Source: Bacteroidia bacterium (GTDB lineage: Bacteria; Bacteroidota; Bacteroidia; Bacteroidales; VadinHA17). Taken from it: DNA of 64,000 nucleotides. Of the stretch, positions 1-64,000 are shown one piece after another. The notes beneath the pieces were generated by a model that was not told where the DNA came from, did no database searches, and saw only the letters and a list, made by a program, of their open reading frames with translations. How positions within the stretch are numbered: position 1 is the first letter of the stretch; the number at the start of each line of letters is the position of its first letter. Both the position numbers and the translations under genes were made by a program. The stretch covers positions 27,301 through 91,300 of the forward strand of contig JAPLED010000129.1 in assembly GCA_026391475.1 (NCBI GenBank), given 5' to 3'.

Positions 1-2386
1 TATTGCTCTTGAACTGTTCTACACTTAATGCTTCATATGCCCAGCGGGTTACCATAATATCTCCAACAACCGGTACATAAATTTTCTTACTGATTGATTT
101 ATGAAGGTCATCAAATTTTATCATTGCACCCCCAAGCAGAAGCTGGGGCACAAGGATCAGTGGAATAAGGATATATATACTGACAGCCGTTCGCATACCG
201 GCAGAAATATTCAATCCCAGAAGGTTTCCGAAACAGGCTGTTGAGAAAAGGATTATCCATTGCTGGAAAAGCATACCCCTTGCTTCGAGAATTAAGTTAG
301 CAACCAGGATAAATGACAATGATTGGATTGCGGATAAGGCAAACAGGAAATTGATCTTTGAAAGGAGATAGCTTAGTCTGCTTAAATTCAGAAATTTCTC
401 TCTTTCAAGAATTTTTCTGTCTCTGAAAATCTCCTCGGCACTCACCGTCAGTCCGATAAAAAGTGCAACTATAACTGCCATGAAGAGGAATACCGGATAA
501 TTCTTGTTATTTGCAAAGTTGTATACTCCGTTCTCGCTGAATTTTGAGATATACCCGAGTATGAATGCCAGCAGTGGGGCCTCAAGAAGATTAATGGTCA
601 TATATTGCCGGTCGGCCAGCTTTCGGATAAGGTTGCGTTTAATGAATGTTCTGATCTGATCTACCTTTTTAGGAACTCTGAAGTTACTGGGAGGAATAAC
701 TGTTTTTGAGGGCTTGTCCCCAAGAACAGGCATCATCTTCTTCTTATATTTTTCGTACCACTCCTTTGGGCTGATCTGCCTCTCTTTTCCTGGATAACCT
801 GAATTATCAATAACCTTAACCTCAATAATATGCAGGATGTCATCCGTTTCAACATTTCCACAGTTCGGGCATTCACTCTCGGCAGCATTTGCCTGGGATG
901 TTTCAGTTTTGAAATAAACCAGGGCTTCAACAGGATCGCCATCGTAAATCATATAGCCACCCTTATCGAGCAGCCATAACCTGTCGAACATCTTGATAAT
1001 ATCTGAAGAGGGTTGATGAATTATTGCAAAAACCAGTTTCCCGCTTAAAGCCTGATTTCTCAGCAAAATCATTACCTTTTCTGAATCGAAAGAGGATAAT
1101 CCGGATGTTGGCTCATCAATAAATAAGACCACAGGCTCGCGCATAAGTTCAAGACCAATGTTAAGCCGCTTCCGTTGACCACCGCTGACCTTCTTATTCA
1201 TCATATCTCCAACCTGCAGATCTTTTATTTCATAGAGGTCAAGATCCTGGAGAACTTTTTCAACGGTGTTTTTTAACTGCCCTTCATCATAATCACCAAA
1301 ACATAACCTGGCATTAAAATAAAGATTCTGATAAACTGTAAGTTCCTCTATAAGCATATCATCCTGAGGGACAAATCCTATAAGGCCTTTCAGCTCTTCC
1401 GAATCGGAATTAATGTCATAACCATTTATGTATAGGTTCCCGGTTGTAGGCTTAATCTTGCCATGGAGCAAATTAAGCATTGTGGTTTTTCCGACGCCGC
1501 TGCCTCCCATTATGCCGATCAGGTTGCCCGATTCAACCCTGAAATTCATTTTCTGAAGTCCATTATCGGAGTTCTTGAAAAGGAATTCAATATTATGTCC
1601 CTCAAAGAATATCTTTTCAGGAAATTTCCTTGAAACAAATTTTTTGTAAATTTTCGAATAGTAGATCGGATCAATACCCTGACCCTTTATATTAACGCCA
1701 CGGTCAAGGAGATAAGATCTGCATGCTATAATATCTCTTCCTTTAAAATACAAAACCTGTTGACCGTCGTAAGTAAAAAGAAGTGTTCCGGTACTTTCAA
1801 TATGCATTACAACAAGATGGCCTTTAAAACCTTTTATTCTGATATGCCGCCACTTGTCATAATTTTTATAAATATCGGCTCCGGATAATTCAGGGTTGTC
1901 ACTTTCAATTATGAGAATACATTCGGGTGATACATCATCATATGCTCTGTTTATCATGAAGGCAGTGGCATCATCATATTCCTTTTTAGAAATATTAAAT
2001 GTCCTCGAAACAATGTCTATAATTGTTTTCTCCTGTTCGGAAATCATTCCATCTTCAAATGCAAACTCAATAAGCTGAAGAAAAACGATCATTCTCTCTT
2101 CAAGGAATAACCCTTTTTTGATTTGCCGGCAGATATTTGTTATCTGAAATGATATAAGAGAATCGTCATCTGACAGTTCAGCTTTATCAACACTTTTAAG
2201 TTCATTGGAATAAAACTCAAGATTATTTTCGAACAGGGCATAATACTCTTCCTCCAACTCCCTATTAAGATATCTCCGGAGGTAACTGCGCAGAATTTTT
2301 TTGCCTCTCGATGAAATTCCAGCCGGATTAATGGTCGAAACGATGGCAAAAATGTGAATTAAGGCAAGTAATACAGATTCCCTCAT
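1..2386 (-). CDS. ABC transporter, fused ATP-binding and ABC-2/ABCG-like permease, with an N-terminal extension of about 300 aa. The 3' end runs off the window, so it is absent from the ORF track.
   Basis: I translated the minus strand by hand from the ATG at 2386 and found it open to position 1. It carries Walker A GGSGVGKTT (around 1490), the ABC signature VSGGQRKR and Walker B LFIDEPTSGL, followed by hydrophobic ABC-2 type segments. Confidence 0.8.
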   Translation of the reverse strand, partial: MRESVLLALIHIFAIVSTINPAGISSRGKKILRSYLRRYLNRELEEEYYALFENNLEFYSNELKSVDKAELSDDDSLISFQITNICRQIKKGLFLEERMIVFLQLIEFAFEDGMISEQEKTIIDIVSRTFNISKKEYDDATAFMINRAYDDVSPECILIIESDNPELSGADIYKNYDKWRHIRIKGFKGHLVVMHIESTGTLLFTYDGQQVLYFKGRDIIACRSYLLDRGVNIKGQGIDPIYYSKIYKKFVSRKFPEKIFFEGHNIEFLFKNSDNGLQKMNFRVESGNLIGIMGGSGVGKTTMLNLLHGKIKPTTGNLYINGYDINSDSEELKGLIGFVPQDDMLIEELTVYQNLYFNARLCFGDYDEGQLKNTVEKVLQDLDLYEIKDLQVGDMMNKKVSGGQRKRLNIGLELMREPVVLFIDEPTSGLSSFDSEKVMILLRNQALSGKLVFAIIHQPSSDIIKMFDRLWLLDKGGYMIYDGDPVEALVYFKTETSQANAAESECPNCGNVETDDILHIIEVKVIDNSGYPGKERQISPKEWYEKYKKKMMPVLGDKPSKTVIPPSNFRVPKKVDQIRTFIKRNLIRKLADRQYMTINLLEAPLLAFILGYISKFSENGVYNFANNKNYPVFLFMAVIVALFIGLTVSAEEIFRDRKILEREKFLNLSRLSYLLSKINFLFALSAIQSLSFILVANLILEARGMLFQQWIILFSTACFGNLLGLNISAGMRTAVSIYILIPLILVPQLLLGGAMIKFDDLHKSISKKIYVPVVGDIMVTRWAYEALSVEQFKSN

Positions 2387-2451
2387 AAAGGTATCAAGTA
2401 AAAAAAAGACCGCAAAGTTAAATGCTTTGCGGCCAGGTATTCATGAAATAA

Positions 2452-3273
2452 CTATTGTACAATTTGGTTTCTTACACCATCAATGACTTTGGTTATATCC
2501 TTAATATTCTGATCAGTAAGACTCGTGCCAATTCCTTCATATACTCTCTTAACAGGATCAAGTAACTTTACGAAATCACTTATACTTGGATCATTGGCAT
2601 AAGGCTGGGTTATTTTGAGGAAAAGCTCAAATGATTTTTTCTGCTCAAGCAGTACCCTCGAGATACCTGCAACCTGGTATGCTGCTTCCGAAACATGTGT
2701 TGTCAGAAACATGCCTTCAACCCATGCACCACCAACAACAAGCAGAGCTAAAGGTTGCTGATCGTTTTCACTCAGGTATGAATAAGTATCATTGAATGCT
2801 CCTGTTAGTATTTTCACCAGTACATCCCTGTTATCAAAATTCACTTTAATTTTCTCATATAACTCTTCATTGTATATTTTAGACATATTGAGTTCGTTGG
2901 AAAGTGACCTGATTGCATCCAAATAATTAATTACTTCCTGCTGTATATTATAGAGTGTTGCATAACTCAGATCGGCTCCATAAACACCAAGATTGATCGC
3001 CCTTGTTGTGCTGCTGAAATATTTTTGTGTGTTTTCTTTCGGGTTTGTTATACCTATCATATATCCAACTTCAAGGTCAGTAAGCATCTTAATGACCTCT
3101 GCTGATGTAGGCAATGGATAAACATTTTTTTCAATCTGTTTCTCAATTGTATCCACCTGCATCTTCTCAATCTTTACCTCCTGTTTTTTGGTTGCACAGG
3201 ATTTGCATGAAGTCAAATAACTAAAACTTATTATCAGCGTTGAAAGTACAACACCTGCAATAATCTTTTTCAT
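2452..3273 (-). CDS. Hypothetical lipoprotein
   Basis: 273-aa ORF with a signal peptide and lipobox (LISFSYLTSC). I recognised no catalytic motif. Confidence 0.6.
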   Translation of the reverse strand: MKKIIAGVVLSTLIISFSYLTSCKSCATKKQEVKIEKMQVDTIEKQIEKNVYPLPTSAEVIKMLTDLEVGYMIGITNPKENTQKYFSSTTRAINLGVYGADLSYATLYNIQQEVINYLDAIRSLSNELNMSKIYNEELYEKIKVNFDNRDVLVKILTGAFNDTYSYLSENDQQPLALLVVGGAWVEGMFLTTHVSEAAYQVAGISRVLLEQKKSFELFLKITQPYANDPSISDFVKLLDPVKRVYEGIGTSLTDQNIKDITKVIDGVRNQIVQ

Positions 3274-3608
3274 TTTAAATCAGTTTAAATTTTTAAATAC
3301 CACTCAAAAACTGCCCATAAAAGTAATAAATAATATTGAAACTAATGAGTGCCTAGAGTCTGGAGTGCTTAAAATGCCTAAAATATTTATAAATAAATAC
3401 TAATTCCCTCCCGTACCGATTTTTTCACGATTAAAAAGAAGCTCTTGATTTAATCTGATGAAATTTGTTATTTTTCATTCTTTTAATTTCCACTTTAGGC
3501 ACTCAGAACTTTAGTGCACTTTAAGTACTAATTAGTTACCTTAAGATTATAACGCTAACATCTGATTTTTTATATATCTTTAAGCCCCTGAATTTATATC
3601 ACTTTTTG

Positions 3609-4784
3609 ATGATGTGGAATTTCGATGAACCTGCTAATAGAGAGGGGACAAACTGTATAAAGTATGATCTCAGGGAAAAGACATTCGGTGATAAAGATGT
3701 TATCCCGATGTGGGTTGCTGATATGGATTTTAACACCCCTGATTTTGTTGTAAAGTCACTTCAGGACCGTCTTAACCATGAGATTTATGGTTATTCTTTC
3801 CATCCTCCTGAATACTATTTGTCAATAATCGACTGGCTTGTTTGCAGACATAACTGGAAGGTTGAAAAGGAGTGGATCAGCTTTTGTCCAGGTATCGTTC
3901 CGGCACTCAACTTTTGCACTTTGGCATTCACTCAGCCTGGTGATAATATAATTGTTCAACCCCCTGTTTATTTTCCTTTCTTTTCCGCAGCCGAATCCCA
4001 TGGCCGTAAGCTTATCTATAACAGGCTGACAGAGTCTGACGGGAAATGGGTTATGGATTATGATTCACTGATTGCGGGAATTGACGGGAAAACAAAAATG
4101 ATAATAATATCCAATCCGCACAATCCGATCGGACGGGTATGGACCCCGGATGAATTAAACAAACTTGCAGACATCTGCCTGAAAAATAATATTTTGATCC
4201 TCTCCGACGAAATACATTGTGACCTTGTTCTGCCCGGATTCAATCATACTCCCTTTGCAAAACTTTCCGAAAAAATTGCCGAAAATACTATTACCTGCAT
4301 CGCTCCAAGCAAAACATTCAACCTTGCAGGTCTATCAACTTCATCTGTAATTATTTCAAATCCTGTTTTAAGAAAATCTTTTAACAGAATAGTTGAAAAC
4401 CTGCATATCGGATCCGGTAACATCTTTGGTACAACCGCCTCAATAGCAGCATATTCACATGGACATAAATGGCTAGATGCGTTACTTGATTATATTGACC
4501 ATAATATTGAATTTGTTGAAGATTATTGCAGGAAGATGATTCCTGAAATTATTCCTGTTCAACCTGAAGCAACCTATATGATATGGCTCGATTGTCGTAA
4601 ATTTGGTATGACAGGAAAAGAGCTTCAGAATTTTTTTGTAAAAAAAGCAGGTGTGGGAATGAACGAGGGCTCAACTTTTGGCCCCGGAGGAGAGGGATTT
4701 ATGAGAATGAATCTGGCCACTACACACCAAACAGTCATGAAGGCTATGGAACAGATTGAAAAGGCTGTTTCCTCCTTCAGATAA
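3609..4784 (+). CDS. PatB/MalY-family PLP-dependent aminotransferase (cystathionine beta-lyase-like)
   Basis: N-terminal NCIKYD...MWVADMDF, and SKTFNLAGL carrying the PLP lysine. The ORF-track start at 3606 is TTG; ATG at 3609 is more likely. Confidence 0.85.
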   Translation: MMWNFDEPANREGTNCIKYDLREKTFGDKDVIPMWVADMDFNTPDFVVKSLQDRLNHEIYGYSFHPPEYYLSIIDWLVCRHNWKVEKEWISFCPGIVPALNFCTLAFTQPGDNIIVQPPVYFPFFSAAESHGRKLIYNRLTESDGKWVMDYDSLIAGIDGKTKMIIISNPHNPIGRVWTPDELNKLADICLKNNILILSDEIHCDLVLPGFNHTPFAKLSEKIAENTITCIAPSKTFNLAGLSTSSVIISNPVLRKSFNRIVENLHIGSGNIFGTTASIAAYSHGHKWLDALLDYIDHNIEFVEDYCRKMIPEIIPVQPEATYMIWLDCRKFGMTGKELQNFFVKKAGVGMNEGSTFGPGGEGFMRMNLATTHQTVMKAMEQIEKAVSSFR

Positions 4785-4802
4785 AAAGAAATATCTTAAT
4801 AG

Positions 4803-5885
4803 ATGAAAAACAGTATACATGTAAGGTTAACCCTTGAAGACGGAACGATCTATCATGGCCGGTCCTTCGGATCGCCCACCCCCGCTGCGGGAGAGGTGGT
4901 TTTTAATACTGCTATGACAGGATATCCAGAGAGTTTGACCGATCCATCCTATCGCGGACAGATACTTTGTCTCACCTATCCTCTGGTCGGAAACTATGGA
5001 GCACCAGGAAAAAGCGAAGAAAATGATCTTTATCGCTTTTATGAGTCGTCGTCTATTCACATCTCCGGGCTCATTGTGTCTGATTATTCCTTTGAGTATA
5101 GCCACTGGAATGCAACAGAGAGCCTCGATGAATGGTTGAAAAGAAATAATGTGCCGGGTATTTACGGGATAGATACAAGAGCTTTGACAAAAAGAATCCG
5201 TGAGAAAGGAGCTATGCTTGGCAAGGTTGAACCCGAAGGAACAGAAATCGGTTTTTATGACCCGAACAAAGTAAATCTTGTTGCTGAAGTAAGCACACAT
5301 GAAAAGAAAGTTTATGGCTCAGGAAAGTACAAGATACTACTCGTTGACTGTGGTGTTAAGTATAACATAATCAGAAATCTTCTTAAAAGGGATACTACAA
5401 TTATAAGGATACCATGGGACTATGATTTTCACAAAGAAGAATTTGACGGACTATTTCTTTCCAATGGCCCGGGTGATCCAAAAATGTGTGTCACCACTAT
5501 TGAAAACATTAAAAAAGCATTTTCCGGTGAAAAACCGGTATTCGGGATATGCCTGGGAAACCAGTTGATGGCGCTTGCTTCCGGAGCAGATACCTATAAA
5601 CTGAAATATGGCCACAGAAGCCACAATCAGCCGGTTCTTCAGGTAGGCACCGATAAAGCATATATTACATCGCAGAATCACGGATTTGCTGTCGATAACA
5701 AAACTTTAGGGAAAGACTGGGAATCACTCTTCATCAATATCAACGACCAGACAAATGAGGGAATGAAACATAAAACCCTGCCGTTTTTCTCTACTCAATT
5801 TCACCCCGAAGCGTCCGGCGGACCGACTGATACTGACTACCTGTTCGATGTTTTTATAGAAAATATAGAGAAATCAATGAAGTAG
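4803..5885 (+). CDS. carA: Carbamoyl-phosphate synthase small (glutamine amidotransferase) subunit
   Basis: 360 aa with the GICLGNQL catalytic Cys motif, the HRSHNQPV and FSTQFHPE triad region, and a typical CarA N-domain. Confidence 0.95.
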   Translation: MKNSIHVRLTLEDGTIYHGRSFGSPTPAAGEVVFNTAMTGYPESLTDPSYRGQILCLTYPLVGNYGAPGKSEENDLYRFYESSSIHISGLIVSDYSFEYSHWNATESLDEWLKRNNVPGIYGIDTRALTKRIREKGAMLGKVEPEGTEIGFYDPNKVNLVAEVSTHEKKVYGSGKYKILLVDCGVKYNIIRNLLKRDTTIIRIPWDYDFHKEEFDGLFLSNGPGDPKMCVTTIENIKKAFSGEKPVFGICLGNQLMALASGADTYKLKYGHRSHNQPVLQVGTDKAYITSQNHGFAVDNKTLGKDWESLFININDQTNEGMKHKTLPFFSTQFHPEASGGPTDTDYLFDVFIENIEKSMK

Positions 5886-5908
5886 GGACACGCCATGGTG
5901 TGTCCCTA
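5883..5908. terminator. Bidirectional hairpin between the convergent carA and argH genes
   Basis: TAGGGACAC pairs perfectly with GTGTCCCTA (9 bp) in the 37-bp gap between the two stop codons. Confidence 0.5.
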
Positions 5909-5922
5909 CTTCATTGATTTCT

Positions 5923-7266
5923 CTACCGGGTTACATGATGCATCATCTTATCTGCCAGTTCTGAAGCCGTTGTGTTTTTGAACCACTTCATCCTGTTTTC
6001 GAAAATTTCAGCGATCTCTTTGTTACACAGATTTCCGATACTGCCTTCATGAACATAATCAGATAATGAAGTCTTTGAGAATGAGGAATTTTTAACCATT
6101 TCAGATACTGCTTTATATGCGTCTCTGAACGGGATGCCCTGCTTCACCAGCCGGTTCACCTCCTCTGTACTGAATATAGTATTGTACAAAGGATTCTCCG
6201 TTATATTTTTCTTGATCTTTATATTATTGAGCATTAAAAGCATTATCTCAATAGACTCCCTCAATTCTCCGAACGCATCAAATATCAGCTGTTTAAGCAG
6301 CTGAAGATCTCTGTTGTATCCTGAAGGGAGGTTACTGGTTAGGATTGCTACCTGGTTAGGCAGAGTTTGAATTATATTTGCACGGGCCCTGATAAGTTCG
6401 AACACATCAGGATTTCTTTTCTGGGGCATTATACTTGAACCGGTAACATATTCATCAGGAAAATCGATGAACCTGAATTCGGAACTCATATAAAGACAGA
6501 TATCCATTGAGAAACGTGAAAGGGTCTGAGCAACAGAAGCCAGTGCGGATGCAATGGCCATCTCAATCTTTCCCCTGCTCAGGCTTGCATAGGCTGAGTT
6601 GTAGAGAAGATCATCAAATTCGAGAAGATCTGATGTCAGTTTCCTGTTTATAGGTAAGGTAGTTCCGTATCCTGCCGCAGTTCCCAGTGGATTCTGATTA
6701 TTGAGGGCTCTTGCCCCGGAAAGCAGCAGGACATCATCGGCCAGACATTCGGCATATGCTCCAAACCATAAACCAAATGACGAAACCATAGCCGGTTGCA
6801 TATGGGTATATCCCGGTAATAAAACCTCTTTATACTGCTCGCTCAATGACTGCAGCCTGGTAAAAAGCCTGCGGATCAGAATAGAGAGCTTATCGATCTC
6901 TTCCCTTGTATAGAGACGTATATCTACCAAAACCTGGTCGTTTCGTGACCGTCCTGTATGAATTTTCTTACCGGTTGTTCCAAGGATTGAGGACATCTCC
7001 TTTTCAATCTGAGAGTGGATGTCCTCCACATCTTTTTCAATTACCAGGCTCCCCTCCTCGTCCCATACAAAAAGAGAATGAAGAGCTTTTAACAAGCTAT
7101 TTTTCTCTTCTTCTGAAATTAATCCTACATCATCAAGCATTATTACATGAGCCATTGAACCAATTATGTCCCATTTTGTGAGGGCTAAATCGGTTTTTCT
7201 GTCTTTACCTGCAGTGAATTCGATGATTGCAGGCTCGGGATTTATCCCTTTTTCCCAGAGTTTCAT
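5923..7266 (-). CDS. argH: Argininosuccinate lyase
   Basis: 447 aa with the fumarate-lyase signature GSSIMPQKRNPD and TGRSRNDQV. Confidence 0.95.
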   Translation of the reverse strand: MKLWEKGINPEPAIIEFTAGKDRKTDLALTKWDIIGSMAHVIMLDDVGLISEEEKNSLLKALHSLFVWDEEGSLVIEKDVEDIHSQIEKEMSSILGTTGKKIHTGRSRNDQVLVDIRLYTREEIDKLSILIRRLFTRLQSLSEQYKEVLLPGYTHMQPAMVSSFGLWFGAYAECLADDVLLLSGARALNNQNPLGTAAGYGTTLPINRKLTSDLLEFDDLLYNSAYASLSRGKIEMAIASALASVAQTLSRFSMDICLYMSSEFRFIDFPDEYVTGSSIMPQKRNPDVFELIRARANIIQTLPNQVAILTSNLPSGYNRDLQLLKQLIFDAFGELRESIEIMLLMLNNIKIKKNITENPLYNTIFSTEEVNRLVKQGIPFRDAYKAVSEMVKNSSFSKTSLSDYVHEGSIGNLCNKEIAEIFENRMKWFKNTTASELADKMMHHVTR

Positions 7267-7299
7267 ATTAATTTTTATAAATTAATTAAGTATTTGTTA

Positions 7300-8535
7300 T
7301 TAATATTTTTTCTGACTTGCTTCAACTATAGCCCGGTGAGCCATCAGCCTTATTGCATTTATCCTTATAAAGCCCTTGCTGTCAGTCTGATCAAAGCCAC
7401 CCTCAATATCCATGCTCGATAGTTTCTTATTATACAGCGAGGAAGGCGATTCACGACCTTCAATAATTACATTCCCTTTGTAAAGGCATAGATGTACGCT
7501 GCCATCAATAAGCTCCTGGCTCTTTTCAATAGCAGCCATCAGAAAATCCATTTCAGGACTGAACCAGAAACCATTATAAATAATTTCCGCAAATTTCGGA
7601 GTGAGCATGTTTACGAGTCTCATTACCTCCCTGTCCATTGCTATTCCCTCAATATCTTTGTGGGCAATATGCAAAACTGTGGCAGCAGGAGTCTCATACA
7701 CACCTCTCGATTTTATCCCGACGAACCTGTTCTCTACCATATCGAGGAGACCAATTCCGTTTTTACCTGCAATCTCATTCAGATATACATACATTTCATA
7801 AGAGTCCTCTTTTATGGTTCCATCTTCCTTGTTGACAAGCTTGACAGGGATCCCGTTTTTGAAATGAATAACTATTCGTGTATCCTTGTCGGGTGCATCC
7901 TGTGGCATAACCATCTTTTCCAGCATGCTCTTATGTAGTGTGTACATAGGATCTTCCAGAATTCCGGCCTCATGACTGATATGCATCAGGTTATCATCTT
8001 CACTGTAAGGCTTATCGATACTTGCCTTGACAGGAATCTTTTTCTCAGAAGCATATTTAAGAAGATCAGTCCTTCCTTTAAATGTCGCAAGGAACTCTTT
8101 GTCTTTCCAGGGTGAAATAACTTTAACACCGGGCATCAGGGCATAGTAACAGAGTTCAAATCTTACCTGGTCGTTGCCCTTTCCAGTTGCACCATGTGCT
8201 ACCGCATTGGCGCCCTCTTCTTTTGCAACCTCAATCTGCTTTTTTGCAATAAGAGGCCTGGCAAGCGCTGTGCCGAGCAGGTACCTATCCTCATAGATGG
8301 CGTTTGCCATTATAGCTTTAAGAACATATTTATCAACAAATTCCCTTTTCAGGTCAGCTATAATTACTTTGGATGCACCGAGTAACAATGCCTTTTTCCT
8401 GCACTCTTCAAAATCATCGGACTGCCCTACATCGGCTACAAAAGCAATAACATCATAATTCTTTTCAATTAACCATTTAAGTATTACCGAAGTATCCAAA
8501 CCACCACTGTATGCGAGAACAACTTTTTCTTTCAT
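7300..8535 (-). CDS. argG: Argininosuccinate synthase
   Basis: 411 aa with the N-terminal [12 protein letters not shown]-binding motif and [13 protein letters not shown]. Confidence 0.95.
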
Positions 8536-8616
8536 TATTTTTTATTATTTGATGTTAGTATTGAATTATTAAGCTTTTAAAAAATGTACCTGTTTTTGTA
8601 TATTTAATCGCAAAAA

Positions 8617-9096
8617 TCATTTCTTCTTAATCTGATCGTGTATACCGGGAAGAATAATTTCGAGACAGGTATGTACCTGCTGGAGGGTTATTCCATCTCT
8701 GGGGATAAGAAGGATTGTATCATCACCGGCAATGGTACCGGCTATTTCATATCTCCCGGCACCGTCGATAAAAAAGGCAGTGTTACTTGCATTTCCGGGG
8801 ATAGTCTTAATTACCATAAGTCCTTTTGCTTCAACTATATCCTGAATTACCGGAACAATATTCAATTTCACCGGCGAATTAGCCGTACTCCTGATATTTT
8901 CTGACAAAGAATACTTATATTCTCCGGTACTGTCGGGTATCCTCGCAACCCCAAGCTGCCTTAAATTACGGGATAGTGTAGCCTGTGTACAGCTTATCCC
9001 TTTCCCTTTCAATCTTTTAAGTAACTCGTCCTGTGTTGATATATGTGCTTCTTCAATAATTTTCTCTATTGCAAGAAGTCTTTTTGTTTTTTGCAT
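8617..9096 (-). CDS. argR: Arginine repressor
   Basis: Winged-helix N-terminus (ISTQDELLKRLKGKGISCTQATLSRNLRQLGV) and a C-terminal GTIAGDDTILL arginine-binding motif. Start chosen at the internal ATG (MQKTKRLL); the ORF track extends to 9117. Confidence 0.85.
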   Translation of the reverse strand: MQKTKRLLAIEKIIEEAHISTQDELLKRLKGKGISCTQATLSRNLRQLGVARIPDSTGEYKYSLSENIRSTANSPVKLNIVPVIQDIVEAKGLMVIKTIPGNASNTAFFIDGAGRYEIAGTIAGDDTILLIPRDGITLQQVHTCLEIILPGIHDQIKKK

Positions 9097-9128
9097 ATTT
9101 ATACATTTATTTTGCAAATATATTCATT
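9090..9128. promoter_or_regulatory. Candidate tandem ARG boxes (ArgR operator) in the divergent argR/carB control region
   Basis: Two 18-mers, TTTGCATATTTATACATT (9090-9107) and TTTGCAAATATATTCATT (9111-9128). Each matches wnTGAATwwwwATTCAnw at about 16/18 positions, and they are separated by exactly 3 bp as in the E. coli arrangement. Confidence 0.45.
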
Positions 9129-9165
9129 TTTTCACAATTTCAAATCCTGATTAAAAAAATTGTGT

Positions 9166-9173
9166 TATTTTTG
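9166..9173 (+). promoter_or_regulatory. Bacteroidota-type -7 promoter box (TAnnTTTG) upstream of carB
   Basis: TATTTTTG lies 18 nt before the carB ATG. Confidence 0.4.
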
Positions 9174-9190
9174 AACCTCAAATCCGGACA

Positions 9191-12100
9191 ATGAGAGAAG
9201 TAGTACAAAAGGTAATTATCCTGGGATCAGGAGCGCTGAAAATCGGCGAAGCAGGCGAGTTTGATTACTCCGGCTCCCAGGCTCTTAAAGCATTAAAAGA
9301 GGAAAAAGTTCAAACAGTTTTAATTAATCCGAATATTGCAACGGTTCAAACCTCCGAAGAGCTGGCTGATAAGATCTACTTTCTCCCGGTTACTCCATAT
9401 TTTGTCGAAAAGGTGATTGCAAAAGAAAAGCCTGATGGAATTCTCTTATCCTTTGGCGGGCAGACAGCACTAAACTGTGGAACCGAACTTTATAAATCGG
9501 GGGTATTTGAAAAATATAATGTGAAAGTACTTGGTACTCCTGTTTCTGCAATAATGGATACTGAGGATCGTGAGCTTTTCGTAAAAAAACTTGATGAAAT
9601 AGATGTTAAAACGCCAAGCAGTATTGCCGTAGCGGGAGTTGATGAAGCAATTGAAGCCGCCCGCAAACTCGGATTCCCAATTATCATCAGAGCAGCATAT
9701 ACTCTGGGCGGTCAGGGAAGTGGTTTTGCATCAAATGCTGATGAACTGAGTACACTTGCATCAAAAGCATTTTCCTATACAAGCCAGATCCTTGTTGAAG
9801 AATCGCTTAAGGGATGGAAAGAGGTTGAATATGAGGTTGTAAGGGATAAATATGACAATTGCATCACTGTATGTAACATGGAGAATTTTGATCCGCTTGG
9901 AATACATACCGGTGAAAGTATTGTGGTTGCTCCATCCCAGACACTGACAAACAGTGAATACCATAAGCTGAGAGAACTTTCCATCAGGATAATCAGGCAT
10001 ATCGGAATAGTTGGTGAATGCAATGTTCAATTTGCTCTTGCCCCTGATTCTGAAGACTACCGGGTCATCGAAGTGAATGCCCGTTTATCGCGGTCAAGTG
10101 CACTTGCCTCAAAAGCTACAGGTTATCCGCTCGCATTTATTGCTGCAAAACTTGGAATGGGATATGGACTTCATGAACTTAAAAACTCTGTTACCAAAAA
10201 CACAACTGCCTGCTTTGAGCCGGCGCTTGATTATATAGTATGCAAGATCCCGCGGTGGGACCTGAATAAATTCGAAGGAGTTTCGCACCTCATTGGCAGC
10301 AGCATGAAAAGTGTCGGTGAGGTTATGGCCATTGGAAGAACCTTTGAAGAGGTTATTCAGAAAGGATTAAGAATGATCGGTCAGGGAATGCACGGCTTCA
10401 CCGGCAACCGTAACCTGGGCTTTGAGGATATTGAGAGGGAACTTGCCGAACCGACAGATATGCGGATCTTTTCAATTGCGGAAGCCCTTGAAATCGGAAT
10501 GCCGGTTGAAAGGATTTATGAACTGACAAAAATTGATAAATGGTTCCTCTTCAAACTGAAAAATATAATCAGCATTAAAGATGAACTTTGCAATTACCAA
10601 ACCCTGGAATCTATCCCGGCAGATCTGCTTTCCCACTCCAAGATAAACGGATTCAGCGATTTCCAGATTGCCCGGCATGTACTTAAATCCGGTCCGGCCC
10701 AGATTAATGACGACCTGATGAAGGTGCGAAATTACCGGAAATCGTTAGGTATTGTTCCCTATATTAAACAAATTGATACTCTTGCCGCTGAATATCCGGC
10801 AATAACAAATTATCTGTATTTGACTTACAGCGGTTCAGAGCACGATATTATATGTGAAACCGACAAAAAATCGGTTATAGTTCTGGGTTCAGGTGCATAC
10901 AGGATTGGCTCCAGTGTCGAATTCGACTGGTGTTCTGTTAATGCCATTGATACCGTAAAAAAAGAGGGATTCAGATCAATAATGATTAATTACAATCCCG
11001 AAACTGTAAGTACAGATTATGATATATGCGACAGGCTTTATTTCGATGAACTGACATTCGAAAGGGTTATGGATATAATTGACCTGGAAAACCCCGGTGG
11101 GGTTATCGTATCGGTTGGTGGTCAGATCCCCAATAACCTGGCAATGAGGCTTTATAAAGAGAAGGTACCGGTTCTTGGCACTTCTCCGGTTTCAATCGAC
11201 AGGGCAGAAAACAGGCATAAGTTTTCTGAAATGCTTGATAATCTTTCTGTTGACCAACCACGATGGAAAGAACTCTCTTCAATTGATGATATTTTTGAAT
11301 TTGTCGACCGCATCGGGTTCCCTGTTCTTATCAGGCCCTCCTATGTTTTATCGGGGGCTGCGATGAATGTGGTCTCAAACAAAAACGAACTATCACATTA
11401 CCTTCACCTTGCAGCACAGGTTTCAAAACAATATCCGGTTGTTGTTTCTGAATTTATTGAGAATGCCAAGGAGATCGAGATGGATGCAGTGGCCCGTGAA
11501 GGGGAGATGATTGCTTACGCCATCAGTGAGCATGTGGAGTTTGCCGGTGTTCACTCAGGAGATGCAACAATGGTCTTCCCTGCCCAGAAAATATATTTTG
11601 AAACAGCCAGGAGGATTAAACGCATTTCGCGCCATATAGCAAAAGAGTTGAATATTTCAGGCCCTTTTAACATTCAATTCCTTGCAAAAGACAATGATAT
11701 AAAGGTTATCGAATGTAACCTGCGTGCAAGCCGAAGCATGCCTTTTGTTTCGAAAGTCCTTAAAGTCAATCTTATTGAACTTGCTACAAAAGTGATGCTT
11801 GGCGTTCCGGTTGAAAAACCGGGGAAAACGGTATTTGAACTCGATTATGTGGGAGTTAAAGCACCTCAGTTCAGTTTTTCGCGACTTGCCAAGGCCGACC
11901 CTGTCCTCGGAGTTGACATGTCGTCCACAGGGGAAGTCGGATGCATTGGAGAAGGTTTTTATGAAGCAATACTCAAAGCTATGTTTTCTGTTGGCTACAG
12001 GGTGCCTAAAAAGAGTATTCTGCTTTCAACCGGTCCGGCCCGTTCAAAAGTTGAACTTCTCAACAGTGCCAGAGCCCTGCGTGAAAAAGGACATAAGCTT

Positions 12101-12412
12101 TATGCAACCAGAGGCACCCAGCAGTTTCTGGAAAATGCAGGAGTCGAGGCTCATGTGGCATACTGGCCCGATGAAAATAAATCACCAAATACAATCGATC
12201 TTATTAAATCGCGCGAGGTGGATCTTGTTGTGAACATTCCTAAAGACCTCAGCGATAAAGAACTTAATAACGACTATACTATAAGAAGAAGCGCTGTGGA
12301 TTATAATGTTCCTCTCATTACCAATTCACGACTGGCAAGTGCGTTTATACTGGCTTTCTGTCGGATGAGTATAGACGACCTCGAAATTAAGAGTTGGGAT
12401 GAGTATAAATAA
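9191..12412 (+). CDS. carB: Carbamoyl-phosphate synthase large subunit
   Basis: 1073 aa with duplicated ATP-grasp halves (EVNARLSRSSALASKATG and ECNLRASRSMPFVSK) and a C-terminal MGS-like domain. Confidence 0.97.
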   Translation: MREVVQKVIILGSGALKIGEAGEFDYSGSQALKALKEEKVQTVLINPNIATVQTSEELADKIYFLPVTPYFVEKVIAKEKPDGILLSFGGQTALNCGTELYKSGVFEKYNVKVLGTPVSAIMDTEDRELFVKKLDEIDVKTPSSIAVAGVDEAIEAARKLGFPIIIRAAYTLGGQGSGFASNADELSTLASKAFSYTSQILVEESLKGWKEVEYEVVRDKYDNCITVCNMENFDPLGIHTGESIVVAPSQTLTNSEYHKLRELSIRIIRHIGIVGECNVQFALAPDSEDYRVIEVNARLSRSSALASKATGYPLAFIAAKLGMGYGLHELKNSVTKNTTACFEPALDYIVCKIPRWDLNKFEGVSHLIGSSMKSVGEVMAIGRTFEEVIQKGLRMIGQGMHGFTGNRNLGFEDIERELAEPTDMRIFSIAEALEIGMPVERIYELTKIDKWFLFKLKNIISIKDELCNYQTLESIPADLLSHSKINGFSDFQIARHVLKSGPAQINDDLMKVRNYRKSLGIVPYIKQIDTLAAEYPAITNYLYLTYSGSEHDIICETDKKSVIVLGSGAYRIGSSVEFDWCSVNAIDTVKKEGFRSIMINYNPETVSTDYDICDRLYFDELTFERVMDIIDLENPGGVIVSVGGQIPNNLAMRLYKEKVPVLGTSPVSIDRAENRHKFSEMLDNLSVDQPRWKELSSIDDIFEFVDRIGFPVLIRPSYVLSGAAMNVVSNKNELSHYLHLAAQVSKQYPVVVSEFIENAKEIEMDAVAREGEMIAYAISEHVEFAGVHSGDATMVFPAQKIYFETARRIKRISRHIAKELNISGPFNIQFLAKDNDIKVIECNLRASRSMPFVSKVLKVNLIELATKVMLGVPVEKPGKTVFELDYVGVKAPQFSFSRLAKADPVLGVDMSSTGEVGCIGEGFYEAILKAMFSVGYRVPKKSILLSTGPARSKVELLNSARALREKGHKLYATRGTQQFLENAGVEAHVAYWPDENKSPNTIDLIKSREVDLVVNIPKDLSDKELNNDYTIRRSAVDYNVPLITNSRLASAFILAFCRMSIDDLEIKSWDEYK

Positions 12413-12482
12413 AAGATAAAAGACAAAAGGCTGCAGAACCATTGGACTGCGAGACAACCAGACAATCAGACATCCAGACAAT

Positions 12483-12932
12483 ATGATAACTATTCGAAAA
12501 GCCAAACCTGAAGATGCTTCAGCAATTATTGATTTTCAGCAAAAAATGGCGTGGGAAACGGAACAGCTGACCCTGATACCGGAGTTAATCGCTAAGGGGG
12601 TAAAGGCTGTTTTCGCCAAAACAACCCGCGGACAGTATTGGGTTGCGGAAGAGGAAGGTAATGTTGTTGCCTCATTGTTAATTACTTTTGAATGGAGCGA
12701 CTGGAGAAACACTAATGTCTGGTGGTTCCAGTCTGTTTATGTACTGCCGGCTTTCCGGAGAACAGGCATTTTCAGATCGATGTATTCGCACATCAAAAAT
12801 GAAGCTGATAAACAAAATGTTGCAGGGCTTCGTCTTTACGTTGAATCAAATAATTCAAGAGCACAGAAAACCTATGAAGCTCTTGGAATGAAGAGCGAGC
12901 ATTATACAATGTATGAATGGTTGAAGGAATAA
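12483..12932 (+). CDS. GNAT-family N-acetyltransferase
   Basis: 149 aa with an acetyl-CoA motif-A-like segment (VLPAFRRTGIFRSM). Confidence 0.8.
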   Translation: MITIRKAKPEDASAIIDFQQKMAWETEQLTLIPELIAKGVKAVFAKTTRGQYWVAEEEGNVVASLLITFEWSDWRNTNVWWFQSVYVLPAFRRTGIFRSMYSHIKNEADKQNVAGLRLYVESNNSRAQKTYEALGMKSEHYTMYEWLKE

Positions 12933-15113
12933 TTAATTCCCCATTTCCGAAAGAAACTTGATTCTCATTAACCTGATCTCCTCCTCTTCGAACTCATTTC
13001 CAAGCTCTTTAATTGCCTCGGTGAGCGAGTCAGATTCAGCCTCTTCCCTGAAATATAAATATATATCATGCTGCCGCTCCTCATCAATCGTATTGTTGAT
13101 ATAATAATCGAGGTTGATCCTGGTTCCGGAATTAACGATTGCTTCGATCTCCGATATCAGTTCTCCCATCTCAAGCCCTTTTGCTTCAGCAATATCTTCG
13201 AGAGGTCTTTTCATATCAATACTCTGGATGATATATACTTTTATTCCTGATTTATTGACGACCGATTTTACAACCATATCGAGGGGCCGTATTATCTCTT
13301 TCTCCTCGACATACTTTTTGATGATCTCTATAAATTCTTCACCATATCGCTGCGCTTTACCTGCTCCCACCCCGGTAATATTCTGAAGTTCGTCAATGGT
13401 TACAGGGTATTGGATAGCCATATCCTCGAGGGAAGGATCCTGAAAAATAACAAACGGGGGGACATCTTTCTGTTTCGACAGTTTTTTCCGTAAGTCCTTC
13501 AGGATGCTGAACAGTTCCTCATCAACTGCCGCTGTTCTTGCCCCAAAGGCATTTTCTTCATCAGTAGTATCGGCATAGTCGTGATCCTCGGCAAGCATGA
13601 AGGATGTGGGTTTTTCGAGAAACTCCATGCCCTTGGTTGTCAGTTTTAGAAGGCCATAGTTCTCAATATCTTTCGTAAGAAACTTAGCGATGAGAGCCTG
13701 CCTGATAACCATATTCCAGAACTTTTCATCCTTATCTTCTCCTATACCGAAAAATTCGAGTTTATGGTGCTTATACGATTTAATTGCTGCGGTAATTTTT
13801 CCTGAAAGGATATTTGAAACATGATCAGCTTTAAATTTTTCCTTTACAGCGAGAATAGTCTCTAAAACATTGACAACAGCCTCATTACCTTCAAATTGTG
13901 ATTTAGGATGGAGGCAGTTATCACAAGCCTCACAGTTTTCCTTATGATATTCTTCACCAAAATAGTGGAGTAACAGTTTCCTCCGGCACACGGAGGATTC
14001 AGCATACGAAACGGTCTCAAGAAGTAGTTGTTTACCAATCTCCTGTTCAGCAATAGGTTTCCCCTGCATGAATTTCTCGAGTTTCTGGATATCGTTATAA
14101 CTATAATATGCTATACAATTCCCCTCACCGCCATCGCGACCGGCTCGTCCTGTTTCCTGGTAGTACCCTTCAAGGCTTTTCGGTATATCAAAATGGATTA
14201 CAAACCTCACATCAGGTTTATCAATTCCCATCCCGAAAGCTATAGTTGCAACAATGATATCTGCCTCCTCCATCAGGAACTTGTCCTGGTTCAATGTGCG
14301 TGTAGCGGAATCCATGCCGGCATGGTAAGGAAGTGCTTTGATCCCATTAACCTTAAGTATTTCGGCCATCTCCTCAACTTTCTTACGACTCAGACAGTAA
14401 ATTATCCCTGATTTCCCGGAATTATTTTTAATGTACTTAATTATCTCCTTTGTGACATCCTGTTTGGACTTTACCTCATAGTAGAGATTTGGCCTGTTAA
14501 ATGACGATTTAAAAACTTCCGCATCCAGGATACCCAGGTTTTTCTGAATATCGTGCTGAACTTTCGGTGTGGCTGTTGCTGTAAGTGCTATAATTGGCGA
14601 CCGTCCAATTGTATCGATTATTGGTCTGATGCGTCTGTATTCAGGCCTGAAGTCGTGCCCCCACTCTGATATACAATGAGCTTCATCGACAGCATAAAAT
14701 GATATCTTAATATTTTTAAGAAACTCAATATTTTCTTCTTTTGTTAATGATTCGGGAGCGACATAAAGAAGTTTTGCCTTGCCCGACATTACATCTTTTT
14801 TTACTCTTGTTATCTCTGTCTTTGTAAGTGATGAATTAAGGAAGTGGGCAACATCGTCGTCGGTGCTGAAGTTCCTCATTGCATCAACCTGGTTTTTCAT
14901 CAGGGCAATAAGGGGCGATATTACTATAGCAGTTCCCTTCTTCATAACAGCTGGCAGCTGGTAACAAAGCGACTTTCCTCCTCCGGTCGGCATTAGCACA
15001 AAAGTATCTCTGCCAGACAGAACATTCATTATAATTGGCTCCTGATTGCCTTTAAAAGTATCAAAACCAAAATACTTTTTTAAGTAATCGTGTATCGTAG
15101 AATCATTTAACAT
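12933..15113 (-). CDS. recQ: ATP-dependent DNA helicase RecQ
   Basis: 726 aa with PTGGGKSLCYQLPA, DEAHCISEWGHDFRPEY, a Zn-binding Cys cluster and a C-terminal HRDC region. Confidence 0.95.
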   Translation of the reverse strand: MLNDSTIHDYLKKYFGFDTFKGNQEPIIMNVLSGRDTFVLMPTGGGKSLCYQLPAVMKKGTAIVISPLIALMKNQVDAMRNFSTDDDVAHFLNSSLTKTEITRVKKDVMSGKAKLLYVAPESLTKEENIEFLKNIKISFYAVDEAHCISEWGHDFRPEYRRIRPIIDTIGRSPIIALTATATPKVQHDIQKNLGILDAEVFKSSFNRPNLYYEVKSKQDVTKEIIKYIKNNSGKSGIIYCLSRKKVEEMAEILKVNGIKALPYHAGMDSATRTLNQDKFLMEEADIIVATIAFGMGIDKPDVRFVIHFDIPKSLEGYYQETGRAGRDGGEGNCIAYYSYNDIQKLEKFMQGKPIAEQEIGKQLLLETVSYAESSVCRRKLLLHYFGEEYHKENCEACDNCLHPKSQFEGNEAVVNVLETILAVKEKFKADHVSNILSGKITAAIKSYKHHKLEFFGIGEDKDEKFWNMVIRQALIAKFLTKDIENYGLLKLTTKGMEFLEKPTSFMLAEDHDYADTTDEENAFGARTAAVDEELFSILKDLRKKLSKQKDVPPFVIFQDPSLEDMAIQYPVTIDELQNITGVGAGKAQRYGEEFIEIIKKYVEEKEIIRPLDMVVKSVVNKSGIKVYIIQSIDMKRPLEDIAEAKGLEMGELISEIEAIVNSGTRINLDYYINNTIDEERQHDIYLYFREEAESDSLTEAIKELGNEFEEEEIRLMRIKFLSEMGN

Positions 15114-15339
15114 ATTTTTTCCAAAATGGTAAAAATGAGCAACTATAAAGAACTTCGATTTTACAGTTTATATAAAGTTAATAAATTTCCTGATCAAATA
15201 ATACATTTATTTTATTATTAACAAAAATGATTGATTTAAATACTTTTCAAAGAATTTTACCGTAGGATAGAATTTGATGTTGTTTTGCAAAGGAAGATTT
15301 ATCATCTTTGCAGGCTGTATTTTAAACTAATTTAAACAG

Positions 15340-16218
15340 GTGCCGATGGCAATATTGGGGAAAAAAGGGAAAAAGGGTGAGAAAGAGATGTCATTCCTTC
15401 AACATCTCGAGGAATTAAGATGGCATATTATCAGGTCAATTTTAGCTATAGTCTTCTTTATGATCATAGCTTTTATATTTAAAAACATTCTTTTCAATAC
15501 GATTATTCTTGGCCCCAAAAGCCCTGGGTTTATTACCAACCGATTACTTTGCGAGCTTGGGGAATATCTTAAAACTACTTCATTATGTATTAACACGAAA
15601 CCATTAAATCTTATCAGCATAAAAATGTCGGGACAGATTACAACTCACATAACAGCTGCCATGGTTGCCGGTCTGATCCTTGCATTTCCGGTAATACTAT
15701 GGGAGTTCTGGCAATTCTTCAAACCAGCCCTTAAACCCAACGAGGCAAGGTATGCAAAGGGGGCAGTACTGGCGGCTTCGGGGTTATTTTTTATCGGAGT
15801 CCTCTTTGGATATTTTATGCTAGCGCCGCTCTCTATACATTTTCTTAGCTCATATGAAGTTGATCCGTCGGTTGTCAATCAAATCAATATCAGATCATAT
15901 ATCGGTACCCTCACATCAGTATGCCTGGCTACAGGATTAGTTTTCGAACTGCCGATAATAGCTTTCTTCCTCACCAAGATAGGTATTATTACCCCAACCT
16001 TTATGAGAAAATACAGGAAGCATGCAATCGTGGTCATCTTTATAATTGCCGCAATTATCACTCCTCCAGATGTCTTTTCACAGACACTTGTCGCAATCCC
16101 TCTTCTTATTCTTTACGAGGTCAGCATTTTAATTTCGGCCAGGGTCATGAAGCAAAAAGAAAAAGATCGCAAAGAATTCTTTGATGAGGATGAAAAAACC
16201 GAACCTGCAACTTCATAG
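15340..16218 (+). CDS. tatC: Twin-arginine translocase subunit TatC
   Basis: SFLQHLEELRWHIIRS N-terminus and six predicted TM segments. The start is uncertain (GTG 15340, ATG 15346 or ATG 15388). Confidence 0.9.
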   Translation: MPMAILGKKGKKGEKEMSFLQHLEELRWHIIRSILAIVFFMIIAFIFKNILFNTIILGPKSPGFITNRLLCELGEYLKTTSLCINTKPLNLISIKMSGQITTHITAAMVAGLILAFPVILWEFWQFFKPALKPNEARYAKGAVLAASGLFFIGVLFGYFMLAPLSIHFLSSYEVDPSVVNQINIRSYIGTLTSVCLATGLVFELPIIAFFLTKIGIITPTFMRKYRKHAIVVIFIIAAIITPPDVFSQTLVAIPLLILYEVSILISARVMKQKEKDRKEFFDEDEKTEPATS

Positions 16219-16226
16219 TATATTAA

Positions 16227-16952
16227 ATGAAACTATACACTGAAAATCTTGTAAAAAAGTATCGCAGCAGGACAGTTGTTGACCATGTTTCTGTTGATGT
16301 TGAACAAGGGGAGATTGTTGGGTTACTTGGTCCGAACGGTGCAGGTAAAACAACAACTTTTTACATGATAGTCGGTTTAATCAGACCAAGAGAAGGAAAG
16401 ATATTTATGGATGATGAAGAAATAACTTCACTTCCTGTTTATAAACGTGCAAGAAAAGGTATCGGATATCTTGCACAGGAAGCTTCAATATTCAGAAATA
16501 TGTCTGTTGAAGACAATATCCGTGCAGTCCTCGAAATGTCGGGATTTCCAAAAGAAGAACAAAAAGAAAGACTTGAGACTCTTCTGAATGAATTTGGCCT
16601 TCAGAAGATCAGAAAAAATAAAGGCATCCAGCTTTCCGGTGGTGAAAGAAGACGCACCGAAATCGCAAGAGCACTTGCCCTTAAACCGAAATTCATTTTA
16701 CTTGATGAACCCTTTGCCGGGGTTGATCCTATCGCCGTTGAAGATATCCAGGAGATTGTATCGAAACTAAGGGAGAAACAAATCGGTATTCTGATAACCG
16801 ACCATAATGTTCATGAGACCCTTTCCATTACTGATCGTGCTTACCTTCTTTTCGAGGGACGCATCCTTAAATCGGGCACATCTGCACAACTGGCAGATGA
16901 TGAGCATGTAAGAAAAGTCTATCTCGGAAAGAACTTTGAACTGCGCAGGTAA
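16227..16952 (+). CDS. lptB: LPS export ABC transporter ATP-binding protein
   Basis: 241 aa with [28 protein letters not shown] and [11 protein letters not shown]. Confidence 0.9.
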
Positions 16953-16984
16953 CACATTCAATTTGTTTTGATAATAATTTATTA

Positions 16985-16992
16985 TACTTTTG
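16985..16992 (+). promoter_or_regulatory. -7 promoter box (TACTTTTG) upstream of tRNA-Leu
   Basis: TAnnTTTG match 15 nt upstream of the mature tRNA 5' end. Confidence 0.4.
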
Positions 16993-17006
16993 CGGGGAAT
17001 TTTATC

Positions 17007-17089
17007 GCGGATGTGTCGTAATTGGTAGCCGAGCAAGACTTAGGATCTTGTGTCTTTGTGACGTGGGGGTTCGAGTCCCTTCATCCGCA
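17007..17089 (+). tRNA. tRNA-Leu (anticodon TAG), class II with a long variable arm
   Basis: Hand-folded. Acceptor GCGGATG/CATCCGC, anticodon stem CAAGA/TCTTG with loop CTTAGGA, T-loop TTCGAGT, and a 15-nt variable arm. Confidence 0.9.
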
Positions 17090-17097
17090 CAAATGAC

Positions 17098-17142
17098 AAA
17101 CCGCCCGTAACGATCTTTAATAGTGCGTTTTGGCGGTTTTTT
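17098..17142 (+). terminator. Possible intrinsic terminator after tRNA-Leu
   Basis: AAACCGCC pairs with GGCGGTTT and is followed by a T-run. The loop is long (about 26 nt), so this is tentative. Confidence 0.4.
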
Positions 17143-17167
17143 AACGATGCAATAAACAAGAATTAAA

Positions 17168-18517
17168 ATGAATATCACCAGAGAAAACATCGACGACCTG
17201 AATGCTGTGTTAAAAATTGAGATCAGGAAACCCGATTATGAAGATAAGGTTGAAACCGTATTGAAAGATTACAGGAAAAAAGCAACAATAAAAGGATTTC
17301 GTCCGGGAATGGTTCCGATAGGCCTTGTAAAAAAAATGCACGGCAAAGCTGTCCAGGTCGACGAGATCAACAAAATAGTAACAGAAAACATTCAAAAATA
17401 TATTACTGACGAAAAGATTGAAATCCTTGGTGATCCGATTCCAAAAACAGACGATCAGGAAAAGATTGATTTTGATACCCAGGAGGATTTTACTTTCTCT
17501 TTTGAACTTGGACTGGCCCCGGTTATTGAACTGAAGCTAAGCAAAAAAAATAAAGTCAATCTGCATGAGATCATCATCGACGAAAAGATGAAGAGCGATT
17601 ATCTTGATAATTACACCCGCCGTTACGGAGAGTTAAGAAAAGCTGACCTTACAGAAGAGAAGGATGTGATTAAGGGTAAAATTGAAGCTGTTGATAAGAA
17701 TGGCGATGTGATACCTGAAGGTCCTTCTGTAAAAGATACCTCACTTGGTATTGACATCATAAAGGATAAAAAAATCAAAAAACAGTTTATCGGTAAAAGC
17801 CAAAACGATTCTATAGACTTCGACCTGAAAAAAGCTTTTCCAAACGATACTGAAGTAGCCGGGATATTACATAAAAAAAAGGAAGAGGTTGCTGAACTTG
17901 AGGGGAACTTCAGGTTTACGATCAATGAAATAAGCCGTTTCCACCCTGCAAAATTAGGGAAAGAGCTTTTCGACAAGGTATATGGTGAAGGAGTAGTGAA
18001 TTCGGAAGCTGAATTCATGAAGAAGATCGAAGATGAGATCGCAATAAACTTAAAACGTGAAAGCGATATTAAACTGATGATGGATATTAAAAACCTAGCC
18101 ATTGAAAAAACCGATTTTCAGATTCCTGAAGAGTTCCTGAAAAGATGGCTTCTTAAAGTCAATGAAAATACCACTGAGGTGCAGATCGAAAAAGAATTCG
18201 GCAGTTTCAGAAAAGACCTTAAATGGCAGCTTATCAGGAACAAGGTTGCTCGTGATAATGAAGTGAAGATCACTGAAGAAGATCTGCTGAAAGAAGCTGA
18301 AAACATAACCAGGTATCAGTTCCAGAAGTATGGTCTGTTCTATGCCACCGACGAACAGATAAGCAATTATGCAAAAGAGACTCTTAAAAGAGAAGATGAT
18401 GCAAAAAAAATTGCTGACAAGATACTTGAAGAAAAGGTTATTTTGCTTATGAAGGAACTTGTGAAGCTTGAAAACAAGAGTGTCACAGTAGAGGAATTCA
18501 ATAAGCTTTTTGAATAG
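17168..18517 (+). CDS. tig: Trigger factor
   Basis: 449 aa with an N-terminal ribosome-binding region (GFRPGMVP signature) and overall trigger-factor architecture. Confidence 0.93.
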   Translation: MNITRENIDDLNAVLKIEIRKPDYEDKVETVLKDYRKKATIKGFRPGMVPIGLVKKMHGKAVQVDEINKIVTENIQKYITDEKIEILGDPIPKTDDQEKIDFDTQEDFTFSFELGLAPVIELKLSKKNKVNLHEIIIDEKMKSDYLDNYTRRYGELRKADLTEEKDVIKGKIEAVDKNGDVIPEGPSVKDTSLGIDIIKDKKIKKQFIGKSQNDSIDFDLKKAFPNDTEVAGILHKKKEEVAELEGNFRFTINEISRFHPAKLGKELFDKVYGEGVVNSEAEFMKKIEDEIAINLKRESDIKLMMDIKNLAIEKTDFQIPEEFLKRWLLKVNENTTEVQIEKEFGSFRKDLKWQLIRNKVARDNEVKITEEDLLKEAENITRYQFQKYGLFYATDEQISNYAKETLKREDDAKKIADKILEEKVILLMKELVKLENKSVTVEEFNKLFE

Positions 18518-18553
18518 TAATCAACGCATTGCGATGATATATTTTTATTTTAC

Positions 18554-18561
18554 TATCTTTG
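18554..18561 (+). promoter_or_regulatory. -7 promoter box (TATCTTTG) upstream of clpP
   Basis: Exact TAnnTTTG match 26 nt before the ATG at 18587. Confidence 0.45.
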
Positions 18562-18586
18562 TTTGTTAATTTTTAATCCTGAAAAT

Positions 18587-19264
18587 ATGAGTATTCTTGA
18601 CGATTTTGGGAAATATGCAAAAAGCAAACGTGGAATCAGCAGCATGAACCTGCACAGGTACATCTCCATTCACAGCAGCTATATATCTCCAACAATTATT
18701 GAAGAGCGACAATTAAATGTGGCATCAATGGATGTCTTTTCACGTCTGATGATGGACAGGATTATTTTCCTTGGCTTGCCAATAGATGATTATGTAGCTA
18801 ATATTATACAGGCCCAGTTGCTTTATCTCGATTCAGCTGATCCCGGAAAAGATATTCAGATATATTTCAATACTCCTGGCGGATCAGTTAATGCCGGTCT
18901 GGGGATTTACGATACAATGCAGTATATTTCATCCGATATTGCCACAATCTGTACCGGGATGGCAGCTTCAATGGGCGCTGTTCTCCTTACCGCCGGTAAA
19001 AAAGGAAAACGATCTGCTCTCAAACATTCCAGGATAATGATTCACCAGCCCATGGGTGGTGCAGAAGGACATGCTTCTGATATGGAAATTACCGTACGTG
19101 AAATCGTAAAACTTAGGAAAGAACTTTACGAAATAATTGCACTTCATTCCGGAAATACGGTTGAAAAAGTTGAAAAAGATTCTGACAGGGATTATTGGAT
19201 GACGTCTCAGGAGGCTAAAGACTATGGGATGATTGATGAGATTCTTCAGAAAACACAAAAATAG
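18587..19264 (+). CDS. clpP: ATP-dependent Clp protease proteolytic subunit
   Basis: Catalytic-Ser context GMAASMGA and MIHQPMGG. The ORF-track TTG at 18563 is replaced by the ATG at 18587, which lies downstream of the predicted promoter. Confidence 0.95.
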   Translation: MSILDDFGKYAKSKRGISSMNLHRYISIHSSYISPTIIEERQLNVASMDVFSRLMMDRIIFLGLPIDDYVANIIQAQLLYLDSADPGKDIQIYFNTPGGSVNAGLGIYDTMQYISSDIATICTGMAASMGAVLLTAGKKGKRSALKHSRIMIHQPMGGAEGHASDMEITVREIVKLRKELYEIIALHSGNTVEKVEKDSDRDYWMTSQEAKDYGMIDEILQKTQK

Positions 19265-19270
19265 TCTGAC

Positions 19271-20485
19271 ATGGATAAATGTTCATTTTGCGGCAGAACA
19301 AAGAAAGAGGCCAATATGCTTGTTGCCGGCCTCGAGGGTCATATTTGTGACCACTGTATTGAGCAGGCTCACAGCATAATGAACGAAGAACTTGGTAATA
19401 AAAAGAATATTGCATTTGACAGTATTAACCTTCTTAAGCCTACCGAAATCAAGAATTTTCTCGACCAATATGTTATTGGTCAGGATATGGCAAAGAAGAT
19501 AATCTCAGTAGCTGTTTACAATCACTACAAAAGGCTGATGCAAAAGCCTGATGTCGAGGATATTGAGATTGAAAAATCAAATATTATACTTGTTGGAGAA
19601 ACAGGTACAGGAAAGACACTCCTCGCAAGAACTGTTGCAAAAATGCTGCACGTACCTTTTACAATTGTCGATGCAACTGTCCTTACTGAAGCAGGTTACG
19701 TAGGTGAAGATATTGAAAGTCTATTGACCAGGTTGCTTCAAAATGCAGATTATGATGTTAAAGCAGCTGAAAAAGGTATCGTTTTCATTGATGAGATCGA
19801 CAAAATTGCACGAAAGGGAGACAACCCTTCAATAACCCGCGATGTATCAGGGGAAGGTGTCCAGCAGGGACTTCTGAAATTACTCGAAGGTTCAATAGTT
19901 AATGTACCACCCCAAGGGGGACGTAAACATCCTGAACAGAAAATGATCCCTGTCGACACAAAAAATATCCTGTTTATCTGTGGGGGTGCTTTTGAGGGGA
20001 TCGAAAAGAAAATCGCACATCGGCTTAACACTCAGATTATTGGTTTTGGTGCCTCAAAAATCAGGGATAAAGTAGACAAAGATAACCTTCTTCAATATAT
20101 AGCTCCACAGGATCTCAGAGCTTACGGGCTAATACCTGAAATAATCGGCAGACTGCCAGTTCTGACACATCTTAATCCTCTTGACAGAACAGCCCTCAGA
20201 GCAATCCTTACTGAACCAAAAAACGCATTGGTGAAACAGTATATTAAGCTGTTCAAGATGGACAATATTGATCTCACATTTGCCGAAGGTGTTCTTGATT
20301 ATATTGTTAATAAAGCAATTGAATTCAAACTTGGAGCGCGTGGACTGAGATCGATTTGCGAGACCATCATGCTTGATGCCATGTTCGAAATGCCATCTAT
20401 TGACACGAATGAGCTTGAAATAACGATCGACTACGCAAGTCGCAAACTTGAAAGAGTAAACCTGAAAGTACTGAAAGCATCATAA
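19271..20485 (+). CDS. clpX: ATP-dependent Clp protease ATP-binding subunit ClpX
   Basis: N-terminal zinc finger CSFCGR...CDHC and Walker A GETGTGKT. Confidence 0.97.
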
Positions 20486-20505
20486 AAAAAGAGAGGCTGT
20501 TTTTA

Positions 20506-21369
20506 TTAATGCACCATATTACGATGCTTGTTCTTTAGAAGTATCTCTTTCGACTCCCCTCCTCTTGTGACAACAGCTTTGGCATCACACTCACCTGTAC
20601 CATAGTTCATCTCAACAGGAGGTACTCCATCCCTTTCAATCTTAACAACTCCGCTAACAATGAATGAGCAGGCACGTTTCCATTGCAATGCAGTTATAAT
20701 TGTATTGGTGTAAGTGATCCCGTTTATATTCTTGCCATTTGCAGAACCGGTGATCAAACATTCATCATCCCATATACTTTTGGTAAGAAAGCCTGCGGTC
20801 CATTCTCTTTGATGTGTAAATGAACGTTCAATAAATTTCCCGTTCGGAAGAGTCAGTTTACCATCAGTCAGTTTAATTTTAATTAAAAGGTTTTGATTGC
20901 TGTTATATCCCACATTTTCAAATACTTTTGTACCTTCAACCTTTATACCATTGAAGTAATAATTAACGAAGGTGACAGTTCTTTTGGATCCAACCTGCGG
21001 CCGGGGACCGGTTACCTCTATTAAAATCTTTCCTGAACGGGTATTATCATTTAATCCAACACAGCTTGTTCCGTAATCAACAGTAACAACCTTTGGCCAT
21101 GTTCCGGTAGTGGGTGGTGTAACTGTTATGGTAGGACATGAATCGGCAACTACTATTCCCGATTTCGTGTCACCACCTTTTACCATCTGATCGAGAATGA
21201 TGGTTGCATTGTCAGCCGTATTGAAGACGTCCTCAAAAACAGCATCACTTACTGCATCATCATCGGCCAGATCGATACTTGCCTGTTCAATAAGGGTTGA
21301 ATTTTTCTTACATGAAGAGAATGAGAGCATTACCAGGGCTGCTATCATCAGAAAAATCTTTTTTTTCAT
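20506..21369 (-). CDS. Hypothetical lipoprotein
   Basis: 287 aa with a signal peptide and lipobox (MLSFSSC). No recognisable domain. Confidence 0.6.
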   Translation of the reverse strand: MKKKIFLMIAALVMLSFSSCKKNSTLIEQASIDLADDDAVSDAVFEDVFNTADNATIILDQMVKGGDTKSGIVVADSCPTITVTPPTTGTWPKVVTVDYGTSCVGLNDNTRSGKILIEVTGPRPQVGSKRTVTFVNYYFNGIKVEGTKVFENVGYNSNQNLLIKIKLTDGKLTLPNGKFIERSFTHQREWTAGFLTKSIWDDECLITGSANGKNINGITYTNTIITALQWKRACSFIVSGVVKIERDGVPPVEMNYGTGECDAKAVVTRGGESKEILLKNKHRNMVH

Positions 21370-21495
21370 AGTTCTATTTTTAATTATTGATTTCGATTAA
21401 CAAATTATTAGATGAAAGCAAAGTTAAAAGGTTTAACGGAGAATAAGAAAGAAATAAAAGAATCTGAACTCAGGAGGAGTACCATTAATACCACC

Positions 21496-21987
21496 CTAAT
21501 TATATATTCTTTCGTATATAATATATGTATAGGGAATATCATTTTTCTCAGCCCCCTTAAACTCCTCCTTTTCAACAACTTTCCAGATATCAGAGTCAAT
21601 CTCGGGGAAATAGACATCGGCCGGAGCCTTTCTATGAACATGCGTGATATAAAGACGGTCTGTTATAGGCATAAATTGCCGGTACACACTCCCGCCTCCT
21701 ATAACGAATATTTCTTCTTCCTTTTCACATTTACTCAGTGCGTCTTCGATTGAGTATGCAGTAACAGAACAATCTATACATTCATGCGGGACATCAGTAA
21801 GGACAATATTTTTCCTTCCCGGGAGTGGTCTCCGGGGTAATGATTCCCAGGTTTTTTTCCCCATAATAACAGCGTTCCCGGATGTCAGTTTTTTAAATCT
21901 CTTCAGATCTTCAGAAATGTGCCATAAAAGCTCATTATCCTTACCTATACCCCAATCTTCGGAAACAACAACAATAATTGAAATCAT
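21496..21987 (-). CDS. folA: Dihydrofolate reductase
   Basis: 163 aa with GIGKDNELLW...MGKKTWESLP and VIGGGSVY. Confidence 0.92.
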   Translation of the reverse strand: MISIIVVVSEDWGIGKDNELLWHISEDLKRFKKLTSGNAVIMGKKTWESLPRRPLPGRKNIVLTDVPHECIDCSVTAYSIEDALSKCEKEEEIFVIGGGSVYRQFMPITDRLYITHVHRKAPADVYFPEIDSDIWKVVEKEEFKGAEKNDIPYTYIIYERIYN

Positions 21988-21997
21988 ACCTTATATA

Positions 21998-22792
21998 TTA
22001 TACAGAAATATCACCTTTAATATGAGGATGTGCAACATAATCTTTCAGGGCAAAATCATCATACCTGAACTTCAGAATATCAGTTACAGCGGGGTTAATG
22101 ACCATTTTGGACAACTGATATGGTTGACGGGTGAGCTGAAGCTTAACCTGATCAAGATGGTTAAGGTAAATATGAGCATCACCTAATGTATGAACGAAAT
22201 CCCCCTGTCTCAGGCCTGTTGCCTGTGCAATCATAAGTGTAAGAAGGGAATAGGACGCAATATTAAACGGTACTCCAAGAAAAATATCAGCACTTCTCTG
22301 ATAAAGCTGGCATGATAATCTCCCTTCTGCAACGTAAAACTGGAACATAATATGACATGGAGGAAGAGCCATTTTGTCTAATTCACCTACATTCCAGGCA
22401 CTAACAATATGGCGGCGCGAGTCTGGTGATTTTTTAATGGAACTTATGACATTTAACAGTTGATCAATCTTTTTACCTCCATAGGCAGCCCATGAACGCC
22501 ACTGGTATCCGTAAACAGGTCCCAGGTTCCCATCTTTATCTGCCCATTCGTTCCATATTTTTACTCCATTATCGTTCAGGTATCTGGTATTTGTATCTCC
22601 CGAAATAAACCAGAGTAATTCATGAATAATAGACTTAAGATGGAGCTTTTTTGTAGTAAGAAGAGGAAATCCTTCTTCAAGGTTGAATCTCATCTGATAA
22701 CCAAATACGCTAATCGTTCCGGTGCCGGTCCTGTCCGTTTTTTTAGTCCCGGTTTTTATTACATGATCAAGAAGATCAAGATATTGCCTCAT
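21998..22792 (-). CDS. thyA: Thymidylate synthase
   Basis: 264 aa with the LPPCH active-site Cys, DRTGTGT, and the [10 protein letters not shown] and GDAHIY regions. Confidence 0.97.
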
Positions 22793-22797
22793 CCCAG

Positions 22798-23391
22798 TTA
22801 TTTAGATTTCTTTCTTTTCTCAATTTCATCCCTTATAGCTGCAGCGCGCTCATAATCTTCAGTCTTGACAGATTCATCTATCATTTTATAGAGTTCCTCA
22901 TCCGAATATGAATCATATTTGGTGCTTTCCGGTTCAAATAAACTGTCAATCTCATTGGCTGCAGATAACCCGACATCAGTGGGATTGATTGTTATTCCGG
23001 CTTTTTCCAGAATGTCTTCAGTGATAAATATCGGACAGCCAAATCTTAATGCAAGCGCAACAGCATCGGATGTTCTGCTGTCGATGGAATATTCCTTTTC
23101 TCCATTATTGCAAACAAGCTTTGAATAGAAAACTCCCTCTTCAAGCTTATAGATCATGACTTCGCTAACAAAAATATTAAACTCATCTGCAAATTTTTTG
23201 AAAAGGTCATGAGTCAAGGGACGTGGCGGGTCGAGATTTTCAAGCTTTATCACGATTGCCTGTGCTTCAAACCCCCCGATAATAATAGGGATCCTTCTCT
23301 CTCCGTTTTCTTCAATCAATATCAATGCATAAGCTCCAGATTGAGTCTGACTGTTAGATATGCCCATCACTTTTAGCTTTACTCTCTTCAT
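22798..23391 (-). CDS. Bifunctional nuclease family protein (DUF151-like) with a C-terminal UVR motif
   Basis: [28 protein letters not shown] core, and a C-terminal [15 protein letters not shown] UvrB/C-like helix. Confidence 0.8.
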
Positions 23392-23630
23392 ATCAATTAT
23401 TTATGCGCCAGATGAATAACCGGTTTTTTATTACATCTGACAAATATAAATATATTAGCACTAACACTAAGATTAACTATATCCTTTTTTATCAACATCC
23501 TGACAATAAAATCAGCATCTTTGAATATATAACTTTAGAAGGAAATTAACCCTTTTAATCATTCTGATCTGTGATTTACATCTCCTATTAAAAAATTCAC
23601 TGTATTGGTTTGTAAATAATCTAATTTGTA

Positions 23631-23638
23631 TATCTTTG
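23631..23638 (+). promoter_or_regulatory. -7 promoter box (TATCTTTG) upstream of rplU, leaving a leader of about 85 nt
   Basis: Exact TAnnTTTG with a TTTG about 18 nt upstream. The leader contains the nested stems TCCGCAGG/CCTCACGGA and TATATAAT/ATTATATA (23658-23710). Confidence 0.45.
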
Positions 23639-23731
23639 CAGTCCAATTTTGAATAAATCCGCAGGGGCAACTGAAGTTATATAATCACAGGATTATATAC
23701 GCCTCACGGAGTAACGTAAAAAAGATAAAAG

Positions 23732-24307
23732 ATGTACGCAATCGTAGAAATTGCAGGTCAGCAGTTTAAAGTAGAGGAAGGCAAAAAGATTTTTGTCCAC
23801 CGCCTCGAGGTTGAAGAGGGAAACCAGATTGAATTTGACCAGGTTCTTTTAATTGAGAACGATGGTAAAATTACTATCGGAGAACCCACAATTAAAGATG
23901 CTGTTGTTGAGGGAAAGATCCTCGACCACATGAGAGGTGACAAGGTAATTGTATTCAAAAAGAAGAGAAAAAAGGGTTATAGAGTCAAAAACGGACACCG
24001 TCAGAACTTTACTCAGGTTGAAATTGTCAGCATTAACGGGAAAGCCTCACCAAAAAAAGCAACTCCAAAAAAAGAAGAGGTTAAGTTAGATGAAGTAAAA
24101 GTTACTGAAGAAACTCCAAAGGGAAAAAAAGCAGCTGAGAAGAAACCTGCTGTTAAGAAGCCTGCTGTTAAAAAAGATGAAGCTCCTGCAAAGAAAGCTT
24201 CTGAGAAAAAAGTAGCAGAGAAAAAAGTAGCAGAGAAGAAACCGGCTGTGAAGAAACCAGTTGCAAAGAAACCAGTTGCAAAGAAACCAGCAAAAGAGAA
24301 AGAATAA
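23732..24307 (+). CDS. rplU: 50S ribosomal protein L21 with a Lys/Ala/Pro-rich C-terminal extension of about 88 aa
   Basis: MYAIVEIAGQQFKVEEG... L21 core of about 103 aa, followed by KKPAVKK/EKKVAEKK repeats. Confidence 0.9.
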   Translation: MYAIVEIAGQQFKVEEGKKIFVHRLEVEEGNQIEFDQVLLIENDGKITIGEPTIKDAVVEGKILDHMRGDKVIVFKKKRKKGYRVKNGHRQNFTQVEIVSINGKASPKKATPKKEEVKLDEVKVTEETPKGKKAAEKKPAVKKPAVKKDEAPAKKASEKKVAEKKVAEKKPAVKKPVAKKPVAKKPAKEKE

Positions 24308-24343
24308 TAAAATCAAAGTATAAGCAAATAAAAATATATAATT

Positions 24344-24604
24344 ATGGCACACAAGAAAGGAGCAGGTAGTTCACGTAACGGTCGCGATTCTGAAAGCAAA
24401 CGACTGGGAGTGAAGCTCTTCGGCGGCCAGGCAGCCAAAGCAGGCAACATCATAGTTCGCCAGAGAGGAACCAAACATAATCCAGGTCTCAATGTCGGCC
24501 TCGGAAAAGACCACACTCTTTTTGCTCTCACCGATGGAGAAGTTGAGTTCAAAAGAAAAAGAGACAATAAAACTTATGTATCGGTTAAACCGGTAAGTGA
24601 ATAA
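24344..24604 (+). CDS. rpmA: 50S ribosomal protein L27
   Basis: [24 protein letters not shown]... is a canonical L27. Confidence 0.96.
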
Positions 24605-24626
24605 ATTATTATCTTAAAAGATACTG

Positions 24627-24675
24627 ACTCCCGAAATTCTTTTCTGCTTCAGGAAAGCATTATCGGGAGTTTTTT
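24627..24675 (+). terminator. Intrinsic terminator after rplU-rpmA
   Basis: ACTCCCGA pairs with TCGGGAGT and is followed by TTTTT. Confidence 0.55.
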
Positions 24676-24733
24676 AATATTTTTACAGCAGGCTTCTTTC
24701 AGCCTGTTTTTTTTTATTAAATCATAACTGAAT

Positions 24734-26008
24734 ATGTTAACGATTAACCTGATCCGCGAAAAAAAAGAATTTATCATCGAACGGCTAAAAGTAAAAAACT
24801 TTGAAGCAGAAGAAATAATAAACAGAATTCTTGCACTCGACTCCTCTCGTCGTGAGATACAATCTAAAACCGATTTGATGCAGGCAGAGATGAACCGGAT
24901 ATCCAAAGAGGTCGGATCTCTTATGAAGGACGGGAAGAGAGATGAAGCAGAAGCCGCCAAGGGAAAAACATATTCACTTAAAGAAGATATCAAATCTCTT
25001 TCCGACAAACTGATACCTATCGATAATGACCTGAAAAATGAAATCATCAGGCTGCCTAACCTTCCGCACGAATCTGTTGCACCAGGACACGGGGCTGATG
25101 ATAATGTCAAGGTCAGAGAAGGCGGCGTGATGCCTCTTTTGTATGATTCAGCACTTCCCCACTGGGATCTTATAAAAAAATATGATATTATAGATTTTGA
25201 TCTTGGTATAAAACTCACAGGAGCAGGATTCCCGGTTTATCTGGGTAAAGGCGCTAAACTTCAAAGAGCTCTTATCAGTTTCTTTCTTGATGAAGGTGAA
25301 AAAGCAGGTTACAGAGAGGTGATGCCTCCAATAATGGTAAATGAGGAATCCGGTTTTGGCACCGGGCAGTTACCCGATAAAGAGGGACAAATGTATCATG
25401 CCACCATTGATAATTTTTACCTTATTCCAACAGCTGAAGTACCGGTTACAAATATCTACAGGGATGTAATACTGAATGCCGATATGCTTCCGTTTAAGAA
25501 TATTGCTTATACACCTTGTTTCAGAAGGGAGGCCGGCTCATGGGGAGCTCATGTAAGAGGACTCAACCGTCTCCATCAGTTTGATAAAGTCGAAATAGTC
25601 CAGATCGCACACCCCGATCATTCATATAAATCTCTCGAAAATATGGTAAGTCATGTTGAGGGCCTTGTTTCCAAACTTGATCTTCCATACCGGATACTAA
25701 GACTTTGTGGCGGCGACATGTCATTTACATCCGCACTGACATATGACTTTGAAGTGTGGTCAGCTGCCCAGAAACGCTGGCTCGAGGTTAGTTCTGTATC
25801 TAATTTTGAATCGTTCCAGGCTAACCGGTTGAAATGCAGGTTTAAAGAGAAAGGAGACAAACAGACCCGTCTTGTTCATACTCTCAACGGTAGTGCCCTT
25901 GCCCTGCCAAGAATAGTTGCTGCAATCCTTGAGAATAACCAGACCGAATCGGGGATTAAAATACCTTCTGTCCTGATTCCTTATACAGGGTTTGATATGA
26001 TTAATTAA
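24734..26008 (+). CDS. serS: Seryl-tRNA synthetase
   Basis: 424 aa with an N-terminal coiled-coil arm and class II motifs (FRREAGS, TLNGSALALPR). Confidence 0.97.
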   Translation: MLTINLIREKKEFIIERLKVKNFEAEEIINRILALDSSRREIQSKTDLMQAEMNRISKEVGSLMKDGKRDEAEAAKGKTYSLKEDIKSLSDKLIPIDNDLKNEIIRLPNLPHESVAPGHGADDNVKVREGGVMPLLYDSALPHWDLIKKYDIIDFDLGIKLTGAGFPVYLGKGAKLQRALISFFLDEGEKAGYREVMPPIMVNEESGFGTGQLPDKEGQMYHATIDNFYLIPTAEVPVTNIYRDVILNADMLPFKNIAYTPCFRREAGSWGAHVRGLNRLHQFDKVEIVQIAHPDHSYKSLENMVSHVEGLVSKLDLPYRILRLCGGDMSFTSALTYDFEVWSAAQKRWLEVSSVSNFESFQANRLKCRFKEKGDKQTRLVHTLNGSALALPRIVAAILENNQTESGIKIPSVLIPYTGFDMIN

Positions 26009-26017
26009 TGATTTTTA

Positions 26018-26082
26018 CCCCCCCTTCCCCCCTGAAGGGGGGCTAAAAAAGAAATTTGTTTTAGAACCCCCTTTAGGGGGCA
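26018..26082. repeat. GC-rich palindromic element locus (two hairpins) downstream of serS
   Basis: CCCCCCTGAAGGGGGG (26027-26042) and CCCCCTTTAGGGGG (26067-26080). Confidence 0.7.
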
Positions 26083-26146
26083 GGAGGTGAAAAAAAGGAG
26101 TGAAAAACAGACTCATGTAACTGTCACAAAGCAATTTAGATCAGAA

Positions 26147-27034
26147 ATGGACCGGACCAAATCATCATATATTTATGCCGGATTGGCAATATTTTTCTGG
26201 TCAACGGTTCCAACAGCTTTTAAAATCAGCCTTGGCGAACTGGATATCCTCCAAATGCTCACTATTGCTGCCCTCACTTCAACTTTGGTCCTGTTGATAG
26301 TTGTTTTAGCCGGAAATAAGATTGGTCTCATCAGAAAAACAACAAGTAAGGAACTTTTAAACTCAGCCTTACTGGGGTTCATTAATCCGTTTCTATATTA
26401 TCTCATACTGCTTAAAGCCTACCAACTGCTTCCGGCTCAGGTTGCCCAACCTCTTAACATGATCTGGCCGATCATCCTGGTATTCCTTTCAGTTCCTATT
26501 CTCAAGCAAAAAATTGAAAGAAAAAGTTTCATTGCACTCTTTATCAGCTTTATAGGGGTGTATATAATATCTTCGCAGGGCAAGCCTTTTAACCCTGGTC
26601 ATTCCAATCTGACAGGTGTGATACTCGCCACAGGCAGTTCAATTTTCTGGGCACTCTATTTTATACTGAATGTCAAAGATAAAAGGGATGAAGCAGTTAA
26701 ACTGTTTCTCAATTTTCTTTTTGGTTCTGTTTACCTTGTAGTTGCAATGATTATTACAGGGAAATGGCAGGTTGAAATAGGATTCAAAGGAGCAGTTGCA
26801 TCTGTTTATGTCGGAATTTTTGAGATGGGAGTAACATTTCTCTTCTGGCTGAAAGCTCTTCAGATGGCCTCTACTACAGATAAGGTAAGTAACCTTGTTT
26901 ACTTTGCACCGTTTCTTTCCCTTGTTTTTGTACACTTTATTCTTCATGAACCCGTTTATTATACAACTCCGGCAGGATTATTGCTGATCATTTCCGGAAT
27001 ATTGATCCAGAACCGCAAATCTGTCAGGATATAA
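26147..27034 (+). CDS. EamA/DMT-family transporter
   Basis: About 10 TM segments in two EamA-like halves. Start placed at the ATG (MDRTKSS); the ORF track begins at GTG 26087. Confidence 0.8.
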   Translation: MDRTKSSYIYAGLAIFFWSTVPTAFKISLGELDILQMLTIAALTSTLVLLIVVLAGNKIGLIRKTTSKELLNSALLGFINPFLYYLILLKAYQLLPAQVAQPLNMIWPIILVFLSVPILKQKIERKSFIALFISFIGVYIISSQGKPFNPGHSNLTGVILATGSSIFWALYFILNVKDKRDEAVKLFLNFLFGSVYLVVAMIITGKWQVEIGFKGAVASVYVGIFEMGVTFLFWLKALQMASTTDKVSNLVYFAPFLSLVFVHFILHEPVYYTTPAGLLLIISGILIQNRKSVRI

Positions 27035-27039
27035 ATAAT

Positions 27040-27047
27040 TATCTTTG
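27040..27047 (+). promoter_or_regulatory. -7 promoter box (TATCTTTG) upstream of the S41 peptidase gene
   Basis: Exact TAnnTTTG match 36 nt before the ATG at 27083. Confidence 0.4.
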
Positions 27048-27082
27048 ACCTTTCGTTTTAAGACAATTAATAAGAGTTGAAT

Positions 27083-28432
27083 ATGAAGAAACTGTTTTTC
27101 TTACCCTTAATATTTTTAACACTATTTGTATCGTGCAAAAAAGATATTATTACACCTGAGGATACTGTACCCCCGGAAACTACACCTACTTTTGCGCAAA
27201 AAGACAGGGATGCCCTCGATGGCCTTATGAAGGAATGGTATTTTTGGTACAAAAATCTTCCTGCCGTTACACTGACAGACTATAAAGATCCCTATGAATT
27301 GATGGACGCATTGCGCTATAAACCACTCGACAGATGGAGTTTTGTTGCTGATTATGATGCATTCAATGCCCAGATGAATGGAACATTTGTCGGACATGGC
27401 ATCAGGATTGGTGTTGATGCTCAGGGTAAAGCAAGAATCGTAACAATCTATAAAAATTCACCCCTTTATTCTAATGGATTGATAAACCCCAGAGGAGTGA
27501 GAAGAGGATGGATAATAAAATCATTGAATGGAGCTGATCTTGCTCCGATAATTATTGCCGGTAATACTTCTGCTTATAATGACCTGATTGGGCCTGCCGT
27601 TGCAGGCAGGATAAATACCTTTGTTTTTCAGACTCCAAGAGGTAATGATACAACGGTTATAACCACTAAATCAACTTTCCAGGTTAATTCCGTAATGCTC
27701 TACGATACGCTTACAATTAAAAAAGTGAAAACCGGACACCTTGTATTTGATGCATTTATCTCTCCTTCCACTCAGGAACTTGCAACTGCATTCGCCTTTT
27801 TTAAAGCACAGGATGTCAAGGACCTTATACTTGATCTGAGATATAATGGTGGAGGTTCTGTGGATGTTGCCATAGAACTAGCCAGTTATATAGCAGGAAC
27901 ATCAAAATTTTCAACTCCATTTATAAAAAGTTCATATAACGACAAAAAAACCAGTAATAACTCAACCTCTTATTTTAAAAGTATTCCTTCTCCATTAAAT
28001 CTAAACAGGCTGGTAGTAATAACAACAAGGGCAACAGCCTCGGCAAGTGAGGAAGTCATTAACGGACTTAAGCCGCATCTTATTGTTACAACTATTGGTG
28101 ATACGACTAACGGTAAGCCAACTGGGATGAACGTCTGGAATACAACTGATTCTTTATACATCTTCGCACCTGTCACATGTGAATTTGTAAATTCTCTCGG
28201 ACAAGGCGGCTATTACGCAGGCTTTGCACCTGCAAAACTTGTCACGGACGATATTACTCACGATTTCAATGATAAAGGTGAATTATGCTTTAAAGAAGCT
28301 ATATATTTCCTTGAGAAAGGAGTTGTCTCAACTAAAGGAGGTTACACCTTCAATCCTACAATACAATTTTCCGAAAAACCGTCCTGGATGAACAATATGT
28401 ATATTATTGATAAATCAATTTTTAAAAAATAA
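27083..28432 (+). CDS. S41-family (C-terminal processing/tail-specific-like) peptidase lipoprotein
   Basis: Lipobox LFVSC, a LILDLRYNGGGSV S41 motif, and a downstream TASASE segment that may hold the catalytic Ser. Confidence 0.8.
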   Translation: MKKLFFLPLIFLTLFVSCKKDIITPEDTVPPETTPTFAQKDRDALDGLMKEWYFWYKNLPAVTLTDYKDPYELMDALRYKPLDRWSFVADYDAFNAQMNGTFVGHGIRIGVDAQGKARIVTIYKNSPLYSNGLINPRGVRRGWIIKSLNGADLAPIIIAGNTSAYNDLIGPAVAGRINTFVFQTPRGNDTTVITTKSTFQVNSVMLYDTLTIKKVKTGHLVFDAFISPSTQELATAFAFFKAQDVKDLILDLRYNGGGSVDVAIELASYIAGTSKFSTPFIKSSYNDKKTSNNSTSYFKSIPSPLNLNRLVVITTRATASASEEVINGLKPHLIVTTIGDTTNGKPTGMNVWNTTDSLYIFAPVTCEFVNSLGQGGYYAGFAPAKLVTDDITHDFNDKGELCFKEAIYFLEKGVVSTKGGYTFNPTIQFSEKPSWMNNMYIIDKSIFKK

Positions 28433-28441
28433 TACTGCCTG

Positions 28442-29002
28442 TTGAAAGATGTGTCGGAAGAACGGATAATTCTTGGTATCGACCCGGGAACCAGTATTAC
28501 GGGATACGGAGTAATAAAAACTGTCGGTACAGTCCCCGAGCTAATTTCAATTGGGTCAATCGATCTTTCAAAATTTAAAGATCACTACCTGAAGTTGAAG
28601 CATATTTTCGATAGGACAATAGGGATTATCGATGAATATCATCCTGATGAGCTGGCTATTGAAGCTCCCTTCTACGGAAAAAATGTTCAGTCGATGCTAA
28701 AGCTGGGCAGGGCACAGGGCGCTGCTATAGCGGCGGCACTAACCCGCTCATTGCCAATATTCGAATATGCTCCGAGGAAAATCAAAATGTCAATTACCGG
28801 TCAGGGGGCAGCTTCAAAGGAACAGGTGGCTGCAATGCTGATGAATATATTAAAATTCGATCTTACTGAAATAAAACTGGATGCCACAGATGGTCTGGCA
28901 GCCGCTTTATGCCATTTTTACCAGACAAATAATCCTGTTCAGAAAAAAGCTTACAACAGCTGGAAGGATTTTATGAATAAAAATCCAAAAAGAGTGAAAT
29001 AG
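28442..29002 (+). CDS. ruvC: Crossover junction endodeoxyribonuclease RuvC
   Basis: ILGIDPGTSITGYG and DATDGLAAALCH. TTG start per the ORF track. Confidence 0.93.
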   Translation: MKDVSEERIILGIDPGTSITGYGVIKTVGTVPELISIGSIDLSKFKDHYLKLKHIFDRTIGIIDEYHPDELAIEAPFYGKNVQSMLKLGRAQGAAIAAALTRSLPIFEYAPRKIKMSITGQGAASKEQVAAMLMNILKFDLTEIKLDATDGLAAALCHFYQTNNPVQKKAYNSWKDFMNKNPKRVK

Positions 29003-29013
29003 ACAGCCTCTAT

Positions 29014-29715
29014 TCAATTTACTGCAAAGGCTAATGCTACTACACTTACTCTCACCCCTTCAACTTTAAGAAGTTCATTAGCACACGATTCAATTGTCGA
29101 TCCGGTGGTGATAACATCATCTACAAGTAAAACATGCTTGCCCCTGATTATTTCAGGATCAGTAACACGGAAAATACCCTCAACATTTGTCCATCTATCG
29201 TACCGCGACCGCTTTGTCTGTGTAGCTGAAACTGTTTTTCTTACAAGAGAAACCGTATCAACAGGCAAGCCTGTAACATCGGCAATCCCTATTGAAATTA
29301 CGTCACTCTGATTAAAGCCGCGAATGCGTTTTTTAGTAGGATGAAGCGGAACAGGTATTATCAGATCAATATCAGCTGTAAATCCTGAAGATTTAAGTGA
29401 TAAACCATATATCCTGCCAAGTTCATACCCTATCTCTTTTATTCCCTTGTACTTAAGATTATGAATAAGATTTCTTATCCGGCTTCCCTTATTATAAAAT
29501 GAAAATGCCGCAGCCTTTTCTATCAGACATCTTCCCCAGAAGAGCTGTGACACCGGGTTTGTATCTTCTTTATGATAATTGGTCCTTGGAATAACAACAT
29601 AGCACCCGGTGCATATGAGATTTTCATTCCTGAGCAGATGATTTCCACAGGCATAGCAAAGCCTGGGAAATAAAAGACTGATAAAATCGTCCCATAAATT
29701 ATAAATGTAACTCAT
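29014..29715 (-). CDS. comF: ComF-family protein (phosphoribosyltransferase domain)
   Basis: N-terminal CYACG...CTGC zinc-finger-like motifs and a C-terminal VLLVDDVITTGST PRPP motif. The start could also be 29739. Confidence 0.8.
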   Translation of the reverse strand: MSYIYNLWDDFISLLFPRLCYACGNHLLRNENLICTGCYVVIPRTNYHKEDTNPVSQLFWGRCLIEKAAAFSFYNKGSRIRNLIHNLKYKGIKEIGYELGRIYGLSLKSSGFTADIDLIIPVPLHPTKKRIRGFNQSDVISIGIADVTGLPVDTVSLVRKTVSATQTKRSRYDRWTNVEGIFRVTDPEIIRGKHVLLVDDVITTGSTIESCANELLKVEGVRVSVVALAFAVN

Positions 29716-29803
29716 GCAGCGATGCAGAATTATTACCATATAAATTTAGAAATTTATTAGGACAATTTTTATTTCAAGTGTTTTTATTTATGTTTAAAGA
29801 AAA

Positions 29804-29935
29804 CCACCTCCCCCCTGACGGTACCGTCAGGGGTACTCCTCCTTTTCAAAGGAGGAGAAATGTAATATTGTGTATATCAGAACTTTCCCCTCCTTTTTAA
29901 AGGAGGGGTGTCACGCCACTGGCGTGACGGGGTTG
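29804..29935. repeat. Array of four consecutive GC-rich perfect hairpins (palindromic element family)
   Basis: CCCCTGACGG-TA-CCGTCAGGGG (29812-29833), CTCCTCCTTT-TC-AAAGGAGGAG (29836-29857), CCCCTCCTTT-TT-AAAGGAGGGG (29887-29908) and GTCACGC-CACTG-GCGTGAC (29910-29928). Confidence 0.75.
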
Positions 29936-29969
29936 TTAAATAAATTATCAACGAATCTTCAGAGCGAAC

Positions 29970-30368
29970 TTAAAGAATGACTTTCCGGCTTATTTTAGCT
30001 GCGATCTCTTTAAATTCTTCCGGTGAAAACTTAAGCTTTGGATTTTTGAAGTTTACATCATCCATGGAATCCATAGGAACCAGGTGTATATGTGCGTGAG
30101 GAATCTCAAGACCCAGTATCGCAACGCCGATGCGATTACATGGAATAACACTCTTGATGGCTGCAGCAACTTTTTTCGAAAAAAGTATCATTCCTGCCAG
30201 CCGATCATCATCCAGGTCGAAAATGTAATCGGTTTCCTTTTTGGGTACAACCAGGGTATGTCCTGCTTTCAGAGGATTGATGTCGAGAAATGCAAAATAA
30301 TTTTCATCCTCGGCAATCTTATAGCAAGGAATTTCCCCATTAATTATTTTTGTGAAAATAGTTGCCAT
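29970..30368 (-). CDS. HIT-family (histidine triad) protein
   Basis: 132 aa with the PHAHIHLVP histidine triad. Confidence 0.9.
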   Translation of the reverse strand: MATIFTKIINGEIPCYKIAEDENYFAFLDINPLKAGHTLVVPKKETDYIFDLDDDRLAGMILFSKKVAAAIKSVIPCNRIGVAILGLEIPHAHIHLVPMDSMDDVNFKNPKLKFSPEEFKEIAAKISRKVIL

Positions 30369-30390
30369 GATGACTTAAGAAAAGAATTTA

Positions 30391-30864
30391 TTACAGTGAA
30401 ATGGAGATGATCTCGAAAGGGATTATTCCTGATGGCACTTTGATTTGTACAACATCACCCACTTTTTTCCCGATAAGACCCTGGGCAATAGGAGAACTGA
30501 CAGCAATTTTACCCAGTTTGAAATTTGCTTCACTTTCAGGAACAATCAGGTATTCCATAACTGAATTATTGGATTTATTCCTGATCTTTACCCTGTTAAG
30601 TAATCTGACAAATGAGATATCAATTTTTGATTCGTCAAGAATCCTTGACCGTGCCACAATATCCTCAAGTTTTGATATCCTCATCTCAATCATACCCTGT
30701 GCCTCTTTGGCAGCAGCATACTCAGCATTTTCAGAAAGATCACCTTTATCCCTTGCATCAGCTATCTGCCTGGATAGCATAGGTCTCTCCACATTTCTCA
30801 ACTGATTAAGTTCCTCTTTAAGTTTATGGAGACCTTCCTCAGTCACATACATAACCTCTGACAT
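30391..30864 (-). CDS. greA: Transcription elongation factor GreA
   Basis: 157 aa with the DLSENAEYAAAKE coiled-coil tip and a C-terminal ISVSSPIAQGLIGKKVGD-like motif. Confidence 0.95.
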   Translation of the reverse strand: MSEVMYVTEEGLHKLKEELNQLRNVERPMLSRQIADARDKGDLSENAEYAAAKEAQGMIEMRISKLEDIVARSRILDESKIDISFVRLLNRVKIRNKSNNSVMEYLIVPESEANFKLGKIAVSSPIAQGLIGKKVGDVVQIKVPSGIIPFEIISISL

Positions 30865-30880
30865 TTTTCTCTCTTATATT

Positions 30881-30913
30881 AAAAAAATAAAAAGAATTCC
30901 GGGTTTGCCGGAA
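30881..30913 (-). terminator. Intrinsic terminator downstream of the basic-protein gene, upstream of greA
   Basis: On the minus strand TTCCGG-CAAAC-CCGGAA is followed by a T-rich tract. Confidence 0.5.
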
Positions 30914-31009
30914 CTCTTCAAAAACAAATATATAAAATCTTTTAATTAATTGCAAATAAAAATCCCGTGAGCAAGTGTTTTACAAGTATTTATCTTCGGA
31001 AATATAATA

Positions 31010-31402
31010 CTATTTGTATTTTTTCCCTGCTTTTTTTGTGTTTGTCTTTACTTTTTTCATTTTTGCTTTATCCCGAGTGGCAGAATTTTTCTGATTCTGT
31101 TTCATACGTGCCTGTACATCAGACGTTTGAATATCAATTGTTCTTTTCTGGGACCTCTTAACAGATTTCTCATAATCACTTTTAAGCTTTCTTTTGTTGG
31201 CTTCCTGCTTCTTTTTGGCTTTCAGCACCGACCTTGGTTCTCTTACTTTAACCTCTTTTTTATTGCCCAGAGATTTACCAAATAATCCTTTTTCAGCTTT
31301 TCTTGAAGCATTTTTATGAAAAATCTGGGCATTACAGAAACTGATTGTCAACGATAAAATGAATACAAAAAGAAAAAATTTTCTCACAGATAAATTATTC
31401 AT
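31010..31402 (-). CDS. Small, extremely basic (Lys-rich) secreted protein, hypothetical
   Basis: 130 aa with a signal peptide (FLFVFILSLTISFCNA), then a low-complexity K/R-rich sequence. Confidence 0.5.
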   Translation of the reverse strand: MNNLSVRKFFLFVFILSLTISFCNAQIFHKNASRKAEKGLFGKSLGNKKEVKVREPRSVLKAKKKQEANKRKLKSDYEKSVKRSQKRTIDIQTSDVQARMKQNQKNSATRDKAKMKKVKTNTKKAGKKYK

Positions 31403-31457
31403 TTTCAGTTATTACAATAATTTTTTCACGATACCGTTAAATTTCCGGTGGTAATAC

Positions 31458-31465
31458 TAATTTTG
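31458..31465 (+). promoter_or_regulatory. -7 promoter box (TAATTTTG)
   Basis: TAnnTTTG match 20 nt before the GTG start at 31485. Confidence 0.4.
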
Positions 31466-31484
31466 CATTATTAATTTATCTCCT

Positions 31485-31964
31485 GTGGTATCAGATTCAA
31501 AAATAAGACTTTTTTTAATTACAATGGCACTTGCCATTACATTAAGTTCCTGTAATAAGAAGAACGATGTGATCCCTGATGTTATAGTCGATTTCAGCCT
31601 CAATCTTTATGACTCTGAGTTTACAGATCTGAATTCCTTTGGTGGAATTGTTCTGGTTAATGCTAATACCAATAACCTTGGGTCTAGGGCAGCTGGGTAT
31701 GATGGAAACGGCATTATAATATTCGCCGGAGTAGGTGAGTTTTATGCCTACGACCGCACATGTCCGCACGACTATGCTGTAAACGGGTTGAGTGTAAAGG
31801 TTAACATTGATCCGTTAAATTCCCTTAATGCAATATGTCCAAAATGCAGCACCAACTATGCACTTTCGGTAGGAGGAACCCCATCTAAAGGAATAGGACA
31901 ATATCCTCTTAAAAATTATAAGACTAGTTTCGATGGTACTAGTGTGAGAGTGTGGAATAACTAA
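31485..31964 (+). CDS. Hypothetical lipoprotein with a Rieske-like Cys/His pattern
   Basis: Lipobox ITLSSC. YDRTCPHDY...AICPKCSTNY resembles CxH...CxxH of Rieske domains, but the second His is replaced by Cys. Confidence 0.55.
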   Translation: MVSDSKIRLFLITMALAITLSSCNKKNDVIPDVIVDFSLNLYDSEFTDLNSFGGIVLVNANTNNLGSRAAGYDGNGIIIFAGVGEFYAYDRTCPHDYAVNGLSVKVNIDPLNSLNAICPKCSTNYALSVGGTPSKGIGQYPLKNYKTSFDGTSVRVWNN

Positions 31965-31974
31965 TACTTTAAAT

Positions 31975-32076
31975 CCACCTCACCCCAACCCCTCTCCCTT
32001 GAGAGAGGGGCTAAAAGCCTGTTTATTTGATTCTTACACCCCTTCTCCCAAGGGAGAAGGGGCTGGGGGATGAGGT
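31975..32076. repeat. Inverted pair of GC-rich palindromic elements between convergent genes
   Basis: Unit A is CCACCTCACCCCAACCCCTCTCCCTTGAGAGAGGGG. Unit B (reverse complement) is ACCTCATCCCCCAGCCCCTTCTCCCTTGGGAGAAGGGG. Confidence 0.75.
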
Positions 32077-32084
32077 AAATTTAT

Positions 32085-33479
32085 TTAGTATCTGTAATGA
32101 TCCGGCTTGTAAGGACCGGATTCAGGTACTCCGATATAATCTGATTGGTCTTTTGTAAGCTTTGTCAGTTTCACCCCAAGCTGATCGAGGTGTAAACGTG
32201 CAACCTCCTCATCGAGGTCTTTGGGAAGCCGGTAAACACCAATTTCATATTTCTTTTTCCAGAGTTCTATCTGTGCAAGTGTCTGATTACTGAATGAGTT
32301 ACTCATTACGAACGAAGGATGACCCGTTGCACAGCCAAGATTCACAAGTCTTCCCTCAGCCAGGATAAAAATTGCATGTCCGTCGGGGAAAAGATACTTA
32401 TCTACCTGTGGTTTTATATTGATTTTATTAATTCCCTTCAGATCGTTGAGATTATCGACCTGTATCTCATTATCAAAATGACCGATATTACAAACGATAG
32501 CCTGATCTTTCATTTTTATCATGTGCTCCAGAGTGATAATATCCTTGTTACCTGTAGCTGTGACAAAAATATTCCCCTCATCAAGGGTATCTTCAACTGT
32601 TTTAACTTCAAAGCCTTCCATTGATGCCTGCAGTGCACAGATCGGGTCGATTTCTGTAACGATTACCCTGGCACCGTAAGATTTCATCGATTTTGCGCAT
32701 CCTTTTCCAACATCGCCATACCCGCAAACAACAACTACTTTCCCGGCTAACATAACATCGGTTGCCCTTTTAATGCCATCGGCAAGCGACTCACGACATC
32801 CATAGAGGTTGTCGAATTTTGATTTTGTGACAGAGTCGTTCACATTAATTGCAGGTACTAGCAATTCTCCGTTTTCGAGCATCTGATATAATCTGTGGAC
32901 TCCTGTTGTGGTCTCTTCGGATATCCCCTTAAGTTCACTTACTGTACGATGCCATTTCCCTGGCTCTTTAACCAGAAGATCTTTAAGTGTTGAAAGAATG
33001 ATTGCCTCCTCCCTGTTATCAGGTTTCTTATCGAGTATCTCCGGTGTTTTTTCTGCTTTATAACCCAGGTGGACCATTAGTGAGGCATCGCCGCCATCAT
33101 CAACCAGAAGATTCGGGCCTTTCCCACCCTGGAATGTGAGTGCCTGCGCAGTACACCACCAGTATTCTTCCAGAGTCTCACCTTTCCAGGCAAATACCGG
33201 AATACCACTGGCAGCTATAGCAGCGGCTGCATGATCCTGAGTTGAGAAAATATTACAACTTGCCCAGCGGACTTCAGCACCGAGTTCAGCAAGGGTTTCA
33301 ATAAGCACAGCTGTTTGAATTGTCATGTGCAGGGAGCCTGTAATCCGTGCCCCTTTCAATGGTTTCTCAGAGGAATATTTCTTCCTGATTGCCAGCAGGC
33401 CTGGCATCTCTTTTTCTGCAATTTCGATCTCTTTTCTTCCAAAATCCGCGAGGGATATATCTTTTACCTGGTACTGCAT
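32085..33479 (-). CDS. ahcY: Adenosylhomocysteinase
   Basis: 464 aa with the NAD-binding [14 protein letters not shown] and [14 protein letters not shown] motifs. Confidence 0.97.
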
Positions 33480-33553
33480 TGTATCAATTGTTACATTAAT
33501 AATTAAGGTGATTTTTCAGAGTTCGAAGATAATAAATATTCTTATATCATTGT

Positions 33554-34483
33554 TCATGTTAACAGCAGTATGACTTGCTGTTGATCAAGCTTCATCTGTT
33601 CAGCCAGTTGGTCTGTATTGTCAAATTTTATTTCATCCCTGAGTCTTTTCCTGAAAATAACGGAGATTGCCCTTCCATAAATATCCTTATCAAAATTCAG
33701 GATATGAACTTCGATGCTCCTGATTCCGGCATCGTTATTTACAGTCGGATTTGAACCTATACTCAGCATACTTGGATATATTAATCCATCAAACTGAACT
33801 TCAACTGCATAGACTCCATTGCCAGGTATCAGTTTATATTGATAATCAGGCTTAATATTTGCAGTTGGAAATCCGATTGAGCGGCCAATCTTACGTCCTT
33901 CAACAATCGTTCCGCTGATAGAATAGGAATACCCCAGCCACCTGTTTGCCTCATCGAGCCTTCCCTCTAATAAAGCTTCACGGATTGAGGATGAACTTAT
34001 CGCTCCTTCTTCAGTATGAAACCCCTGTACTTGCTCAACCCTGAAATCAAGCGATTCTGTGCAGTGTTTTATTGTATTAAAATTACCTTCGCCACGTCTC
34101 CCGAAGTGGTGATTATACCCTATTATAAGATGCTTTGTTCCGATTTTTTCCACAAGCGCATCCTTAATAAAATCACAAGCCTGAATCTTACTGAATTGAT
34201 TAGTGAATTCTATGATAATAAGATGGTCAACATTTGCATTTTCAAGAAGAACCTTCTTTTCCTCCATTGTTGTCAGAAATGAGAGATTTCCCAGATTTTG
34301 TTCCAGTACCAGCCTGGGATGTGGGGAGAAGGTAATTACAACAGACTCTCCTTTCGCCTCTATTGCGCGAGAAACAAGGCAATCCAGAAGAGTCCTGTGT
34401 CCACGGTGAACTCCGTCAAAAATTCCGAGGGTTACAACAGGAGTAACCAGATTAAGGTTTTCATATCCTTCATGAATAATCAT
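33554..34483 (-). CDS. ribF: Bifunctional riboflavin kinase / FMN adenylyltransferase
   Basis: 309 aa with GIFDGVHRGH and GFPTANI motifs. Confidence 0.95.
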   Translation of the reverse strand: MIIHEGYENLNLVTPVVTLGIFDGVHRGHRTLLDCLVSRAIEAKGESVVITFSPHPRLVLEQNLGNLSFLTTMEEKKVLLENANVDHLIIIEFTNQFSKIQACDFIKDALVEKIGTKHLIIGYNHHFGRRGEGNFNTIKHCTESLDFRVEQVQGFHTEEGAISSSSIREALLEGRLDEANRWLGYSYSISGTIVEGRKIGRSIGFPTANIKPDYQYKLIPGNGVYAVEVQFDGLIYPSMLSIGSNPTVNNDAGIRSIEVHILNFDKDIYGRAISVIFRKRLRDEIKFDNTDQLAEQMKLDQQQVILLLT

Positions 34484-34588
34484 AGCAGAAGATTATGCCT
34501 GCAAAATTAGTAAAGCCCATGGAAATGAACCTAAATAATGATTTTGTTTTTGTACTTTTATAGAAAGATTTTCCATAAACCAATCTAC

Positions 34589-36616
34589 ATGAATCCTGCC
34601 AGTTTCTATATGTCTGATCCATGGCTGAAACCCTTTACTGGTGTCATTGATAAACGTATCGGGAAATGTCTTTCAAAGGAAAAACAATTAATTGGAAATG
34701 GTTCTCTATGTGATTTTGCCATGGGGCATTATTACTATGGCTTGCACCGGAACAACGATTGCTGGGTTTTAAGGGATTGGGCGCCAAATGCAAAAAACAT
34801 TTTTGTCACCGGAATATTTACCGGTTGGAAAGAGAAGCAGGAATTTATGATGAAGAGGGTTAATCCAAAGGGAGACTGGGAGATAACTCTCCCTCTGGAA
34901 GCCATGAAACATGGAGACCTTTACAAACTTTCAGTCAATTGGGAAGGAGGTAAAGGAGAACGCATTCCATCATATGCCAACCGGGTAGTTCAGGATGATA
35001 AGACCAAAATATTCAGTGCGCAGGTCTGGCAACCATCGGAACAGTACAAATGGAAAATTGAAGATTTTAAAGCGCCGGGTACTGCTCCTGTGATCTATGA
35101 AGCCCATATCGGAATGGCCACACCATCGGAGAAGATCGGAACTTATCGAGAATTCACGGAAAACGTCCTTCCATTAATCATTAAATCGGGTTACAATACA
35201 ATACAATTGATGGCAATTCAGGAACATCCCTTCTACGGATCGTTCGGATACCATGTTTCAAGCTTTTTTTCTGCTTCCTCACGATTCGGGACACCTGAAG
35301 ATCTGAAGGAGCTGGTTGATAAGGCCCATATTGCAGGAATAAGGATTATTATGGATCTGATTCACTCTCATTCAGTTAAAAATGTTAATGAAGGACTTGG
35401 CCTGTTTGATGGATCACCGGGGCAGTATTTCCATTCAAATGAAAGAAGAAATCACAGGGCATGGGATTCTTTATGTTTCGACTATGGTAAAGATAACGTA
35501 ATCCACTTCCTGCTTTCCAACTGCAGGTACTGGCTTGAAGAGTATAAATTTGACGGATTCAGGTTTGATGGCATTACAAGCATGATATATTATGATCATG
35601 GTCTTGAAAAGAATTTCACATCGTATGATGAATACTTCGATGGCAATCAGGACGAAGACGCACTTGTTTATCTCTGTCTGGCCAATAAACTTATCCACAA
35701 ATATAAGCCAGGGGCTTTGACCATAGCTGAAGAGATGAGCGGTATGCCAGGCATAGCAGCAGATACTGAAAAGAAGGGTTATGGTTTTGATTACAGGCTA
35801 TCGATGGGAGTTCCTGATTTCTGGATCAAACTGGTAAAAGAGACTATTGATGAAAACTGGGACATGGGTAAGCTGATGCATGAATTAACACAGCATCGCC
35901 CGGAAGAGAAAATCATTTCATACTGCGAATCGCATGACCAGGCGCTTGTCGGAGACAAAACACTAATTTTCAGAATGATAGATGCGGAAATGTATTCCGG
36001 CATGGCCAGATCTTTTCACAGTATTACAATTGACCGTGGTATTGCTCTGCACAAAATGATCCGACTCATAACATTTAGCACTTCCGGGGGAGGTTACCTG
36101 AACTTTATGGGAAATGAATTCGGCCATCCGGAATGGATTGACTTTCCACGGGAAGGAAATAACTGGAGTTACAAATATGCACGCCGCCAATGGCAACTTG
36201 CAAAAAATAAAGATCTTAAATATTACAACCTGGCAAAATTCGACAGGAAGATGGTGAAGCTTCACCATGATTTCAAAATACTCGATGATCTATCTGTTAA
36301 CAGAATATATGAGAATAATGCTGATAAGGTAGTCGCCTATATGAGAGGTGAGTTACTGTTTGTATTTAACTTTCACCCATCTGTCTCATTTACCGATTAT
36401 GGAATACCGGTGAAAGGCAAGTTCAGGATTGTTCTTGATACAGATGATCCGCTTTTCGGTGGGTTCAACAGAATTGACAGAAATACCGTTTACCTCTCAA
36501 TCAGAAAAGCCGAAAGGAACATCATAAATGCTCCTTTATACCTTTATCTATATCTACCATCAAGAACAGCCCTTGTATTTAAAAAGGAACCTATACGAAA
36601 AGCAACTGATCTTTAA
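34589..36616 (+). CDS. glgB: 1,4-alpha-glucan branching enzyme, GH13 (eukaryote-like subfamily)
   Basis: YEAHIGMA, DGFRFDGITSM, TIAEEMSG and ESHDQALVGDK are the GH13 conserved regions. Start placed at the ATG (MNPASFY); the ORF track extends to 34538. Confidence 0.9.
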   Translation: MNPASFYMSDPWLKPFTGVIDKRIGKCLSKEKQLIGNGSLCDFAMGHYYYGLHRNNDCWVLRDWAPNAKNIFVTGIFTGWKEKQEFMMKRVNPKGDWEITLPLEAMKHGDLYKLSVNWEGGKGERIPSYANRVVQDDKTKIFSAQVWQPSEQYKWKIEDFKAPGTAPVIYEAHIGMATPSEKIGTYREFTENVLPLIIKSGYNTIQLMAIQEHPFYGSFGYHVSSFFSASSRFGTPEDLKELVDKAHIAGIRIIMDLIHSHSVKNVNEGLGLFDGSPGQYFHSNERRNHRAWDSLCFDYGKDNVIHFLLSNCRYWLEEYKFDGFRFDGITSMIYYDHGLEKNFTSYDEYFDGNQDEDALVYLCLANKLIHKYKPGALTIAEEMSGMPGIAADTEKKGYGFDYRLSMGVPDFWIKLVKETIDENWDMGKLMHELTQHRPEEKIISYCESHDQALVGDKTLIFRMIDAEMYSGMARSFHSITIDRGIALHKMIRLITFSTSGGGYLNFMGNEFGHPEWIDFPREGNNWSYKYARRQWQLAKNKDLKYYNLAKFDRKMVKLHHDFKILDDLSVNRIYENNADKVVAYMRGELLFVFNFHPSVSFTDYGIPVKGKFRIVLDTDDPLFGGFNRIDRNTVYLSIRKAERNIINAPLYLYLYLPSRTALVFKKEPIRKATDL

Positions 36617-39600
36617 TCAATCCAGCGAAGCAGGTAGAAATCCTGTTTGTGAGGAAGATCTTTATGTTTCGGGTAGATGCGTATTCCATAAAAGAAAGAC
36701 CCGGCTTTTTCCGGTACAAGGTTAGCCCTGTAAAGGCATTTGCCACTTTTGTAGTTGATTAATTTAAACTCTTCACTTGCTACAAATTCATGTTCACCAT
36801 GTTTACTCATGTGGGTTATAATAAATTCAACGCCAACGTTTTCTTTCGGGATTTTTTTAATATCAAGTGCAATTTCTGCAGTATAATCGTGCCCGGAACG
36901 GTAAACGTTTTCTCCGGCCCGCTCAAAACTATAATTTAAGACTTCAATGTTATCCCACTCCTCTCTCATAGTTTTTTTCCAGGCTGCCAACTCTTTTGCC
37001 TTCTCAAAGTTGTTTTCAATCAGGTATTTATTGCGGGTAAAAAGTTTGGAATAATATTTTTCATAATAGTCGTCTATCATTCTTTTCATGGTAAATTCAG
37101 GAGCAATTTTTACCATAGTATTTTTTACAAGGCTCATCCATTCAACAGGTACACCCTGATCATTAAATGCATAATAGGCCGGAACTATTTCAAATTCAAG
37201 CATGTTATAAATAGTTTCAGCATCAATATCATCCTGCAGGTCCTGATTTTCGTAAGTCCTTTTCTTTGATAAAGCCCATCCCGCAAATGCCCGGTAGCCT
37301 TCAACCCACCATCCGTCCAGAACGCTGAAATGGATTGTTCCGTTCATTACAGCTTTTTCGCCACTGGTACCAGACGCTTCAAGAGACCTTGTAGGTGTGT
37401 TAAGCCAGATATCAACACCCCTCACAAGGTATTTGGCCATCTCAATATCATAATTCTCCAGGAATATTACTTTTCCTGTAAACTGGGGCATCTGCGATAT
37501 TTCAAAAACTCTTTTGATAAGATCCTGGCCTCCTCCGTCGTTGGGATGAGCCTTACCGGCATAAATAAACTGGACAGGCTTATTAGGATTATTAACTATA
37601 CGTGCGAGCCTGTCAAGATCTCTGAAAAGAAGGGATGCCCTTTTGTATGTTGCAAAACGCCGTGCAAATCCTATTGTAAGGGCTTTTTCATCGAGGTGGC
37701 TGCTGATATTCAGAAGGGTGCGTGGGCTGACATGCTTCTCCATCATGTCAGTCTGAAGCCGTTTCCTGATATTTGAAAACAGGCTCTTTTTAAGGCCGGT
37801 TTTGACCTCATAAATCTTTTTATCTTCTACATTATATAGTTTTTCCCAGAGGCTTCTGTCGGTCTGGTCAAAATTGAGTGTTCCTGTCAATTCCTTATAT
37901 ACCTCCCTCCATTCCGGAGCAGTCCATGTAGGATGATGAACCCCGTTCGTAACATACCCTATGAAAAGCTCCTCTTTAAGATAGCCCGGCCACAATTTAT
38001 TAAACATCCCCCGGCTAACCTCTCCGTGAAGTTTACTTACACCATTCACCTCCTGTGACATACGTGTTGCCAGATAACTCATGTTAAATTTCTTATCAGA
38101 ATCGCCTTCACAGCGGCCAAGATCCATCAGTTCATCCCATGTGATCGAAAGACGACTGTGATAATGAGAAATATATTTACGGAGCAGGTCTTCATCAAAG
38201 GCATCATGACCCGCCGGAACAGGTGTATGTGTTGTGAAGAGAGTCGATGATCTTACTGCTTCAAGTGCCTCTTTAAATGTAAGATGGTGATCATTTATCA
38301 GGCTTCTGAGTCTTTCGAGGCTGATAAATGCCGAGTGTCCTTCATTGCTGTGATAGATATCAGGTTTCAATCCGATAGCTACCAGAACTCTTATCCCACC
38401 TATACCAAGGATAAGTTCCTGTCTCAGCCTGTTTTCATTATCCCCTCCGTAAAGATAATGAGTAATAGTACGGTCTTCTGGTGAATTATCTTCAAAATCG
38501 GTATCAAGAAGTACTAACCGTACTTTCCCTACCATGGCTTCCCATACACGAATTTTTACTGTTCGTCCGGGCCATGCCAGGCTCACGGAAAGATGATTTC
38601 CATCTGAATCTTTTATAGGACTTATGGGAAGGCGCGAAAACTCTTCAGCTTCATATATTGAAAGCTGTTCTCCTCTTGGCCCAAGTTTCTGTTTGAAATA
38701 GCCGTACCTGTAAAGCAGTCCGACCCCGGTGATATTCATATTCGAATCGCTTGCTTCCTTAAGATAGTCGCCTGCCAGGATTCCAAGTCCTCCGGAATAA
38801 GTTCTAAGGCAGGGATGTATGCCAAACTCCATACTGAAGTAAGCAATTGAAGGTTTCACGGCGTCATCCGGACGATTTTTATATGCACTGAAGAGGTCAA
38901 AATTCTTTTTCAGATCAGCCACAAAATCATCATCGTCTTCCAGTATCATAAGTCTTTTATAATCAATCTTTTCAAGAAGCAATTTAGGATTATGACGAAC
39001 CTGCTCCCACAGGGATGGATCCATGCTTTTAAATAATGATTCAGCTTCTGAGTTCCATGACCACCAGAGGTTATTTGCCAGTTCTTTCAGAGTGGCCAAT
39101 TTTTCGGGCACATCGCTCTGAACATAAATATCTTTCCACACCGGCACCTGATGTGGTTTGCGAACATGTAACCCGGGGGCTTCAATAAACCTTATAAATT
39201 CCCGGGGTTCATCCCTTCTTTCGCTGCTATGAGCCAGGGCATGTTCGTAGGCGGTGAAATAATATTCCACCAGGCTATCCCACATTGCGATCCTTGAAAT
39301 AGCATGTGCTTTCTCTCTGGCTTCTTTTATTTCGGCATTGTTTAACCCGATAAACATTGACATGAAATTCCTGATATCAGCTATCACCATGTTTTCGTTG
39401 TCATCAGTTCTTTCAATTATTGATATGCCGTTACCCGGATTTTCAAAATATTTCTTAACCCAGAGGCCGAATCCTGAAAGTGAGGTTGTAACGGTCGGGA
39501 TGGAAAACATCAGACTTTCAAGGGGAGTGTATCCCCATGGTTCATAATATGACGGGAAAACCGAAAGGTCAAATCCGATAAGCAGATCGAAGTATGGTAT

Positions 39601-40836
39601 ATTAAAAATACCATCGTTCCCATTCAGATAGGAAGGAACAAAAATGATCTTAACCTTTGAATTTTGATTATTATGAAGGTTATTAGCTGCTATTTTTTGT
39701 AAAACCAGATCAGTCAATGGGTAATGCAGACTATGGGTAAGGTATCTGTCACCACCGTTTCCTGGTCCATTATGATACAGAATATCCACAATATCCTGCC
39801 GCGGCCCTTTATGGTAGGCAGGCATCAGTATGAAGGCAACACATTCTTTTTTAATACTATCCTTCTTGTTCAACTCCCCCAGAGAATCTATAAAAATATC
39901 AACTCCTTTATTCCTGAATTCATATCTTCCGCTGTTAACCACCAAAACACAATCTTCGGAAAGGGAATAACCAAGTACTGCCTCGGCAACGCTTTTCAGT
40001 TTCGATCTGGCAATATTTCTGGTTTTCCCGAATTTTTCATTTGCCGGAACAAAAGAATCTTCGAAACCATTAGGAGTTACTATATCAACATCCTTCCCAA
40101 GAAAGTGACTGCATTCTCTTGAAGTTATTTCGCTTACAGCGGTAAAAACATCTGCCTCAACAGCCGAAATTTTTTCGAGCGATTGTTTTGCCACAACATT
40201 GAACTCGCGTGCAACCTGAGCCGGGTTATATTCTTTCATCTTACCATAAAGCGGACGATTATTGCCCGCGATACACCGGCCAAGTACTGTGGCATGGGTT
40301 GTGAATGATGTGGCAACCCAGGGTGCAAATTTTTTCAGGTACAATATCCCTGTACCTGTCATCCACTCATGAAACTGAGCAATGATATTATGATTCTCAT
40401 AGTAAAAAATGGTAAAACTTTCGATTAGTTTACCGGCGGCATATCCAAAAAGTGCGGGTTCAACATAATCCCATTGCCCTGCAATACTGTCGAGCTTATA
40501 TGTTTCCCAGAATCCGGCAAATATTTCATTCTGCTGTCCGAAATACGGAGTAAAATCAATAAGAATCACAATTGGCTTCCCTGCAATGTTCCATCTCCCT
40601 GTTTTTACTCTTAATCCTTCTGAAGCAGCCCTGCCCTTCCATTCAGCAAATAGCGATTCGTCAGGAATAAACTCCGGATTAGTCACATCCTCCCTCCACA
40701 CATCAGGTCCTATAAGTATATAATTATCTCCAACTTCATTTACGATATTAAGCGCTTTTGTTGAGATCACCGTATGTATGCCTCCCACTTTGTTACATAC
40801 TTCCCAACTGGTTTCAAAAATAAATTCAACCTTCAT
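36613..40836 (-). CDS. Fusion protein: N-terminal eukaryote-type GT3 glycogen synthase plus C-terminal GT35 alpha-glucan phosphorylase
   Basis: The N-terminus ETSWEVCNKVGGIHTVISTKA parallels the animal/yeast glycogen synthase N-terminus. From about aa 590: YFSMEFG...YSGGLGILAGDYLKEASD and the PLP-lysine context EASGTSGEKAVMNG of the alpha-glucan phosphorylase family. It is a single uninterrupted 1407-aa ORF. Confidence 0.9.
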   Translation of the reverse strand: MKVEFIFETSWEVCNKVGGIHTVISTKALNIVNEVGDNYILIGPDVWREDVTNPEFIPDESLFAEWKGRAASEGLRVKTGRWNIAGKPIVILIDFTPYFGQQNEIFAGFWETYKLDSIAGQWDYVEPALFGYAAGKLIESFTIFYYENHNIIAQFHEWMTGTGILYLKKFAPWVATSFTTHATVLGRCIAGNNRPLYGKMKEYNPAQVAREFNVVAKQSLEKISAVEADVFTAVSEITSRECSHFLGKDVDIVTPNGFEDSFVPANEKFGKTRNIARSKLKSVAEAVLGYSLSEDCVLVVNSGRYEFRNKGVDIFIDSLGELNKKDSIKKECVAFILMPAYHKGPRQDIVDILYHNGPGNGGDRYLTHSLHYPLTDLVLQKIAANNLHNNQNSKVKIIFVPSYLNGNDGIFNIPYFDLLIGFDLSVFPSYYEPWGYTPLESLMFSIPTVTTSLSGFGLWVKKYFENPGNGISIIERTDDNENMVIADIRNFMSMFIGLNNAEIKEAREKAHAISRIAMWDSLVEYYFTAYEHALAHSSERRDEPREFIRFIEAPGLHVRKPHQVPVWKDIYVQSDVPEKLATLKELANNLWWSWNSEAESLFKSMDPSLWEQVRHNPKLLLEKIDYKRLMILEDDDDFVADLKKNFDLFSAYKNRPDDAVKPSIAYFSMEFGIHPCLRTYSGGLGILAGDYLKEASDSNMNITGVGLLYRYGYFKQKLGPRGEQLSIYEAEEFSRLPISPIKDSDGNHLSVSLAWPGRTVKIRVWEAMVGKVRLVLLDTDFEDNSPEDRTITHYLYGGDNENRLRQELILGIGGIRVLVAIGLKPDIYHSNEGHSAFISLERLRSLINDHHLTFKEALEAVRSSTLFTTHTPVPAGHDAFDEDLLRKYISHYHSRLSITWDELMDLGRCEGDSDKKFNMSYLATRMSQEVNGVSKLHGEVSRGMFNKLWPGYLKEELFIGYVTNGVHHPTWTAPEWREVYKELTGTLNFDQTDRSLWEKLYNVEDKKIYEVKTGLKKSLFSNIRKRLQTDMMEKHVSPRTLLNISSHLDEKALTIGFARRFATYKRASLLFRDLDRLARIVNNPNKPVQFIYAGKAHPNDGGGQDLIKRVFEISQMPQFTGKVIFLENYDIEMAKYLVRGVDIWLNTPTRSLEASGTSGEKAVMNGTIHFSVLDGWWVEGYRAFAGWALSKKRTYENQDLQDDIDAETIYNMLEFEIVPAYYAFNDQGVPVEWMSLVKNTMVKIAPEFTMKRMIDDYYEKYYSKLFTRNKYLIENNFEKAKELAAWKKTMREEWDNIEVLNYSFERAGENVYRSGHDYTAEIALDIKKIPKENVGVEFIITHMSKHGEHEFVASEEFKLINYKSGKCLYRANLVPEKAGSFFYGIRIYPKHKDLPHKQDFYLLRWID

Positions 40837-40867
40837 TATATGTCTATATTTGTATCCGATTATTATT

Positions 40868-42343
40868 CTATTTCTTTTTACTGCTTTTCGCCTTCTTAGC
40901 AGGTTTAAGAGGAGTTGTCTTTTTTACTGTTTTTGTTTTTGCTTTTAGTGGTCTTCCTGCACTTTTCTTTACCGGCGCCTTCGCAGAAACTTTGGTTTGC
41001 TTTTTTACCGGAATTTTTGCTTCCTTTTTGGGTTCTTTCTTTGTCAGTTTCTCAATCTCTGATGCCTGTTTTTCGATAATAATATCTTTTTCTATGATCT
41101 GTGAACCGAGCTTAAATATCTGAATCTGTTCTGCAGTATCAGGAAAATATTTTCTCAGCCTGATCTCAAAATCGCTGAGTACGTTCATATAATTCATAAA
41201 TGCGTCATATGGCGTTTCATATGGATTGAAATAGGCATGAACTGCTCCATCTGAAAAGAATTTCGTTGCCATATAGTAAAAATGGTCGCTCGACTGGAGA
41301 TATTCCCAGTCCTTTTTAATCTGGCCATCTTCACATTTATTTACCTTCCCTGCCAGGCTATATAATTTATCGAGAGCTGCAACCTGCAGCTCATTTCCGA
41401 GCCATGCGGTGATGTCGCGCTCTTCGTCAGCCCATGATATTGGAGAAGGAATGCTTATTGACGACACCGGTTGCAGTATATCGGCAATCTCCGTCGGGGT
41501 CATAAATCTGAATGGCGTTTTCTTAAGAACAGCGCCTGGCATATGATAGAGGAAATCAAATATTCCTGTCTCTTTCCAATTGTGTTCCCCGAATGTCTCA
41601 TAATCGAGAAAAATGTTTAAAAGTTCACTTTTAGGGGCAAGCTTATTTATCCATGATGCATATTTATCGGCTGTTAACGGCCATGCATTCCAGTCTCGGT
41701 TAGAGAACCGGAAAGCAATATCATCACTTAATACAAAGTTTCTCAATAGAATTTTAAGCCTGGGATTTATTGAATTACAATACAGATAGTTGGGACTTTT
41801 CCACCCCAATACATGCTTGGCGCCCTCAGTCAGAATAGACTTAAATCCCATATCAGCAACCCACGATCCTATCAGGTCAGAGTATATTAATTCAGTATTC
41901 CGGAATGATGTTGCTTCAACTCCCAGAAACTCTTTCAACATCTCTTTATGTTTTGTAACCTGGCGTTCAAATTCACTCCTGCTCTTCAGTGAAACCAGTG
42001 AATGTGAGTTGGTTTCTGCAAGGAATTCCACCATTCCCGTCTCTGCAAGCTTCCTGAATGAGTCAAGAACCTCAGGGGCATAAAGTCTGAACTGGTTGAT
42101 TACCAGACCTGAGAGGGAAAAGGTGACTTTAAACTTCCCTTTGTGCTTATGGATAAGATCCAAAATAATGTTATTAGCAGGGATGTAGCATTTCTCTGCT
42201 ACTTTTCTCATGATAGATTCATTCGAGAAATCATCATAATAATAATGATCGTGACCCAGGTCAAAAAACCTGTATCGCTTAAGCCTGAAAGGCTGATGAA
42301 CCTGAAAATAGAAGCATATCGCTTTTTTGCCTGATGCACTCAT
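40868..42343 (-). CDS. Glycoside hydrolase family 57 protein with a Lys-rich C-terminal tail
   Basis: The N-terminal FQVHQPFRL and the ETFGEHNW region are typical of GH57. The last 57 aa or so are a KKxPxK-rich tail. Confidence 0.82.
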   Translation of the reverse strand: MSASGKKAICFYFQVHQPFRLKRYRFFDLGHDHYYYDDFSNESIMRKVAEKCYIPANNIILDLIHKHKGKFKVTFSLSGLVINQFRLYAPEVLDSFRKLAETGMVEFLAETNSHSLVSLKSRSEFERQVTKHKEMLKEFLGVEATSFRNTELIYSDLIGSWVADMGFKSILTEGAKHVLGWKSPNYLYCNSINPRLKILLRNFVLSDDIAFRFSNRDWNAWPLTADKYASWINKLAPKSELLNIFLDYETFGEHNWKETGIFDFLYHMPGAVLKKTPFRFMTPTEIADILQPVSSISIPSPISWADEERDITAWLGNELQVAALDKLYSLAGKVNKCEDGQIKKDWEYLQSSDHFYYMATKFFSDGAVHAYFNPYETPYDAFMNYMNVLSDFEIRLRKYFPDTAEQIQIFKLGSQIIEKDIIIEKQASEIEKLTKKEPKKEAKIPVKKQTKVSAKAPVKKSAGRPLKAKTKTVKKTTPLKPAKKAKSSKKK

Positions 42344-42353
42344 ATCTTAATAC

Positions 42354-43646
42354 TTAATTATTCCAAATTACTCTATAATATATATCCCGTACATGCCTGA
42401 CTGAATTATCCCATTTAAGGCGGATAACTTCCTCTTTACCGTTTTTAATAAACATGTTAGACAGGGCCGGATAGTTGAGGATACCATAAATTGCATCGGC
42501 CATTGCATCAATATCCCAGAAGTCGGCTTTCACGGCATGTGTAAGTATCTCAGCAACACCCGACTGCTTACTTATAATAACAGGTACGTTCGACTGCATT
42601 GCTTCGAGCGGTGAGATACCAAATGGTTCTGATACTGATGGCATAATATAAACATCGCTCATATCCAGCATAGTAAAAACATCTGCCCCTTTAAGGAATC
42701 CCGTAAAATGGAAGCGGTCAGTTATTTTCAGTGTGGCAGCTCTTCTAATCATCCTTTCCATCATATCTCCCGAACCTGCCATGACAAACCTGACATTATC
42801 CATCACCTGAAGAACCTTATAAGCGGCTTCAATAAAATATTCAGGACCTTTCTGAAGGGTTATGCGGCCAAGAAATGTGACCACCTTTTCATCAAAACCT
42901 TTTTTAATGATAAGGTTTTCAGAAATCGTCACCGGTTCTACGGCGTTATAAACAGTTTCAACCTTTTCAGGATTGATATGGTATTTGTTTATGACAATGT
43001 CCCTGGTCAGGTTACTGACTGTGATTATTTTAGAGGCAGCATCCATTCCACTCTTCTCGATGCGGTATACATCGGGATTGACATTCCCTCCGCTACGGTC
43101 GAAGTCTGTTGCATGGACATGGATAACAAGAGGTTTCCCCGACACTTCCATGGCAGCAATACCGGCAGGATAAGCGAGCCAGTCATGCGCATGGATAATA
43201 TCAAACTCATTTTCCTCAGCTATTACAGAGGCAACGATGGCATACTTGTTTATTTCATCCATAAGGAAATCGTCATATTTTCCTGAAAAATCGACCATGC
43301 CTCTACTGTTTGTCTGGACAAAAAGACTATAACCTGAGACTTCTGATGTGACCATTTTCCAGAAATCTTCAGGATCGGTATAAGGAACAATTTTTGATGA
43401 TACTTCAATTTTTTCCAGAGGACGTCTGAACCCTTTATAATAAACCTTCTTGAATGATACCGGTACCTTGTTTGCACCAATCAGCCGGACCATGGTCTGA
43501 TCCTCATCACCCCATACCTTAGGAACAACAAAGATAACTTCCAGATCATCGAGGGTTGCCATGCCTTTTGTTAAACCAAAACTGGCAGTACCTAATCCGC
43601 CTGAGATATGAGGCGGAAATTCCCATCCAAACATTAAAACACGCAT
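42354..43646 (-). CDS. GT4-type (group 1) glycosyltransferase, putative second alpha-glucan synthase
   Basis: MRVLMFGWEFPPHISGGLGTA N-terminus and the EPFGISPLEAM E-x7-E motif. It sits between the GH57 and GH133 genes. Confidence 0.8.
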   Translation of the reverse strand: MRVLMFGWEFPPHISGGLGTASFGLTKGMATLDDLEVIFVVPKVWGDEDQTMVRLIGANKVPVSFKKVYYKGFRRPLEKIEVSSKIVPYTDPEDFWKMVTSEVSGYSLFVQTNSRGMVDFSGKYDDFLMDEINKYAIVASVIAEENEFDIIHAHDWLAYPAGIAAMEVSGKPLVIHVHATDFDRSGGNVNPDVYRIEKSGMDAASKIITVSNLTRDIVINKYHINPEKVETVYNAVEPVTISENLIIKKGFDEKVVTFLGRITLQKGPEYFIEAAYKVLQVMDNVRFVMAGSGDMMERMIRRAATLKITDRFHFTGFLKGADVFTMLDMSDVYIMPSVSEPFGISPLEAMQSNVPVIISKQSGVAEILTHAVKADFWDIDAMADAIYGILNYPALSNMFIKNGKEEVIRLKWDNSVRHVRDIYYRVIWNN

Positions 43647-43658
43647 ATCCTACCTCTA

Positions 43659-45608
43659 TTATTGATTTGCATACTTAGTTTCAAGCAGCTCGATTATTCT
43701 CAGCACCTCACCTACACTCCATGCCTGTGAAATAGCCCCCTGTGGTGAATGAGGAGGATCGCCGTCATGGATTTCGGAAATGGTACTTACTCCATGCTCA
43801 CTCATCACAGCTTCAAGACCAAAAATCAGTTTTTTTACTTTCTGTACCCCTTGTTGCCCATATACTTTCAACCAGCCTTCACAGAAGGGGCCATACAACC
43901 ATGGCCAAACAGTACCCTGATGATATGCATTATCCCTCTCCTCTTGATTTCCTTTGTATATGCCATGATAAAATTTATTACCCGGAGAAAGAGTTCTCAA
44001 CCCTCTAGTCGTAACAAGCTCTTTATCTGCAATATCCAGAACTTTCTTCATCTGTTCTTTATCAAGCATCGAATAAGGCAGCGAAACAGCAATAACCATA
44101 TTTGGCCTGACAAAATTATTTTTACCTTCATCATCGTTAATATAATCAGCCAGATAGCCCAATTTGTCATCCCAAAATATTTCAAGAAATGATTTTTTTA
44201 TCAGGTCAGCCAGTTTTTCATATTCTTTAATAAACTTTTTATCATTTTCAATCCTGGCCATTTCAAGAGAGAAGCATACAGCATTATACCAGAGTGCATT
44301 TATTTCGACAGCGTAACCTCTACGTGGTGTAACAGGAATTCCATTTACCACTGCATCCATCCAGGTAAGTGATTTCCCCGGGGCATCAGCATAAATAAGT
44401 CCGTTATCTCTCATGTGGATATTAAAAGCAGTGCCGTTTTTATAGGCATTCAGTACAGATTTTGCGGCTGTACCATATCGCTCCCATCCATCGGTGCCGC
44501 CATGTTCTACATACTGCTGAACAGCCCAAAAAAACCATAGAGGTGCATCAACTGAGTTAAAAGCGGGGTTGCTTGCATCTCCCATATTAGGGAACAAACC
44601 ATCCTTCATCCTGTTAATCTGGGTATCAAGCACCTCTCTGTAGAGAACCAGTCTGTGACGGGCCAAAGCCAGTCCCGGAAGCGAAATAAAAGTGTCTCTC
44701 CCCCATGCACCAAACCATGGATAGCCGGCAATAATAAGAGTTTTTCCTCCCCGTTTTTCAACAAATTGCTGAGCAGCATTTCTTAAACAATTAATAAAAC
44801 TATCTCTGGGAATTTTTCCGGAAACTGTCTTTGTAAACTTCTGCTTTAGTCCTGATGTCTTTTCCTCTTTCGTTGAAGCGGAAAATACTATAATATCTCC
44901 CTCTTTTGCCTCAACCTCAAAAAAACCCGGAGTAAAAAGATCTTCAGAAAAATCATATCCCCGCTTTTGTTCTTCAGGATATTCGACACCTAAGTACCAA
45001 TCAGGATTATGAATAAACTCAACATTTGCAGAAAACTGCATATATAAAGAAGGGAATCCTTCATATAATTTTGATTTGATCCCGTTTTCAATGAAGTCAA
45101 CCTTTGTATTTGCAGCCATATTGGCATGTGCCAGCTGGTGAATATTTCTGAAAACCAGAAACGGGCGTACCTGGAGCTTCATTGGTTCAGATGCTTCAAT
45201 AATCGTAAACCTGAGAAGAAATTGTTCTTTATAATGAACCAGTAATCTCTCTTGTTTCAGGATAACTCCGCCAACCCTGTAAATTCTTGACGGAATGGTA
45301 TCAGTGTTAAAGTCCTCTATATATTTATGCCCCTTTGGACTGAAATAATCACCTTTATATTTTCTTATACCCATATTAAAACTCTTGTCATTATTAACCA
45401 CTGTAACATCAAGAGAGGAGAGAAGTACAAATCTTTCGCCGCCAAACTCATCTACCGGGCATATAAGTAATCCATGGTATTTACGAGTGTTACAGCCAAC
45501 AATAGTAGTTGAGGAGTAAGATCCTGCCCTGTTTGTCCTTATGATCTCCCTTCTCAGCGAATACTCAAGGTTTACTACCTGGCTTTTTTCGAACTTAATG
45601 TAACTCAT
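43659..45608 (-). CDS. Amylo-alpha-1,6-glucosidase / glycogen debranching enzyme (GH133-like, GDE_C)
   Basis: 649 aa with GYPWFGAWGRDTFISLPGL and the AYHQGTVWPWL motif typical of GDE C-domain proteins. Confidence 0.85.
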   Translation of the reverse strand: MSYIKFEKSQVVNLEYSLRREIIRTNRAGSYSSTTIVGCNTRKYHGLLICPVDEFGGERFVLLSSLDVTVVNNDKSFNMGIRKYKGDYFSPKGHKYIEDFNTDTIPSRIYRVGGVILKQERLLVHYKEQFLLRFTIIEASEPMKLQVRPFLVFRNIHQLAHANMAANTKVDFIENGIKSKLYEGFPSLYMQFSANVEFIHNPDWYLGVEYPEEQKRGYDFSEDLFTPGFFEVEAKEGDIIVFSASTKEEKTSGLKQKFTKTVSGKIPRDSFINCLRNAAQQFVEKRGGKTLIIAGYPWFGAWGRDTFISLPGLALARHRLVLYREVLDTQINRMKDGLFPNMGDASNPAFNSVDAPLWFFWAVQQYVEHGGTDGWERYGTAAKSVLNAYKNGTAFNIHMRDNGLIYADAPGKSLTWMDAVVNGIPVTPRRGYAVEINALWYNAVCFSLEMARIENDKKFIKEYEKLADLIKKSFLEIFWDDKLGYLADYINDDEGKNNFVRPNMVIAVSLPYSMLDKEQMKKVLDIADKELVTTRGLRTLSPGNKFYHGIYKGNQEERDNAYHQGTVWPWLYGPFCEGWLKVYGQQGVQKVKKLIFGLEAVMSEHGVSTISEIHDGDPPHSPQGAISQAWSVGEVLRIIELLETKYANQ

Positions 45609-45739
45609 ATGATTACTGTTAGTCTGAAATAAAAAATCTATCTAAGATAACAATAAATATTAAAACCTGCAAACTGACCTCCCCGATGTGAAGTAAATTA
45701 ATAAAATTTCTTAATAGTAGTGCCGGATAAAAAAAAGAA

Positions 45740-45747
45740 TAACTTTG
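45740..45747 (+). promoter_or_regulatory. -7 promoter box (TAACTTTG)
   Basis: TAnnTTTG match 44 nt upstream of the ATG at 45791. Confidence 0.4.
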
Positions 45748-45790
45748 CATTTCAATATTTCAAAACAATTACCAATTAACATCTTACTTA

Positions 45791-46957
45791 ATGAATAAGA
45801 AGCTTTTTCTGTACCTGTTTGCAGCAATTTTATTTGCCGGTTGTAAAAATAATACTGTCCATATTTCAGGCAACCTGGTAAACCCTGTCATCGGAGAATA
45901 TATATTTCTTGATGAACTGAAGTCAAATGAGCTGACAACTATCGATTCCATAAAGATTGCGGATGGTGGAACATTTGATTTTAAAAGGGAGATTGAACTT
46001 CCCTCCTTTTACCTGCTCAAAATTAATGAAAATAACTTCCTGACTATGCTTGTTGAACCTGGTGAAAAAATCACTCTTAATGCATATTACGATTCGTTGA
46101 ATTATCCTATATCTATCATCGGATCAAAAGGAACAGAATCGATGGCTGAATACAACAGAACTCTCAGAAAAATCATTAATAAATTAACAGGGTTGAATAA
46201 CATTTATATGCAAAATGTTGATAGCCCTCAATTACCGGCTGTGATTGAATCGCTCGATAGTATAGCTCAGACATATCTGAATGAGATTAATTTATACACA
46301 AAGAGTTACATTGATGAGAACCTTACATCACTTGTAAGCCTTGTAGCACTATATCAACAGGTTGCGCCGAATAAATATGTTCTTAATCCTTCCAGGGATC
46401 TGAAGTATTTTGTAAAGGTTGACTCATCCATGTCTATACTGTACCCGGAATATGAGCCGGTTACTTTACTTCATAAACAGGTTCAGGAATTGGTTGCCGG
46501 TATTAAAGGGGAAACGGTTATAGCACCTGCATCAGGAGAGGGAACTGAAGCTCCCGAAATTTCACTTCCGACACCGGATGGTGATACAATTAAACTTTCG
46601 TCCACCAGGGGATCAGTTGTATTGCTAGATTTCTGGGCTGCTTGGTGCGTTCCCTGCAGGCAGGAGAGCCCTAATCTTGTTAAAGCATACAACCTTTATC
46701 ATAAGAAAGGATTTCAGATTTACCAGGTGTCGCTTGACAAAACCAAAGAAGCCTGGATGAAAGGTATTCAGGATGATAAACTTGAGAACTGGATTCATGT
46801 CAGTGACGTTCAATACTGGAATTCGGTAGTTGTTCCACTCTATAAGATTGAATCCATTCCTTATAATTTCCTTCTTGATAAAGAGGGTCGTATAATTGCT
46901 ACAACGCTCAGGGGGGAACAGTTGCAAATTAAACTGGCTGAGCTATTTAACAAATAA
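45791..46957 (+). CDS. TlpA/AhpC-TSA thioredoxin-fold lipoprotein (thiol:disulfide oxidoreductase) with an N-terminal DUF4369-like domain
   Basis: Lipobox LFAGC and the active site WAAWCVPCRQE (CxxC). Confidence 0.8.
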   Translation: MNKKLFLYLFAAILFAGCKNNTVHISGNLVNPVIGEYIFLDELKSNELTTIDSIKIADGGTFDFKREIELPSFYLLKINENNFLTMLVEPGEKITLNAYYDSLNYPISIIGSKGTESMAEYNRTLRKIINKLTGLNNIYMQNVDSPQLPAVIESLDSIAQTYLNEINLYTKSYIDENLTSLVSLVALYQQVAPNKYVLNPSRDLKYFVKVDSSMSILYPEYEPVTLLHKQVQELVAGIKGETVIAPASGEGTEAPEISLPTPDGDTIKLSSTRGSVVLLDFWAAWCVPCRQESPNLVKAYNLYHKKGFQIYQVSLDKTKEAWMKGIQDDKLENWIHVSDVQYWNSVVVPLYKIESIPYNFLLDKEGRIIATTLRGEQLQIKLAELFNK

Positions 46958-46996
46958 CAATTAAACTGAATTCAGAAAACTGGAAATCCGATTTTA

Positions 46997-48157
46997 ATGA
47001 AACGAATACTATTTTTCCTGGCTCTGGTTTTTATTATATCAGGATGCAAAGACAAGGGTACATTCTCTGTCGATGGAGTTATTAATGGTGAAACAAAAAA
47101 ATATGTCTATATCAACAGAATAGATGTAGATACTCCGGTATTAATTGACTCTTCAAAAATCAGTAAAAAAGGTGTATTCCGGTTTAAAGTCAAGGCTTCC
47201 GAAGTTGATTTTTACCAGCTTGGCTTTTCTTCAAAAGATTTCATTACTATCCTGGCTGAACCGGGGGAAAAGATCAAACTTATGTTTAACGGCAAAAATC
47301 TTTTTGAAGACTACTCTGTCAGCGGATCCGCTGGATCAGAAAAGATACAAATCCTCGATCTCGCACTTACTGATACAAAAAGAAAACTTGATTCTTTAAT
47401 TACAGCTTATAAAAAAGCCTCCGGGGGGACCGGATTTGATGTACAAGGCCCGGCACTCGAAGCAGAATACGGCAAATTGATAAAAGAACAGAGAAAAAAG
47501 AATATTGAATTCATTATTAACAACATAAACTCTCTGGCTTCAATAAAAGCTCTATACCAGAGGATCGACCCGGAAACATATGTTCTTTATGAGCAACACG
47601 ATCTCCAGTATCTTAAAATTGTCATTGATTCCCTGACACATCATTATCCAAACTCAAAACATGTACAGGCCCTTGTAAGGGATTTTGAAAAGGAGTTGAA
47701 TCAGATGTATGCAGCTCAGCTTGAGCAGATAACCAAAGATATGCCCCAAACAAAACTTGATCCTGATTTAAAAAATATTGCGGGAAAGAGAATAGCACTC
47801 TCCTCGCTCAGGGGAAAATATGTTCTCCTGACATTCTGGTCGGTCCGGTCAAAAGATTGTATTGAGGAAAACCTGCAGCTGAAGGAGTTTTACAAACAAT
47901 ACAATAAAAAAGGATTTGAGATATATCAGATCAATCTCGACGAAAGTGAATCGGACTGGAAATCGGCTGTTAAATTTGATGAATTGCCATGGATCAGCAC
48001 CAGGGAAGATGATCCCCTCAATCCAAAAAATGCGTTGATCTTCAATGTGAAAAATCTCCCTGCCAATTATCTGTTTGACAAGGACAGTAAGATCATTGCA
48101 TCAAACCTTCACGGCAGATCACTTCAGCTGAGACTCGAACAGTTGTTTAATAAATAG
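46997..48157 (+). CDS. TlpA-like thioredoxin-fold lipoprotein paralogue lacking the CxxC motif
   Basis: Same length and architecture as the upstream gene (lipobox IISGC, shared ...LFNK C-terminus). The active-site position reads WSVRSKDCIEE, with only one Cys retained. Confidence 0.75.
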   Translation: MKRILFFLALVFIISGCKDKGTFSVDGVINGETKKYVYINRIDVDTPVLIDSSKISKKGVFRFKVKASEVDFYQLGFSSKDFITILAEPGEKIKLMFNGKNLFEDYSVSGSAGSEKIQILDLALTDTKRKLDSLITAYKKASGGTGFDVQGPALEAEYGKLIKEQRKKNIEFIINNINSLASIKALYQRIDPETYVLYEQHDLQYLKIVIDSLTHHYPNSKHVQALVRDFEKELNQMYAAQLEQITKDMPQTKLDPDLKNIAGKRIALSSLRGKYVLLTFWSVRSKDCIEENLQLKEFYKQYNKKGFEIYQINLDESESDWKSAVKFDELPWISTREDDPLNPKNALIFNVKNLPANYLFDKDSKIIASNLHGRSLQLRLEQLFNK

Positions 48158-48166
48158 ACATTCACT

Positions 48167-48913
48167 TTGGCAGAAACCGGGAAAATATATTTTGCTTCTG
48201 ATTTTCACCTTGGATTACCGGCAGGATCACCTCCTGTCGAAAGGGAGAAAAAGGTAGTCAGTTGGTTAAACACCATTGCTCCTGAAGCAAAAGAGATATA
48301 CCTGATTGGTGATATTTTTGACTTCTGGTGGGAATATAAACTTGTCGTTCCACGCGGATTTACAAGGTTTCTGGGAACAGTTGCTGCTATAACCGATTCG
48401 GGCATACCGGTTCATTTTTTTACAGGGAACCACGACATGTGGGTAGGTGACTATCTTTCCCAGGAATGCGGGGTGACTATTCACACTACCCCGATTACCA
48501 CTTTATTTAACGGGAAAAAATTCCATCTGGCACATGGAGAAGGGCTTGGAACAAGAGACACCGGGTATAAAATCCTTCTTTCTATATTCCGGAACAAACC
48601 ACTAAGGGTAATGTATTCAGCGCTCCATCCTTCAATTGGAGTTGGCATTGGACACAAATGGTCATTAAACTCAAGACTTGGAACGGATATTACGAAAGAA
48701 TTCCTTGGTGAGGAAAAAGAAGAACTGATAAGATATGCAAAGGCTGTTCTTGAAAATGATAATATTGATTACTTCATTTTTGGTCACCGGCATCTGGCAA
48801 TGACCTATAAACTAAAGGAAGGTGCGGTAATAGTATTTCTGGGCGACTGGATTAAAAACGGCAGCTTTGCTGAATGGGATGGTAATGCACTTACTTTCAA
48901 AACATTGATTTAA
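48167..48913 (+). CDS. lpxH: UDP-2,3-diacylglucosamine diphosphatase (calcineurin-like metallophosphoesterase)
   Basis: YFASDFHLG, LIGDIFDFW, GNHD and GHRH metallophosphoesterase motifs. TTG start. Confidence 0.85.
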   Translation: MAETGKIYFASDFHLGLPAGSPPVEREKKVVSWLNTIAPEAKEIYLIGDIFDFWWEYKLVVPRGFTRFLGTVAAITDSGIPVHFFTGNHDMWVGDYLSQECGVTIHTTPITTLFNGKKFHLAHGEGLGTRDTGYKILLSIFRNKPLRVMYSALHPSIGVGIGHKWSLNSRLGTDITKEFLGEEKEELIRYAKAVLENDNIDYFIFGHRHLAMTYKLKEGAVIVFLGDWIKNGSFAEWDGNALTFKTLI

Positions 48914-48943
48914 TCAATCCTGGCTTCAACCTTATTGCTGAAT

Positions 48944-49483
48944 TCAGATTAGTATTGAGTTCATCTCATTCCGGCACTTGATGCAAATGTTTGCACTTTT
49001 TTGATCAATGTCTTCAACATAAGTGCTTGACCTCATTACACAGGTTGGAATATGGCAGTGTATTAATCCAAAAGTATGACCAAGTTCATGGATAACCTCT
49101 TTCTTAAAACGATCCAGAATAAATTTGTCATCTGTATTCATACCATAACGTTCATTACTTAACCGGTAAAGAGAAGCAATTCCTGTGCGACCGTTTAAAA
49201 ATGCCTGTCCGAAAATATATGTCAGGATAGGAATAAAAAGATCCACACTGAATAATCCAAGGCTTTTATCAGAATCGGAAGAGTAAATAGAATCAACTTC
49301 CTTTAAAAGTTTGGTGCCATTATATTGTCTGCGGCCAGGATCGTAAAATTCGCTTAAATCAAGATGACCTTCTTTAGTATTCACTGAAAAGCGGAATTCA
49401 TGTTTTACAGCCTCAGCAATATTCTTAAGAAAATCTTCCTCGAAATACCCGAAAGAGATCAATGTGATATTTTGCAGATCCAT
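48944..49483 (-). CDS. Archaemetzincin-family zinc metallopeptidase (M54-like)
   Basis: HELGHTFGLIHCHIPTCVMRSS-x-CIKC matches the archaemetzincin signature HExxHxxGx3Cx4CxMx(16-17)CxxC. Confidence 0.8.
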   Translation of the reverse strand: MDLQNITLISFGYFEEDFLKNIAEAVKHEFRFSVNTKEGHLDLSEFYDPGRRQYNGTKLLKEVDSIYSSDSDKSLGLFSVDLFIPILTYIFGQAFLNGRTGIASLYRLSNERYGMNTDDKFILDRFKKEVIHELGHTFGLIHCHIPTCVMRSSTYVEDIDQKSANICIKCRNEMNSILI

Positions 49484-49578
49484 TCAAAAAAATAAATGTC
49501 AGATTAATTATTATCCTGCAACTGAACGTAAAAAAATCTTCATTACTGAAAAATTCAGGTTAATCAGAAAGGATAATA

Positions 49579-50919
49579 TCAATCTGCAGGTTTTAAACCG
49601 TACTTTGAAATCTTATTGTAAAGAGTTACCCTATCGACCTTTAAAGCTTTTGCGGCACGCGAAATGTTCCAGTTATATTTATTAAGAATCTGAAGAATGT
49701 GTGTTTTCTCGAGGTCATCGAGGCTCTCAATGGAACTACTTATAATGGTTTTTTCCAGAGGAAGATCCTTAAGTGAGATTTTCTTGCCGTTTCCTACTAC
49801 GATTGCCCGCTCAATCATATTTTCAAGTTCACGGACATTGCCCGGAAAATTAAATTCTTCCAGACGTTTTAAAGCGGCGGAATCTATTGCAACAGGTGGC
49901 CTGTTCATAGATATGCAATACTTTTTTATGAAATAATCTACAAGCAGGGGAATATCCTCAATTCGTTCACGCAACGGTGGAACATAAATATTCACAACGT
50001 TCAGCCGGTAATACAGATCCTCGCGAAAGATTCCCTTTTCGACCATGCTTTTCAAATCCCTGTTTGTGGCACAGATTACCCTGAAGTCTGATGAAATTTC
50101 CTTGTTCCCTCCTACCCGTACAAAACTCTTTGATTCCAGAACACGCAGCAAATCTATCTGCATTTTTGTAGATATTGTGGCAATTTCATCAAGGAAGATA
50201 GTCCCGTTATCAGCCATTTCAAACCGACCCTTACGATTATACATAGCCCCGGTAAATGCTCCCTTTTCATGCCCGAATAATTCACTTTCCAGTAAGCTTT
50301 CTGTCAAAGCACCGCAATGTACGCTGACCAATGGGAAAAATTTACGGGGAGAATTGGAATGAATGGCCCTGGCTACCAGCTCTTTGCCAGTGCCGCTTTC
50401 ACCTGTAATTACAACTGAAGAATTAGACTGGGCAACACTTTCAATATCCTTAAGAATCTTTTTCATTGCTTCACTGTTGCCAATCAGATCTTCAACATTT
50501 TCAAGTGAAACAACCCTTTTTTTCAGGTTTTCATTTTCTTCAGTCAAAGAGATTTGCTTTGAAGCATTCCGGATCAGATGCGAAAGGTCGTCCGGATCAA
50601 AAGGTTTTGTTATATAATCAAATGCGCCGTCTTTCAATGCCTGAACAGCTGTATCAACGGTGGCAAAAGCTGTTATAACAATGACAATTGAATCTGTTTT
50701 CAGGAGTTTAATCCTTCTTAGCATTTCCAACCCGTCCATCCCCGGCATTTTTATATCAGCAAGGATAATGTCAAAGCAGTCAGATTCAAGCATTGACAAC
50801 GCTCTCTTGGCATTTTCGGCACATTCGACGCGATATCCGTCTTCTATGAACCAATTGTACAATGAGTCTCTTACGGATTCTTCATCGTCAACTATTAATA
50901 TTGATATTTTTTTCGCCAT
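49579..50919 (-). CDS. Sigma-54-dependent response regulator (NtrC/ZraR-type enhancer-binding protein)
   Basis: Receiver domain (ILIVDDE...ADIKMPGMDG), AAA+ Walker A GESGTGKE, the GAFTGA sigma-54 contact loop (EKGAFTGA), and a C-terminal Fis-type HTH. Confidence 0.93.
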   Translation of the reverse strand: MAKKISILIVDDEESVRDSLYNWFIEDGYRVECAENAKRALSMLESDCFDIILADIKMPGMDGLEMLRRIKLLKTDSIVIVITAFATVDTAVQALKDGAFDYITKPFDPDDLSHLIRNASKQISLTEENENLKKRVVSLENVEDLIGNSEAMKKILKDIESVAQSNSSVVITGESGTGKELVARAIHSNSPRKFFPLVSVHCGALTESLLESELFGHEKGAFTGAMYNRKGRFEMADNGTIFLDEIATISTKMQIDLLRVLESKSFVRVGGNKEISSDFRVICATNRDLKSMVEKGIFREDLYYRLNVVNIYVPPLRERIEDIPLLVDYFIKKYCISMNRPPVAIDSAALKRLEEFNFPGNVRELENMIERAIVVGNGKKISLKDLPLEKTIISSSIESLDDLEKTHILQILNKYNWNISRAAKALKVDRVTLYNKISKYGLKPAD

Positions 50920-50930
50920 TGTTTATTCTC

Positions 50931-52607
50931 CTAAATCCTGATTAAAGGTAAAGTTATTGATATTGTAGTTCCCTTTCCAAGCTCTGATTTTACTTCGATC
51001 TTCCCGTTATGACTTTTCACAATTCCATGAACAATTGCCAAACCCAAGCCAATACCACTTGTATCATGTTTTGTCGAGAAGAATGGTTCGAAAATATGTG
51101 GAATGTCATCCCCGGGAATACCTATTCCGTTATCTGATATTTCAATTTTTATTGTATCTCCGTCAGGGTTTTTGGTGGAGATTACAATTTCTCCGTTTTC
51201 CAGGACGGCTTCCGAAGCATTTACAAGAATTGCAACACAAGCCTGTTTAATCTGGTTCGGACTACAAGATATAAGATCCGATTTAGCTGTAAAATCTGTC
51301 AGGAAGCTGATATTTGCAATTTTAATAGGATGGGCCATTAAATCATAGGTTTCCTGCAATATCTTATGAAGATGTTTAGATTCAAAATCTTCCTGCTCTT
51401 TTCTTGAAAAATCCAATAAACCTTTAACTATTTCTCCGCAACGTTTTGTTTCATTTTCAATTAGTTTTAAATGCTTAAGAATTGAATCCTTTTTGGACGC
51501 AGATAAGTCAGGATTACTTAACTGTTTATATATCAATTTGGTATAGATTAAAATCCCCGATAGTGGATTATTTATTTCATGTGCAACAGAAGAGGATAAT
51601 TTTCCAAGAGATGCTATCCTCTCAATATGTATCAGCTCGTTTTGAGCTGCCCCTAATTCTTCGGATTTTTTCTGAACCTTATATTCAAGTTGTTGCGACC
51701 AGTTTTGCAATTCTTCTGTAGCAGATTGCAGATTATCAAGCATATCATTAAATGCCTGGGAAACCATCCTCATATCATCAAGTTGATTGGATTTTATTTC
51801 CAGTCTTGTGCTTTTATTACCATTGGCAACAGCCATGCTGGCTTTTATGATATCATTTAATGGATTTTTAATCTGTTTCCTGGTGAACAATATTAAAATT
51901 AAAACAAGGAGCAGAGTTGTAATTGTTGCCAGCAGGTAAAACTTGTTTGAAGACTTTTCTACGGCATTATCCAGGTCATCAAGGGGCATTTTTATTATAA
52001 GAAAACCCAGAACTTCATCACTCTCCTGATGAGCATGACAGGAGCTTGTATAGCAGGATTTTTCATTAAGAATAGGGGATCTGATTAACAGATGTCTGTG
52101 ACTGTTATCGTTTTGATTCATGCTACATTCACTTTTGATATCAAATATCCTGTAAGACTTCTCCTTCCTGGGAAACATCGATTGAATATTCTTATGGCAA
52201 CTCAAACAATTTGGATTGCTATGGCTGGCTGTATCAGAAGTAAAAGATGAATAAACAAGACTATCCCGGACATCATACATGTTAACATCATCAATACCCG
52301 ACATGGTATTAATAATATCAAGAGTACTCTGAAGTGTACTTTTATTGTTTTCGAGCATTGAATGATATAAAGACCCCTCAACGATGGAACCTATATTATT
52401 ACCACTCTGACGAATAACTATATTTAAATTTTGCTCGTATACAGATCTGAAAATGACACCAAATACCACAAACAGAATAACGGACGATAACGTTATGATA
52501 TAGACAACCCGGCTATAGATCGAAGACCGGAATTTAACATACTTTTTAAGGAGCGTTTTTACCTTATTATTTTCAGGAGCTGAATTATCTGATTGACCCA
52601 TTGCCAA
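50931..52607 (-). CDS. Sensor histidine kinase with a periplasmic Cys/His-rich (CXXCH) domain and a HAMP linker
   Basis: Two TM segments (about aa 33-55 and 224-242) bracket a domain containing C134-L-S-C-H138 and C185-x4-C190-H191. H-box [11 protein letters not shown], and G-boxes DNGIGI and GIGLGLAI. Confidence 0.9.
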
Positions 52608-52696
52608 ATTCCTATATGATTTATTTTATCCCTATCAAAATTATCATAAAAAATCAATTTTCAGGCACCGGTTCAGAATTCAATTTTTCAGCAGGT

Positions 52697-53407
52697 CTAA
52701 TTTAAAAAAGATTCCTGGAAATCCTGCCATACTTCGTCAGGTAGTTTTGAAAGAGGCTGGTCGCATAATTCACCACCATCCTGCAATATTACCATTGAAA
52801 CTTCGGGTGAATATTTATTCATCGATATCGCCAGAAAATCCTTAAATCTTTCCAGTTCTTTTTTTGACCAGGCTATTGCTTCATCAGCCAGATAATAAGA
52901 GTCCGTTTCTGCGATCCATTCTGAGGGTTTGATCTTGTAAATCCACCCTTTTCCATAAGGGTCTTCATTTATAACTCCGGGGCTTTCATAAAGCATAGTA
53001 TTTGTATTCATGATCCGCCCTGATAGAGGTGAATATATTTGCAGAAGCTTCCCGTTTTGATCAATATCAGCAAGTAATTCTCCCTTGTTTATAAAATTAC
53101 CCGGATTTTTAAGATTGCTGAATTTCACCTCACCAGTAATATGCAACAGAAAATCATCCAATCCTACTTTGGCTGTCCCGGATTTTTCCAGATGAGTCCA
53201 TGTATGATTTTTGCTGTAAAACAACCCTTGTGGAATTCTTAAAATACTGGCAGAGAGAACCCCAATTGCTCTCTTAATTTGTCTTGTTATTCCTGCTTGT
53301 TTGTTTATTATGATCCAGAATGGAATTATCATTAACAGGAAAGCGATTATTATCAGATATTCAATTCCTTTTGTTTCAAAAATATTATTGTAGCTGAATC
53401 CGTCCAT
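52697..53407 (-). CDS. Single-pass membrane protein with a GcvH-like (lipoyl/hybrid-barrel) domain and a conserved C-terminal extension
   Basis: TM at about aa 17-35 followed by K/R residues. HTWTHLEKSGTAKVGLDDF...IYSPLSGRI...DPYGKGWIYKIKP parallels glycine-cleavage H protein. Confidence 0.75.
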   Translation of the reverse strand: MDGFSYNNIFETKGIEYLIIIAFLLMIIPFWIIINKQAGITRQIKRAIGVLSASILRIPQGLFYSKNHTWTHLEKSGTAKVGLDDFLLHITGEVKFSNLKNPGNFINKGELLADIDQNGKLLQIYSPLSGRIMNTNTMLYESPGVINEDPYGKGWIYKIKPSEWIAETDSYYLADEAIAWSKKELERFKDFLAISMNKYSPEVSMVILQDGGELCDQPLSKLPDEVWQDFQESFLN

Positions 53408-53456
53408 TTTTTTAATTTTTATGCTTACACATCAGAACATGCGAAAGCCGGTTAGT

Positions 53457-54686
53457 TTAATTTTTATCATTTACCCATGAGGGTGATTCGCGTAAAACGG
53501 GCATACGGTTAATTACCCATCTGAAAATCCATATTTCAGTAAATATTACTGCAAGAGTGACGGCTAGTTCCATCCATGTCGGAACATATCGAATTGCAGC
53601 ATCCCATCTGAAACCAATAACTGTGACGTTAAGCCTGTTCATGATGACTCCAAGCATTGTCAGTATGGCTGCAACTTTGATCATAAAAATGTTATTTCTA
53701 CGGTAACTGTAAAAGAATAGCATCATCGGTAAAAAGACAAAACCAAACATCTCAAGGAGATACCAATATCCCATTGGTGTGCTTAACAGGTCCCAGCGCT
53801 TTCCGTGTATGAAGACGAGCACCTGTAAGAAGAAGTATGCAAACATGGCAACGGCACAAATCTTTGATAATCCTGTTAATATCCCGTTATGTGCCTTATG
53901 ATTTCCTTCACTGATTTGTTTGAAAAATACCTTCTGGCTTATGGAACCTTCAAAAATGACCATAGACAGTCCTGCAAAAATACTTGAAACAAAAAACAGG
54001 ACAGGAATAAATTCAGAATACCAAAGCGGATGTATCTTATCTTTTGCCATCAGGTAAAGCGCACCCAATCCGGATTGGTGCAGTGTGGATAATGTGATGC
54101 CGAAAATAACTGCAGCAATAGTCATACCTGACAGGATTTTCCTTGCACGTTTTGCTCCAAGCCATTCTGCAATAGCCGGTGAAAATTCAATCAGCTGCGC
54201 TATCATATAAAGCAGAAAATGCCAGGCAACCAGAAATAAAACAGAACTGGTACCAAAACTGTTCCCGATAATAGGATTGACCACGTTCCACGGGCGTCCC
54301 AGGTCCAAGAGCAAGGCTCCGGCGTAAAACACATAAGCCAGAAACCCGTTTAAAACAGTTATTCGTACAATTGAATGGTACTTCTGCATATTCAGAATAT
54401 AAACCATAAAGGTGAGCACATAAGCACCCCCTGCAAAGGCAACACCTGTAACTACATCAAAACCAATCCATAATCCCCATGGAACCTCCTGCGTAAGATT
54501 TGTTATTGACCCTAATCCCTTCCAGAAACGAATTACAATCAGTACCAGGCCTAAAATCATTACCGGAATGGAAATAATATTAAAAGGTGTAAGGAATTTA
54601 CCCCTGGGTTTTAATTCGCCTGCCAGAAACCGCCAAATGGATTTACCATCATTATCTTTTGCTATAGTATAGTCTGTATTACTCAT
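53457..54686 (-). CDS. NrfD/PsrC/HybB-family integral membrane (quinone-interacting) subunit
   Basis: About 10 TM segments and NrfD-like composition. The ATG at 54686 overlaps the upstream stop by 8 nt (ATGAGTAA); the ORF track extends to 54725. Confidence 0.82.
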   Translation of the reverse strand: MSNTDYTIAKDNDGKSIWRFLAGELKPRGKFLTPFNIISIPVMILGLVLIVIRFWKGLGSITNLTQEVPWGLWIGFDVVTGVAFAGGAYVLTFMVYILNMQKYHSIVRITVLNGFLAYVFYAGALLLDLGRPWNVVNPIIGNSFGTSSVLFLVAWHFLLYMIAQLIEFSPAIAEWLGAKRARKILSGMTIAAVIFGITLSTLHQSGLGALYLMAKDKIHPLWYSEFIPVLFFVSSIFAGLSMVIFEGSISQKVFFKQISEGNHKAHNGILTGLSKICAVAMFAYFFLQVLVFIHGKRWDLLSTPMGYWYLLEMFGFVFLPMMLFFYSYRRNNIFMIKVAAILTMLGVIMNRLNVTVIGFRWDAAIRYVPTWMELAVTLAVIFTEIWIFRWVINRMPVLRESPSWVNDKN

Positions 54687-55542
54687 TTTCATCTGCATTA
54701 GAGTTATTATTTTTAGTTGCTTCACGGATACCTAATAATATTGCGGGCCAGAGAACAAATACAGTAGGAACACTATAAAGAAATCCTTTCGACAATTCCG
54801 GGTATGATTTTGACTGAAGAGATGTATTACAACCGAGCTCATCAAAAGGAACAGCGGATAGATATAAAAACCCGGTTCCCCCGGCTTCATGTTCTCCGTA
54901 TATATGATCTACATATTGTTCGGGATTATCATTAATTCTTTTACGTGCTTCTTTTATCAATTCTCTTCGTGTTCCGAAAACTAATGCTTCTGCAGGGCAG
55001 TTCTCAACACAGGCAGGAATTTTTCCTTCCTTAAGCCTGTTATAGCACATGTTACATTTTTCAATTTTGGGATTTGCACTGTGATATTCAAATTTTGGAA
55101 TATCAAACGGACATGAAACCATGCAATAGCGGCATCCCATACATTTATCTCCTCTCCAGATAACTGCTCCTTCTTTTGTTTTATACATTGCCTGGGTAAG
55201 ACAAGCAGCTGTGCATGCAGGTTCATTACAATGCATACACTGTTTTTTAAGATACGCTTCACCTTTTGAAGTGTTGAATGCATTTACTACAGTCCTGTGC
55301 GATTCGTCTGTTTTTCTTACAACACCTGCCTGAATTGTGCCAACCGGTGCCGGCAACCCGTTTGCCTCAGCACAGGAAGACTCGCAGGTCTGGCAACCCA
55401 CACAACGGGTTGAATCGTACAGAACACCGGAGAATTCAATATTATTTTCTGTTTTGGGGGCAGCTCTTAATTGCTTGCCTATGGCTAATGTAGCTCCTGT
55501 AACACCAATTACCTTAAAAAAGTTTCTTCGATTTAAAGTCAT
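54679..55542 (-). CDS. Tat-exported 4x[4Fe-4S] ferredoxin-type subunit (NrfC/HybA/DmsB family) with a C-terminal TM anchor
   Basis: Twin-arginine signal MTLNRRNFFKVIGVTGATLA. Four Cys clusters: CVGCQTCESSC, CMHCNEPACTAAC, CMGCRYCMVSCP and CNMC...CVENCP. C-terminal hydrophobic helix VPTVFVLWPAILLGI. Start moved from 55719 to 55542 to avoid overlap with the upstream gene. Confidence 0.85.
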   Translation of the reverse strand: MTLNRRNFFKVIGVTGATLAIGKQLRAAPKTENNIEFSGVLYDSTRCVGCQTCESSCAEANGLPAPVGTIQAGVVRKTDESHRTVVNAFNTSKGEAYLKKQCMHCNEPACTAACLTQAMYKTKEGAVIWRGDKCMGCRYCMVSCPFDIPKFEYHSANPKIEKCNMCYNRLKEGKIPACVENCPAEALVFGTRRELIKEARKRINDNPEQYVDHIYGEHEAGGTGFLYLSAVPFDELGCNTSLQSKSYPELSKGFLYSVPTVFVLWPAILLGIREATKNNNSNADENE

Positions 55543-55564
55543 ATTTTTTTGTTTTCTGAAATTT

Positions 55565-57283
55565 TTAAAATAATTCATAAAACCAGAATTGTCTTGAAGG
55601 TTCAATGAAATTTGTCTGAAAATCTTCCCATATTTCAGGCCCAAGATTTGAAAGAGTACCGTCTCTGAGTTCACCTCCATCCTGGAGAATAATCCGGGCA
55701 TATTTTTCTGAATTCGCATTAAGAGATACTGCCAGAAAATCCTTTAACCTTGAAAATTCATTTTTTATATGCTGTTTATGTTTATCGGCCATAAATAATA
55801 ACTGATTTTCTCTGAGCCAGTTTGTCGGCTCTATCTTATAAATCCAACCATCGGTATAGGGTGATGAATTTATTATTGATGAATTTTTGTCCAGTGCTTT
55901 ATTTTGCTCTTTAATAATTCCTGAAATAGGGGCATAAAGATTTAATTGTTTGCCATTTTGAATGATGGATAAAATCTGTTCACCTTTTTTTATTCTTTCC
56001 CCCTCATTTTTCATCTTTATGCGGGTAAGTGTTCCGGTTATATGCTGAAGAAAGTCATCAATCCCTACTTTTACAACTCCATTTTGTTCCATGAAGGCCC
56101 AGGTGTGTGTTTTGTCAAAATAAATACCTGCCGGGACAATTACCGAGTTTTCATCAAGAACAGGTTGAGAAATATAACCGGCAATGTGTACTGCAGAATT
56201 TTTACGTCGCAGGTACCGGACTAAAGCATCCACTGTGAGACCAGTCATAATTAATGCAGCTATAATCAACAGCATTGTTTTTAGATAAGACTTATCATTC
56301 GTAGTTGCACCCGGATAGGTTTTAGCAGTATATAATTTATCAACTGTAGTTTGTCTTTCGCTTATTAAGAGATCAGAATAGCCATTACTATATAAAAATT
56401 GCTGCCCGTCAGTGAGAATCCATTTCAGGAATGCTACTTCAGTTTCATTTTCAGGTTGATTTGAGGAAACAGAATAAATATTACTGATTAAAGTTTTGGG
56501 ATATTTTCCAATCCATACTCCCCTGGAAAAGACATTAAAATCATCATAAATCTTTTCATTATAGTCAATTAAGCCATTACCGTTTCTGTCAATTGGTAAT
56601 AATTTGATATTTTCAACAATGCTTTGATTCTTAAAATCAATGATGTTTACCATTTTACTAAACCCTATTGCGTAAGGGTCTTTTTGAATTGCTGAAATCA
56701 TTTCTTCTCCGTTTTCAACTTGAATTCCAACATTTTTAATCTGATCTGTTTTCAGGAAGTTGGTCAATCCGGTTGTTATTGATTCATCATTTATCCAATA
56801 GTAATGAACTTGTGATCTTTGTTCATTATTCAGGAGAGTTCCCCACTTCCGGGAATCCGGATTATTTAAAAACCGGACAAAAGCTTCGGGGGAAATGCCG
56901 TGCTGATAAATTTCATCGAGAAAAGGATTTTTTGAATTGATAACCGGGACAATAACATCGCGACCCACAACAACTTTCCATAATGATTGGGTTTTAAAGC
57001 CTGAATAATATTCATTTGAAACAAAACCAATATCTCCGTCTGTAATTAATTTATCAGCCATTTGGATATCTGAAACATTTATTACCTTAATCTTCATTTC
57101 AGGATATAATCTGTTATATTCATTTGCCCACTTAATTGAGAGATTATATAAATCCGGAGTACTCAATACTTTTATTGAATCCCCGGGGGAAGGATTGTTT
57201 CCAGTCACTAAATCCTTACAGCTTAAGTAGCTGTAATTCATTAGTAACAAGCTGATTAATAAACAAATTATTTTTTTCATCAT
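55565..57283 (-). CDS. Fusion lipoprotein: periplasmic PstS-like (PBP_like_2) domain, single TM, then a cytoplasmic GcvH-like domain
   Basis: Signal peptide and lipobox (NYSYLSC). PstS-family pattern (DIGFVSNEY..., GRDVIVPVINSKNP, YAIGF, KYPKTL). TM at about aa 334-356 followed by RYLRRK. From about aa 385 it parallels the 236-aa protein (HTWAFMEQNGVVKVGIDDF...LYAPISG...GWIYKIEP...ILQDGGEL). Confidence 0.75.
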   Translation of the reverse strand: MMKKIICLLISLLLMNYSYLSCKDLVTGNNPSPGDSIKVLSTPDLYNLSIKWANEYNRLYPEMKIKVINVSDIQMADKLITDGDIGFVSNEYYSGFKTQSLWKVVVGRDVIVPVINSKNPFLDEIYQHGISPEAFVRFLNNPDSRKWGTLLNNEQRSQVHYYWINDESITTGLTNFLKTDQIKNVGIQVENGEEMISAIQKDPYAIGFSKMVNIIDFKNQSIVENIKLLPIDRNGNGLIDYNEKIYDDFNVFSRGVWIGKYPKTLISNIYSVSSNQPENETEVAFLKWILTDGQQFLYSNGYSDLLISERQTTVDKLYTAKTYPGATTNDKSYLKTMLLIIAALIMTGLTVDALVRYLRRKNSAVHIAGYISQPVLDENSVIVPAGIYFDKTHTWAFMEQNGVVKVGIDDFLQHITGTLTRIKMKNEGERIKKGEQILSIIQNGKQLNLYAPISGIIKEQNKALDKNSSIINSSPYTDGWIYKIEPTNWLRENQLLFMADKHKQHIKNEFSRLKDFLAVSLNANSEKYARIILQDGGELRDGTLSNLGPEIWEDFQTNFIEPSRQFWFYELF

Positions 57284-57368
57284 CTAAATATTTTAATTCG
57301 TCTGCTTTGAATAATACAATAACAACGAATATATTTTTCTCTGTTATTTTATTAACAATATATGTCTT

Positions 57369-57384
57369 TCAACTATAGTGCCAA
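57369..57384 (-). promoter_or_regulatory. Candidate sigma-54 (-24/-12) promoter for the 57283->49579 gene string
   Basis: The minus strand reads T-TGGCAC-TATAG-TTGA-A. The -24 element is perfect and the N5 spacing is correct. The -12 element is TTGA rather than TTGC. It lies about 86 nt upstream of the ATG at 57283. Confidence 0.4.
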
Positions 57385-57539
57385 TAAAAAAACAAGAACC
57401 AATGCCTTGTATATCTGAGCTTTAATATAATTACGGAGTAATAGAATGAAGGTGTGAGGTGTTGAATTTACTTACACTGTATATAAATTAGACCTGTAAA
57501 GTTCTGTTATCGAAATGATTTACTATTGCTGTATATATT

Positions 57540-57555
57540 TTCAACACCTGTTGAA
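57540..57555. promoter_or_regulatory. Perfect palindrome TTCAACA-CC-TGTTGAA, a candidate enhancer (UAS) for the sigma-54 activator
   Basis: 7-2-7 inverted repeat about 160 bp upstream of the -24 element, with an extra half-site GGTGTTGAA at 57458-57466. Confidence 0.3.
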
Positions 57556-57572
57556 TTATACACCATTATTTA

Positions 57573-58766
57573 TTAGTTTATTAGTTTTTGGATAATATTC
57601 CCAGTCGATTTCTCCTTTAACATTAACTTTATTTTTCCATCGGGCATCTTTTCCTTTTTAATCAAAAAATGGGTCTCATCAAATTCAATCAATTCAACAG
57701 ATGAAGATATTCCTTCTTTTCCTCTCCACCCAATCAGTTCGACCGGTTCCCATTTCTTTGTCGCGGCTGATTTATAGCAGGCGTCTATAATTGCATTTAC
57801 GACATAACCATCGTAAAATGTCTCCTTTGGCATTTTGTTTTGCTCCAAAGAATCAAGCATATCTGTAAACATATGAGGATACCCGAGAGCATGCACTTCA
57901 TCGCCAACGGGAAAGAGCCACCCGGCGTCGCTTTCAGTTTTTTCAGAAACATATTTATCTGTACTGCCTGTAGTAAACATTTCGAATCCGGTCCTGAGCC
58001 AATGATCGAGTCGTATCGTACCTTCAGTTCCTGATACTTCATCCCTCAGATCCATTCCTCCCCTGAAATTCCAGCTTACCTCAACCTGCGAAACTGCACC
58101 GTTCTCATATTTGACTAAAGCAATAGCGTGATCTTCTGCTTCAATTGGCTTAACCTGGGTTTCAGCCCAGCACATAACCTCGACAGGTTTAATATCTTTC
58201 CCGATAAAGCTCCTTCCGATTTCAATACAATGGCAACCCATATCGACAAGGGCTCCGCCTCCTGACTGTTTCTTATCCCAGAACCAGGCACTGTGAGGGC
58301 CTGAATGTGCTTCGCGCGACCTTGTCCATAGAATCCGGCCACATGATCCGTTCTTAACCATTTCGATAGCCTTCAATGTTTTGGGAGTATATACAAGATC
58401 TTCAAGATAACCATGAAAAACACCGGCCTTTTCAACTGCATCCAATACCTCTTTAGCTTCCGCTGCATTCATAGCAAGTGGTTTTGTGCATAAGACATGC
58501 CTTTTTGCCCTGCAAGCCATCAGGATAGCTTCTTTATGCAAATAGTTAGGCAGAGCGACAATAACAATATCAGTTTCAGGATCTTCTATTGCTTCCTTCA
58601 TACTGGTAGTATACTTTGGAATATTCCATTTATGTGCAAACTCTTTTGCCGATTCTGCAGGAATTGAACATACGTTATGAATGACGTCCCTCCTGCGTTG
58701 ACCATGTAATGACATGGCATAGAAACTACCAATGAGGCCTGTGCCGAGTAAAGAAAATTTTTTCAT
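57573..58766 (-). CDS. Gfo/Idh/MocA-family NAD(P)-dependent oxidoreductase
   Basis: N-terminal Rossmann motif [13 protein letters not shown] and a C-terminal alpha/beta dimerisation domain. The ORF track extends to 58784. Confidence 0.88.
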
Positions 58767-58806
58767 TTTATTTGTTTTTAACAAACAAATTTAATAAAAA
58801 ATGAAC

Positions 58807-60345
58807 TCACCCGGCCCACCCTTCTCTGTCGAGATTGCGGTAATTGATAGCTTCAGAGATATGTTCGGCAGTGATGTTTTCAGAGTCGCCAAGGTCTGCA
58901 ATTGTCCTGGCAACTTTCAATATCCTGTCGTAAGCCCTGGCTGAAAGTCCTCTTATATCCATTGCTGTTTTTAGCAGTCTCCCGCCCGATTCATCCAGAT
59001 GGCAGTATTTTCGCTGCATCGACGATGACATCTGTGAGTTTGAGTAAACCCCTTTAACCGACTCAAACCGTTTTGCCTGAATTGCCCTGGCTCTTACAAC
59101 CCTTTCACGGACAACGGATGAATGTTCAACTTTTCCTGAATCGGAAAGCTTATCGTAATTAACAGGGACAACCTCAATATGTATGTCAATACGATCAAGC
59201 AGAGGGCCTGATATCCTGTTCAGGTACTTCTGCACCATACCCGGCGAGCACATGCACTCTTTTTCAGGGTGGTTATGAAACCCGCATGGACATGGATTCA
59301 TGGAAGCCACGAGCATGAAACTGGCCGGATAGTCCACTGTTGATTTTGCCCTTGAAATGGTAATTACCCTGTCTTCAAGAGGTTGTCGCATAACTTCCAG
59401 AACTGTCCGTTTAAACTCAGGCAGTTCATCGAGGAACAAAACACCATTATGTCCCAGGGAAATTTCACCTGGTTGAGGAAATGTGCCACCACCGACGAGT
59501 GCCACATCGGAAATTGTATGATGGGGGGATCGGAATGGTCTCTTAGTCATGAGCGCAGTATGATCATCAATCTTACCGGCTACAGAATGTATCTTTGTTG
59601 TCTCCAGTGCCTCTTCAAGTGTAAGTGGAGGTATTATAGTCGGTAATCGCTTGGCCAGCATGGTTTTGCCGGCTCCGGGAGGACCAATCATTATTATATT
59701 ATGGCCGCCGGCTGCAGCTACTTCAAGAGCCCGTTTAACATTCTCCTGTCCCCTGACATCTGAAAAATCAATATCATATTTGTTAGCCTCACTGGCAAAT
59801 ATTTCCAACAGGTCAACAATGACGGGAGTGAACTTTCGTGTACCGTTAAAGAAATCAACCACATCACCAAGGTTTTCCATCCCATACACATCAAGTCCGC
59901 TTACCACTGCAGCCTCACGTGCATTTTTCAAAGGGACGATCACTCCCTTAAATCCTTCTTCCCTTGCTCTGAGTGCAATTGGAAGCACTCCCTTGACCGG
60001 TTGCAGAGTACCATCAAGCGAAAGTTCTCCCATTAAAATATATGACTCAATCTCTCCTTTTACGACTTTTTCATCAGCGGCAAGGATGCCAAGAGCCAGG
60101 GGGAGGTCATAAGAAGATCCTTCCTTTCGAATATCAGCCGGAGCCATATTTATTACCACCTGTTTCCCCGGCCAGTGGTAATTAAGTGCCCGCAGAGCCG
60201 ATTCAATTCTCTGTTGGCTCTCTTTCACTGCAACATCAGGCAAACCGACAAGAAAAAAGCGGATACCGCGCGACACATTAACTTCAATTGTTACGGTCAC
60301 TGCATCAATACCTGCAACGGCACTGGCAAATGTTCTTACTAACAT
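58807..60345 (-). CDS. comM: YifB/ComM-family Mg-chelatase-like AAA+ ATPase
   Basis: 512 aa with an N-terminal Lon-protease-like domain, Walker A GPPGAGKT, Walker B LFLDELPEF and a C-terminal ChlI-like domain. Confidence 0.93.
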   Translation of the reverse strand: MLVRTFASAVAGIDAVTVTIEVNVSRGIRFFLVGLPDVAVKESQQRIESALRALNYHWPGKQVVINMAPADIRKEGSSYDLPLALGILAADEKVVKGEIESYILMGELSLDGTLQPVKGVLPIALRAREEGFKGVIVPLKNAREAAVVSGLDVYGMENLGDVVDFFNGTRKFTPVIVDLLEIFASEANKYDIDFSDVRGQENVKRALEVAAAGGHNIIMIGPPGAGKTMLAKRLPTIIPPLTLEEALETTKIHSVAGKIDDHTALMTKRPFRSPHHTISDVALVGGGTFPQPGEISLGHNGVLFLDELPEFKRTVLEVMRQPLEDRVITISRAKSTVDYPASFMLVASMNPCPCGFHNHPEKECMCSPGMVQKYLNRISGPLLDRIDIHIEVVPVNYDKLSDSGKVEHSSVVRERVVRARAIQAKRFESVKGVYSNSQMSSSMQRKYCHLDESGGRLLKTAMDIRGLSARAYDRILKVARTIADLGDSENITAEHISEAINYRNLDREGWAG

Positions 60346-60396
60346 AATAATAAGTTTACTAGCACTTTAGAAAACGCAGATCAAATATAGGAAATT

Positions 60397-60434
60397 AAAA
60401 GATAAAAGACAAAAGTTAAAAGACAAAAGTTAAA
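60397..60434. repeat. A-rich repeat (AAAAGATAAAAGACAAAAG plus TTAAAAGACAAAAG), with a second copy at 12411-12429
   Basis: The 19-mer at 60397-60415 is identical to 12411-12429. Both are intergenic and followed by CAGAC-containing sequence. Confidence 0.7.
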
Positions 60435-60487
60435 ATTGACAGGCAGACTGGAGGAAGGGGAGAAAGGGATAGATTGTCTTCAAAGAT

Positions 60488-60514
60488 CCCCTCCTGGGAG
60501 GGGTGAGGGGTGGG
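60488..60514. repeat. GC-rich palindromic element (single unit)
   Basis: CCCCTCC-TG-GGAGGGG followed by TGAGGGGTGGG. The reverse complement shares the CCACCCCTCACCCC flank seen at 31975 and 29804. Confidence 0.65.
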
Positions 60515-60625
60515 TTTTTGGTAAAGTATTGATAACAACCGAGTAAAAGGCAGGGATTGCAACCGAACGTAACACTTAGCAGAAATTGTGTCGTAATACG
60601 AATTTGTTAAAGTATTTAGATACTT

Positions 60626-60844
60626 TTATTTAAGAAAAATAAAACAGGCTGCCGTAATCAAAACAATACAAATAAATGCAATATAGGAGTATGGACTCGC
60701 CCAATTGTAAGACCATCCCATTCCTGGATTAATCTTACGAACTAATATTCTTGGGTCTTTAGGGTTGAAATAGAAAATTCCTTTCCAGTTATTAGGATTA
60801 TTGCTCATTGTTTCAAAAATCGCTTTCTCAAGTTTGGTTTTCAT
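60626..60844 (-). CDS. Small membrane protein (DUF5808-like)
   Basis: 72 aa. WKGIFYFNPKDPRILVRKINPGMGWSYNW followed by one TM helix. Confidence 0.55.
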   Translation of the reverse strand: MKTKLEKAIFETMSNNPNNWKGIFYFNPKDPRILVRKINPGMGWSYNWASPYSYIAFICIVLITAACFIFLK

Positions 60845-61002
60845 TTTCTAAATTGATTTTTATATTCAAATGTAAGACAAATTTATAAACCAAGAATCTG
60901 TATATTAAAGATTATTGTAAAATAAACTGTTGTTTAAAAAACTAAAATAGTGGGAGTTGACGACAAAAAAGAATCCACCTCATTATTTAATACTATTACA
61001 AT

Positions 61003-61094
61003 TATATATTATGGCCGCCGGCTACAGCTACCTCAAGAGCCCGCTTAACATTCTCCTTTCCGCGGACATCTGAAAAATCAACAACATATTTGTT
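61003..61094 (-). pseudogene. Orphan fragment of a comM/yifB-like gene (about 30 codons)
   Basis: About 90% identical by eye to 59693-59784 in the same orientation. It translates in frame to [30 protein letters not shown], against [30 protein letters not shown] in the intact gene. Homology ends abruptly on both sides and a stop follows. Confidence 0.65.
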
Positions 61095-61412
61095 TGGAGT
61101 ACTGTTACAAATCGCAAAAAGCACGGAACACTAAATCCGCGCCAGCGGTGAATCCCTTCTATGGAAGTCCCAGGTACAAAAAAACGCGGGGAAGATCCCG
61201 GTCTTAATTAACTAACCAGTGTCTGTCCATAAAGTCGCATTATTTTGATTTAAGAACAAGGAACACCGATTGTTGATTTTAGAAGTAATTAAACATCATA
61301 ATTATAAAATCGTTAACCGAGCTTGCGAGCTCACCGAAGGTAATCCTTGTTCGATATTTAATTTGCAAAGAAATATCTGACATTACAGATAGACTCTATC
61401 TAACCAACCCTG

Positions 61413-61763
61413 CTAAATAGCTGTACCGCCTCTTTCCCCTGTACGTATCCTGATACATTCCTCAAGAGGAGTAATAAATATCTTTCCGTCACCAACAGAA
61501 CCTGCACCGTTTGTACGTGCAGATTTCAGTATTGTATCAACGGTAATGTCGACAAACGCCTCATTGACAGCTATTTCAATTTTGATTTTTGGGATCAGAT
61601 CTGGAATAATGATCTGGCCACGGTACATCTCTTCAATTCTCTGCTGGCCATGACCGGAAACACGGCTGACAGTGATTCTCTTTATATCGGCTTCAATAAG
61701 CGCTTCGCGTACTTTATCAAGCTGAACTTCCCTAATTATTGCTGTTATTAGTTTCATTGTCAA
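61413..61763 (-). CDS. glnB: Nitrogen regulatory protein P-II
   Basis: 116 aa with MKLITAIIRE...VSGHGQQ and a T-loop region, in the GlnB/GlnK family. Confidence 0.95.
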   Translation of the reverse strand: MTMKLITAIIREVQLDKVREALIEADIKRITVSRVSGHGQQRIEEMYRGQIIIPDLIPKIKIEIAVNEAFVDITVDTILKSARTNGAGSVGDGKIFITPLEECIRIRTGERGGTAI

Positions 61764-61783
61764 TATTTTACAAAATATTTTAA

Positions 61784-63115
61784 TTAACTGGGGTTTAACA
61801 TTCCGTACCCTCTTTCACCATGATATGACCTGTCGAGACCAGCCATTTCATCATCTTCTGATGATTTAAACTTAATGAATTTGTTTAAAGTAAAGATTAT
61901 CACGTAAGTCATCACTGCGGCATAAACAATTGCAATGATTACAGCCAGTGCCTGTATTCCAAGCTGGTTCCAGACTGTCCATGAACCGCCTGCAATTGAG
62001 GCAGCATCTGCCATCCAGGAAGGGCGTATAAAAAAGACAAGAAGAATAGCTCCTGTGATACCTCCTACACCATGAATACCAAAAGCATCCAGGCTATCGT
62101 CATACCCAAGTTTGTTTTTCAGCATAATTGCCATATAACATAACATGGATGCAACAATACCAAGTGACATTGCACCATAAGGCTGAACCACTCCTGCAGC
62201 CGGGGTAACAGCAACAAGTCCGGCAAGGATTCCGCTGGCAAAGCCGAGAGCTGTGGCTTTTCCCTGGTGCATACTTTCAATGATCACCCATGAGAGGGCT
62301 CCTGCTGCAGCTGCGACCTGTGTGGCTGTTAAGGCCTGAGCTGTACTTAAACCACTTGAGATACTGCTCCCGGCGTTAAATCCGAACCATCCAACCCAGA
62401 GTAATCCGGCCCCAAGCATTGTAATTACCATGTTATTAGGACGAATCACCTGGTAAGGATAACCGCGGCGAGCTCTCAGATATAAGGCAGCTACCAGACC
62501 ACTGATACCTGCTGAGATATGTACAACAGTGCCACCTGCAAAATCTATTGCTCCTTTTGCCCCAAGTTTAAAAAGAAAACCATCGGCACCCCACACCCAG
62601 TGGCAGAGGGGATTATAAACCAAAAGACTCCAGATAGCTATAAAGAAACAATAAGCTTTAAAAGAAACCCTTTCAGCAAAGGCTCCTGCTATCAATGCCG
62701 GTGTGATAATTGCAAACTTTCCCTGAAACATCGAAAACACATACTCAGGAATTCCTGCATCCATCACATTTGTATCTATCCCTTTCAGGAAGAAATAATC
62801 GGGATTCCATCCGAACCATCCACCGAGAACATTTCCTCCGAAACACATGCTATAACCCACAATTACCCATAAAACACTGATGATCCCCATTGCAACATAA
62901 CTATGCATGATTGTTCCAAGCACATTTTTTGAGCGCACTAATCCACCATAAAACATTGCCAGTCCCGGTATCATTAATAACACCAGGGCTGTAGATGTAA
63001 GCATCCATGCTGTTGCTCCGGAATCAATTGCAGTACTGTCTGCGGCAAATAAACCTGCACTACTGATAAAGAATATTACGAGTAATAACAGGTATCTTTT
63101 CCTAAATTTTTTCAT
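61784..63115 (-). CDS. amtB: Ammonium transporter (Amt family)
   Basis: 443 aa with a signal peptide, 11 TM segments, and DFAGGTVVHISAG and FGIHGVGGI motifs. Confidence 0.95.
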   Translation of the reverse strand: MKKFRKRYLLLLVIFFISSAGLFAADSTAIDSGATAWMLTSTALVLLMIPGLAMFYGGLVRSKNVLGTIMHSYVAMGIISVLWVIVGYSMCFGGNVLGGWFGWNPDYFFLKGIDTNVMDAGIPEYVFSMFQGKFAIITPALIAGAFAERVSFKAYCFFIAIWSLLVYNPLCHWVWGADGFLFKLGAKGAIDFAGGTVVHISAGISGLVAALYLRARRGYPYQVIRPNNMVITMLGAGLLWVGWFGFNAGSSISSGLSTAQALTATQVAAAAGALSWVIIESMHQGKATALGFASGILAGLVAVTPAAGVVQPYGAMSLGIVASMLCYMAIMLKNKLGYDDSLDAFGIHGVGGITGAILLVFFIRPSWMADAASIAGGSWTVWNQLGIQALAVIIAIVYAAVMTYVIIFTLNKFIKFKSSEDDEMAGLDRSYHGERGYGMLNPS

Positions 63116-63189
63116 CCTTTAATAATTTAATCCAAACCAATAAAAAGAACATTTTCTGCACAAATATATACTTTTTTAGGGGTGGATTA

Positions 63190-63295
63190 AATTATTTATA
63201 TATTTTTTCTATTTTATACCCTATTTTCTAAGGGGTATTACTAATTATTTATATATTTTTTCTATTATATACCCCCTATTTGGGGGGTATTGCAA
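63190..63295. repeat. Two tandem copies of a unit of about 53 bp, each ending in a hairpin, upstream of amtB
   Basis: AATTATTTATATATTTTTTCTATT-(T/A)TATACCC...GGGGTATT begins at both 63190 and 63243. The hairpins are ATACCC/GGGTAT and ATACCCCC/GGGGGTAT. Confidence 0.75.
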
Positions 63296-63395
63296 TAATA
63301 ATTTAAATTTTTCTAAATTAAGATTAAAAAGTGTGATCTGATTACATGTATCTCCGCGTTCTTAAAAAAATATTAGTATGGCTTATAAGAATTGA

Positions 63396-63644
63396 GAGAG
63401 AATTCGGGGTGATGAGTGGTTCATTGGCGGGATAAACGGAGAAGAGGCAAGAACACTGGATATAAGACTCAATTTCCTGACCCCTGGTGTAAAATATTCA
63501 GCAAAAGTCTATTCAGATGATCCGGTAGTTAACACCCGCACCCATGTAAGGATTGATAAGATTGATGTAGATAGAAATACAGTATATCCGGCAATGTTTG
63601 GAGCAAATAACGGGATTGCGATACATATTATGCCTGAGAAATAA
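63396..63644 (+). pseudogene. C-terminal remnant of a glycoside hydrolase (GH97-like)
   Basis: Open frame of about 82 codons with no plausible start: ...DEWFIGGINGEEARTLDIRLNFLTPGVKYSAKVYSDDP...GIAIHIMPEK*. It resembles the C-terminal beta-sandwich of GH97 alpha-glucosidases. An in-frame TGA at 63393 closes the frame upstream. Confidence 0.4.
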
Positions 63645-63713
63645 TTTATACATGACATTCCGGGGTTTAACCCAAAAAAATTCTTATAATTATATTTTGA
63701 AATAAAAAATTGA

Positions 63714-64000
63714 ATGAAAACTTATAACTATCTCATCTATAAGTACCCTAGGCACTTTAGGCACTCCAAACTCCTTTTTCTATTCATTCTGATGATTTCC
63801 GGACCGGTTACATTGCATGCCCAAAAGATTCTGACTCTTAAAGAATGCTACGACCGTGCAATGATCACTAATGCACTTGCCGGTGAAAAAGAGGCCTATT
63901 CTAAAATCTCGCAACTGAAAGACAACAACCTTTCAAAAGGCTGGCTGCCGACACTCGATGCCAACGGGAGCTTTGTCTATAATTCTTCGGTGATCGATAT
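63714..64000 (+). CDS. TolC-family outer membrane efflux protein (5' part; runs off the window)
   Basis: Signal peptide ...LFLFILMISGPVTLHA, then QKILTLKECYDRA...LSKGWLPTLDANGSF, typical of TolC/OprM-type N-termini. Confidence 0.7.
   Translation, partial: MKTYNYLIYKYPRHFRHSKLLFLFILMISGPVTLHAQKILTLKECYDRAMITNALAGEKEAYSKISQLKDNNLSKGWLPTLDANGSFVYNSSVID

Follow-up and report, generated by a model that had tools for sequence, protein, structure and literature searches.

The window analysed here is a stretch of 64,000 nucleotides from an anaerobic member of the Bacteroidales. It contains a compact group of genes on the minus strand, preceded by candidate regulatory sites. Listed from the first gene of the group to the last, after the sites upstream of it, the features are:

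57540..57555, minus strand: palindrome TTCAACAGGTGTTGAA, candidate enhancer (UAS) for the sigma-54 activator, from sequence and k-mer enrichment
57459..57467, minus strand: ATTCAACAC half-site, a second copy and candidate UAS, from the same k-mer enrichment
57369..57383, minus strand: TGGCAC-tatag-TTGA, a promoter motif of the sigma-54 type, some 85 nt before the first ATG
55565..57283, minus strand: type-A subunit, 572 aa, with signal peptide, PstS-like periplasmic binding protein (PBP) domain, one TM segment and an H-protein-fold domain (Pfam)
54679..55542, minus strand: Tat-exported four-[4Fe-4S] protein of the HmcB/HybA type, 287 aa, with C-terminal TM anchor (NCBIfam, Fer4_11)
53457..54686, minus strand: NrfD-family integral membrane subunit of the HmcC/HybB type, 409 aa (NCBIfam)
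52697..53407, minus strand: type-B subunit, 236 aa, with N-terminal TM segment followed by an H-protein-fold domain (GCV_H, 89.7 bits)
50931..52607, minus strand: sensor histidine kinase with periplasmic PAS/Cache-like domain (Pfam HAMP, HisKA, HATPase_c)
49579..50919, minus strand: sigma-54 enhancer-binding response regulator with REC, AAA+ with GAFTGA, and HTH_8 (Sigma54_activat, 235 bits)
48944..49483, minus strand: archaemetzincin (Peptidase_M54), cytoplasmic, the seventh conserved gene (NF033823, 157 bits; cutoff 145)

A first-pass annotation, made from the sequence alone, had described six co-directional genes: all six reading frames are present where it placed them, and Pfam and NCBIfam recover the domains it named. 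The six-gene extent, however, was too short: the conserved unit consists of seven genes, and the archaemetzincin gene had been missed. The first four genes are tightly spaced (gaps of 48, -4 and 52 nt), while the kinase gene is set off from the fourth gene by a wider gap, with a median of 186 nt.

The cluster occurs in hundreds of uncultured anaerobic Bacteroidales. The full seven-gene order is found in 90 out of 164 related loci, and 59 more are in order as far as the contig ends that cut them. Since gene order is thus kept in 149 of the 164 loci, the arrangement is far beyond chance; the neighbourhood conservation on which the first-pass annotation had made its proposal depend is therefore present. 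In all of the 90 loci scored complete, the archaemetzincin gene lies downstream of the regulator. Identity of the type-B protein among loci falls to 38%, GC content of the locus ranges from 33% to 56%, and flanking genes turn over, none being common to more than 12 out of about 80 loci. No description of this gene combination was found in the searchable literature, in agreement with the earlier statement that no described system of such architecture was known.

Rare variants depart from the common scheme. Three of them (L112, L167, L170) keep the promoter, the PBP-TM-GcvH gene, the kinase, the regulator and the M54 gene, and lack the genes for the FeS protein, the NrfD subunit and the type-B protein; a fourth (L048) lacks the FeS and NrfD genes only. 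GcvH-like proteins can thus exist without the redox pair, which weakens the idea of an obligate four-protein complex. Wherever a locus extends far enough to show them, these variants included, the kinase, regulator and M54 genes accompany PBP-TM-GcvH.

The FeS protein starts at MTLNRRNFFK, which includes the Tat motif (RRNFFK), and all of its 16 cysteines are invariant among 75 orthologs. Its best NCBIfam matches are HmcB (332.4 bits; cutoff 420) and HybA (244.8 bits; cutoff 263); those of the NrfD subunit are HmcC (400.5 bits; cutoff 550) and HybB (251.6 bits; cutoff 450). Both the Hmc and the Hyb matches cover the full length, yet remain below the family cutoffs. The nearest solved structure to the FeS protein is FdnH (1kqf_B). 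Start of the NrfD gene and stop of the FeS gene share 8 nt (ATGAGTAA / gaaaATGAGTAAtac), as had already been read from the sequence; gene callers sometimes pick an ATG 12 nt further upstream. The NrfD subunit is 31% identical to HybB, and equivalents of HybB residues R89, Y99, E148 and H184, mutation of which impairs hydrogenase-2 activity (PMC8076601), are present in 82 out of 82 NrfD sequences.

Among known systems, a Tat-exported four-cluster protein combined with a 10-TM-type NrfD subunit is found in Hmc (HmcB/HmcC of Desulfovibrio) and in NhcB/NhcC, HmcB and HmcC being the best-scoring families for the pair over its full length. The cluster differs from both by the lack of the multihaem cytochrome HmcA or NhcA, of the cytochrome b HmcE and of the HdrD-like HmcF; the flanking positions are taken instead by two single-pass proteins of the H-protein fold. 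HybA/HybB of E. coli hydrogenase 2 likewise join a tail-anchored Tat FeS protein to a cofactor-less NrfD subunit, and their genes overlap, as do those of the window. Unlike in that system, no hybO, hybC or maturation genes lie nearby, GcvH-like subunits are added and regulation is different. As previously noticed for the genes described at first, the cluster encodes no catalytic partner for the pair; in the 80 best genome loci, none lies within 6 kb on either side, and no extra gene family recurs there. Hydrogenase and cytochrome genes are absent from the 64-kb window, and none recurs within 6 kb in the same 80 loci; the only open reading frame of the window with a CXXCH motif is the kinase.

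The two proteins flanking the redox pair both match GCV_H (PF01597) well above its cutoff of 22.2 (96.6 bits for type A, 89.7 for type B), while the more specific TIGR00527 gives 72.3 and 83.7 bits, under the cutoff of 115.85. The AF2 model of type B (pLDDT 83) has H-proteins as top Foldseek matches, with TM 0.87-0.91 and rmsd 1.5-2.2 Å; the GcvH-like assignment of both flanking domains is therefore borne out by profiles and, at a TM of about 0.9, by predicted structure. The domains are 22-34% identical to H-proteins of known structure, with values of 32-33% for the E. coli and T. thermophilus proteins; the HxW, GxxDxxQ-like and PYxxGW motifs of H-proteins are conserved. In type A, the single TM segment separates the PBP domain from the H-protein-fold domain, which is followed by a 70-aa C-terminal extension. 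Type B features a conserved 15-aa N-terminus and a C-terminal extension bearing an invariant LQDGGE motif; its N-terminus and TM segment are near-invariant (M1, F10, T12, K13, G14, E16, Y17), which suggests that they may make specific contacts. The positive-inside rule supports, as it did in the first reading, a cytoplasmic location for both GcvH-like domains.

The fold is shared with GcvH, with LbpA of the sHdr system and with GcvH-L of Firmicutes. In contrast to these, the cluster proteins are membrane-tethered and carry the C-terminal extension of about 70 aa with invariant LQDGGE: GcvH is soluble and some 130 aa long, while type A has 572 aa, type B 236 aa, and both contain a TM segment. 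Moreover, their genes are not found beside gcvT/gcvP, hdr or sirtuin/macrodomain genes. The sHdr-LbpA system, in which a lipoate-binding protein with the canonical Lys is encoded beside hdr-like genes and dedicated lipoate ligases, was considered and rejected: the lipoyl-lysine position is occupied by Gly, and both the cluster and its flanks are free of hdr, dsrE and lplA-like genes.

In an ungapped alignment to 1onl and 3a8i, the lipoyl-Lys column (hairpin tip, E-S-V-K-A) corresponds to Gly119 of type B, with Lys120 next to it. Of the 151 short family members, 137 have Gly in this column, as do 89 of the 92 long ones (91-97%), while the following residue is Lys in 143 of the short and 88 of the long ones (94-96%), the others having mostly Arg. 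Since the canonical position is Gly, with Lys one residue later, a role of these domains as lipoyl carriers appears doubtful; given the conservation of the shifted lysine, it may still bear some modification.

The PBP domain of type A, of type-II fold, matches PBP_like_2 (PF12849) with 33 bits (cutoff 27) and the PstS structures 4pqj and 4omb with a phmmer E of 2e-4; with TIGR02136 it reaches 22 bits, the cutoff being 206.6. PstS holds phosphate through Arg135, the Ser-Gly-Thr loop and a Ser/Thr loop near the N-terminus. The alignment with 4pqj places Ile at the phosphate ligand Arg135 and S-I-T at SGT, and these ligand columns are poorly conserved among the window protein and its 67 orthologs. 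An EF-hand-like loop is present at D232-E243: its pattern, DxNxNGxIDxxE, is found in 67 out of these 68 sequences and in 97 out of 108 cluster representatives. The domain probably binds Ca2+. Two family members (L037, L089) lack the PBP domain altogether. The description of type A as a lipoprotein does not extend to the family: Cys22 is replaced by Ser in a 93%-identical ortholog, and a lipobox-like motif occurs in 6 of the 68 sequences.

The periplasmic part of the kinase contains two motifs, C134xxC137H138 and C185x4C190H191. The first is a CXXCH, as had been reported; the second, reported likewise, is a CX4CH instead. Both haem-c motifs, along with C161 and H193, are 100% conserved among 72 orthologs, and the motifs are retained in the variants without FeS and NrfD. 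The sensor is predicted to be PDC/PAS-like by an AF2 model of moderate confidence (pLDDT 71): Foldseek matches it to WalK/PDC sensor domains, with the haem-c sensor GSU0935 (3b42) ranking second at E = 4e-5 and a low TM of 0.48. In GSU0935/GSU0582 of Geobacter, as is predicted for the kinase, a periplasmic PAS-like domain with CXXCH lies between two TM helices; those, however, are chemoreceptors and not histidine kinases, the cluster protein adds CX4CH and an extra invariant Cys to the CXXCH, and the structural match is weak.

The kinase (HAMP-HisKA-HATPase) and the adjacent regulator (REC, AAA+ with GAFTGA, HTH) have the composition of a sigma-54 two-component system, as in NtrB/NtrC, ZraS/ZraR and AtoS/AtoC, and, as in NtrC-type systems, the regulator genes adjoin a candidate target promoter, recognised by its -24 TGGCAC and by palindromes further upstream. 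Sensor domain and target operon differ from those systems, the -12 element is TTGA/G, and every match of the regulator to NCBIfam AtoC, NtrC and ZraR is below cutoff. In the archaemetzincin, the HExxHxxGxxH zinc-site motif and the four cysteines of a Cys4 site are invariant among 68 orthologs (H132, E133, H136, H142, C143, C148, C167, C170).

In the window alone, the promoter motif does not stand above chance. Across loci, TGGCAY-N5-TTG is found upstream of the first gene in 66 out of 77, against a background of 0.014 per 400 nt, while it precedes the kinase gene in 1 of 75 regions and the M54 gene in none of 69. The full form is TGGCAY-N5-TTGA/G: the base following TTG in the -12 element is A or G, in place of the C of the canonical TTGC. 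The 8-mer ATTCAACA/TGTTGAAT is present within 260 nt upstream of the motif in 52 out of 67 loci, compared with 3.4% of background 260-nt windows, the conserved site being TTCAACA/TGTTGAA. Control of the operon by sigma-54, as initially suggested, is thus supported by a -24/-12-like motif that is conserved across loci and by a palindrome upstream of it.

Four other explanations of the cluster may be considered. Chance juxtaposition of unrelated genes would agree with the insignificance of the promoter motif in the window taken by itself, but is practically excluded by an order kept in 149 of 164 loci, with identity down to 38%, GC from 33% to 56% and variable flanks. The first-pass annotation had suggested a new quinone-linked complex with tethered carrier or adaptor domains, possibly gated by an oxyanion that the PstS-like domain would bind; in the carrier version of this model, the GcvH-like domains would be lipoyl-type swinging arms that link the quinone pool with a cytoplasmic reaction. 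The strong H-protein similarity (32-33% identity; Pfam 90-97 bits), the lysine beside the hairpin tip, conserved in 94-96%, and the PstS-family match above cutoff speak for it. It is nevertheless improbable: Gly in the lipoyl-Lys column of 91-97% of members and replacement of the neighbouring Lys by Arg in several of them count against carriers, and displacement of the target lysine by one residue reportedly abolishes lipoylation of lipoyl domains (Wallis and Perham, 1994). Furthermore, NrfD proteins are cofactor-free and the cluster encodes no haem-b or other transmembrane electron carrier, which leaves the cytoplasmic domains and the periplasmic FeS protein without a linking electron path. 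Oxyanion gating, in turn, is contradicted by the lack of conservation at the Arg135 and SGT positions of PstS and by the members devoid of the PBP domain.

Alternatively, a periplasmic [NiFe] hydrogenase of the Hyd-2 HybA/HybB type, or else an Hmc/Nhc-type complex with a multihaem cytochrome, might use the pair as its membrane module, its catalytic genes lying elsewhere in the genome and the GcvH-like genes being unrelated passengers. HybA and HybB do match over the full length (245 and 252 bits), the functional residues of HybB are kept, and HmcB and HmcC score best; but all NCBIfam scores stay under cutoff, the 64-kb window is devoid of hydrogenase and cytochrome genes, which do not recur within 6 kb of the cluster in the 80 best loci either, and the supposed passengers flank FeS/NrfD in virtually every locus, behind one promoter, making this quite unlikely. 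Less remote, although still unlikely, is the view that the cluster serves signalling and not respiration. In that case, PBP-TM-GcvH and its short paralog would assist the kinase and regulator as additional sensors or adaptors, or else serve the archaemetzincin as substrates, and the periplasmic haems of the kinase would be informed by FeS/NrfD of the redox state of the menaquinone pool. Such a reading fits with the persistence of kinase, regulator and M54 beside PBP-TM-GcvH even where FeS/NrfD is missing, with the M54 protease being cytoplasmic, like the GcvH-like domains, and with the docking of multihaem cytochromes by the nearest FeS families, HmcB and NrfC, the only haem-c motifs of the cluster being on the kinase. 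Against it, the sigma-54 promoter and UAS precede the PBP-GcvH/FeS/NrfD/GcvH genes, as expected for a regulated output and not for an input; the haem motifs of the kinase persist without FeS/NrfD, hence independently of that pair; and interaction between the parts would be purely hypothetical.

The explanation preferred here is that of a self-contained, sigma-54-dependent cluster for envelope redox response in anaerobic Bacteroidales, with a haem-c kinase acting, through a sigma-54 activator, on a quinone-linked FeS module with H-protein-fold accessories; a probability of about 0.45 is tentatively assigned to it as a whole. The membrane kinase would detect periplasmic redox state or a haem ligand through its PAS/Cache-like domain with two haem-c motifs and, judging from domain architecture, phosphorylate the NtrC-type activator. 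This, in turn, would bind TTCAACA-N2-TGTTGAA and open the sigma-54 promoter of the four-gene operon, a function suggested by the conservation of both motifs. The operon would provide a module of the HmcBC/HybAB type, with the Tat-exported, tail-anchored FeS protein on the periplasmic face and the cofactor-less NrfD subunit, which keeps the proton-path residues of HybB, reacting with menaquinone/menaquinol. Electrons may thereby pass to or from the menaquinone pool, with a partner in the periplasm, encoded outside the cluster, at the other end. The two single-pass flanking proteins would each put an H-protein-fold domain and its conserved helical extension on the cytoplasmic side and, because the canonical lipoyl-lysine is absent, are taken as putative non-lipoylated adaptor or regulatory subunits, not as swinging-arm carriers. 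Physical assembly of the four operon proteins is hypothetical.

More far-reaching, and unlikely, is the idea that the tethered H-protein-fold domains represent a new class of subunits, where a non-canonically modified hairpin lysine would couple a cytoplasmic reaction to the NrfD/FeS quinone module, or where these domains would belong, with the haem-c kinase, the sigma-54 activator and the archaemetzincin as the other members, to a new envelope redox-signalling pathway specific to anaerobic Bacteroidales.

Six co-directional ORFs on the minus strand span 49579-57283 of the window. Every domain named in these six genes by the first-pass annotation is backed by Pfam and NCBIfam profile searches, and its description is correct apart from two small amendments. 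Of the CXXCH motifs reported in the kinase, one is present as described (C134xxCH), while the second is CX4CH. Type A, the PBP-TM-GcvH fusion protein, had been called a lipoprotein: in a 93%-identical ortholog Ser takes the place of Cys22, a residue that the family as a whole does not share. A seventh conserved gene, coding for an archaemetzincin, had been missed. The genes are listed below, along with the candidate control sites (UAS, upstream site for a sigma-54 activator).

Features of the cluster, in window coordinates
57555-57540: palindrome TTCAACAGGTGTTGAA, from the conserved 8-mer; candidate UAS
57467-57459: second half-site of the 8-mer; candidate UAS
57383-57369: candidate sigma-54-type promoter, TGGCAC-tatag-TTGA
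55565-57283, minus: type A, 572 aa; signal peptide, PBP domain, one TM segment, GCV_H domain
54679-55542, minus: FeS protein; Tat motif, Fer4_11, C-terminal hydrophobic anchor
53457-54686, minus: NrfD protein; ATG overlaps the FeS stop within ATGAGTAA
52697-53407, minus: type B (short TM-GcvH protein), 236 aa; N-terminal TM segment, GCV_H domain (89.7 bits)
50931-52607, minus: kinase; HAMP-HisKA-HATPase
49579-50919, minus: regulator; REC-AAA+(GAFTGA)-HTH_8 activator
48944-49483, minus: archaemetzincin (Peptidase_M54), seventh gene; NF033823 157 bits, cutoff 145

Type A scores 33 bits against PF12849, the PstS-family PBP profile (cutoff 27), and 96.6 bits against GCV_H. The real start of the FeS gene gives a product shorter than the listed ORF, since the Tat motif MTLNRRNFFK marks it. 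In the archaemetzincin, HExxHxxGxxH and four Cys are invariant.

The cluster is widespread. A type-B query against a species-representative genome collection produced more than 515 matches. The best 80 of these come almost all from Bacteroidales MAGs carrying the labels Prolixibacteraceae, Lentimicrobiaceae, Mariniphaga, Tangfeifania or Draconibacterium. At a threshold of E below 1e-30, clusters formed at 50% identity number about 315. Another 80 loci, ranging in GC from 33% to 56%, came from metagenomes scanned with divergent type-A proteins as seeds. The full order PBP-GcvH, FeS, NrfD, TM-GcvH, kinase, regulator, Peptidase_M54 is found in 90 of 164 loci, and another 59 feature the same order up to the contig end. 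The order is kept even where type-B identity is only 38%. No other neighbour from the window is found again in more than 12 of about 80 loci, and de novo clustering of the ORFs flanking the best 80 genome loci gave no family present in more than 12. The conserved unit is thus composed of seven genes, with sharp borders. No description of the cluster was found in the literature searched, and no such family is among those listed in a review of NrfD proteins (PMC8076601).

Just downstream of the cluster, at 45791-48157 on the plus strand, lie two tandem lipoproteins with DUF4369 and AhpC/TSA-thioredoxin-like domains (Pfam). These are probably a case of synteny rather than part of the system, because just 12 of about 80 loci have them. 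Several large ORFs, one of 1407 aa, follow one another on the minus strand at 36613-45608; they include a glycogen-debranching-enzyme-like protein (GDE_N/GDE_C, 43659-45608), and probably form a block for glycogen or alpha-glucan metabolism.

NrfD/FeS pairs are the usual adaptors by which periplasmic redox enzymes are linked to the quinone pool. The FeS protein, whose 16 Cys are invariant in 75 orthologs, is closest to HmcB (332 bits, cutoff 420) and HybA (245 bits, cutoff 263), with FdnH as its nearest solved relative. The NrfD protein is closest to HmcC (400 bits, cutoff 550) and HybB (252 bits, cutoff 450), and has no relative detectable by sequence among solved structures. It is the most conserved member of the cluster, with 58-92% identity to the window protein across loci, mostly above 75%. 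Identity to E. coli HybB is 31%, and the equivalents of HybB R89, Y99, E148 and H184, mutation of which lowers hydrogenase-2 activity (PMC8076601), are kept in 82 of 82 sequences. From its sequence, the pair is concluded to be a putative functional quinone-reactive module. Within the 64-kb window, the kinase is the only ORF bearing CXXCH, and no recognisable redox gene exists besides the cluster; as no flanking family is recurrent either, the pair is an orphan as regards its neighbourhood. To our knowledge, every characterised NrfD/FeS pair comes with its own catalytic partner. Here a pair without one is found in a very widespread cluster, accompanied instead by two tethered H-protein paralogs, a putative haem-based sensor kinase and a metalloprotease.

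The two flanking domains are GcvH-like, as first proposed: Foldseek matches the AF2 prediction for type B (pLDDT 83) to solved H-proteins (TM 0.87-0.91; rmsd 1.5-2.2 A), and identity to those of E. coli and T. thermophilus is 32-33%. A role as lipoyl carriers, which had also been proposed, is unlikely. The lipoyl-lysine of 1onl and 3a8i aligns, ungapped, with type-B Gly119, and Lys120 comes next. In 243 family members the lipoyl-lysine column is Gly in 91-97%, and the following position holds Lys in about 95%, mostly giving way to Arg in the rest. As the flanking anchors are spaced just as they are in true H-proteins, the Lys has moved within the hairpin. As Wallis and Perham reportedly found in 1994, a one-residue shift of the Lys abolishes lipoylation in lipoyl domains. 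Both types carry an extra, helical C-terminal extension of about 70 aa, with an invariant LQDGGE and conserved Trp residues. Neither this extension nor the conserved type-B N-terminus matched any Pfam family, even with E relaxed to 10. Type B shows hardly any variation in its first 15 residues and its TM segment; a simple membrane anchor is not usually so conserved, and this hints at specific contacts. The TM segment is followed by RYLRRK in type A and by four positive charges in type B; by the positive-inside rule, both H-protein-fold domains are predicted to face the cytoplasm, in agreement with the earlier proposal.

The PBP domain of type A aligns only weakly to PstS structures (E = 2e-4). 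Gating by an oxyanion, suggested by the first-pass annotation, is not supported, because PstS Arg135 and the Ser-Gly-Thr phosphate ligand positions are not conserved, and because some relatives (L037, L089) lack the domain altogether. A canonical EF-hand-type loop, DKNGNGKIDYxE (DRNGNGLIDYNE; 56555-56590, residues 232-243), is inserted in the PstS-like domain. It is found in 67 of 68 sequences (window and orthologs) and in 97 of 108 cluster representatives, and is absent from the other six proteins of the cluster. Binding of Ca2+ is a likelier guess than oxyanion gating.

The periplasmic domain of the kinase, roughly 170 aa long, holds C134xxCH and C185x4CH; both haem motifs, C161 and H193 are invariant. 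Its AF2 model (pLDDT 71) features a long helix, followed by a PAS/Cache-like sheet, for which the Foldseek matches are PDC domains of the WalK type and GSU0935, a haem-c sensor (E = 4e-5, TM 0.48). The natural reading of the model would be a haem-based periplasmic sensor of redox state or of a ligand.

The candidate promoter motif is not above chance in the window taken alone. Across loci, 66 of 77 have TGGCAY-N5-TTG ahead of the first gene, at a distance of 40-130 nt, with a background of 0.014 per 400 nt; it precedes the kinase gene in 1 of 75 regions and the M54 gene in none of 69. The 8-mer ATTCAACA/TGTTGAAT lies within 260 nt upstream of the promoter motif in 52 of 67 loci (3.4% of background windows). 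Median gaps among the first four genes are 48, -4 and 52 nt, and the one ahead of the kinase gene is 186 nt. This layout is that of a predicted sigma-54 promoter, dependent on an enhancer, from which the first four genes would be transcribed. In place of TTGC, the -12 box reads TTGA or TTGG across the family (57369-57372 in the window, and its equivalents in 66 loci), and may represent a lineage-specific promoter variant in Bacteroidia. For Bacteroidia, promoter and UAS together give a defined candidate element of a sigma-54 regulon, unusual in its -12 box. Between the type-B and kinase genes lies TAATTTTG (52630-52650, minus), a single match that resembles TAnnTTTG, the -7 box of the Bacteroidetes primary sigma factor. 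It could serve the kinase, regulator and M54 genes as a promoter of their own, and is only a lead. Scans of the region for intrinsic terminators and sigma-70 promoters gave counts equal to shuffled controls.

A few loci carry reduced versions of the cluster. Three of them, L112, L167 (8600-14411) and L170, keep UAS, promoter, PBP-TM-GcvH, kinase, regulator and M54, and are devoid of the FeS, NrfD and type-B genes; L048 (8231-14623) lacks FeS and NrfD only. Since type A is kept in these variants, it would be able to act in the absence of the redox pair. All four also retain the haem motifs of the kinase, so the haems need no FeS/NrfD. This weakens the idea that the haems are the redox partner of the pair, with FeS/NrfD feeding the sensor, and so does the promoter, which marks FeS/NrfD as regulated output. 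The reduced variants weaken the case for an obligate four-protein complex as well.

Other variants were observed. In L037, from a groundwater Bacteroidetes MAG, two tandem TM-only type-A GcvH-like genes (1150-2795) replace the PBP fusion. The distant L089 also features a TM-only type-A copy, along with an additional GcvH-like ORF, soluble and Cys-rich at its N-terminus (CxxxxxCxxC), located between the type-B and kinase genes (5166-5921), and an upstream radical-SAM gene (366-1265). The latter is not a lipoyl synthase: its best match, far below cutoff, is a YydG-type peptide epimerase. One sublineage (L140; also L100, L121, L123 and L165) contains an insertion of about 1.7 kb between kinase and regulator. 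Within it, an ORF of 205 aa (15896-16513 in L140), which has a signal peptide, resembles a beta-barrel protein of the outer membrane. Two apparent 'soluble 167-aa' or 'high-GC short' members, P0329 and P0254, proved to be type-A genes of the usual cluster that are frameshifted or truncated. In the long-read metagenome assemblies L090 (6839-8501) and L091, frameshifts split the type-A gene and several neighbours, generating spurious 'soluble 166-167-aa GcvH-like proteins' in protein databases.

The cluster resembles GcvH, Hyb, Hmc, sHdr-LbpA and PstS, yet fails the defining features of each. The preferred reading, with a probability of about 0.45, is an operon controlled by a haem sensor and sigma-54, coding for an Hmc/Hyb-type, menaquinone-linked periplasmic FeS module with two non-lipoylated accessory subunits of the H-protein fold, and with its partner encoded elsewhere. 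The main rival, a signalling role for the GcvH-like proteins, is a good deal more doubtful. Lipoyl carriers gated by an oxyanion are unlikely, given the Gly in the lipoyl-lysine column and the lack of conservation at the PstS phosphate ligand positions. The cluster would belong with the NrfD/FeS membrane modules, with a real chance of its being something more novel. Knowledge of its function would show the H-protein fold in a new role, away from lipoyl-carrier chemistry, extend the NrfD family of energy-transducing complexes by another kind of subunit, and offer a handle on redox sensing and response in abundant, mostly uncultured Bacteroidales of sediments and lakes.
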